A DNA stretch of 39,909 bases from a virus (lineage: Duplodnaviria; Caudoviricetes). Shown here one piece after another: positions 1 through 39,909 of this stretch (position 1 is its first letter; every line of letters starts with the position of its first letter). Made by a program: the position numbers and the translations under genes. Below the pieces are notes generated by a model that was given only the letters and a program-made list of their open reading frames with translations, was not told the DNA's origin and made no database searches. Location of the stretch: positions 1 to 39,909 of the IMG/VR virus record IMGVR_UViG_3300023175_000096. One strand, given 5' to 3'.

Positions 1-1
1 T

Positions 2-277
2 AATATTACAGCACCTGAACATAGAGAAACTGCAAAAGACGGAATTTTTATGAACTCAACTCCTGCGGCAGTAGCGGCTGGTACAGCAACAAGACCTGTG
101 CGTATTCCTACACACGAACCTTGGCCAGATCACGAAAACTTAGATCCAAAAACATTTGTTCCTGACAAAACAGAATCAATACCAGATAACGAACGTGTAG
201 GAACATTTGTTAATTCTACACAAGAAGAAGCACCAGAGTTTCCAACACTTACGGATACTTTTAAGCGTCCAACATAA
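2..277 (+). CDS. 3' end of a gene truncated by the window edge; probable baseplate hub/central spike (gp5/VgrG-like) C-terminus
   Basis: The frame of the 50..277 ORF is open back to base 2 (NITAPEHRETAKDGIFMNS...), so ATG 50 is probably internal. It ends in RIPTHEPWPDHENLDP and lies directly before a gp25-like gene, the usual position of gp5-like genes. The product call rests mainly on synteny. Confidence 0.5.
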   Translation, partial: NITAPEHRETAKDGIFMNSTPAAVAAGTATRPVRIPTHEPWPDHENLDPKTFVPDKTESIPDNERVGTFVNSTQEEAPEFPTLTDTFKRPT

Positions 278-280
278 TAA

Positions 281-289
281 GGTAAATAC
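281..289 (+). promoter_or_regulatory. Putative T4-like late promoter core (ggTAAATAc)
   Basis: TAAATA at 283-288 in the short intergenic gap, 4 nt before ATG 293; the same motif recurs before other structural genes. Confidence 0.5.
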
Positions 290-292
290 GGT

Positions 293-748
293 ATGAGCAC
301 ACTAGAAAAAAACTTATATAAGCAAGTATCAGTAAAGGGTAGTAATAATTCAGATAGAGTTACTACTGAAAAAAGTGCTACATATAGAGGATTTAGTACT
401 GTAAATCCTGAAGCTAGTTCGCATGTATTACATGATATTGCTCTTATAAAACAGGATATTATAAATCATTTTCACATTCGTCAAGGTGAAAAACTTAGTG
501 ATCCTGAGTTTGGAACAATTATATGGGACATACTTTTTGAACCGTTAACAGATACTGTTAAAAATGCAATAGTTGAAAATGTTTCAAGAATTGTAAATTA
601 TGATCCGCGTGTTCAAGTTAATCAAATTACTGTAGATTCTTACGAAAGTGGCATACAAGTTGAGTGCGAACTTGCCTATCTTCCTTATTCTATAGTAGAA
701 AAAATGCAGTTGAAATTTGATGAGAACGCTGGGTTTATGACGCAGTAA
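293..748 (+). CDS. gp25: Baseplate wedge subunit, GPW/gp25 family
   Basis: 151 aa with YRGFS...D..LIKQDIINHF.IRQGEK..DPEFGTIIWDILFEP...YDPRVQV, the typical gp25 pattern (GE....P.FG..I..LLFEP; EPRV-like). Confidence 0.9.
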   Translation: MSTLEKNLYKQVSVKGSNNSDRVTTEKSATYRGFSTVNPEASSHVLHDIALIKQDIINHFHIRQGEKLSDPEFGTIIWDILFEPLTDTVKNAIVENVSRIVNYDPRVQVNQITVDSYESGIQVECELAYLPYSIVEKMQLKFDENAGFMTQ

Positions 749-772
749 TTATATACGCACTTATTATTTTCA

Positions 773-780
773 TATAAATA
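773..780 (+). promoter_or_regulatory. T4-type late promoter TATAAATA
   Basis: Exact TATAAATA in the 55-bp intergenic gap, followed by an AAGGA Shine-Dalgarno and ATG 804. Confidence 0.75.
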
Positions 781-803
781 CTGCTATAGATAAGGAATAG
801 CCA

Positions 804-3800
804 ATGTCATCTACAGATAGACAAAATAGATTATTATTAGCAGAAGATTGGAAGAGAGTCTATCAGTCTTTTCGTAATGCAGATTTTCAAAGTTATGATT
901 TCGACAATTTACGTCGAACAATGATTCAATACCTTAGGGAAAACTATCCTGAGGATTTTAATGATTATGTTGAATCTAGCGAATACCTTGCGCTAATAGA
1001 TCTTATTGCATTCCTTGGTCAAAATATTTCTTATCGTATTGATCTAAATGCTCGAGAAAACTACTTAGAACTAGCAGAGCGTCGTGAAAGTGTGTTACGT
1101 TTAGCTCGTTTATTATCTTACAATCCTAAGCGTAATCAGCCTGCTAACGGACTACTTAAAATTCAAAATATTAGAACTACTGAAGAAGTTCGCGATAGTA
1201 ACAATGTTAACTTATCAGGACAAACAATTACTTGGAACGATCCTGCTAATAGTGATTGGTATGAACAGTTTATAAAAGTTTTAAATACTGCACTTCCAAC
1301 TAATGGAACTTTTGGCCGTCCTACAAAAAAGACAGTTATATCAGGAGTTGATACTGAGCAATATAGATTTAATAGTACTAATACTGATGTACCAACTTTC
1401 CAATTTAATAAAACAATTGACGGTAGAGCAGTACGATTTGAAATAGTATCAACTGATATTACTGATACTATTCTCGAAGAAGCTCCTTTCCCTGGCAATA
1501 ATTTTGCTTTGTTATATAGAGATGATGGTAAGGGTCCTACTAGTTCAAATACAGGATTTTTTAGTCATTTCCGTCAAGGAACTTTAGACATAGGCGTGTT
1601 TACGATCAACAACTATGCATCTAATCAATCAGTTGCTATCGAAACACCATTAATTAATAATTCAGATGTTTGGTTATATCAGTTAGATAGTTTAGGAAAC
1701 GAAAAAGAACTTTGGACTCAAGTAGATGCATTACAAGGTAACAATGTTATCTATAATAGTTTAGATAAAAATGACAGAAATCTTTATTCAGTTTTGACTA
1801 GAGTAGATGACAGAGTTAGTTTGCTGTTTAGTGACGGGGTATTTGGTAATATTCCAAAAGGTCAATTTAAAGCATATTTTAGAACAAGTTTAAATCAACG
1901 AGTAACTATTACTCCACAAGATTTTAGAGGAATAACAATTACTATTCCTTATCTTTCAAAGCGTAATAAACTAGAAACTCTTACTATAACTTATAACTTA
2001 AAGTACACTGTTGATAATAGTTCAGTTAGTGAAACTACAAGATCAATTAAACAAAATGCACCTACTACTTACTACACCCAAAATAGAATGGTTACAGGTG
2101 AAGATTATCAAATTGCACCATTAGGTATTAATCAACAAATTGTAAAAGTTAAAAGTGTTAATAGAGTTGCAAGTGGTATAAGTCGTTATTTTGATTTAAT
2201 AGATGCTACTAGCAAATATAGTCAAACAACTTTATACGGCAATGACGGTGTTGTATATAAAGAGTATCAACATAAGAAAGATGGATTTAATTTTACTACT
2301 AGAACAGATGTAGAAGGTGCTGTAGAAAATACTATTATACCTATTTTAAATGATAAAAAAATTAGAAACTTTTATTTTGACAAATTTAATAAAATTATAA
2401 CTAGAGACCTAGGAGTTAACTGGGTACAAACAACTTCAGAAACTAACTTATGTACTGGATATTTTAAAAATATTGAAGATGTCCCTTCTACCTTAGGTAG
2501 CTTTACTGGCTCAATTTTAAGTCTAGTTACAGTTGGATCTTTAATTAAAGTAGTTGCTCCTGGATATGTAGCTAAATCAGCACCAGAAGATGCAGATACA
2601 TCGACTAATCATTTTAATACTAAAGGTGAGCTAGTTTCAGGACCTGCTAAGTTGCTAGGCGACACTTATTACAAATGGGTTAAAGTTATTAGAATTAACG
2701 GTACAGGCTTTGAACCTACAGATGATGGTCGCGGCGCTGTTATATTAAATGATGTTATTCCAACAGGTGGTATATTATATGAAATTAAGCCACCTCTTGC
2801 TAATAATTTAGAAACTGGTGTTAAGCAACAAATTATAGATCAAATATTTTCATATAAAACATTTGGTTTAAGGTTTGATCAAATTGATGCTGAGTGGAGA
2901 ATAGTTACAGAAAACAATCTTTCACTAGGCACAGAATTTAGTACAGGTAAAACCGGAGATGTAACTAATCAAAATCTTGACGCAAGTTGGTTAGTACTTT
3001 TTCAAACTAATGGAGAAAGATATACAATTACATATCGTTCAATGAGATTTGTATTTGAAAGTGATAACGAAATTCGTTTTTATTATGATTCAAACGATAA
3101 AATTTATAATAATAAAACAGGAAAAATTGTTAAAGATAGTATATCTGTATTAAACATTAATCCACAACCAGATAATCCTGCTCCATTCACAAGAGATTTT
3201 GATTGGGAAATAGTTGATGCATATAGAGATGTAGAAGGATATGTAGATAGTAAAAAATTAGAAATTAGCTATTTTGACGACGACGAAGATGGCATTGTTG
3301 ACGATGCAGATTTATTTGAAGAAATTATTGCTCCTGAAGTAAATCCAACTAACAAGTATATTATATTTGAAAGAATAGTAACAAATGACGGCGTAGAAGA
3401 TTATAATTATTTTAACAACGATAATGACGAAGTTATTATTTTAAATTCTAAAACAGAAGTAGAGCCCTTTAGTACATACAACGATGGACAGGTTTTCTAT
3501 TATATTGACACTGATGTCTTTGAAGTTCTAGACAAATCTACTCTTAAATTAAACATTACTGCTGATTATAAAGCAAGGGTTGGCAGAGATAAATTAAAAT
3601 TCCGTTATATTCATGCAGCAAGTGCTGAATCAAGAATTGATCCTAGTGCAAGTAATATTATTGATATGTATTTGCTAACTAGAAATTATGATAATGATTT
3701 TAGATTATGGCTTACAGATCAATCAATTGAAAAACCATTACCGTCGAGTAGTGATCAGTTGTTTATTGAGTACGGATCAGCACTGAATAAGATTAAATCA

Positions 3801-4295
3801 TTAACAGACGAAGTTATATATCATCCTGTTAAGTATAAGATACTATTTGGAAAAGAAGCAGATACAGAATTGAAAGCTAAATTTAAGATTGTAAAAAATG
3901 CAGATAAAGTTCTAAATGATAATGATATTAAAACAAGAGTAATTATAGCAATTAATCAGTTTTTTGCATTAGACAACTGGGACTTTGGCGAAACTTTTTA
4001 CTTCTCAGAACTTTCGGGATTTGTCATTAATCAACTTGCTCCTGATATATCTTCGTTTATTATTGTTCCTGTACAGGAAGATCAATCATTTGGTAGCTTG
4101 TATGAAATTAAATCAGAAGCAGATGAAATTTTTATAAGCAGTGCAAGTGTAGACGATATTGAAATTATAGATGCAATTACTGCTTCTAGATTAAAAGCCT
4201 CAGGCGAAGTAGTTACACAATCAAAAACAGTTAATGCTGGAATTCAAAGTACAAACTTTGAAGATAACGCAACACGAATTAATAAAGGGTATTAA
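804..4295 (+). CDS. gp6: Baseplate wedge subunit, T4 gp6-like (enlarged, 1163 aa)
   Basis: N-terminal DFDNLRRTMIQYL...FNDY.ESS...LIDLIAFLG......D...RENYLELAERRESVLRLARLLSYNP, then FSDGVFGNIP and ET..SIKQNAP..Y.TQNRMVTGEDY. These are gp6/baseplate-J-like motifs, and the gene follows gp25. Confidence 0.85.
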   Translation: MSSTDRQNRLLLAEDWKRVYQSFRNADFQSYDFDNLRRTMIQYLRENYPEDFNDYVESSEYLALIDLIAFLGQNISYRIDLNARENYLELAERRESVLRLARLLSYNPKRNQPANGLLKIQNIRTTEEVRDSNNVNLSGQTITWNDPANSDWYEQFIKVLNTALPTNGTFGRPTKKTVISGVDTEQYRFNSTNTDVPTFQFNKTIDGRAVRFEIVSTDITDTILEEAPFPGNNFALLYRDDGKGPTSSNTGFFSHFRQGTLDIGVFTINNYASNQSVAIETPLINNSDVWLYQLDSLGNEKELWTQVDALQGNNVIYNSLDKNDRNLYSVLTRVDDRVSLLFSDGVFGNIPKGQFKAYFRTSLNQRVTITPQDFRGITITIPYLSKRNKLETLTITYNLKYTVDNSSVSETTRSIKQNAPTTYYTQNRMVTGEDYQIAPLGINQQIVKVKSVNRVASGISRYFDLIDATSKYSQTTLYGNDGVVYKEYQHKKDGFNFTTRTDVEGAVENTIIPILNDKKIRNFYFDKFNKIITRDLGVNWVQTTSETNLCTGYFKNIEDVPSTLGSFTGSILSLVTVGSLIKVVAPGYVAKSAPEDADTSTNHFNTKGELVSGPAKLLGDTYYKWVKVIRINGTGFEPTDDGRGAVILNDVIPTGGILYEIKPPLANNLETGVKQQIIDQIFSYKTFGLRFDQIDAEWRIVTENNLSLGTEFSTGKTGDVTNQNLDASWLVLFQTNGERYTITYRSMRFVFESDNEIRFYYDSNDKIYNNKTGKIVKDSISVLNINPQPDNPAPFTRDFDWEIVDAYRDVEGYVDSKKLEISYFDDDEDGIVDDADLFEEIIAPEVNPTNKYIIFERIVTNDGVEDYNYFNNDNDEVIILNSKTEVEPFSTYNDGQVFYYIDTDVFEVLDKSTLKLNITADYKARVGRDKLKFRYIHAASAESRIDPSASNIIDMYLLTRNYDNDFRLWLTDQSIEKPLPSSSDQLFIEYGSALNKIKSLTDEVIYHPVKYKILFGKEADTELKAKFKIVKNADKVLNDNDIKTRVIIAINQFFALDNWDFGETFYFSELSGFVINQLAPDISSFIIVPVQEDQSFGSLYEIKSEADEIFISSASVDDIEIIDAITASRLKASGEVVTQSKTVNAGIQSTNFEDNATRINKGY

Positions 4296-4300
4296 TACTA

Positions 4301-7300
4301 ATGGCTGACGATAATAAGCAAAATGAATATCCACTTCCAGGTGAAGTGCCACAGCGTAGAGAAAGTGCTAGACACTTACCCAAATATTTTAGAACTGAGA
4401 AAAATACTAAGTTTTTACAATCTACGTTAGACCAATTACTACAACCTGGAGTATCAGAAAAAGTTAATTCATTTGTAGGAAGAAAAAGTGCAAAGGCATT
4501 TAACTCAACTACTGATTCTTATCTTGAAGATGTAACTGCTGACAGAACTAATTATCAACTAGAACCAGTTAGTATTGTAAAGGACAATTTAGGAAATACA
4601 GAATTCTTAAGAGACTATATGGATTATATTCACCAAATTGAGAATTTTGGTGGCGACAATAAAAATCATAGTAGAAATAATAAACAAGAATTCTATGCTT
4701 GGAACCCTAATATCAATTGGGACATGCTTACAAATTTCCGTGAATATTATTGGCTTCCTACAGGACCACAAACTGTTGTTATTCCAGGAGAGTCAAAAGA
4801 AATTACAAGTACATATACTGTTGAATTACAAAATGCTCTTGGAGACTATTCTTATGTGTTTACTCCTGATGGAGCAACAAATAATCCTACATTAAAATTG
4901 TATAGAGGTGTAAAGTATAGATTTGAAATTAACACTCCCGGACTGCCGTTTACTTTTAGATCTGCTAGAACATTAGAAGATGAATTTTTACTAGTAGACG
5001 AAGTATCTCAACAAGGAGTAGAAAACGGAGTAATCGAATTATTACTTGGCCCAGGAACACCAAATGAAATATGGTATGTTGCAGACAACGATATTAATAT
5101 TGGTGGACTAATTAAAGTTGCTAATCAAGACGAAGCTAGTTTTATTGATGTTGAGTCGGAAATTTTAGGTAAAAAGTATTATCAAACTAGAGATGGATGG
5201 AGTTTAACAAACGGTCTTAAAGTAAGATTTTCAGGCGAAGTTACTCCTTCAAAATTTGCTGATAGTGAATGGTATGTAGAAGGTGTTGGCGATGCAATTA
5301 AACTTGTTTCTGACATTGACGTAGAAGTTTCTTTTCCAGTAGGAATTGATTTATTAATACCTTTTGATGACGGTGTTGATGGATTTGATAGTTTACCATT
5401 TGGATCTGCAACTGGATATCCTAGAGATAAAGATTATATTACTATTAACCGTTCTAGCCCAGATGGAAATTTTTGGTCTAGATACAATAGATGGTTTCAT
5501 AGAAGTGTTATTGAGTTATCAGCAGAAATTAATAATTTAGTTTTAGATATTGATCAAAGCCAACGTGCTAACAGACCAATTATTGAATTCAAAGACGGAT
5601 TAAAACTTTATAATTTTGGTACAAAGACAAAACAAGTAGTTGACTTACTTGACAATTTTACTACTGATGCTTTTAGTACTATAGAAGGTAGTCTAGGTTA
5701 TAACATTGACAGTGTACAACTTGTAGAAGGTATGAGAATTGTATTTCTAGCAGATACCGATCCTTTAGTTAGAGGTAAAATATTTGAAGTTAGATTTATT
5801 AAGTTTACAGGAAGCGGATCCGACGGACAAATTAGTTTAGTTGAAACTGCTGATTCAGATCCTCAATCAGGTGAAAACATTTTAATTACCAGGGGTGAAA
5901 GTTATGCTGGATCTATGTGGTATTATGACGGAACAGATTGGAATAGAGCACAAGAAAAAACAGCAGTAAATCAACCTCCTGTATTTGATATTTTTGATGT
6001 AGACGGCTACAGTTATTCAAATACAAATGTTTATCCTGCTAATAGTTTTAGAGGAACTAAAATTTTTAGTTATAAAGAGGGAACTGGTAGTAACGATTCT
6101 GTTTTAGGATTTCCAATAGCATATAGAAGTATTAATAATGTTGGAGATATTGTTTTTAACTTTGATTTTAATACTGACATAGTACAATATCAAATTGATG
6201 ATGAATTATATAATATTAATGTTAGTAACGGATATCTAAGAAGATATATTCCTGATTTAGGATATGAATTACTAGGAGCGTATGTTAAAACAGATGCGCT
6301 TAGTGAGCAAGAAGTAATATTACAATATGTAAACGACGGTACAAGATTACAATATCCAATTGATTGTTATAATAACAGTGCATTTTTAACTGACTTAAAA
6401 GTTAAAGTATTTGTAGACAACGTTATTGTGTACGAAGGTACTGATTATGAATTAGTTAATACAGCAGATAAAATTAAAGCAATTAAATTTTTAAACAGTG
6501 TTGAACAGAATGCTAATATTCTAATTAAGACAAGTTCAAGTACTCCTAAAAATCAAAACGGTTATTATGATATTGCACCAAACTTAGAAAAAAATCCTCT
6601 AAATGAAAATATCTCAACGTTTACTTTAGGTGAAGTTACAGACCATGTAAGTAGTATTACACAAAATACTCCTAATTTTAACGGAGTATTTCCTGGAGTT
6701 AGTAATTTACGAGATATAAAAAATCTAAGTGCATACGGTAGAAAATTTATTAAACATTCTGCACCTTTAAATCTTGCACTATTTTCAACTTTAGATAAAG
6801 AATCAAACATTGTTAAATCTCTAAGATTTTCTAAAAAGGAATATAGTAAATTTAAAAGATTATTTTTAGAAGCAGCAGAATCTATTAGTTATAGCGGAAC
6901 TGTTAGAGGGCATGTTGATAAAATAATTGAAGAAATTACTAAAGATAAAATTAATTCTATGCCATTTTACTTTTCAGATATGATCGGTTATGGCGCAGCA
7001 GTTACTACTAAAATTTTGATTGAAGATAAAGATACTAGATTTTTTGCACTTACTACACCATTTGATTTAACTGAGTTAAGTACTCGTGCAGTAACAGTTT
7101 ATTTAAACGGTGTTCAATTACTTCATAATCGTGATTATATTTTTAATAGTGAAGGATATTTAGAAGTAACAGTTGAAAAGGAGTTTGGTGATACATTAGA
7201 AATTAATGAATATGAAAATACTAATGGCACATATATACCGTCTACTCCTACTAAACTAGGACTCTTTCCTAAATATGTTCCTGAAATTTTTGTTGATGAC

Positions 7301-10300
7301 ACATATGCCGATGCTCCATTAATTATAAGAGGACACGACGGAAGTTTAACTAAAGCATTTAATGATTACAGAGATGATTTAATTTTAGATTTAGAAAAAC
7401 GTATTTTTAATAATATAAAAACTGAATACGATCCTAAGATTTTAAACATACACGATTATTTGCCAAGTACTTTTAGAAATACACAATTTTCTAGGACAGA
7501 AGTATATAGTCCAATGATTACTGATTTTGTTCAATGGTTAGAGTTAATAGACGAAGATTATACTGAACATAGATATTTTGATAGAATAGATTCTTTTACT
7601 TGGAATTATTCAAGTATGAATTCACCAACTGGTGAAAAATTAGCAGGCTGGTGGAGAGGAGTTTATCGTCAACTATTTGATACAGATCGTCCTCATACAC
7701 AACCTTGGGAAATGCTAGGATATACAATTAAACCTACATGGTGGGAGGAACAATACGGCCCTGCTCCTTATACTAGCGAAAACTTACTAATGTGGGAAGA
7801 CCTAGAAAAAGGAATTATTAGAAAACCAGGAGAGCCCTTTATAATCAATTCTAAGTATGCTCGTCCAGGACTAACTAAATTTTTACCAGTAGACAGAGAT
7901 GGTAACTTATTAAGTCCGTCAGACTCAAACGCAACTCAACGATTTGCTAGTGTTGGTTTAGATTCTTCTTTTGTATTTGGAGATAATTCTCCTATTGAAA
8001 ATGCTTGGAGACAAAGTTCAGAATTTCCTTTTGCATTATTAACAAGTTGGATTATTAATTCTCCTAGTTCCTTACTATCAGCAGGATTTGATAGATCTAG
8101 GCAAATTAGAAATACTCTTGGTCATTTAGTATATAAACCAACTATGGACCATATAAAATTATCTGATTTAGTATTTCCAAATACCTCAGCAGATTCTACA
8201 CAAGTACTTACATCTGGATTAGTTAATTATATTTCAGCGTTTATGTCAAGTAGTGTAACTTCAAATTTTGATGATTATAAACGTAAACTTAAATCTATTA
8301 AAAACTGTCTTGCTTTTAAATTAGGTGGATTTACAGATAAGAGTAAGTTTAAATTAATTTTAGAGTCTAGAACACCTTTAAATAGTGGCAATGTGTTCAT
8401 TCCAGAAGAAAATTATAATATAGCGTTGCATACTAGTTCTCCAATAAAAACAGTTAATTATAGCGGTGTTATTGTAGAAAAACGTCCGTCTGGTTTTATT
8501 ATAAGAGGTTATAATAAAGAGAATCCGGTATTTAAATGGTATCGTCCGTTTAGTTCTAATAAAGATGTAACGATTAATGTTGGAGGAATTTCAGAAAGTT
8601 TTTCTAAATGGGAAGCTGGACAACTTTATAATAAAGGAAAGATAGTACAGCATCAAAATTCATTTTTTAGTGTAATAGAAACACATACAGCAGCATTAAG
8701 TTTTGATTCTTCAAAATTTACTAAACTTCCAAAACTTCCTACAATTGGAGGAGCCGATGCAACTTTTAAAGTGAGATTTAATAAGTTTGATGAAGAAATT
8801 TTACCTTACGGAACTAATTTAAGAACAATTCAAGACGTTGTAGACTTTTTATTAGGTTACGAACAGTGGCTAATAGAACAAGGTTTTAGATTTGAATATT
8901 ATGACGGCGAGGAAAAAGTACTATCAGATTGGAAAAATAGCTGTCGTGAGTTTATGTTCTGGACTACGCAGAATTGGTCTGAAGGCGCACTTATTGCGTT
9001 GAGTCCTGTTGCAGACGAAATAAACTTCCAAACTGAATATTCAACAGTTGACAATATTTTTGATAACTTCTATGGTTATAGTTTACTTAAATCTGATGGT
9101 ACAAAATTAGTAGAAGAATTTACTCGCATTAGCAGACAAGAACCAAATAAGTTTAAAATTCGTCCTAAACAAACAGGCGATGGAGTATATGCAGTACAAA
9201 TTCCTATTATAAGAAAAGAGCATATAGTAATACTAGATAATACTACTGTATTTGGAGATATTATCTATCAGCCAGCAACTGGATATCGTCAAGATAGAAT
9301 TCGTACACTAGGATATAGAACCGTTGATTGGGACGGAAGTTTGAATGTCCCTGGGTTTATATACGATGAAGCAATAATTACTGAATGGCAATCTTGGAAA
9401 GACTATTCTATTGGCGATTTAGTTAAACATAAACAATTCTTTTATAGTGCAAATGAAAAGGTTCCAGGAAGTCTTTTATTTGATGACAAATATTGGTCAC
9501 GTCTATCTGAAAAACCAGAAAGTAGATTGTTAACAAACTTTGAATATAAAACTAATCAATTTGCAGATTTCTATGATCTAGATACAGATAACTTTGATAT
9601 TGAGCAGCAAAAATATGCACAACACTTAATAGGTTATCAAAATAGAAACTATCTAGCAAATATTATTAATGACGATGTAAGCCAATATAAATTCTATCAA
9701 GGAATGATTAAAGAAAAAGGCACACTAAACAGTCTTAATAAATTATTTGATGTTTTAAGCGAAAATGATAAAGAAAGTATTGATTTTTACGAAGAATGGG
9801 CAATTAAACAAAGTCAATATGGCGCAAGCGAAGGATTTGATGAAGTTGAATTTAAACTAGACGAATCACTTATTAGATCTAATCCTCAGCCATTCTTGCT
9901 TACTAATGATATTACTGGCGAAGAAACAGATTTAGTATATAGAATTCCTGATTTCAGTGTATTTAAGAAACCGGCAAAGTATAATAATACTCCATTTCCT
10001 GTAACAGAGTCTTTACCTCAATATACTAGAGATGCAGGTTATACACATATTGAAGATATTGCTATTACAGTAGCAAACTTTGATGATATTGTAACTAAAT
10101 CATTTACTGAGGTTAAAAATAAAGAATATGTTTGGGTAGGAAATAGAAACGGTGATTGGTCAGTTTATCAACATGTAAACTCTTCTTATATTATTACAAG
10201 TATAAAAGGTAACGCAACTGCAATTAGTATTGGCGCCGCAGATAAAAATCAATTTACAATTACACTTGACACATCAACAACTGATATTGTACCAGGTGAC

Positions 10301-13300
10301 ATTATTGGCATATACGATCTTATTGAGACAAGTTATGCAACACAAGATAGTACATATCCTATTGCAAAACAAACTTCTTCGGATACTGACGGATTCTTTA
10401 AAGTTCTTAAAGTTAGTGTAAATGAAATTATTATTGAGACAGATAAAGTAATTTCAGATATTAATCAATGTAGAGGCATAGTATCTAAGTTTATCCCAGT
10501 TAGGGCAAATACATATAACGATGCAAACAAAATTGCACAAGAAGGAATTAATAAAAATGATTTGTTATGGGTTGACACAGATGATAGAAATCAATGGCGA
10601 GTTCTTAGAAATACTCAGGCATACAACTTATTGCAAAGAATTCCAGGAGAAGAATTAGGCATTAACAATAATTTTGCAAGTAGTTTAGCAGTTGATAGTA
10701 GAAACGTTACATTAGCAGTAGCATCGCCAACTGCTGGCAATGACGGAAAAGTTTTCTTATACACTAGAGGCGGGAATAATCAAAACTTCCAATTTACGCA
10801 AATAATTGAACCTATATCAACAATATCAGATCTTAATAAAGGATTTGGTAAAGGTATTGATATTAGTTCAGACGGAAAGTATTTGATTGTTGGCTCGCCT
10901 AACTCTTCAAATGTAAAAACTAAATTTAAAGGTGAATATGATCCAACAGCTGATTATCAAAATACTGAAATTGTATCTTATGAAGAACAGTTATGGGAAG
11001 CTATAGTAGATATTCAAGGTGCTAATTTATCTCAACCATTTGGTAGCTTTACTGCAATGGTTGAAGTTATTGTAGACAATAATATTACTTCTGGCGAAAT
11101 ACAATTTAATAATTTATTAGCAGGCAACTATCCGTTTAAAAATACAGAAGCAGATCATATTTTAGTAAGAGCAGGAGCAGATCAATATAGGGCTACTGGC
11201 ATTGGAGATACTGTTTATTTAGATTGGTATGCGGAAACTTCTGCAAATCAACAGCAAGATCCTAATAATTTATTTAGACAGCCGTTTGGCGGCGAAGGAC
11301 TACCTTGGGTAACTGAAGAATTTTTAGAAAGCGGTTTAGTAATACAAAACAAAATCGATGTTGTGCTATATATAGATGCATTTTCTCAGATTCCTAATGT
11401 TGGAGATCAGATAGAATCACAAGGTGTGTTTGGTTATGTAGCTTATACATATCAAGAAGGACCTAGTGTAGTAATTTACGTTACTGGATCTGTAGGTACT
11501 TGGCAGGAAACTAATTCTGTATTCTTAGAAACAGGAGAGTTCCTTGGACAGTATGTTCGTAATGCTCCTAAAGAACTTGCAGAAGTAGATACAACTGACG
11601 AACTAGGTGGATATTGGCTATTTAATAGACCTGAAGAGTTTTCATCTCCACAACCAATACTATCAGGTGACGTTATCGAAGATGAAGGTAGAGCCTTAGC
11701 AATATATAACATTGTTCCAGCAGGCAAAGATCCAGTAGACGCAGCTGGCGGAAATATATGGGATTACAATAATACAGAATTATTTGCAGGCGATAATAAT
11801 CAAAACAGTTATATTAGAACATTAACGTCCGAAGGCGAACCAGGAGCATACGGCGAGTTTGATATTATTAAAAGTGACCTGTTTGTAGTTAGAGCTCCAA
11901 AGAGTCTAACAGATATTTTAGACGTAGTTGCTCCAGGTGATGAAAATAACGATAAAGTTGGTTTAAGAGTTTTAAATTTTGCTAATTTAAATGATGGTTC
12001 GTTTGTTGACATTACTGACTCCGGATTAAATTACTTTGACACTAATAAAACTCATACGTTATATGACTTATGGGACGGATACATTAAATTTGCATTAGAC
12101 GAAACAGATGATTTTGGTCGTAGATTTGAACCTCTAGTTGGACAGTTTGTAAGAGATCAAAATACAGGTGCAACTGCACAAATAACTTTTTATCAGAGAG
12201 ATAGTGCCGAAGCAACTATTTTTGTTAAAAATGTTGCTGGAGAAAATCCTTGGTCATTAGGTTCTGATAATGGACAACCTGCTATACTTGAAATGTTAAG
12301 GATTCCAAACAATCCTTCAACAATTTATAATGTTACAAGACCTTTAGGCGACATTAAGACAGTTTCACTGGGTTCAGAAAATTTAGGAATTGGCGGTCTT
12401 TGCGTATTCCAACTTGATACAGAAATTGATGAAGTTCCAGTAAACGATACAATTATTGGGGCAGAATATATTATCTATAAAGACAGTGAAATTTTAGGAT
12501 TGCCTACTGAACCAAATATACCGTCATCAGTAAACTTAAACTGGAAAAACGTTTTTAGAGTTCCTGTAGATGCAAATGGTGTTGCACTTCCTCTTAACAA
12601 CTATGGGTCTTATTCAATATATGTTAGAGAAAATGTAAGCACATTTACACCTTTAGGATCTTTTATTGTTCCAGATCAAATTGACGAATTACAAATTGGT
12701 TCTAAAATTAAGATTGCTAAACAAAACGATTTTTATAGAGCATTTATTGGCTGTAAAGGAAATGGTACTGAAGAAAACCCAGGGCGCATCTATTTCTTAA
12801 ATAACGGTACTGACGAAGAAGGACTAACTTATAATTGGGAACTTGCAAAAGACAAGCGATATAAGGGTAGCTTTAGTGAAGATAGAGATTATTATCTAAA
12901 CGATATTATATTTAATGATGGTGAATTCTATACTGCACAAACTAATATTGCAGCAGGAGACAAGTTTAATATACTCGACTGGAGTTTGTCTACCAGCGAT
13001 AGTATTAGGAGTGTAGATTTTGTTGGATTTATTCCTAATAATACTGATAATGTTCCTGGTAATGATTCTAGTTTAAAACTTGAACAAGACGGCTTAATAT
13101 CATTTGGTAAAGATTTTGATATAAGTGACGACGGCGAAGTTTTAGCAGTTACCGCAGAATATAATAACGGACCAAACAAAGTAATACTATATAGAAATGT
13201 TAACGGCAACTATCAAAAATATCAAGAATTTGTAACCACTCAAGATAATGATGAATTTGGAAATCAAGTTAGTGTAAGTCAAGACGGAACTATGGTAGCA

Positions 13301-16300
13301 GTTTCTGCTCCAAACTCGAATACTGAAGATGGCGAAGAAAGAGGCACAGTATATGTTTATACATATAATCCTGCAATAGGTGTAAGAGAGTTTGAATTAA
13401 CTCAAACACTTGTAAGTTCTAAACCAGTTAGAGGAGAGCAATTTGGAGGAAATATTGATTTTGATGGACGTATGTTATTTGTTAGTGCATTTAGCGCACC
13501 AAGCGATGATGTGACACAATTTGATACCTATCAAGAGCGTTTATTTCCTGAAAGTAATGTTAACGGTAAAAAGTATATATTAGATCCAAATAGTGCAGGA
13601 ACAACTGCTACTACCTTTGACAGTGGGTTTACATCATTTAAGAATACTATTGCTAATAATGGTGTTGTATATGTTTATGATAGAATAGAAGATAGTTTAG
13701 TGTTTGGTCAAACACTTGATCTTAATGATCCAAATATAAGATATTTTGGACGTAATATTAGTGTTAAAAATAATCATATGTATGTTAGTCTTCCAACATA
13801 TGATAATAAAGATAGTGACGGAGTATCAACCAATAAACTTGGTCTAATTCTTGATTATAGACGATCAGATGCTACTCGAGTTTGGGAAACATATCGTAAA
13901 CCAGCATTACCAGTTGATGTGGATAAGATAAAACGTGTAATGCTTTATGATAGTAATAAAAATGTTATCTTAGAAAATTTAGATTACATTGACCCAGTGC
14001 AAGGAAAAATTGCAGGACCAGCTGATCAAGAAATTCGCTGGAAAACAATATTTGATCCAGCAACTTATTCTTTAGGAACTTCAGATCTTGATGTTGATGA
14101 AACTGAATCATGGGGAGAAGCACAAGTAGGTCAAGTATGGTGGGATTTAACAACTAGCAAATTCTTAAATACGTACATAGAAGACAATATAGTTTATAAA
14201 AGTAATAATTTTAATACTTTATTTGAAGGCGCATCAGTTGATGTGTATGAATGGGTAAAATCTAAATTAAAGCCTGAAAAGTGGGACGAATTGTCTGCTC
14301 AGCCAGAAGGCGAAAGCAAAGGAGTTACTGGTACTACAAAATACGGAAAAGATGTTTATGTAGAAAAACGTGTATATGATAAAATTGCACAATCATTTAC
14401 ATCTTATTACTATTACTGGGTTAAGAATAAAACAACTATACCTTCAGTAGAAAATAGATCTCTTAGTGTAGAAACTATTGCAAAATTAATTGAAGATCCA
14501 GGAGCACAAGGATATAAATTTATTAGTTTCTTTGGCAATAATTCTTTTGCATTGCACAACTGTGATGCATATATCAAAGATAAAGATACTGTATTAAATA
14601 TTCAATACTGGACATTTAGCGATAAGTTTAGTAATATACACAATCAATATCAAATATTGTCAGAAGGGTTAGATACAAGTAAACCGTATAAAGAAATTGA
14701 ACAAAAATGGTTTGACAGTTTAATTGGATACGACAAACAAATAAGACCAGTTCCTGATCCTAACCTAAGTGTTAAAGAAAAATACGGAATTCTTAATAAG
14801 CCAAGACAGAGCTGGTTTATTAATAAAGTAGAAGCACTTAAACAGTTAATTGAACGTGTTAATATTGTTCTTAAAGACAACTTAATAGTTGACGAAAAAA
14901 ATATATCAGCATTTTTAGATTATGACCCTGCTCCTACTTTAGTGTCAAGGCATTATGATGTTGAAGTAGACACTGAAATTGACTTAGAATTTGTAGGTGT
15001 ATCAAGATTAATTACGGCAGAATTATTACCTATTGTACAAGATGGTAAAGTGGTTCGTGTTGATATTCTAAATTCGGGTAGAGGTTATAAAGTTCCTCCT
15101 ACGTATGAAATTACAGGGCTTGGCGCAGATGCTGAATTTGATATAGTAATTAATACAGCTGGTCAAATAACTGAAGTTAATGTATTAAACACAGGATACA
15201 ATTATAACGAAAATACAGAAATAGAAGTACGTCCATTTACAGTTCTTGTTAATGCTGACAGTCAAATTAGAGGTAATTGGGCTTTATACAGTAGAGATAT
15301 TGAAGCAAGAGAATGGAATAGAATTGGAAGTCAAGCATACGATGTAACCAAGTATTGGAATTATATTGACTGGTACGATACTGGCTATAACGAATTTACA
15401 GAAATTGATCATGTAATTGAACAAAGTTATGGACTACAAAGTATTAATGATCAATTTGGTGACGTTGTTAAAATTTTAAATGTTGGCAGCGATGGTTGGT
15501 TATTGCTTGAAAAGATTGATAATCAAGATACAATAGACTATACAGTTAACTATAAAACAATTGGTAAACAAAACGGAACTATAAAATTAAGTGATAACTT
15601 GTATAACTTTAATTTAAGTAGAGTTGGCTTTGATACAAATACATTTGATACCCAATTCTTTGATAGTCAACCAATAGCAGAAACAAGAATTATTTTAGAA
15701 GCATTAAGAGATGATATCTTAGTTAATGATTTAGCAGACGAATATAATAAATTATTCTTTGCAAGTTTACGTTATGTATTTGCAGAGCAAGGTTATGTTG
15801 ATTGGGCATTTAAAACTAGTTTTGTTAAAGCAAGACATAATGTTGGAAAATTAAGTAATCGTGTTACATATAAAAATGATGCATTATCTAGTTATGAGGA
15901 TTATATTAACGAAGTTAAACCTTATAAAACTAAAATTAGAGAATATGTTTCCGATTATACAACTGTTGAAAGCTCACAAAGTACTGTTACTGATTTTGAT
16001 AATCCTCCAAGATTTGAAAGAGAAACTAACAACATTGAAGTTAGTGACATAAGAGTTATTAACGGATTCTTATCTGGAACATTTGATAATTACACTTCAT
16101 ACCCAAATAAGTTTTGGGTAGACAATGCTTCTTATAAAGTTATTGAAATTTCTATAGCAGATGCAGGAGCAGGTTATTCTAGTGCGCCTATTGTTACAAT
16201 TGAAGGCGATGCTACTGCAAAGGCCTCTTTAGGCCCAGGTGGTAAAATTTCTAGTATAGTTATTACAAATCCAGGAAGTGGATATATTACTGCTCCAAAG

Positions 16301-19300
16301 GTAACACTAAATGGTTCTATTGAAGATGGTGGACATCCAGCAAGAGTTTCAGCTAGGATAGGAGATAGTTTAGTTAGAACAACTCATACTACTGTTAAGT
16401 TTGATAGAGTAAGCGGAACTTTCTTTATTACACAATTAAATGAAACAGAACAGTTTTTAGGAACTGCATCTAAGACAGAATACGATCTTAGCTGGCCTAT
16501 GGATATGAGAACCAATACAGTTGAAGTTACTGTTAACGGTGAACTTGTACTTAATAGTCAATATACTTACGACAATTATCTCAATACAGAAAGCGGCTTT
16601 GACAAATACTATGGGAAAGTTATATTTAACGATCCGCCAAAAAATAATTCAGTAATTGAAGTAAACTACAAAAAGTCAGTTAGGTTGTTAGATGCACAAG
16701 ATAGAATTAATTTATTCTACAATCCAACTAGCGGACAAATAGGTAAAGATATTACTCAGTTAATGGACGGTGTTGACTATGGCGGCGTACAAGTTAAATC
16801 ATTTGAATTTGCTGGACCTACCGGTTGGGATACAGACAATTGGTATACCGGAGCTTGGGATATATTTGACGAAAGTTTTGATGAAGAATCATTCGAAACA
16901 GACGGTAGTACATTAGTATTCGAATTAAGCTCTCCGTTACAAAAAGGTGTAAAATATAATGTTTACATTAATGGTGAACGTGTAGATGACGACGGTTGGG
17001 ACGGAACAACAAGTGCTGATAATCTAGCAAACAAAAAAGCATTTATGGCTCCGGTAATAGGTGATGGTATAACTGATACTTTTACTTTTGAAAACCAAAC
17101 AGGTTATTACAAATATTTAGATGATCTTAGTCCTGGATGGAGAGATAATCCGCCAAAAGAAATTATAACAATACGTAGAACTACTTCGGACGGTTCGTTA
17201 AAACCCAATGAAGAAAGTTTTGATACTGCTTTAGAAGGCGGCGACTTAGCTTATACAACAGCATTAGGTATCAATGCAGAAGAAATTAATGTTGATGGTG
17301 ATGGATTTGTAACACCAACAACAAGTAAAGGACCAGAAGAAACTATTCCTGGACAAGTACTTGATGCACTAGACATTACAGTGTATGAACGTCCAGTTAG
17401 TGGATCTAGTTTAATGCAAACTTATCTGTTTAAAGGTGATGGTTCAACAACTACCTTTACATTAAAACAACGTCCATTCTCATACGAAAGTGTTATTGTT
17501 AAAATTAACTATGAAATTGTATATGGCAAGTCTAAGTATAAAATTGATTATGATAATAATCAAGTAATATTCTATACACCGCCAGCTGATAATGATAATA
17601 TTGCAATAATTAGTATGGGCATAGGCGGCGAGAATGTTCTAGATTATGATGAATTTACAGCTGACGGTGTAACACAAGATTATTTAACGGGTATTGCTTA
17701 TAGTGAAACAGCTCATGCGTATGTAACAGTTAATGGCGAATATCAAGCATTTGATTTAATTGAGTCTGACGAAACATACGAAGTACCAGGCAACTGTGTT
17801 ATACGTTTTGTTCAACCACCAGAAGAAAATAGATTAATACAATATGGATTATTTGACGGTGAAATTGATTCATTTAGCCAAGTTACAGTAGATGAAATTA
17901 TAGCAGACGGCTCTTCCACTAGTTACGAATTGTCAAGAGCACCATTTAATCAAGAACCAGATTCATTTAACATAATTGTAACAGTTAACGATAAACTTCT
18001 AAATGCAGGATATAGTGAGTCGTTTACAGTTCTTGAAGATGTATTAGAATATAGAATGAAAGTATGGCAAGTTCCGGTAGGTACACTATCAGGAACACAT
18101 ATGAAAGTTTTCTTAAATGGCAGAGAACTTGAATTTTTACAAGAATGGACATTTGAAGGTGCAACAGCATTTAATCCTAATATTAGTGATGATGCACAAC
18201 CAGGTAGTACTGTAATTCTTAATAGAGGTGTTGCTGCTGCCGGCGATGAACTAAAAGTTTATGTTATGGACGACGGCGAATATAGATTTGGCTATTGGGA
18301 CGAAAATGATATTTTTGTTGACACATCAGGAAGTGATAGTATAACTCCAGTACTTCATTTTGATGCTACTTATGAAGAAGGTGATATTATAAGGGTATAC
18401 CAGTTTAGCAATCATGATGGTCAAGGAATAGAACGAGAAAATTATGATATAGTACAACGTACTGAAATGACATATCAATCACAAGGATATTATGATTATA
18501 GACGTTTAAAAAGAGGTTTAATTAAACTAAGACAAGAAGCTGTCGGTGTTGATTATGTTTGGGTAGCACTAAACAATAAATGGTTAACGCCAACTGCTGA
18601 TTATATTTTATTAGAAAATAAACAATACATTGAGTTTATTACACCAGTAAACGATGGCGATTCTATTGACATTATACACTTTAGTAATCCTCCAATATCC
18701 AATAAGTTTGGTTGGAGACAATTTAAAGATATGTTAAATCGTACACATTACAAGCGTTTAAATAGTGAAGATCAATATACTTTAGCACAACCATTAAATT
18801 GGTATGATAGAAGTATTACTGTAGTTGAACAAGAAGGAAATCTACCAACACCAGATCCAAAAGGAAATACTCCAGGTGTAATCTTTATTGAAGGAGAGCG
18901 TATTGAATTCTTTAGAAGAGAAGGTAATGTATTAAAACAATTACGTAGAGGAACTTTAGGTACAGGCGTTAAAGATCTTTATGAAGCAGGTACTAAATTC
19001 TATAATCAAAGTGTAGATAGTTCAATTCCTTATAAAGACAGACAAGAAGAAGTAATAGCACTTGCAGGAGAATATAAGGATATGTCATTGGTGTATCCGG
19101 ATAATAGTCCTGAAATAAGTGTAACAAGTATTGCATATAACTTTAATAATAATACAGTATTTCCGTTAGGTGGGCAAATTGCAACAGTAGACGGAGAAGG
19201 GTTCCGTGAAGGAGTAACTGTATTAGTACAAGATGTTAAATGTGAAACAACATACATAAGTGGAACACAGTTACAATTTGTAACTCCAGCATTACCTGTA

Positions 19301-19843
19301 GGAGCATACGATTTAGTAATTATTAATCCAGTAGAAACAGATCCAATATTTAGACCTTCAACTACTTTAGTTGTTACTAAGTATCTACCATATGTACAAA
19401 TATTGTTACCATTTGCTCCGTATCCTAATCCTGCAAGTTCAGGCGCTTGGGATCCAGCAACTGAAACAGGATGGTACAAGGATGCATTTGAAAACTTAGG
19501 AATCCCAGAAGTATATTGGGAGGCGCAAGATATTGAGGTATTTGCAAATGGTCGTAGACTTCGTAAAAATCCAATTAAAGTTTACGATGTAAACGAAGGT
19601 CAGTTTAGCCCAGATGGCGATGTTTGGTTACAAGCAGAATATGCAGTTAACAAAAATGTCGGAGCATATGTACGCCTAACTGCACCTCCAGAACCAAATA
19701 CAGTGCTAACTATAGTTAGAAATCAAGGTTTAATTTGGAATGAAATTATAGACGAAACAACAGGAACGTATAAACCACTAGGTCAGTCTAATACAGAAGT
19801 AGCAACTTTCTTACGTGGAAAGAGTATTGAATTACCGCGATAA
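4301..19843 (+). CDS. Giant multidomain virion structural protein (baseplate wedge/adhesin-like, 5180 aa)
   Basis: Uninterrupted 15.5-kb ORF after the gp6-like gene. The N-terminus (HLPKYFRTEKNTKFL) is gp7-like by position. It contains FG-GAP-like propeller blades, CBM5/12-like W/Y motifs, G.GY repeats, F.GDG.T..F.L repeats and a C-terminal IPT/TIG-like domain. Confidence 0.75.
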   Translation: MADDNKQNEYPLPGEVPQRRESARHLPKYFRTEKNTKFLQSTLDQLLQPGVSEKVNSFVGRKSAKAFNSTTDSYLEDVTADRTNYQLEPVSIVKDNLGNTEFLRDYMDYIHQIENFGGDNKNHSRNNKQEFYAWNPNINWDMLTNFREYYWLPTGPQTVVIPGESKEITSTYTVELQNALGDYSYVFTPDGATNNPTLKLYRGVKYRFEINTPGLPFTFRSARTLEDEFLLVDEVSQQGVENGVIELLLGPGTPNEIWYVADNDINIGGLIKVANQDEASFIDVESEILGKKYYQTRDGWSLTNGLKVRFSGEVTPSKFADSEWYVEGVGDAIKLVSDIDVEVSFPVGIDLLIPFDDGVDGFDSLPFGSATGYPRDKDYITINRSSPDGNFWSRYNRWFHRSVIELSAEINNLVLDIDQSQRANRPIIEFKDGLKLYNFGTKTKQVVDLLDNFTTDAFSTIEGSLGYNIDSVQLVEGMRIVFLADTDPLVRGKIFEVRFIKFTGSGSDGQISLVETADSDPQSGENILITRGESYAGSMWYYDGTDWNRAQEKTAVNQPPVFDIFDVDGYSYSNTNVYPANSFRGTKIFSYKEGTGSNDSVLGFPIAYRSINNVGDIVFNFDFNTDIVQYQIDDELYNINVSNGYLRRYIPDLGYELLGAYVKTDALSEQEVILQYVNDGTRLQYPIDCYNNSAFLTDLKVKVFVDNVIVYEGTDYELVNTADKIKAIKFLNSVEQNANILIKTSSSTPKNQNGYYDIAPNLEKNPLNENISTFTLGEVTDHVSSITQNTPNFNGVFPGVSNLRDIKNLSAYGRKFIKHSAPLNLALFSTLDKESNIVKSLRFSKKEYSKFKRLFLEAAESISYSGTVRGHVDKIIEEITKDKINSMPFYFSDMIGYGAAVTTKILIEDKDTRFFALTTPFDLTELSTRAVTVYLNGVQLLHNRDYIFNSEGYLEVTVEKEFGDTLEINEYENTNGTYIPSTPTKLGLFPKYVPEIFVDDTYADAPLIIRGHDGSLTKAFNDYRDDLILDLEKRIFNNIKTEYDPKILNIHDYLPSTFRNTQFSRTEVYSPMITDFVQWLELIDEDYTEHRYFDRIDSFTWNYSSMNSPTGEKLAGWWRGVYRQLFDTDRPHTQPWEMLGYTIKPTWWEEQYGPAPYTSENLLMWEDLEKGIIRKPGEPFIINSKYARPGLTKFLPVDRDGNLLSPSDSNATQRFASVGLDSSFVFGDNSPIENAWRQSSEFPFALLTSWIINSPSSLLSAGFDRSRQIRNTLGHLVYKPTMDHIKLSDLVFPNTSADSTQVLTSGLVNYISAFMSSSVTSNFDDYKRKLKSIKNCLAFKLGGFTDKSKFKLILESRTPLNSGNVFIPEENYNIALHTSSPIKTVNYSGVIVEKRPSGFIIRGYNKENPVFKWYRPFSSNKDVTINVGGISESFSKWEAGQLYNKGKIVQHQNSFFSVIETHTAALSFDSSKFTKLPKLPTIGGADATFKVRFNKFDEEILPYGTNLRTIQDVVDFLLGYEQWLIEQGFRFEYYDGEEKVLSDWKNSCREFMFWTTQNWSEGALIALSPVADEINFQTEYSTVDNIFDNFYGYSLLKSDGTKLVEEFTRISRQEPNKFKIRPKQTGDGVYAVQIPIIRKEHIVILDNTTVFGDIIYQPATGYRQDRIRTLGYRTVDWDGSLNVPGFIYDEAIITEWQSWKDYSIGDLVKHKQFFYSANEKVPGSLLFDDKYWSRLSEKPESRLLTNFEYKTNQFADFYDLDTDNFDIEQQKYAQHLIGYQNRNYLANIINDDVSQYKFYQGMIKEKGTLNSLNKLFDVLSENDKESIDFYEEWAIKQSQYGASEGFDEVEFKLDESLIRSNPQPFLLTNDITGEETDLVYRIPDFSVFKKPAKYNNTPFPVTESLPQYTRDAGYTHIEDIAITVANFDDIVTKSFTEVKNKEYVWVGNRNGDWSVYQHVNSSYIITSIKGNATAISIGAADKNQFTITLDTSTTDIVPGDIIGIYDLIETSYATQDSTYPIAKQTSSDTDGFFKVLKVSVNEIIIETDKVISDINQCRGIVSKFIPVRANTYNDANKIAQEGINKNDLLWVDTDDRNQWRVLRNTQAYNLLQRIPGEELGINNNFASSLAVDSRNVTLAVASPTAGNDGKVFLYTRGGNNQNFQFTQIIEPISTISDLNKGFGKGIDISSDGKYLIVGSPNSSNVKTKFKGEYDPTADYQNTEIVSYEEQLWEAIVDIQGANLSQPFGSFTAMVEVIVDNNITSGEIQFNNLLAGNYPFKNTEADHILVRAGADQYRATGIGDTVYLDWYAETSANQQQDPNNLFRQPFGGEGLPWVTEEFLESGLVIQNKIDVVLYIDAFSQIPNVGDQIESQGVFGYVAYTYQEGPSVVIYVTGSVGTWQETNSVFLETGEFLGQYVRNAPKELAEVDTTDELGGYWLFNRPEEFSSPQPILSGDVIEDEGRALAIYNIVPAGKDPVDAAGGNIWDYNNTELFAGDNNQNSYIRTLTSEGEPGAYGEFDIIKSDLFVVRAPKSLTDILDVVAPGDENNDKVGLRVLNFANLNDGSFVDITDSGLNYFDTNKTHTLYDLWDGYIKFALDETDDFGRRFEPLVGQFVRDQNTGATAQITFYQRDSAEATIFVKNVAGENPWSLGSDNGQPAILEMLRIPNNPSTIYNVTRPLGDIKTVSLGSENLGIGGLCVFQLDTEIDEVPVNDTIIGAEYIIYKDSEILGLPTEPNIPSSVNLNWKNVFRVPVDANGVALPLNNYGSYSIYVRENVSTFTPLGSFIVPDQIDELQIGSKIKIAKQNDFYRAFIGCKGNGTEENPGRIYFLNNGTDEEGLTYNWELAKDKRYKGSFSEDRDYYLNDIIFNDGEFYTAQTNIAAGDKFNILDWSLSTSDSIRSVDFVGFIPNNTDNVPGNDSSLKLEQDGLISFGKDFDISDDGEVLAVTAEYNNGPNKVILYRNVNGNYQKYQEFVTTQDNDEFGNQVSVSQDGTMVAVSAPNSNTEDGEERGTVYVYTYNPAIGVREFELTQTLVSSKPVRGEQFGGNIDFDGRMLFVSAFSAPSDDVTQFDTYQERLFPESNVNGKKYILDPNSAGTTATTFDSGFTSFKNTIANNGVVYVYDRIEDSLVFGQTLDLNDPNIRYFGRNISVKNNHMYVSLPTYDNKDSDGVSTNKLGLILDYRRSDATRVWETYRKPALPVDVDKIKRVMLYDSNKNVILENLDYIDPVQGKIAGPADQEIRWKTIFDPATYSLGTSDLDVDETESWGEAQVGQVWWDLTTSKFLNTYIEDNIVYKSNNFNTLFEGASVDVYEWVKSKLKPEKWDELSAQPEGESKGVTGTTKYGKDVYVEKRVYDKIAQSFTSYYYYWVKNKTTIPSVENRSLSVETIAKLIEDPGAQGYKFISFFGNNSFALHNCDAYIKDKDTVLNIQYWTFSDKFSNIHNQYQILSEGLDTSKPYKEIEQKWFDSLIGYDKQIRPVPDPNLSVKEKYGILNKPRQSWFINKVEALKQLIERVNIVLKDNLIVDEKNISAFLDYDPAPTLVSRHYDVEVDTEIDLEFVGVSRLITAELLPIVQDGKVVRVDILNSGRGYKVPPTYEITGLGADAEFDIVINTAGQITEVNVLNTGYNYNENTEIEVRPFTVLVNADSQIRGNWALYSRDIEAREWNRIGSQAYDVTKYWNYIDWYDTGYNEFTEIDHVIEQSYGLQSINDQFGDVVKILNVGSDGWLLLEKIDNQDTIDYTVNYKTIGKQNGTIKLSDNLYNFNLSRVGFDTNTFDTQFFDSQPIAETRIILEALRDDILVNDLADEYNKLFFASLRYVFAEQGYVDWAFKTSFVKARHNVGKLSNRVTYKNDALSSYEDYINEVKPYKTKIREYVSDYTTVESSQSTVTDFDNPPRFERETNNIEVSDIRVINGFLSGTFDNYTSYPNKFWVDNASYKVIEISIADAGAGYSSAPIVTIEGDATAKASLGPGGKISSIVITNPGSGYITAPKVTLNGSIEDGGHPARVSARIGDSLVRTTHTTVKFDRVSGTFFITQLNETEQFLGTASKTEYDLSWPMDMRTNTVEVTVNGELVLNSQYTYDNYLNTESGFDKYYGKVIFNDPPKNNSVIEVNYKKSVRLLDAQDRINLFYNPTSGQIGKDITQLMDGVDYGGVQVKSFEFAGPTGWDTDNWYTGAWDIFDESFDEESFETDGSTLVFELSSPLQKGVKYNVYINGERVDDDGWDGTTSADNLANKKAFMAPVIGDGITDTFTFENQTGYYKYLDDLSPGWRDNPPKEIITIRRTTSDGSLKPNEESFDTALEGGDLAYTTALGINAEEINVDGDGFVTPTTSKGPEETIPGQVLDALDITVYERPVSGSSLMQTYLFKGDGSTTTFTLKQRPFSYESVIVKINYEIVYGKSKYKIDYDNNQVIFYTPPADNDNIAIISMGIGGENVLDYDEFTADGVTQDYLTGIAYSETAHAYVTVNGEYQAFDLIESDETYEVPGNCVIRFVQPPEENRLIQYGLFDGEIDSFSQVTVDEIIADGSSTSYELSRAPFNQEPDSFNIIVTVNDKLLNAGYSESFTVLEDVLEYRMKVWQVPVGTLSGTHMKVFLNGRELEFLQEWTFEGATAFNPNISDDAQPGSTVILNRGVAAAGDELKVYVMDDGEYRFGYWDENDIFVDTSGSDSITPVLHFDATYEEGDIIRVYQFSNHDGQGIERENYDIVQRTEMTYQSQGYYDYRRLKRGLIKLRQEAVGVDYVWVALNNKWLTPTADYILLENKQYIEFITPVNDGDSIDIIHFSNPPISNKFGWRQFKDMLNRTHYKRLNSEDQYTLAQPLNWYDRSITVVEQEGNLPTPDPKGNTPGVIFIEGERIEFFRREGNVLKQLRRGTLGTGVKDLYEAGTKFYNQSVDSSIPYKDRQEEVIALAGEYKDMSLVYPDNSPEISVTSIAYNFNNNTVFPLGGQIATVDGEGFREGVTVLVQDVKCETTYISGTQLQFVTPALPVGAYDLVIINPVETDPIFRPSTTLVVTKYLPYVQILLPFAPYPNPASSGAWDPATETGWYKDAFENLGIPEVYWEAQDIEVFANGRRLRKNPIKVYDVNEGQFSPDGDVWLQAEYAVNKNVGAYVRLTAPPEPNTVLTIVRNQGLIWNEIIDETTGTYKPLGQSNTEVATFLRGKSIELPR

Positions 19844-19847
19844 ATAC
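19839..19847 (+). promoter_or_regulatory. Putative late promoter core (gaTAAATAc) overlapping the stop codon of the giant gene
   Basis: TAAATA at 19841-19846, followed by an AGGA Shine-Dalgarno and ATG 19865. Confidence 0.6.
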
Positions 19848-19864
19848 ATTGACAGGAAAACAAA

Positions 19865-20479
19865 ATGGCAGACAATTTTTTTGATAAACAAGGTATATTT
19901 TTAGAAGGTCATGTAAAAATTCATGATCCAGATTCTGGAGAAATACTACTTAATAAGCGTAATGCAATACATTATGAAAATATGAGTATTGCTCTTGCAG
20001 AAAGTTTAAGTAATGCAGGCCAGGGCTGGGTACATGAAATGAGCTTTGGTAACGGCGGAACTAGTTTAGATCCAACAGGAATTATTACTTACCTAACACC
20101 AAACAGCACAGGAACAAATGCAAGTTTGTATAACCAAACTTTTACTAAAGTTGTTGACGATAGAAGTGTTAATAACATAGATCCGGCACGTAATAAAATT
20201 GATATTCGTCATGTTAGTGGTACAAACTATACAGACATATTAGTATCTTGTTTATTAGACTACGGTGAGCCTAATGGACAAGACGCATTTGATACTGCTA
20301 GTAGTACTGAAAGTTTATATGTGTTTGACGAACTTGGTTTAAGAGGTTATGATCCAGATGGTCAAGGTCGTTTGCTGACACATGTAATTTTCCATCCTAT
20401 ACAAAAGTCATTAAACAGACTTATACAAATTGATTACACTGTAAGAGTACAATCATTAACTGGTTTCAACGAGGGGTAA
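19865..20479 (+). CDS. Virion structural protein, probable baseplate/fibre-attachment subunit
   Basis: 204 aa with a good SD, between the giant baseplate protein and the fibre genes. Motifs FGNGG, FDELGL and LLTHVIFHPIQKS recall beta-sandwich fibre-docking domains. Function is inferred from context. Confidence 0.55.
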   Translation: MADNFFDKQGIFLEGHVKIHDPDSGEILLNKRNAIHYENMSIALAESLSNAGQGWVHEMSFGNGGTSLDPTGIITYLTPNSTGTNASLYNQTFTKVVDDRSVNNIDPARNKIDIRHVSGTNYTDILVSCLLDYGEPNGQDAFDTASSTESLYVFDELGLRGYDPDGQGRLLTHVIFHPIQKSLNRLIQIDYTVRVQSLTGFNEG

Positions 20480-20482
20480 TAA

Positions 20483-22564
20483 ATGCCATATACTATTAAT
20501 TACACAGATGTTGCAAACAAAGGAACTATTACAGTAGAAGACGGTGTAATTAACCGTGAAACTACACTAGGTTTTCCAGGACGTAATTCAACAGCGTATG
20601 GTGCAACGATTGCAGAAAACTTTTTACATTTATTAGAAAATTTTGCATCAAATATTCCTCCTGATAATCCAGTTGAAGGACAATTATGGTATGATAATAC
20701 CTTAACTGAAGAAAAGTTAATGGTGTATAATGATACTAACTGGGTTCCTGCAAGCGGTATTACAAAATCAATTAACACTCCGGCAATCGCACAATTAGGC
20801 GACTTATGGGTAGATACAGACAACCAACAACTATATTTGTTTACAGGCGGCGGCTGGATCTTAGTAGGTCCTAGTTTTTCAGAAGGTTTAGCAACAGGTG
20901 CAAAAGCAGATCAGATTACTGGTCAAGATAATGTTTTATATAATATTTTAAGAATTGAAGTATCGGGACAAACTGTTGGCGTTATTAGCGGATCAGATAC
21001 TTCTTTTGTTCCTAAGTCAACGATTGCAGGCTTCTCTCAAATTAATCCGGGTTTTAATTTAATTAATAAAGATACTGACAATGACGGATTAAGTAATTAT
21101 AAATTTTTTGGTACTGCTGAAAAAGCAGAAAATCTAATTGTTAATAATGAAATTGTTGCTGCTGGAAATTTCTTAAGAGGTAATACTACAAGTACTACAC
21201 TATTTCCACTTAACATTCAAAACAACCAAGGTATTAACTACGGAGTAAATGCTGAACTTTCAATTGGTGTAGAAGGTAATGCAGGTGTTATACAGCATAA
21301 TATTGGCGGATCTAATATTGACATGCGTGTTAGGAACAATGATGTTGCTAAAACAGTTATACGTGTTGATTCTAGCTTACGTGTTGGCATTAATACAGAA
21401 GCTCCGGAGGAAGCACTTGATGTAGTAGGTAATATTCAGTCATCTGGAAGTGCTATTATTAATGATACTACACAAAGTACAACAATCAATAATGGTGCAT
21501 TGCAAGTTAGAGGCGGCGCAGGAATTAGACAAAATTTAAATGTTGGCGGCGAGACTAAACTATTAGGACTAATGACGTCAACAAATATAGTTCCAGATGA
21601 TAACAATATTCGCGACTTGGGTTCATCAACTAGATCTTACAGAAATACATATTCAACTAATTTTTATGGAACACTAGAAGGCACAGTTAACGGTAAAGTT
21701 AACGGACCATCTACAAAATCTGCTGCACTGATTGATAAAACAACATTTATTATGGAAGGCGATGTTAGTACTATTGTTCCTGTAGTGTTTGACGGAGCAT
21801 ATCAAGATCCACAGTTTGATAACGGCGAAGGTAACGCAGTTGGTGAAGTTCCGTTAACAAAGAAATTTAGAACTGAAATTTCAAATAACTTTATTCAAGG
21901 TAAAGAATTACAATCTGATGTTTCAGACGATGATTTAATTTTATTTGATGATGTAGAAGGTGCTTCACCTGGACTTAAAAGTGTTACTAAAGAAAATTTC
22001 TTAAAAACTATACCAAGAACACCTGCAGGTGTTATATTACCATTTGGCGGAGATGTTCCTCCAAACGATGATTGGATTTTATGTGATGGCAGAGAGCTTG
22101 ATAAAACTGATTATCAAGCATTATTCCAAGTTATTGGTTATAAATTTAAACCAGAATCGCAAGTAAGTAACAACAGTTTTGCTGTTCCTGATATGCGAGG
22201 TAGATTGCCAATGGGTGCTGATAACATGGGAGGCACAAGTGCTAATGTTGTAGAGGCCACAGCAGCAGATATTGTTGGTGCTTTAGATGGTAGCGAAACA
22301 AAACTTATTGACGTTACTAACTTACCAGAACACCAACACAACTTACAAGATACAGATAGAAACCAATTTTATGCTATTCAAGATAGACAAGATCCGTCAA
22401 CTGACAGCAATGTTACAGGAATTGACGGACCAACTGCTACTAACGGCGGCCAAAAATTATCAAATAGCGGTAATATTATTAGTTCTAACCCTGTAGGACA
22501 AGAATTTAATATTATGCCTCCAACAGTGACAATGAATTATATTATATATTCTGGAAGAGGGTAA
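20483..22564 (+). CDS. Tail fibre protein with C-terminal tail-collar domain (short-fibre-like)
   Basis: Shared N-terminal LENFA/GQLW/GDLW module. The C-terminal PAGVILPFGG..P..DWILCDG.......YQALFQVIG...F.VPDMRGRLPMG...NLPEHQH...MPP..TMNYII is a classic phage tail-collar domain with an HxH motif. Confidence 0.85.
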   Translation: MPYTINYTDVANKGTITVEDGVINRETTLGFPGRNSTAYGATIAENFLHLLENFASNIPPDNPVEGQLWYDNTLTEEKLMVYNDTNWVPASGITKSINTPAIAQLGDLWVDTDNQQLYLFTGGGWILVGPSFSEGLATGAKADQITGQDNVLYNILRIEVSGQTVGVISGSDTSFVPKSTIAGFSQINPGFNLINKDTDNDGLSNYKFFGTAEKAENLIVNNEIVAAGNFLRGNTTSTTLFPLNIQNNQGINYGVNAELSIGVEGNAGVIQHNIGGSNIDMRVRNNDVAKTVIRVDSSLRVGINTEAPEEALDVVGNIQSSGSAIINDTTQSTTINNGALQVRGGAGIRQNLNVGGETKLLGLMTSTNIVPDDNNIRDLGSSTRSYRNTYSTNFYGTLEGTVNGKVNGPSTKSAALIDKTTFIMEGDVSTIVPVVFDGAYQDPQFDNGEGNAVGEVPLTKKFRTEISNNFIQGKELQSDVSDDDLILFDDVEGASPGLKSVTKENFLKTIPRTPAGVILPFGGDVPPNDDWILCDGRELDKTDYQALFQVIGYKFKPESQVSNNSFAVPDMRGRLPMGADNMGGTSANVVEATAADIVGALDGSETKLIDVTNLPEHQHNLQDTDRNQFYAIQDRQDPSTDSNVTGIDGPTATNGGQKLSNSGNIISSNPVGQEFNIMPPTVTMNYIIYSGRG

Positions 22565-22566
22565 CA

Positions 22567-24495
22567 ATGAGTTATAAATTAAACAAAACTAACGGCGAAT
22601 TATTAGTAGATCTAGTTGACGGACAGATTGATACTACTAGCACTGATGTGTCACTAGTTGGCAGAAACTACAAAGGCTACGGCGAAGCATTTAATGAAAA
22701 CTTTATTAAAATGCTTGAAAATTTTGCTAAAACAAGCCCTCCAGGCGCACCACTAGTTGGACAGTTATGGTATGACACTGCGGAACAGCGTTTGAAAATT
22801 TATACAGGAGAGACATTTAGGTCGGCTGCAGGAGCAGTAGTCAGCCAAACACAACCTAATTTAGTAGCAGGCGATCTTTGGATTGATAGTTTAAATAATA
22901 GACTTTACTTTTTTGACGGAAGTGACATAGTATTAGTTGGCCCTCAATTTACTGCATCTCAAGGAAAGACAGGTGTAGAAGCATTTACTATATTAGATGC
23001 AAACGGACAAGACCAAACGGTGTTGTATATGTATATTAACGGTCAGCTAACGGGAATTTATTCTAGAACTGAATTTAGACCTCAAGTGAATATTGTAGGT
23101 TTTCCTGTAGATCCTGATGATAACCGAGTACCAAAACGTCAACTAATTCGCATTGGGTTTAATCCTGCAAGTGAAAGTTTTTGGTATAGAGGAACAGCTA
23201 CAAGCTCAAGAGGCTTAATTAGTGATGCAGGCGAAGAGTTTAGTGAAGCTAACTTTATGAAAACTGATAGAGATACTAGTACAACTGGTAGTCTTGCAGT
23301 TAAAAACTCAGGCGGACTAACAGTCGGAGTAAGCGATACTGTTTATGCTGCATTAAGAATTGACACAGATTACATTACTACACTAGAAACACAACGTTTA
23401 GATAGAGACTTTACTATTAGAACACGCCGAGGAAACTTATTTGACAATGCATTTTATGCAGATTCAACAAACAAACGTGTAGGGATTTATACAACAACAC
23501 CAACAGTTGATTTTGATGTTAATGGCGATGCAAGAGTTACAGGAGATCTTGAAGTTGAAGGTAATTTAATAGTTCAAGGCGAAACTACATATTTAAATGT
23601 TTCTACTTTGCGTGTAGAAGATAAAAACATTGAACTTGGAATGTTAAACGATAGTTCAATTGGCGATGACACAGTTGTTGATGGTGCAGGTTTAATTATT
23701 AGATCATCTGATAGTGATAAAACAATAACATGGGAAATAGAAACCGGAAACTGGACGTCAAGTGAAGATTGGGATTTAGAAACTGGTCATACATATAAAA
23801 TTAATAATAGAACCTTGTTATCAGCAAATAGGTTGCATGACGATGTATTATATGCAGAAGGTTTAATACAAGTAGGTAGTTTATCAAACTTAACTGTGGT
23901 AGGTGATGTTACTATTGATCAAAATCTAATTTCTAGTAATCCACTTAATATTAATAGTAATGGCACAATAACAGTTAATAATCAATTAATTCAAGGAGTT
24001 ACTACTCCAATTAGTCAGCGTGTTGCTGGAAATACTGGCGGCGTAGAAGATAGTAATAACAGCGTAGCAACAAAGGGCTATGTTGATCAAGAAATTAGTG
24101 CAGAACCTGTAGTCTTAACAATGGATACTACAGGATTTTCAAATCCTTCACCAGTATTTTCTGACAATGTAGGACCACACCAAGATATTAAAGATGCATT
24201 AGAGTATCTGTATCCTGCTTCGCAAAAAGAAAACGGAACAGACGCAAGGATATTTGCATCAAGCTATGTTTCTGCATCTGTAACAGGCATTGATATTAAT
24301 GCCGCAATAACTAAATCTACAGTTAATGTATACGTTGATCCTGATGATAGTACTACACCTGAGTTTGATAGTGTGTTAAAAGACATTTCATTTAGTCCGG
24401 TTGCAGGTAATGCAAACTTGTCTCCGGAAAGAGCAAAAATAGATTTTACAGTAGTGGGCGGAGTATGGCAGTGGCAGCGAACCACGCCAGTTTAA
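22567..24495 (+). CDS. Putative tail fibre/baseplate-attached structural protein
   Basis: Same N-terminal module (GRNYKGYGE..NENF..MLENFA...P....GQLWYD), beta-rich fibre repeats (RVGIYTTTPTVDFDVNGDARVTGDLEVEGNL; VEDKNIELG) and an ATKGYVD trimer-type motif. Confidence 0.7.
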   Translation: MSYKLNKTNGELLVDLVDGQIDTTSTDVSLVGRNYKGYGEAFNENFIKMLENFAKTSPPGAPLVGQLWYDTAEQRLKIYTGETFRSAAGAVVSQTQPNLVAGDLWIDSLNNRLYFFDGSDIVLVGPQFTASQGKTGVEAFTILDANGQDQTVLYMYINGQLTGIYSRTEFRPQVNIVGFPVDPDDNRVPKRQLIRIGFNPASESFWYRGTATSSRGLISDAGEEFSEANFMKTDRDTSTTGSLAVKNSGGLTVGVSDTVYAALRIDTDYITTLETQRLDRDFTIRTRRGNLFDNAFYADSTNKRVGIYTTTPTVDFDVNGDARVTGDLEVEGNLIVQGETTYLNVSTLRVEDKNIELGMLNDSSIGDDTVVDGAGLIIRSSDSDKTITWEIETGNWTSSEDWDLETGHTYKINNRTLLSANRLHDDVLYAEGLIQVGSLSNLTVVGDVTIDQNLISSNPLNINSNGTITVNNQLIQGVTTPISQRVAGNTGGVEDSNNSVATKGYVDQEISAEPVVLTMDTTGFSNPSPVFSDNVGPHQDIKDALEYLYPASQKENGTDARIFASSYVSASVTGIDINAAITKSTVNVYVDPDDSTTPEFDSVLKDISFSPVAGNANLSPERAKIDFTVVGGVWQWQRTTPV

Positions 24496-24502
24496 CAAAA
24501 CA

Positions 24503-24511
24503 GATAAATAC
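24503..24511 (+). promoter_or_regulatory. Putative late promoter core (gaTAAATAc)
   Basis: In the 39-bp intergenic gap, upstream of an AGGGG Shine-Dalgarno and ATG 24535. Confidence 0.65.
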
Positions 24512-24534
24512 TAAGTCGCAATAGGGGTTTATAA

Positions 24535-26118
24535 ATGGCATATACAATAGATACATATAGTAACAGTAAATCATGGAAAATTGAAGATGGTACTGTTGAT
24601 CAAACTACTGATTTAAAATTAGTAGGTAAAAACTTTGCAGGGTATGGTGAAATACAAAATGAAAATATGGTATTTTTACTTGAAAACTTTGCAGGACAAA
24701 CAGAACCGCCACGCAAACTAACAGGTCAACTTTGGTTTGATAGCGGAAACAGTAAACTAAAATTCTTTGATGGTATTAAATGGCGTACAACAGGTGGCGC
24801 AGAAGTTAGTTCTACAGTTCCAACAGGCCTTAAAGAAGGTGATTTTTGGTGGGATCAAGACAACGAACAACTTTATACATATAACGGCGGAGACTTTGTA
24901 CTTATAGGACCCCAAAGTGCAGGCTCAGGACAAACCCAAATTGTAAGCCGTTCAGTTCGCGACACTGGCGGAACAAGTAGAGGTATTATTACCGCTGTTG
25001 TTAACGATGAAGTAGTATTTACTGTTAGCTCATTTGATTTTACTATTGATAGCCAAGATGTTGATTCAAATATTCCAGGATTTGATAGAATACGTCAAGG
25101 TATTACCCTAAAAAATACATTAGATGGAAGCGGCGGCATTACTTCAGGTGATTGGAGATTAGTTGGTACTTCTACTAACTCTGAAAAACTTGGAGGAAAG
25201 TCAGCATCTGAATATGTAGTTAAAACAGATGCTAATTTTAGTCAATTAGCTCGTTTTTCAGATTTAGGTATTGCAATTGGCGATTCTAACGATTTAAAAA
25301 TTAAACAAGAAATTATTACAGGCAATGGTACACAAGTAGAAAGACCTGTTATATCTAACGAAACTGGCGGTACTATTGCATTTAAAGCAAAAAACAACTC
25401 AGGCGTTGTTGTTAACTCTTTACAAGTATTGTCAAATTCTGTTATTCCTGGATTTACTAACGGCACTGAAACACAAAATAAACCATCACCAACTAATACT
25501 ACTTTAGGTACAGAACAGTATCCATGGGAATCAATATTTGCTAAAGAATATATTGGTTTAGGAACAGCATCTAGAGGCTTAATATTAGAAGATGATGTTG
25601 ACAGTTATGTATTTGATTTTACTAACGGTTTGGAGCCACCTGCAACTTTACTAAGAAAGCCAAGCAAATCAGCTGCTCCAAATACTGTTGTTGTAAGAGA
25701 TCAAGATAGTGACATTTATGCAAACTATTTTCAAGGCATTGCAACAGAAGCATTATATGCTGACCTTGCAGAAAAATATACTACAGATGCAGACTATCCA
25801 GTAGGAACAGTTATGGCAGTAGCAACACAAGGTGAAGCAGAAACAAGATCAGCAAATAGAGGCAGTATTGCAATCGGTGTTATTTCATTAGAACCTGCCT
25901 ACTTAATGAATAAAGGACTAGAAGGCGGCCAAGCTATTGGTCTTAAAGGGCGTGTTCCTGTTCGTGTAATTGGTGCAGTTAAAAAAGGCGATGCAGTTTA
26001 TGTTGACGATAACGGTTGTGCAAGCACAGCAATTAACGGAGGATGCATGGTAGGTATTGCACTAGAAACTAGTGACGATGAAGCAGAAAAATTAATCGAG
26101 TGTGTTTTGAAAGTATAA
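24535..26118 (+). CDS. Putative tail fibre/spike with C-terminal intramolecular-chaperone-like (Peptidase G2-like) domain
   Basis: Same N-terminal module. The C-terminal ALYADLAEKY.....GTVM...GVIS..PAYLMN.....IGLKGRVPVRVIG.VKKGD resembles the autocleaving chaperone domain of trimeric fibres. Confidence 0.65.
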   Translation: MAYTIDTYSNSKSWKIEDGTVDQTTDLKLVGKNFAGYGEIQNENMVFLLENFAGQTEPPRKLTGQLWFDSGNSKLKFFDGIKWRTTGGAEVSSTVPTGLKEGDFWWDQDNEQLYTYNGGDFVLIGPQSAGSGQTQIVSRSVRDTGGTSRGIITAVVNDEVVFTVSSFDFTIDSQDVDSNIPGFDRIRQGITLKNTLDGSGGITSGDWRLVGTSTNSEKLGGKSASEYVVKTDANFSQLARFSDLGIAIGDSNDLKIKQEIITGNGTQVERPVISNETGGTIAFKAKNNSGVVVNSLQVLSNSVIPGFTNGTETQNKPSPTNTTLGTEQYPWESIFAKEYIGLGTASRGLILEDDVDSYVFDFTNGLEPPATLLRKPSKSAAPNTVVVRDQDSDIYANYFQGIATEALYADLAEKYTTDADYPVGTVMAVATQGEAETRSANRGSIAIGVISLEPAYLMNKGLEGGQAIGLKGRVPVRVIGAVKKGDAVYVDDNGCASTAINGGCMVGIALETSDDEAEKLIECVLKV

Positions 26119-26121
26119 ATA
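26114..26121 (+). promoter_or_regulatory. T4-type late promoter TATAAATA
   Basis: Exact TATAAATA overlapping the TAA stop at 26116-26118, upstream of an AGGA SD and ATG 26151. Confidence 0.7.
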
Positions 26122-26150
26122 ATAGCAGCACTTAATAGGAAGAAGATAAC

Positions 26151-27080
26151 ATGGCAAGTTTAGTCCGAGGAGCCGACGATCCAAACGGAGCGTCAAGAAT
26201 TACAGCAGCTAACTATAATGATTTGCAAAAAACTGTTGCAGATATCTTAGGTGTTGGATTCGCCAATACAGGTTACGGACAAGACCTTGTTAGTTCGGCA
26301 TTATTAGCAAATGATATTGTTAGAGCTGAACATATGAATTTAATTAGAGATGATATCAATAGAATTCAAGTTCATCAAACAGGAAGTCTTAGTTCTTTAT
26401 TAGAACTTGAACCTGGAGAAACTGTTGGTGCTAATGACATTGCAGGTGTAGTTGATAAAGGTTTTAATCAATTTGTTGCAGTTGTTAATATTTTAGAAGC
26501 TAACAAAGATGTAGTTGACGGAACTCAAGTAACACTCGAAACTGCAACTACTAGTACACGTTTTGCAGCATGGAATGGTACTGTAGTACATAGTTTTACA
26601 GCTACTTTTGATGATGCTGATCACAGACGTGCATTTTTTAATGCCGGCGGCCAAATTCAAATAAGTGCAACTCTTGAAGGCGACAATACACAAAAAGGCG
26701 CAGATTGGCAGACCATTTTAACAAATATGGGAACAATTAAATTTAGCGCAAATACAACTGAAAAGACTGGAAGTGCTGGTCTTTTACAGCCAATTGGAAA
26801 CTATGACTTAACAACTAGCTATCAAAAAATCTTTGAACGTAGAGGTCAAGCTGATTATTATGCAGAAAACAGATTCTTTATCTATGCAAAAGAAGTAAGC
26901 AACCGAGCAATACAATTTAGTATTGAGTTTGAAGATAACGATGTAGGTGATCCAAACGATGACGAACTCATTAGAGGAACACTAACTAGTATTATTAAAC
27001 AACTAAGACCTACAGGATCATTTGTATCCGTTAAATCTCCTGCATATAGTACACAATCTGATATATCAGAAGGAGATTAA
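26151..27080 (+). CDS. Putative virion structural protein (paralogue of the next gene)
   Basis: 309 aa with GYGQ, D.NR...HQ, ADHRRAFFNAGGQIQISATL, DW.T.L.NMG, IGNYDLTTSYQKIF and YAEN, all shared with 27084..28196. Confidence 0.6.
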   Translation: MASLVRGADDPNGASRITAANYNDLQKTVADILGVGFANTGYGQDLVSSALLANDIVRAEHMNLIRDDINRIQVHQTGSLSSLLELEPGETVGANDIAGVVDKGFNQFVAVVNILEANKDVVDGTQVTLETATTSTRFAAWNGTVVHSFTATFDDADHRRAFFNAGGQIQISATLEGDNTQKGADWQTILTNMGTIKFSANTTEKTGSAGLLQPIGNYDLTTSYQKIFERRGQADYYAENRFFIYAKEVSNRAIQFSIEFEDNDVGDPNDDELIRGTLTSIIKQLRPTGSFVSVKSPAYSTQSDISEGD

Positions 27081-27083
27081 TTT

Positions 27084-28196
27084 ATGGCAGTATCAGTTGG
27101 CGATATAGTTGATCATGACGATTATATTGGTCTAATAGATAGATTAACCGCTGTTATGGGAAACGGCAGTGGACAAAATGGCTATGGTCAAGTAGTTGCT
27201 TCGGCTGAAACATACAAAACTGCAATATCTGGTGGTAGTACTGTTAACATTTCACGAAACGAATGGAATGCATTAAGACTTGACATTAACAGATGTACTC
27301 AACATCAAAGTTCTTCTAATTCTGGAATCAGTACCATTGCTTCAACACATATTATTGGTGCAAACGCAACTGGAACTAGTGTTACTAGAATTACAGGAGA
27401 TACATTTTCAATTGTTTCACCTGATAACGACGAAGGTGTAAACGACTTTGAATCAGCAATTAGTTCTATAGAAACAAATGCTAATAACATAGCTAGTGGA
27501 CAATTTTCATTAACAACAGGAAGAGTTTTTGGAAATTCATCTAGAACAACACAATGGGGTGTTAACACTGTTAACCCTATGATATATACCGAAATGAGTG
27601 TAACATTTGATGGTGGCTATTCAACTACTGCTACTAATGGAACTAGTACTACTGCATCTGGTGCCGATCACAGACGTCATTTTTTTAATGCTGGTGGTGA
27701 AATACGTTTGAGTGCAACACTTAGTGGTTCTACAGCAAAGGATACAGACTGGGGAACAATGTTAGGTAACATGGACCAAGTTATTTTTGGTAAAAATGCA
27801 ACAACATTGTCGCCAAGTGGTTCAGGCAGAGCTAGAGACGGAAGCACCGATGTTGACGGAGCAGGCGGAATTGAAAGTGCGTTAGGTAATTATCAATTAA
27901 CTACGGGCTACCAACTTATATTTCAAAAAAACGGCTCTCAATCAGAATATGCAGAAAACTACGTTGCCATTTATGCTAAAAGAAATAGTTCACAAAATAC
28001 AATTACATTTTTGTTTGAATTTCACGACATTGATAGCGGTGACCAAACAGGTATTGGCCCACCTGTTGATGAACCGGTATTCCAAAACGGTGGCAGTATG
28101 GCCGCTGGAATAGACCTAAAACGACCAAATCAAACAGCTGATGTTAATGTTCCTGAGCCAGTCTTTGCAACAGTTACCGAACTTCGTCTCACATAA
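27084..28196 (+). CDS. Putative virion structural protein, Ser/Thr/Gly-rich (paralogue of the previous gene)
   Basis: 370 aa with an AGGAG SD; motifs GYGQ, ADHRRHFFNAGGEIRLSATL, DWGTMLGNM, LGNYQLTTGYQLIF and YAEN. Confidence 0.6.
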   Translation: MAVSVGDIVDHDDYIGLIDRLTAVMGNGSGQNGYGQVVASAETYKTAISGGSTVNISRNEWNALRLDINRCTQHQSSSNSGISTIASTHIIGANATGTSVTRITGDTFSIVSPDNDEGVNDFESAISSIETNANNIASGQFSLTTGRVFGNSSRTTQWGVNTVNPMIYTEMSVTFDGGYSTTATNGTSTTASGADHRRHFFNAGGEIRLSATLSGSTAKDTDWGTMLGNMDQVIFGKNATTLSPSGSGRARDGSTDVDGAGGIESALGNYQLTTGYQLIFQKNGSQSEYAENYVAIYAKRNSSQNTITFLFEFHDIDSGDQTGIGPPVDEPVFQNGGSMAAGIDLKRPNQTADVNVPEPVFATVTELRLT

Positions 28197-28199
28197 TAC

Positions 28200-28228
28200 T
28201 TGACAAATATTCCTTCTGACTATATACT
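28200..28228 (+). promoter_or_regulatory. Sigma70-type promoter TTGACA-N17-TATACT
   Basis: TTGACA 28200-28205, 17-nt spacer, TATACT 28223-28228, then a GGAGG SD at 28241-28245 and ATG 28251. Confidence 0.85.
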
Positions 28229-28250
28229 ACTAGTATAATTGGAGGAATTT

Positions 28251-28598
28251 ATGGACGAAAGATTAGAAAAAGCATTAGATTTTTCAAACTATATGGTTAC
28301 GTTGAATAATCAACGAAGAATTATTCATGAACAGTTTATAGAAAGCTGTGTACACTATCTTAACGGTGGTAAATTTTCTGTTAACAGAGATCTTATAACG
28401 TTTTGTCACACATTAATAAAGTGCGATCAAACTAGCGCAGTGATTATTGATGATAACAATACTCCAGTTAATGTAGAAGATTTACAAAAATTTTTAGATG
28501 ATATATTAGATATTTATTTTACAACTTCTTACGAATATCTTGACAAACACAACGAGATTAAGAAAAACAGAACTGTGGAAGGTCTTGTTGATTTATGA
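28251..28598 (+). CDS. Hypothetical protein, first gene of the modification operon
   Basis: ATG 28251 has a perfect GGAGG SD, so it is preferred to the TTG at 28239. 115 aa, helical-looking, no recognised catalytic motif. Confidence 0.7.
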   Translation: MDERLEKALDFSNYMVTLNNQRRIIHEQFIESCVHYLNGGKFSVNRDLITFCHTLIKCDQTSAVIIDDNNTPVNVEDLQKFLDDILDIYFTTSYEYLDKHNEIKKNRTVEGLVDL

Positions 28599-29455
28599 GC
28601 AAAGGTGTACTACTGTTTGCACAAAACAATCACTCAATTGATTACATTAAACAAGCAATATTTTGTGCAAAGAAAATTAAAAAACATCTAAATCTTCCCG
28701 TAGCTCTTGCTACGGATAATGCAGACTATCTTAAAAACACATTTCCTTATTACGAAAGATATATTGATCATGTTCTAGAGTTAAACTGGTACGAATGTAA
28801 GCAAAAGCGTACATATCGTGATGGCACTATGAGTACTAGAGATTTAGAATGGCGCAATCATGATCGTGTAACAGCGTATGATATTACGCCATTTGATGAA
28901 ACTATTGTTATGGATACCGATTTTATTATTGGTAATGATAGTTTATTAAATGCATTTGATACTGATCAAGATTTTTTAATATTTAGACACATAACAGATC
29001 TAAATATGGACAGGCCTGACGAATATAGATTTAATAAAATTAGCGACCGAAGTGTTGATATGTATTGGGCAACTGTTTTTTATTTTAAAAAAACAGAAAG
29101 TATGAGATTGTTTTTTGATCTCATAACACATATTAAAGAAAACTGGAATTTTTATAGACTTACATATCAAATTGCAAATAAAACATATCGTAATGATTTT
29201 GCATTTAGTATAGCCATACATATACTAAATGGATTTCAAAGAACAAATTGGCCAAAAGTCTTACCTGGCAGGTTATGGTTTACTAGTGATGCAGATGTGT
29301 TAGTTAAACTTGAAGATGAAAGTTATACATTTCTATTAGATAAAAAACATTGGGTAGGACACTACCATGTAGGAAAGGCAGAAAATGTAAACATTCATAT
29401 TATGAATAAATTTGCATTGGATAGATTTATTACAGAGGAGTTAGCAAATGAATAG
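28595..29455 (+). CDS. GT-A fold (nucleotide-diphospho-sugar) glycosyltransferase-like protein
   Basis: N-terminal KGVLLFA strand, Y.KQA...A..I, and AYDITPFDETIVMDTDF carrying a DxD motif, with later RNDFAFSIA. ATGA overlap with the upstream gene. Confidence 0.65.
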   Translation: MSKGVLLFAQNNHSIDYIKQAIFCAKKIKKHLNLPVALATDNADYLKNTFPYYERYIDHVLELNWYECKQKRTYRDGTMSTRDLEWRNHDRVTAYDITPFDETIVMDTDFIIGNDSLLNAFDTDQDFLIFRHITDLNMDRPDEYRFNKISDRSVDMYWATVFYFKKTESMRLFFDLITHIKENWNFYRLTYQIANKTYRNDFAFSIAIHILNGFQRTNWPKVLPGRLWFTSDADVLVKLEDESYTFLLDKKHWVGHYHVGKAENVNIHIMNKFALDRFITEELANE

Positions 29456-30290
29456 AGGATTTTGTTTGCTGGCACAAAATAATTCTAAAACAGATTATGT
29501 ACGTCAAGCATATGCTCTTGCACTAAGTTTGCATCTTTATAACAAAGATCAAAAGATTAGTTTAATTACTAATGATATTGTGCCCAAAGAATGGCAAAGT
29601 GTATTTGATCAAATTATTCCTATACCTTGGACTGATAGTGCAGAAGATAGCGAATGGAAAATTGAAAACAGATGGAAAGTTTATCATGCTAGTCCATATG
29701 AAGAAACTATTGTATTAGAAGCTGACATGCTTATTACTAGTGATATTACTCATTGGTGGAACGAATTAGGAAAACATGATTTATTTTTTGTAAGCAATGT
29801 AAGAACTTATCGAGATGAATTAGTAACTAACAGATTTTATAGAAAAACATTTGATGCTAACGAACTTCCTAATTTGTATAGTGCGTTACATTATTTTAAG
29901 AAAGGTAAAACTGCAAAAGAATTTTATAATTTACTTGAAATTATTGTGAATAACTGGGCATTATTTTATTCTAAGTATGCTCCAAACGAATATCAAAAAT
30001 GGTGTAGTATTGATTTATCAGCAGCTATTGCAAGTAAAATATTAGGCAATGAAACTGAAATTACTAACCCTAGCAGTTTTATCACATTTACACATATGAA
30101 GCCGCTAATACAAGGATGGTATAATAAACCTCAAAAATGGACTAAAGTTCTTGGAAAATATTTTACTGATGAAGGTAATTTGTTTTTAGGAAATTATTTA
30201 CAAACTAGAGTACTACATTATGTAGAAGATAGTTTCTTAACAGATGAATTAATAGAGAAATTAAAACATGGAAAAACACTTTTATCTTAA
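29448..30290 (+). CDS. GT-A fold glycosyltransferase-like protein, paralogue of the upstream gene
   Basis: RGFCLLAQNN..DYVRQAYALALS, and ENRWKVYHASPYEETIVLEADML with ExD in place of DxD; C-terminal FTHMKP and LHYV. Confidence 0.65.
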   Translation: MNRGFCLLAQNNSKTDYVRQAYALALSLHLYNKDQKISLITNDIVPKEWQSVFDQIIPIPWTDSAEDSEWKIENRWKVYHASPYEETIVLEADMLITSDITHWWNELGKHDLFFVSNVRTYRDELVTNRFYRKTFDANELPNLYSALHYFKKGKTAKEFYNLLEIIVNNWALFYSKYAPNEYQKWCSIDLSAAIASKILGNETEITNPSSFITFTHMKPLIQGWYNKPQKWTKVLGKYFTDEGNLFLGNYLQTRVLHYVEDSFLTDELIEKLKHGKTLLS

Positions 30291-30846
30291 TTTTAGAGAA
30301 GACACAGGAAATATATGGAAGCTAACTAACGAGTTAGATACTTCAACGCCTTATATTGAAATTGATCGCGAAACAATGTTAGACTTTGCTGAAGAAAGAA
30401 AAAAGATGGATGATTATATGGTTGTTCCGTCTAGCGATAAAACATTAAAATATGAGATTAAATTTAAACATAAAGATTTATCTGAATTTGATGTTGATAA
30501 AAGTGTTCACAGATTACCTATAGTTGATACTATAGATACAAATAATGCATTTTTAATTAAACAAAATTTAAAAACTGCTACGTGGACTATTAGTTTAACA
30601 GAAGAACTAAGAGAGTTATTATCGAGTACACTTTATTATAAAGATAAAAATCAAGTAGTATATGTTACACAAAAAGATAATCCTGCTGTATTACTAGACA
30701 CACTTGATATTAAAATGTATAATGTATTATATACAGATAGTTTTGAAATGAAAGATCAAGATATAGATGTTGCTAAAAATCCTAAAGTAAGTTTATATTG
30801 CGGAAAAGCATTTGAAAATTATTTTCACATTCAGGAGACAGAATGA
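30268..30846 (+). CDS. Hypothetical protein
   Basis: 192-aa ORF overlapping both neighbours in the coupled run; no recognised motif. Confidence 0.65.
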   Translation: MEKHFYLNFREDTGNIWKLTNELDTSTPYIEIDRETMLDFAEERKKMDDYMVVPSSDKTLKYEIKFKHKDLSEFDVDKSVHRLPIVDTIDTNNAFLIKQNLKTATWTISLTEELRELLSSTLYYKDKNQVVYVTQKDNPAVLLDTLDIKMYNVLYTDSFEMKDQDIDVAKNPKVSLYCGKAFENYFHIQETE

Positions 30847-31736
30847 GTACTATTAAAATAGTAGATCAAGATATTATCTTTTTGTCATACGACGAACCAA
30901 ACGCAGAAAAGAACTATGCTGACTTATGTCAGAAAGTGCCTTGGGCTAAACGTGTACATGGAGTACATGGTAGCGATGCAGCACATAAGGCGTGTGCAGA
31001 CTTAGCTGAAACAGAATATTTTATTACTGTAGATGCAGATAATATTATAGATCAAGAATTTTTAAATGTTGAAGTAGATTATGAAGAATTAGGGTTAACG
31101 CCTGAACATGTTTTTAGTTGGTGTGGTAAAGTACACGTTAACGGACTTATGTACGGCAACGGTGGACTTAAAATGTGGACACGCAAATTTGTTCACAATA
31201 TGAAAACACATGAACACAGTGAAGAAGGCGACGAACGTGGAAAAGTTGAATTTTGCTTTGACGACAAGTATTATCAATTTAACGAGAACTACAGCGTTTC
31301 ATATACTAATGCTACACCGTGGCAGTCTTGGAGAGCAGGCTTCCGTGAAGGTGTTAAAATGAGTTTAGATCAAGGCGCAAAAGTAAATGACTTGCGTAAG
31401 GTATGGTGGCAAAACTATCAACGATTACTTATATGGAGTCAAGTTGGAGCAGATGTAAAAAACGGCATATGGAGTATATTAGGCGCACGACAAGGCTGTT
31501 ATATGACAAACTGTACAGATTGGGATTATGCTAATGTGCGTGACTTTGAATGGCTAAACAACTTTTGGGAAAGTGATGTAAAAAATCTAAACCCAGAAGA
31601 AGAAGCAGAACGTTTAGGATTTGAAATACTAAAAGGCACAGGTGTTGATATGTCTACTAAACCGTTAGATGCAGAACAAAGCAAGTTCTTTAAGGCAGTA
31701 TATCAAAATACACCAAGGATTATTAGATCTAGATGA
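30843..31736 (+). CDS. Glycosyltransferase family 2-like (GT-A) protein
   Basis: DIIFLSYDEP first strand, AHKACA, YFITVDADN (DxD), NGLMYGNGGLK, WRAGFREGVKM; AGGAG SD and ATGA coupling. Confidence 0.7.
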   Translation: MSTIKIVDQDIIFLSYDEPNAEKNYADLCQKVPWAKRVHGVHGSDAAHKACADLAETEYFITVDADNIIDQEFLNVEVDYEELGLTPEHVFSWCGKVHVNGLMYGNGGLKMWTRKFVHNMKTHEHSEEGDERGKVEFCFDDKYYQFNENYSVSYTNATPWQSWRAGFREGVKMSLDQGAKVNDLRKVWWQNYQRLLIWSQVGADVKNGIWSILGARQGCYMTNCTDWDYANVRDFEWLNNFWESDVKNLNPEEEAERLGFEILKGTGVDMSTKPLDAEQSKFFKAVYQNTPRIIRSR

Positions 31737-33115
31737 GTAACGAACAGCGTATAAAAATACTAGAAGAAAAGCGTGAAAAAATTAACAATGTTAGTTGTAG
31801 CTTCTGTACGGCTAAATGGCTGCAAACTACACTGCTATTACAAAATGGATACAATCACAGTTGCCACCATCCAGCACCGCATAAAATTCCTTTAGAAGAA
31901 ATTGAAAAAGACCCTGCTGCACTGCATAACAGTCAATATAAAAAACAACAAAGACTTGATATGATTTTAGGTAACAGGCCTAAAGAATGCGAATATTGTT
32001 GGAAGATAGAAGATTTAGGCAAAGACTATTTTAGTGATCGTCATTACAAAACAGCAGATACTTGGGCATGGGATAGATTTGAAGAAATAGCAACCAGTGA
32101 CCCTGGAGAAAATGTTTATCCTAGTTACTTAGAAGTATCATTTTCAAATGCATGTAACTTTGCTTGTGCGTACTGTTCTCCTGAAATTAGTTCAAAGTGG
32201 ATGGAAGATGTAAAACAAAATGGACCTTATCCTACTAAGCATGGTGCTCATCATTTAGATTATTTAGAAAAAACAGGCAAAATGCCTTATCGTCATAGTG
32301 ATGATAATCCATATGTTACTGCATTTTGGAAATGGTTTCCTGATGCATTGCCTTATTTAAAAGTATTACGCATTACAGGCGGCGAACCTACAATGTCAAA
32401 AGACACATGGAAGTTGCTAGATTATCTAATTGAAAATCCTCGTCAAGGGTTAGACGTTGCTATCAATACAAATGCCTGTGTTGAAAATAAATTAATAGAT
32501 AAACTAATAGAAAAAATCAATGCATTAAATAGTGTTGGTGTTAAAGTTGATGTTTATACTAGCCTTGAAAGCACAGGCGCACAAGCAGAATATGTAAGAG
32601 ACGGGCTAGTTTACAGCAAGTGGTTAATAAATGTAGATAGATTACTAAAAGAAACTAAATCATCTGTTGCTATAATGACTACAGTTAACATGTTAAGTCT
32701 TCCTAGTTTTATTGATTTTATAATGTTAATTATGGACTTTCGTAAAGAATACAATAAAACATTTGAAATTAATCGTATACCGTTAAGTATTAATATTATG
32801 CGTTGGCCACCTCACTTACAATGCACTTTATTAGATAAAGAATATCGAACAAGTATTGCAAATACTATTGAAAAAGTTTGTGAACAATGGTTAAAATATT
32901 ATACTAAAGAAAAATATGCTAGAATATATCTAGAAGAATTTGATCAAATACAAAGACTTTGTGATTATTTGAGGTCAACGGAGCCAGCAGTGGAACACAG
33001 AGCTGACTTTGTACGATACATACATGCATATGATAAAAGAAGAAATAAAAATTTTGTAGAAGTATTTCCACAATATATAGAAATGTTAGAGGAATGGGAT
33101 GCCAAAGAAGCCTGA
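31733..33115 (+). CDS. Radical SAM protein with N-terminal twitch-like Cys cluster
   Basis: CNFACAYC (CxxxCxxC) at about 32153, ITGGEPT, INTN; N-terminal FCTAKW...SCHHP...ECEYCW. Confidence 0.9.
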   Translation: MSNEQRIKILEEKREKINNVSCSFCTAKWLQTTLLLQNGYNHSCHHPAPHKIPLEEIEKDPAALHNSQYKKQQRLDMILGNRPKECEYCWKIEDLGKDYFSDRHYKTADTWAWDRFEEIATSDPGENVYPSYLEVSFSNACNFACAYCSPEISSKWMEDVKQNGPYPTKHGAHHLDYLEKTGKMPYRHSDDNPYVTAFWKWFPDALPYLKVLRITGGEPTMSKDTWKLLDYLIENPRQGLDVAINTNACVENKLIDKLIEKINALNSVGVKVDVYTSLESTGAQAEYVRDGLVYSKWLINVDRLLKETKSSVAIMTTVNMLSLPSFIDFIMLIMDFRKEYNKTFEINRIPLSINIMRWPPHLQCTLLDKEYRTSIANTIEKVCEQWLKYYTKEKYARIYLEEFDQIQRLCDYLRSTEPAVEHRADFVRYIHAYDKRRNKNFVEVFPQYIEMLEEWDAKEA

Positions 33116-34547
33116 AGAAAATTTACAACAGTATCGAGATAGGGTACTTAACAGTAAAAGTAAAAGTTTTTGCGGAGCAAAGTGGTACAATGCTACTACT
33201 TGGTTAGGTAGTGGTACAACTGCAAGTTGTCACCATCCACCTGCACATCAAATTCCGCTAGTAGAAGTACAGGAAAATTTTACAGCTATTCATAATACAG
33301 AACACAAAAAAGAAATGCGCCGTATGATGCAAAACGGTGAGCGTCCTCGAGAGTGTGAGTATTGCTGGAAGATGGAAGATATGGGTAAAAATGCAGTCAG
33401 TGACCGTACTTTCAAAAGCATTATCTATACTGACGAACAATTACAACAAGCATATGAAGCTGACTATAAAGAAAATACTAACCTTAAAACTTTCGAGATT
33501 GCTTTTGATAGGGTTTGTAATCTTGCTTGTTCATACTGCAATGCCTCCTTTAGCACCACCTGGGCCAAAGACATCAAGAACAACGGACCATACGAGAATC
33601 TTGTAAGTGATGGCGCCGGAGCCTTCCATCAAGACGGATCGTGGGCACAGCCTTATAAAAATGACGAAGACAATCCTTACATTCAAGCATTTTGGAAATG
33701 GTGGGATAACGGTCTTAGTGAAAGTTTAGAAGAACTACGTGTTACAGGTGGCGAACCTTTGATGAGCGGAAACACTTGGAAATTATTTGATTGGTTTAAT
33801 GCGCAAGATACTAATATGAGATTTGCTATCAATAGTAATCTTATTGCTAAAGAAGATATTATAGATAGGCTAATTGCCAAAACACAAGGTATGAAACATT
33901 TTGATTTGTATACTAGTTGCGAAGCAGTAGGTGCGCAAGCAGAATATATTCGTGATGGATTAGATTATGAACTATGGTTAAAAAATATTAAACGTATTTT
34001 AACCGAAGGTAATTGTAATGGCGTAAACATTATGATGACTATTAATAGTCTTTGTTTGTTTAGTATTACAGAGTTCCTTGACGAAGTATATAAATTAAAA
34101 GAACTTACACAAAGTAGAAAACCTACAGTAAGTTTAAACTTATTGCGTTTTCCTAGTTTTCAAAGTCCACTAGCATTACCTAACCATATAAAAGACTATT
34201 GTCATGATAAGTTAAACACTTGGTGGCAAAAACGCAAAGACGATATTGGCTGGCATGAGTTTGAAAAAGCAAGTATAGAAAGACTTATAGATTACTTAGT
34301 TACTGTTGATGCTCCGCATAGACGTACAAGTAATCCAGTAACGCTATGGCGTGACTTTAAAACTTTCTATCAGCAATATGACATTAGACGTAACAAAAGC
34401 ATCTATGTATTTCCTAAAATTCTTACAGACTGGGTAGACAGTATTCCGGACACTGATTTAGCAATACAAGAATTAGCAGAAAAAGAAGGTTGGGTGCTAA
34501 AACCCGATTCGAGGAACATCGATGATCCCCTTGCGGCCTACGATTAA
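33099..34547 (+). CDS. Radical SAM protein with N-terminal twitch-like Cys cluster (close paralogue of the upstream gene)
   Basis: CNLACSYC at about 33516, VTGGEPL, INSN; N-terminal FCGAKW...SCHHP...ECEYCW; shared DNPY..AFWKW and QAEY.RDGL.Y..W. Confidence 0.9.
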   Translation: MPKKPEENLQQYRDRVLNSKSKSFCGAKWYNATTWLGSGTTASCHHPPAHQIPLVEVQENFTAIHNTEHKKEMRRMMQNGERPRECEYCWKMEDMGKNAVSDRTFKSIIYTDEQLQQAYEADYKENTNLKTFEIAFDRVCNLACSYCNASFSTTWAKDIKNNGPYENLVSDGAGAFHQDGSWAQPYKNDEDNPYIQAFWKWWDNGLSESLEELRVTGGEPLMSGNTWKLFDWFNAQDTNMRFAINSNLIAKEDIIDRLIAKTQGMKHFDLYTSCEAVGAQAEYIRDGLDYELWLKNIKRILTEGNCNGVNIMMTINSLCLFSITEFLDEVYKLKELTQSRKPTVSLNLLRFPSFQSPLALPNHIKDYCHDKLNTWWQKRKDDIGWHEFEKASIERLIDYLVTVDAPHRRTSNPVTLWRDFKTFYQQYDIRRNKSIYVFPKILTDWVDSIPDTDLAIQELAEKEGWVLKPDSRNIDDPLAAYD

Positions 34548-35877
34548 TTTGTATTACGATAAAATTATAGACAATACTCCAGTTCCAAATGGTGTCACAG
34601 AATATAATTTTACTAAAGACTTACTTAGAATTCCTGTAAGTGCTAAAAAACACTGGCCAATTAACGATACTACATTACTCTTTAACGTACTTAAAGTACT
34701 AGATGTTGAAAGAGTTAATATCTTTTCAGGAAACGAAACTGCAAAGAGTTTGTTTTATCCATTAGAGCTTAACAAAGGAAATTCATGGTATGATTTAGAT
34801 TTTGAAACTATTATTCCTAATAAATCTCTTTCTAAAATTAGAAAAGGTAAAATGAAATTATTAATTTTTGCACCAAGATTGTCTCATGATTATAGAGTAT
34901 TATGGAAATTAAGAACACAACTTGATAAACTAGGTGCAAAAAAGATAACAAGAGATAAAATCTATATTGTTTTAGGTGATTTAAATCGTTCATATAGAAA
35001 ATTATTTGATAATCCTAATGTATATGGTATAGACTGGTGGCAAATTTTTGCACAACTTGCTTATAAAAATAGAGATAGTGAAAAAAGCATGTATTGGGTA
35101 TATAGAGAGCCATCATTTTTTCCGTTATCTCCTGAACAAATTGATAAAGAAGATTTTAAATTTGAAAATTGGAAGCCTAAAAGAGTATTTACAGCATACA
35201 CAGGTAATAATGCAAGACACAATCTTGCATTTATTAGTGAATTAATATATAGACAGTTAGATGTGCATGGGAAATATAGTTTTAATTTAACAAAAGAAAA
35301 AACTCCTATAAATTCTAGTAATTTTAGAATAATTGACAAAACTAACAGTACTGAATATGTTAGAAAAAAAGAACAAATTATAAAATCATTAACAGGAACA
35401 AAAAAATTAGATTATGATTTTAATACTTTAAGAAGAACTCCGTTAGTGTTTGATAAATCTGACTACGAAGATAGTTTAATTAGTATTGTCAGCGGACCAT
35501 ATTCGCCTATGTTTGATAGATCTTATATGGATGAAGTTAATATGCTATCCCCTAAATTAGGTATTTGGAGACAAATAGCCAAAGGGCACCCGTTCATGGC
35601 GCTTGGTTGTTTAAATACAATGGGTTATATAGGAGGAGAAGGATATTTTCTTCCTACCTTAATTACAAATCATTTTTATGATAGAGTATCAAAAACAACA
35701 GATAAAGTTAAACTAATGTGCGATAGTATTGAAATAATGTCACAGTACACTGAGCAAGAAATGGCAGATAAAGTAGAAGAATTAATACCATTTATGAAAA
35801 AGAATAAACAAAAGTTTTTTAATATGAAACATCAACGTAAATTTGAAAAACTTTTTAGTGAGATGAACTATGAATGA
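34522..35877 (+). CDS. Hypothetical protein, possibly a divergent GT-B-like glycan-related protein
   Basis: 451 aa with a GAGG SD, coupled on both sides. The C-terminal Y.DSLISIVS...IAKGHPFMALG...G.EGY....FYD resembles a degenerate GT-B C-terminal domain; weak evidence. Confidence 0.45.
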   Translation: MIPLRPTINLYYDKIIDNTPVPNGVTEYNFTKDLLRIPVSAKKHWPINDTTLLFNVLKVLDVERVNIFSGNETAKSLFYPLELNKGNSWYDLDFETIIPNKSLSKIRKGKMKLLIFAPRLSHDYRVLWKLRTQLDKLGAKKITRDKIYIVLGDLNRSYRKLFDNPNVYGIDWWQIFAQLAYKNRDSEKSMYWVYREPSFFPLSPEQIDKEDFKFENWKPKRVFTAYTGNNARHNLAFISELIYRQLDVHGKYSFNLTKEKTPINSSNFRIIDKTNSTEYVRKKEQIIKSLTGTKKLDYDFNTLRRTPLVFDKSDYEDSLISIVSGPYSPMFDRSYMDEVNMLSPKLGIWRQIAKGHPFMALGCLNTMGYIGGEGYFLPTLITNHFYDRVSKTTDKVKLMCDSIEIMSQYTEQEMADKVEELIPFMKKNKQKFFNMKHQRKFEKLFSEMNYE

Positions 35878-37135
35878 TGATTTAAAAAATAGTCCTAATT
35901 TTTGCGTAGCACCGTGGATGCATTTACATGTTATTAATGATGGAAGATCGTTTGCATGTTGTCAAACGCCTTTACGTGAAGAAAATAGTTTTGGAAATGT
36001 CAAACATGAAAAATTAATAGACGTTGTTAATAGTCCTAAAGCTAAAAAAATGCGAAAGGACATGTTAGAAGGAAAACCTCTTCCTAGTGCATGTGAACGT
36101 TGTGTATCAAAACAACAGAATAATTTGAATACTATGCGTACTGGTCTTAATAGTAAATGGTTTGATGAAACTAAAGACTTAATTGCTAGTACGGCAGAAG
36201 ATGGTACATTGCCTGAATTACAATTAAAATATTGGGACTTTAGATTTTCAAATTATTGTAATCTTGCTTGTACAACATGTTCGCCTCTCTTTAGTACACA
36301 GTGGGCAAAAGATTTTCAAAAATTACATCCTGGTGCAGACAAATATAGTGAAACTCAACTTATTGACTTAAAAGAAGCAAATGTATTTTGGGAAGACATT
36401 GAAGAAAATCTTGAAACTATGAAAGAGATACACTTTGCTGGTGGCGAACCATTAATTATGCCCGAGCATTGGAGAATTCTCAATATGCTAGACGAAAAAG
36501 AAAAATATGATATTTCTTTACGTTACAGTACAAATGGTACAACATTAGGAACAAAAAAACAAGATGTAATAGAATTATGGAAAAAATTTAACTATGTTCA
36601 TTTAAGTTTAAGTATAGACGGAGAAAGTGATACATTTGAGCACATTCGTTATAAAGGCAAATGGAAAGAAACATTAGAAAATCTTAAAAAGATTAGAGCT
36701 AGTGGAGCAGTTGATTATTGGTTTCATCCTACTGTTAGTATTCTTAATATATTTAGGCTTACTGAGTTACATCATGAATTGCATATTAATGATTTAATGC
36801 CACTAGAAGCAGTCCATCCAACTAGGGGCTTTTATATGGAAAACTATTGGGTAGATAGATTTCATATTAATCCTTTATTTACACCTGATTATTATAGTAT
36901 AACTGTTTTACCAGAAAATTTAAAAGAACAAGCAGCAGATAAGATTACAAAATATGGTAAAAAATTAGAAGCTGACACAGGCATACCGTTTAGTGGTTGG
37001 CAAAATATTATAGACTTTATGTACCAACATGATAATAGTCATTTATGGAAACAGTTTAAATGGAAGTCAAAACAGATAGACGATATTAGAGGTACTGATG
37101 TTTTTGCGTTAAATCCGGAGTTATTAGATGGCTAA
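35870..37135 (+). CDS. Twitch-domain-containing radical SAM protein
   Basis: N-terminal FCVAPWMHL....DG...ACC...GNV...MR..ML.G.....CERC; DFRFSNYCNLACTTC at about 36257, HFAGGEPL, YSTNGT, SIDG, IRY..KW. Confidence 0.9.
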   Translation: MNDDLKNSPNFCVAPWMHLHVINDGRSFACCQTPLREENSFGNVKHEKLIDVVNSPKAKKMRKDMLEGKPLPSACERCVSKQQNNLNTMRTGLNSKWFDETKDLIASTAEDGTLPELQLKYWDFRFSNYCNLACTTCSPLFSTQWAKDFQKLHPGADKYSETQLIDLKEANVFWEDIEENLETMKEIHFAGGEPLIMPEHWRILNMLDEKEKYDISLRYSTNGTTLGTKKQDVIELWKKFNYVHLSLSIDGESDTFEHIRYKGKWKETLENLKKIRASGAVDYWFHPTVSILNIFRLTELHHELHINDLMPLEAVHPTRGFYMENYWVDRFHINPLFTPDYYSITVLPENLKEQAADKITKYGKKLEADTGIPFSGWQNIIDFMYQHDNSHLWKQFKWKSKQIDDIRGTDVFALNPELLDG

Positions 37136-37961
37136 AATCAGAGGAGAAAAATTTAAACCTTTTGCACAAAATGCACCAATGAATAGTGATAATATTGCTT
37201 ACTATGGTGTACTTAAATATGAAGCGTTTCTTACACGACTTGAAAAGTTTAGTCCTGATGGCAATTATTTTATTAAAGAAACTATGCAAGATGCAGAAAA
37301 AGAAAATTTTGACAAAGATCCTTGGACTTACTATTTTAATAAATTTAATTTTAGAGATGAGTTTAATGCTGATAGTCCTAAAAAGAAAATTGGGTTTTTT
37401 GGCTGTAGTTTTACAATGGGAGAAGGAATTAAAAGAGAAAAAACTTTTGCCTATCAAGTAGCAAGCGAGTTTGATTTAGAATATTTTAATTTTGGTGCTC
37501 CTGGTTCAAGTGTAGAAAGGGTTGCTAGAACTTTTAGTATGGCTACTAAACTTGTTAATTTAGATTATGCAGTAATAACTTTTCCTAGTCATTTTAGACA
37601 ATTTTATCAAAATTCAAATTCAGAGATTATCAATATAATTCCTGGATGGCCCCACAGTGGATATAAAAAGATGGTAGAGACACTGTATACACTAGATGAT
37701 GAATTTTTTGCAGTTAAAGCAGTGTCGCATATTAATTGGGTGCATGATGTTGCCGAAGCTAATAATATTAAAATAATTTATAGTAGTTGGGATCATCCAT
37801 TAAACGAGCTTTGCAGTTTCTTAGCACCAAAGCAGACAATAGATCCATTTCCTAACATTGATGATAAATGTGCAAGAGATAACATGCATCCTGGTATAAA
37901 ATCGCAAACTGCTCATGCAGAACAAATTATAAAGGCAATCAATGATAGAGCTTGGGTTTAG
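37128..37961 (+). CDS. SGNH/GDSL-like hydrolase or acyltransferase fold protein
   Basis: Block I FFGCSFTMGEG, block II YFNFGAPGSS, and block V ARDNMHPG (DxxH) followed by a C-terminal helix. Confidence 0.75.
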   Translation: MAKIRGEKFKPFAQNAPMNSDNIAYYGVLKYEAFLTRLEKFSPDGNYFIKETMQDAEKENFDKDPWTYYFNKFNFRDEFNADSPKKKIGFFGCSFTMGEGIKREKTFAYQVASEFDLEYFNFGAPGSSVERVARTFSMATKLVNLDYAVITFPSHFRQFYQNSNSEIINIIPGWPHSGYKKMVETLYTLDDEFFAVKAVSHINWVHDVAEANNIKIIYSSWDHPLNELCSFLAPKQTIDPFPNIDDKCARDNMHPGIKSQTAHAEQIIKAINDRAWV

Positions 37962-38910
37962 AAATATAGAAAATAAAATTGAATATATCAATATACAGCC
38001 AAATGATAATGAACTATCAAACATATGGCTTAGTCAGCTTGACTTTTTATTAGCAACACATAATAGAAAAATATTTCAAAAAAATTTTAGTTTGCTAGGC
38101 TTTCATAACGATTACAGAACAGTAGCCCATATATGTGACGATCTTGATAGAAGTATTGCAACGATTAATTATTATAGCGATTATAAGATAGTAGAAAATT
38201 TTGGTCCCTTGCGTAATGGTTATGATCAAGATTTATTAAATATTTTACATCATCATTTTGAAGTTATGCAAGGGCAGTTATGGAATCCTGGTAACGAACT
38301 TGCTAATGCAAATGGTGATACTAGATTAGCAATTTGTTTTCTTAATCATTGCTGTCATGAATTAGAAGCATGGTACGAAACAGAAAACATAAAAGACGAA
38401 GGTTATCGAAACGGTTATTTTTATTATAACTTATTAGGTATCCAAGAAAGGATTGAACTAGATCCTAAATTTAAAAAAGATTTTACAAAAGATGTTACAG
38501 ACGGAATGGTATATCTTCATTACGCACAAACTGGAAAAACCTGGTTTGAAGCATATCTAGATAATGACGATGTTGTTGAATCAGCAGGAATATCTGAGCA
38601 TAGAGTTATTAGTGGAGAATTTAATTGCTATTTTGGAACTGGATACGAATTACCTTCAGATGAAAAATTTAGTTCTTGGCTAGAAAGTAAAGGCGTCGAT
38701 CCTAATGATGAACAATTAGGTCTTGGTTATGCACCTGTCGGAAAAGTAACAAATCTTACTGATGGAGAAGCACAAGATTTCTTTAAAGAATATAATGACT
38801 TTTATAGTATAGAATTTAACAAAAAACGTATTGAATATGATTTTCGTCACACTGATAATGCCTATATTAGATTGCTCACAGACATGTGGAGTAAATGGGG
38901 ACAACAATGA
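37942..38910 (+). CDS. Hypothetical protein with His/Glu-rich helical motifs
   Basis: 322 aa, coupled; LNILHHHFE, LNHCCHELE, LHYAQTGK. No family recognised. Confidence 0.6.
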   Translation: MIELGFRNIENKIEYINIQPNDNELSNIWLSQLDFLLATHNRKIFQKNFSLLGFHNDYRTVAHICDDLDRSIATINYYSDYKIVENFGPLRNGYDQDLLNILHHHFEVMQGQLWNPGNELANANGDTRLAICFLNHCCHELEAWYETENIKDEGYRNGYFYYNLLGIQERIELDPKFKKDFTKDVTDGMVYLHYAQTGKTWFEAYLDNDDVVESAGISEHRVISGEFNCYFGTGYELPSDEKFSSWLESKGVDPNDEQLGLGYAPVGKVTNLTDGEAQDFFKEYNDFYSIEFNKKRIEYDFRHTDNAYIRLLTDMWSKWGQQ

Positions 38911-39872
38911 GTGTACCTGATTTAGAACGTGCAGTAGTAGAAGTATTTGGCGGCTGTAATTACAAGTGTCAAATGTGTCCACAGACTACCGGAAGAGGTA
39001 AGGACTGGACACGTAAAATGCCTATGGACATGTTTATTAACATACTTGAACAACTGCCAGGTAAACCTGTTATTAATTTAGAAGGCAGTGGCGAACCTAC
39101 TATGGCTAAAGATTTGCCTAAGTATATTGAGGAATGTACTAAGCGAGGATTTCCTAGTTTTATGTACAGTAACGGTAGTTTCTTTAGCGGACACTTTATG
39201 CAAGAGTGTATTGATGCAGGACTAAGTTTTGCTAGGTTTAGTTGTATAGGATATAACAAAGAAAAATACAAAGAGTGGATGTCTGTAGATAATTTTGATT
39301 TATTGAAAACAAACATAGTAAAGGCTAAAGAATACATTAAAGAAACTAATAGTAAATGTGTAGTAAGCAGTTATCATTTAATACTTGACAATAATCAAGT
39401 AGATTACGAAGTTGATCAATACAGAAATAATTTTATAGGACCTACAGGAACTATAGGTTATATTTGGAAAATGCATAACTGGAGCGGAAACTACCAACCA
39501 TTGTATGTTAGAGATCCTAGTAAGCGTAGAACTTGTGGCCGCCCGTTCGCTCCTGAAATTACAATACGTAGTGGAGGTAACGGAGGATTAAAAGGTGCAG
39601 TTACGCCTTGCTGTCAAACAATGGGTCCTCCTAACGAAAGCAAAAGTGTGCTAGGACATGTGCAAAATCAAACCATAGAAGAAATATGGTACGGAGACGA
39701 ATACAACAAACTTCGTAAGGCACATGAGTTGAAAGACTTTGACAGTATTGATTATTGTAAAAATTGCGATTTCTTGTATGACGATCCAGAAGTATTAGTA
39801 TGGTCGAACGATAAAACAGCAACACCGTATCATATGCTAGGCACAAACTTTAGTCTAAAAGATTACGGTTGA
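38907..39872 (+). CDS. Radical SAM protein with C-terminal SPASM/twitch domain
   Basis: CNYKCQMC at about 38955, GSGEPT, YSNG; C-terminal CGRPF...PCC...LGHV...TIEEIWYG..YNKLR..H......C.NC. Start 38907 (ATGA overlap, GGGGA SD) is preferred over 38895. Confidence 0.9.
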   Translation: MSVPDLERAVVEVFGGCNYKCQMCPQTTGRGKDWTRKMPMDMFINILEQLPGKPVINLEGSGEPTMAKDLPKYIEECTKRGFPSFMYSNGSFFSGHFMQECIDAGLSFARFSCIGYNKEKYKEWMSVDNFDLLKTNIVKAKEYIKETNSKCVVSSYHLILDNNQVDYEVDQYRNNFIGPTGTIGYIWKMHNWSGNYQPLYVRDPSKRRTCGRPFAPEITIRSGGNGGLKGAVTPCCQTMGPPNESKSVLGHVQNQTIEEIWYGDEYNKLRKAHELKDFDSIDYCKNCDFLYDDPEVLVWSNDKTATPYHMLGTNFSLKDYG

Positions 39873-39897
39873 CATATAAACACAGAGGCTTTATAAT
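39869..39897 (+). promoter_or_regulatory. Perfect consensus sigma70 promoter TTGACA-N17-TATAAT
   Basis: TTGACA 39869-39874 (overlapping the TGA stop), 17-nt spacer, TATAAT 39892-39897; an ATG follows at 39904. Confidence 0.85.
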
Positions 39898-39909
39898 TAT
39901 AAAATGTAC

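Follow-up and report, generated by a model that had tools for sequence, protein, structure and literature searches.

Islands rich in glycosyltransferases have been known since 2020 beside the fibre genes of large phages from aquatic habitats (PMC7029224). The nearest published description is the host recognition cluster (HRC) of pelagimyophages and cyanomyophages (Zaragoza-Solas et al. 2020, PMC7029224), in which GT8 is the most common glycosyltransferase and close relatives differ by radical SAM cassettes. In mycobacteriophages, phage-encoded glycosyltransferases have been reported to glycosylate the virion (PMC11256854, PMC12619734); for phage Che8 a glycan was shown on the capsid and tail tube (Freeman et al. 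2023, as cited in the same two articles). Here we analyse an operon at the end of a 39,909-nucleotide stretch of a Caudoviricetes record (IMGVR_UViG_3300023175_000096; hereafter the window). The operon shares with the HRC its setting in a large fibre-adjacent island of T4-like aquatic phages that is rich in glycosyltransferases and sugar enzymes. HRCs are described as non-syntenic (PMC7029224), whereas the operon core keeps a fixed order in 105/105 distinct loci and variation is confined to the middle and far part. The HRC lies between VrlC and gp14 (neck), whereas the far boundary of the island studied here is an Mtd_N fibre gene, beyond which lie replication genes (G006, G001, G033). Its phages have genomes of ~350 kb and are related to RsoM2USA and PA5oct, and, unlike in the HRC, an ordered six-gene core leads the island. 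Neither this core nor its promoter class is described in the passages of PMC7029224 consulted here. The operon is, therefore, akin to the HRC in content and falls outside its definition by synteny and boundaries. A first-pass annotation knew of no characterised phage pathway with this composition; similar islands, though uncharacterised, were already in print for pelagimyophages (PMC7029224). As in Che8, several phage-encoded glycosyltransferases are proposed to coat virion proteins; in contrast to Che8, the operon adjoins fibre genes and would add radical SAM tailoring.

Operon layout and predicted enzymes

ORF analysis places 12 consecutive plus-strand genes at 28251-39872, each overlapping the next, as the first-pass annotation had described (Table 1); with ORF-maximal starts the overlaps at the 11 junctions measure 4-26 nt. 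The start of g1 is corrected to ATG 28251. The two promoters in Table 1 are the best matches in 22000-39909; taken together, promoter-like sites in this interval are about as numerous as in shuffled sequence (86 vs 80.1), which leaves conservation in relatives as the support for both. A sigma70 site matching at least 10/12 positions lies 5' of g1 in 47/54 and 53/58 distinct relatives (shuffles 2.6 and 2.4), which upholds the proposed opening promoter. The second promoter, thought to close the operon, is real, but it restarts a further core glycosyltransferase gene, g5' (ATG 39904; relatives' g5' begins M-Y-D-I at the matching position), and the system thus does not end at 39872. It precedes g5' in 14/14 relatives in which a cassette comes before g5' and in 1/37 in which g5' abuts g5.

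Table 1. Features of the operon and its flanks, with window coordinates and the basis of each assignment
Feature	Position	Strand	Basis
f3, g0a, g0b: final virion genes of the late class ahead of the operon, candidate acceptors	24535..28196	+	late motifs
Sigma70 early-type promoter TTGACA-17-TATACT, operon opener	28200..28228	+	11/12 consensus match
g1: core, 115 aa, no family	28251..28598	+	family searches blank; follows virion gene
g2: core, predicted GT-A glycosyltransferase of GT8/GT24 type (D107-x-D109, H268)	28595..29455	+	model, fold match
g3: core, GT8-like paralogue of g2	29448..30290	+	profile
g4: core by position, fast-evolving, no family	30268..30846	+	position
g5: core, predicted soluble GT2-like GT-A glycosyltransferase (V63-D64-x-D66)	30843..31736	+	model, fold match
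g6: N-terminal twitch radical SAM, most persistent cassette gene	31733..33115	+	NF033640, 328 bits
g7: N-terminal twitch radical SAM, g6 paralogue	33099..34547	+	NF033640, 301 bits
g8: phage family without Pfam match	34522..35877	+	Atlas lead
g9: N-terminal twitch/SPASM radical SAM	35870..37135	+	NF033640, 367.5 bits; PF04055 + PF13186
g10: SGNH/GDSL-like acyl-enzyme (S94, D251, H254)	37128..37961	+	invariant blocks
g11: conserved cassette protein without family	37942..38910	+	homologue set
g12: radical SAM with C-terminal twitch/SPASM, BtrN-like	38895..39872	+	PF04055 + PF13186
Sigma70 restart promoter TTGACA-17-TATAAT for g5'	39869..39897	+	12/12 consensus match
g5': second GT2-like core gene, first two codons (M-Y), cut by contig end	39904..39909	+	sequence

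The early-type promoter class is that of replication and metabolic genes, and the T4 late-type ATAAATA, found in the fibre module at 24504 and 26114, occurs in none of the g1 upstream regions (0/54 and 0/58 relatives). With an early-type operon and late-type fibres, adjacency to the fibre genes does not amount to co-regulation. Some g1 upstream regions that lack a sigma70 site carry late-like elements (ATAAGTA in RsoM2USA, where the best sigma70 match is 8/12, and, by eye, TAAATA in L126 and L136), which suggests that early timing may not be essential. None of the 12 proteins contains a hydrophobic 19-mer above 1.55, and the products likely form a soluble glycan pathway.

Three GT-A-like proteins had been proposed, and both that were modelled, g2 and g5, have GT-A folds. 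The g2 model (pLDDT 91.7) confirms a predicted GT8/GT24-like fold, with VIA Z scores of 15.1 for UGGT, 14.9 for glycogenin, 14.6 for GlyE, 14.5 for Gat1 and 14.4 for LgtC; the nine best rows stand at Z 14-15, with GT8/GT24 enzymes closest, the best Foldseek E-value is 8e-7, and the fold also resembles WbbM. Several of these five scored neighbours act on glycoproteins. D107, D109 and H268 are invariant in 35 aligned sequences; in GT8-type enzymes the C-terminal His binds metal. For g3 (25% identical to g2, E 4e-13) a profile match to glycogenin (E 1.6e-4) confirms a putative GT8-like GT-A assignment. Its invariants are D93, H216 and H257, the first two in 39 sequences, and the first acid of its DxD is E in the window sequence. 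No Pfam match was found for g2, g3 or g5 at E<=0.01, and since g2 and g3 score in no Pfam/CAZy family they are called GT8-like rather than filed as GT8. The g5 model (pLDDT 85.5) confirms a predicted GT2-like GT-A fold at moderate scores (VIA Z 9.4 BcsA, with TM-score ~0.33; 9.1 chlorovirus HAS; 8.5 PcManGT), with Foldseek matches to SunS (E 9e-5) and RmlT (1e-4); D64 and D66 are invariant in 36 aligned sequences. A processive synthase of BcsA/HAS type was considered for g5/g5' and rejected: an invariant W-x3-F-R-E replaces QxxRW, the motif of processive GT2 synthases (by eye), and maximum hydropathy is 0.87, at odds with a transmembrane channel. Homologues of g1 fall into 643 clusters at E<=1e-3, and an adaptor role is possible; its assignment to DUF4376 (PF14301) was discarded because hhalign probabilities (0.08 and 0.20) equalled those of reversed and shuffled controls and other searches were blank. 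Long forms of g4 bear weak CBM5/12-like inserts (CBM_5_12 in 3/73 members, best E 0.009), and a PDB profile search with g4 gave no match.

The four radical SAM enzymes claimed for the operon are borne out by one intact CxxxCxxC in each of g6, g7, g9 and g12. The first three exceed the NF033640 (N_Twi_rSAM) cut-off of 170 bits and have an N-terminal cysteine domain before the motif; g7 is 38% identical to g6. The RsoM2USA orthologue of g6 is 43.5% identical, and it overlaps g5 there too. BtrN, a radical SAM aminocyclitol dehydrogenase, is the best PDB sequence match to g12; the SAM motif region and twitch domain both match, but over two short stretches (E 1.8e-10), and g12 lacks a butirosin-type context. 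The SGNH claim for g10 is backed by G-C-S, N-x-G and R-D-x-x-H blocks, with SGNH-type Ser, Asp and His, invariant in 9/9 aligned homologues; block III has no invariant Asn at the expected place (by eye), Pfam is blank and the PDB profile match is weak (E 0.35). Cassette homologues of SGNH/GDSL type match Lipase_GDSL. Pfam and PDB profile searches with g8 gave no match (PF00852 at E<=0.1 in 0/29 members); its nearest named Atlas clusters are GT10, at 0.79 and 0.78, under the tool's 0.9 mark, and a GT10-like (GT-B) transferase is a possible lead. None of 80 g11 homologues has a Pfam match, and Atlas is blank.

An invariant core around a variable cassette

The twelve genes do not form the single unit that had been assumed. 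An invariant six-gene core (g1-g5 and g5', the last outside the window except for its first codons) surrounds a variable cassette, and the island reaches well beyond the end of the window. Co-conservation across relatives thus holds for the core but not for the cassette. The core lies directly behind a virion gene in 104/105 loci and is kept from aquatic phages to the cultured soil Ralstonia phage RsoM2USA, which has the core with one radical SAM gene. An N-twitch gene is present in 31/33 cassettes between g5 and g5'. In one large clade (47 rows) the core is kept and no N-twitch enzyme was found; the core can, therefore, do without the radical SAMs, whose substrate may be a different one. The minimal clade retains the transferase core alone. 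N-twitch copy number ranges from two (RsoM2USA, one ~90 kb away) to at least seven, and radical SAM genes are found beyond g5' and on the other strand as well. The island of the closest relative extends by another ~18 kb, which holds nine additional radical SAMs together with a QueC-like ATPase and oxygenases of the Asp/Asn-hydroxylase type.

Relatives' cassettes hold UDP-glucose/GDP-mannose dehydrogenases (12 loci), epimerases/dehydratases, DegT with a hexapeptide acetyltransferase, GDSL and 2OG enzymes; in RsoM2USA an epimerase/GDP-mannose dehydratase sits among virion genes. One bacterial genome encodes a fusion of an N-twitch radical SAM with the O-antigen exporter Wzt, within an rmlC-rmlD-wzm-wzt-TylF-WbsX locus, and this fusion ties the N-twitch family to glycans. 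Folds, nucleotide-sugar genes in relatives and the Wzt fusion together make sugar chemistry well supported. Thus, of the earlier idea of a glycan assembly and tailoring system, the chemistry stands and the 12-gene unit does not.

Candidate targets of the proposed glycosylation

We favour, with a probability of about 0.45, a phage-made acceptor for the operon's transferases, most likely virion fibre/baseplate proteins, with sugars edited by the cassette. With early expression, enzymes and edited nucleotide-sugar donors would already have built up in the cytoplasm by the time the late virion proteins are made. The four predicted core transferases (two GT8-like, two GT2-like) would then build a short sugar chain on the acceptor, g2 and g3 through a metal-DxD site as in GT8 enzymes and g5 and g5' in the manner of GT2 enzymes, with g1 and g4 as putative non-catalytic partners. 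Sugar editing would fall to the radical SAM and SGNH cassette: in the manner of BtrN, g12 may oxidise a hydroxyl of a sugar or cyclitol, g6, g7 and g9 may perform related radical chemistry, and g10 may add or remove O-acyl groups. The note 'ESI-MS/MS' appears in the PA5oct records for the orthologues of f3 and g0a, and this phage makes orthologous virion proteins though it lacks the core; Ser+Thr content of fibres is no higher in core carriers than in PA5oct. A wider reading is tentative: that ~350-kb myophages of a widespread lineage use the four-transferase core to glycosylate their own fibres or baseplate and the radical SAM cassette to diversify the glycan. Such a system would be the phage counterpart of a flagellin/O-antigen glycosylation island and, just as tentatively, would give the N-twitch radical SAM family its first function.

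Early-type promoters in most relatives count against a virion target to the extent that they also fit host-surface or DNA targets. Early soluble enzymes could edit lipid-linked O-antigen or capsule units at the cytoplasmic face, altering the surface of the infected cell so that competing phages or grazers are excluded, an unlikely but substantial alternative. Host O-chain modification is favoured for pelagimyophages by the authors of PMC7029224. Cellular N-twitch enzymes in a polysaccharide export locus, the likeness of g2 to LgtC, GlyE and WbbM, and Kdo-, heptose- and GDP-sugar-type enzymes encoded by a 335-kb relative point the same way. Yet the core is unchanged across very different habitats and hosts, which would fit a phage-made acceptor better than hypervariable host O-antigens, the operon has no membrane or export gene, RsoM2USA g1 lacks a sigma70 site, and strict fibre linkage is left unexplained. 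That core and cassette have unrelated functions under a shared early promoter, with the core glycosylating and the radical SAMs an independent, perhaps protein-modifying, family expanding in a recombination-tolerant island, is quite unlikely; the clade without radical SAMs, their variable copy number and their scattered positions suit it, but the near-constant N-twitch gene between g5 and g5', the g5-g6 overlap even in RsoM2USA and the Wzt fusion do not. Still less likely is a free small glycoside, aminocyclitol or glycolipid (signal, toxin, osmolyte or anti-defence decoy) in place of a macromolecule coat. The BtrN-like g12 and an island continuation exceeding the apparent needs of a short glycan are consistent with such a product, against which stand the fixed position behind fibres, the minimal clade and the fact that neither scaffold synthase nor exporter was seen.

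DNA hypermodification, in which the transferases would add sugar to a hydroxylated base for further elaboration by the radical SAMs, is the least probable target, as the first-pass annotation had also judged. Phage DNA glycosylation clusters (T4 BGT; TET/C5-MT or ThyS with GT-A; 10.1101/2023.12.21.572611, PMC13326640) share GT-A enzymes, nucleotide-sugar genes and early timing with the operon, the last matching replication genes, and GT-A DNA glycosyltransferases are described in the first of these sources. Relatives have FolE/QueD/QueC-like genes, and RsoM2USA encodes a T4-type beta-glucosyltransferase along with a second gene of the thymidylate-synthase family; a hydroxylated base is therefore probably present in this phage. 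A distance of >200 kb, however, separates this RsoM2USA kit from the core. Of the other carrier records (3.56 Mb, incomplete fragments), 0/32 contain a beta-glucosyltransferase or a hydroxymethylase-like paralogue, while 12 hold DNA polymerase and 10 ThyX. The 335-kb carrier contig encodes ThyX, but TS-family (hydroxymethylase), TET, BGT and C5-methylase Pfam matches are absent from the 285/358 ORFs scanned (a TET search run without a positive control, on incomplete contigs), and there is no DpdA. The window holds neither TET/5mYOX with C5-MT nor a ThyS-type hydroxymethylase. Inspection by eye of the invariants of g2, g3 and g5 did not reveal R..DDD..EDY/F, the motif of DNA GT-As, and these proteins are net acidic.

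Resolving such an island into a small invariant core and a variable cassette makes its decoration target testable with six genes, and there is a cultured relative that has the core and one radical SAM. Whatever the target, NF033640, a large enzyme family for which we found no assigned reaction in the literature, is here tied to glycans through the Wzt fusion. If virions are the target, glycan coats with radical-made sugars would add a new level to how abundant phages recognise hosts and shield their particles.

Operon layout and enzyme families

By tool estimate the window makes up about 9% of a T4-like myophage; gp25, wedge genes, an ORF of 5180 aa and the fibre genes precede the operon. The 5180-aa ORF has a wedge gene on one side and fibre genes on the other. 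Neighbouring ORFs among the twelve of the operon (g1-g12) overlap by 4-26 nt. Two sigma70-type sites score highest within 22000-39909, an interval where sites of this type are, overall, no more numerous than expected by chance. CxxxCxxC occurs once in each of g6, g7, g9 and g12; g6, g7 and g9 exceed the cut-off of NF033640 (N-twitch radical SAM), and BtrN is the closest sequence to g12 among solved structures. The SGNH-type triad of g10 is retained in 9/9 homologues. ORF, promoter, motif and profile checks thus bear out the first-pass annotation, which described twelve overlapping genes, two promoters, four radical SAM motifs and an SGNH protein.

Pfam gave no match for g2, g3 or g5, and neither did PDB profile searches of g2, g5 and g9. 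The g2 model (pLDDT 91.7) matched UGGT, glycogenin, GlyE, Gat1 and LgtC at Z 14.4-15.1, with a Foldseek E of 8e-7, and g3 is a paralogue of g2 whose profile reaches glycogenin (E 1.6e-4). The GT2-like g5 model (pLDDT 85.5) is matched more weakly than that of g2 (Z 9.4 for BcsA, 9.1 for HAS, 8.5 for PcManGT) and also by SunS and RmlT; no membrane helices were found in g5. The GT-A-like folds proposed earlier are thus supported by models for g2 and, less strongly, g5, and by profile for g3. A lead below threshold makes g8 a possible fifth transferase of GT10-like type.

Profile and homologue searches assigned no family to g1, g4 or g11. A presumed resemblance of g1 to the DUF4376 fibre-assembly domain gained no support from profile comparisons, and its match to a ciliate respiratory subunit (E 0.003) was taken as chance. 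A fibre-assembly domain at the g4 N-terminus was rejected, as Pfam, PHROG and PDB gave it no support. Long g4 forms (about 445 aa) have inserts, weakly similar to CBM5/12 in 3/73 members.

Coordinates of features discussed in the text
Feature	Sequence	Position	Strand
5180-aa ORF	window	4301-19843	
Operon ORFs g1-g12	window	28251-39872	+
Top two sigma70-type sites	window	28200-28228 and 39869-39897	
T4 late-type (T)ATAAATA at virion genes	window	773, 19840, 24504, 26114	
Long g4 form (and kin)	L095	5117-6454	
Gene between g3 and g4	L026; L126	8507-9424; 11654-12430	
PF05292 gene between g5 and g6 (example)	L003	10894-11391	
Extended g5'	L017; L031; L170	9128-10795; 10893-12605; 4320-8414	
Second N-twitch gene, RsoM2USA	MG752970.1	126888-128168	
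T4-type beta-glucosyltransferase and second thymidylate-synthase-family gene, RsoM2USA	MG752970.1	1890-3020 and 7607-8443	
Wzt ABC ATPase and Wzt_C fused to SPASM and radical SAM	L224 (G136:C19)	8582-11101	-

Core and cassette across relatives

By tool estimates, about 1100 viral stretches match the g5 pattern and about 1500 that of g2; the best 80 of each gave 133 loci once duplicates, the window's own contig and the cultured Ralstonia phage RsoM2USA were removed. In these best-80 sets the order g1-g2-g3-g4-g5 holds in all 105 loci reaching from the virion gene to g5, and g1 immediately follows the virion gene in 104 of them. RsoM2USA, the only match to g2 and g5 among 50,697 cultured phage records, carries g1-g5, one g6 orthologue and one g5 paralogue; a second N-twitch gene also lies in its record. 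Downstream of g5 is a second GT2-like gene, g5', of which the window holds the first two codons only. Long N-terminal extensions (550-660 aa, up to 1364 aa) that look like degenerate repeats of its own domain are frequent in g5'. Among the 89 best-80 loci with both genes, g5 and g5' are adjacent in 56 and separated by a cassette in 33, which includes an N-twitch enzyme in 31 cases and the window's seven genes in 8. The twelve genes are therefore not conserved as one unit: g1-g5 are, and the cassette is not.

Repeated cassette loss, which those 56 loci might suggest, was rejected on a g3 tree of 84 rows (a quick tree with SH-aLRT only, long branches flagged): the adjacent state can be explained there by just two changes, with 47 rows grouped in a single branch. 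The other three rows with g5 directly before g5' have radical SAMs after g5'. NF033640 was found in 0/12 records, all fragments, picked for the adjacent arrangement. These two results indicate that the g6-type enzyme is a long-standing partner of the core, lost once, and that the remaining cassette is variable. Other cassettes, surveyed through 71 cluster representatives, encode UDP-glucose/GDP-mannose dehydrogenase, epimerases, dehydratases, DegT with a hexapeptide acetyltransferase, GDSL and 2OG enzymes. The core itself can be interrupted between g3 and g4 by a gene that, by eye, resembles an epimerase or a UDP-sugar dehydrogenase, and six loci have a malonyl-CoA decarboxylase-like gene between g5 and g6.

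The genome-contig collection yielded no relative of g9 and ten loci of the g5 family, of which 7/7 inspected seem to lie on phage contigs that were placed in MAGs. L161, L163, L164 and L167-L170 are phage-module contigs inside MAGs of unrelated bacterial taxa, and their organism labels should not be taken for hosts. Core and virion genes diverge together to a moderate degree (rho 0.26-0.57 across two sets), a signal set aside as evidence because linkage alone would produce it. RNA libraries labelled salt marsh contain near-identical pieces of g3, g5, g6, g9, g11, g12 and fibre genes, as contigs that cannot show transcription, level or timing; bins without coverage carry no meaning.

Promoter classes and timing

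The T4 late-type motif (T)ATAAATA occurs at virion genes of the window. Among relatives, ATAAATA lies upstream of the virion genes f3 (39/46) and g0a (34/59; shuffles 1.4 and 4.4), and upstream of g1 in 0/54 of a first set and 0/58 of a second. A sigma70 site scoring 10/12 or better precedes g1 in 47/54 (shuffles 2.6) and 53/58, counts that are not independent events because the sets share some contigs and their rows are related; the five exceptions of 58 have no such site in the 80 nt scanned. RsoM2USA scores 8/12 there and has a late-like ATAAGTA. A sigma70 site precedes g5' in 14/14 loci with a cassette versus 1/37 without; the site at the window's end, first taken to close the operon, is therefore a restart within the system that serves g5'. 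Strong sigma70 sites in a 335-kb relative stand before the genes for RNR, helicase, exonuclease, FolE, QueD and dNMP kinase; ATAAATA is found there before sheath, baseplate and fibre genes and also before many non-structural ones. Judged from promoter motifs alone, the operon would be early and the virion genes late. Late read-through into the operon is possible because no terminator-like site was found between the virion gene g0b and g1.

The 335-kb relative (L195-L211; G033:C57) is a nearly complete jumbo phage that was sorted into a bacterial MAG, with a second copy of identical scores on C77. It encodes Fe-S assembly proteins (NifU/IscU, IscA-like, ferredoxin), heme oxygenase, bilin reductase, alternative oxidase, a phosphate ABC transporter, KdsA/B-like and heptose-pathway-like enzymes, and FolE/QueD/QueC-like proteins without DpdA.

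Candidate acceptors and known systems

NF033640 occurs in 3/401 genomes of one bacterial phylum, one of them a MAG whose inspected contig (L163) is phage-like. Gene order in G136 is rmlC, rmlD, wzm, the Wzt fusion, three further N-twitch genes, TylF, methyltransferase and WbsX; in G207 the NF033640 gene adjoins GT2 and an epimerase. The fusion, at the carbohydrate-binding end of a polysaccharide exporter, directly supports a predicted action of N-twitch enzymes on glycans, from two contexts only. No reaction for them was found in the open literature searched.

By context, virion proteins are the favoured candidate acceptor (probability about 0.45), which fits the fixed core and its position. 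Fibre composition shows no Ser/Thr enrichment that could mark an acceptor. The record of the related phage PA5oct attaches a mass-spectrometry note to its f3 and g0a orthologues though the phage lacks the core; the transferase module is therefore accessory. Glycan chemistry on the host surface is rather unlikely: it agrees with the Wzt context and with an early promoter, and it is the target guessed for the pelagimyophage host recognition cluster (HRC) by its authors (PMC7029224), but a core that stays the same from host to host is hard to reconcile with it. Transfer to DNA is improbable, in keeping with the low rank given to DNA hypermodification at first. Known DNA glycosylation requires a hydroxylated base, according to the accessible parts of two sources (PMC13326640; 10.1101/2023.12.21.572611), and RsoM2USA has a hydroxymethylase-type and BGT set, probably a glucosyl-hydroxymethylcytosine kit, but more than 200 kb from the core. 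Neither gene type was found in 3.56 Mb from 32 carrier records, of which 12 have a polymerase gene, 10 ThyX and 2 canonical TS, or among the 285/358 ORFs scanned on the 335-kb contig. That contig encodes terminase, portal, capsid, polymerase and ThyX and lacks a terminal repeat. TET searches, run without a positive control, gave no match.

The system resembles the HRC overall but differs in two features that define the latter in the accessible text (PMC7029224), order and boundaries. Four core glycosyltransferase orthogroups are reported for 'moraphages' (PMC12619734) and may correspond to this core. No description of g1-g5' was found in the open literature searched. In the close relative G006 the island continues ~18 kb beyond g5', with nine further radical SAMs, a QueC-like protein and Asp/Asn-hydroxylase-type oxygenases, and ends at an Mtd_N fibre gene; the window's operon is therefore only the start of this larger island. 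Its predicted mode of action is that of a glycosylation island, and the g1-g5' core with its radical SAM system is real, common and uncharacterised.
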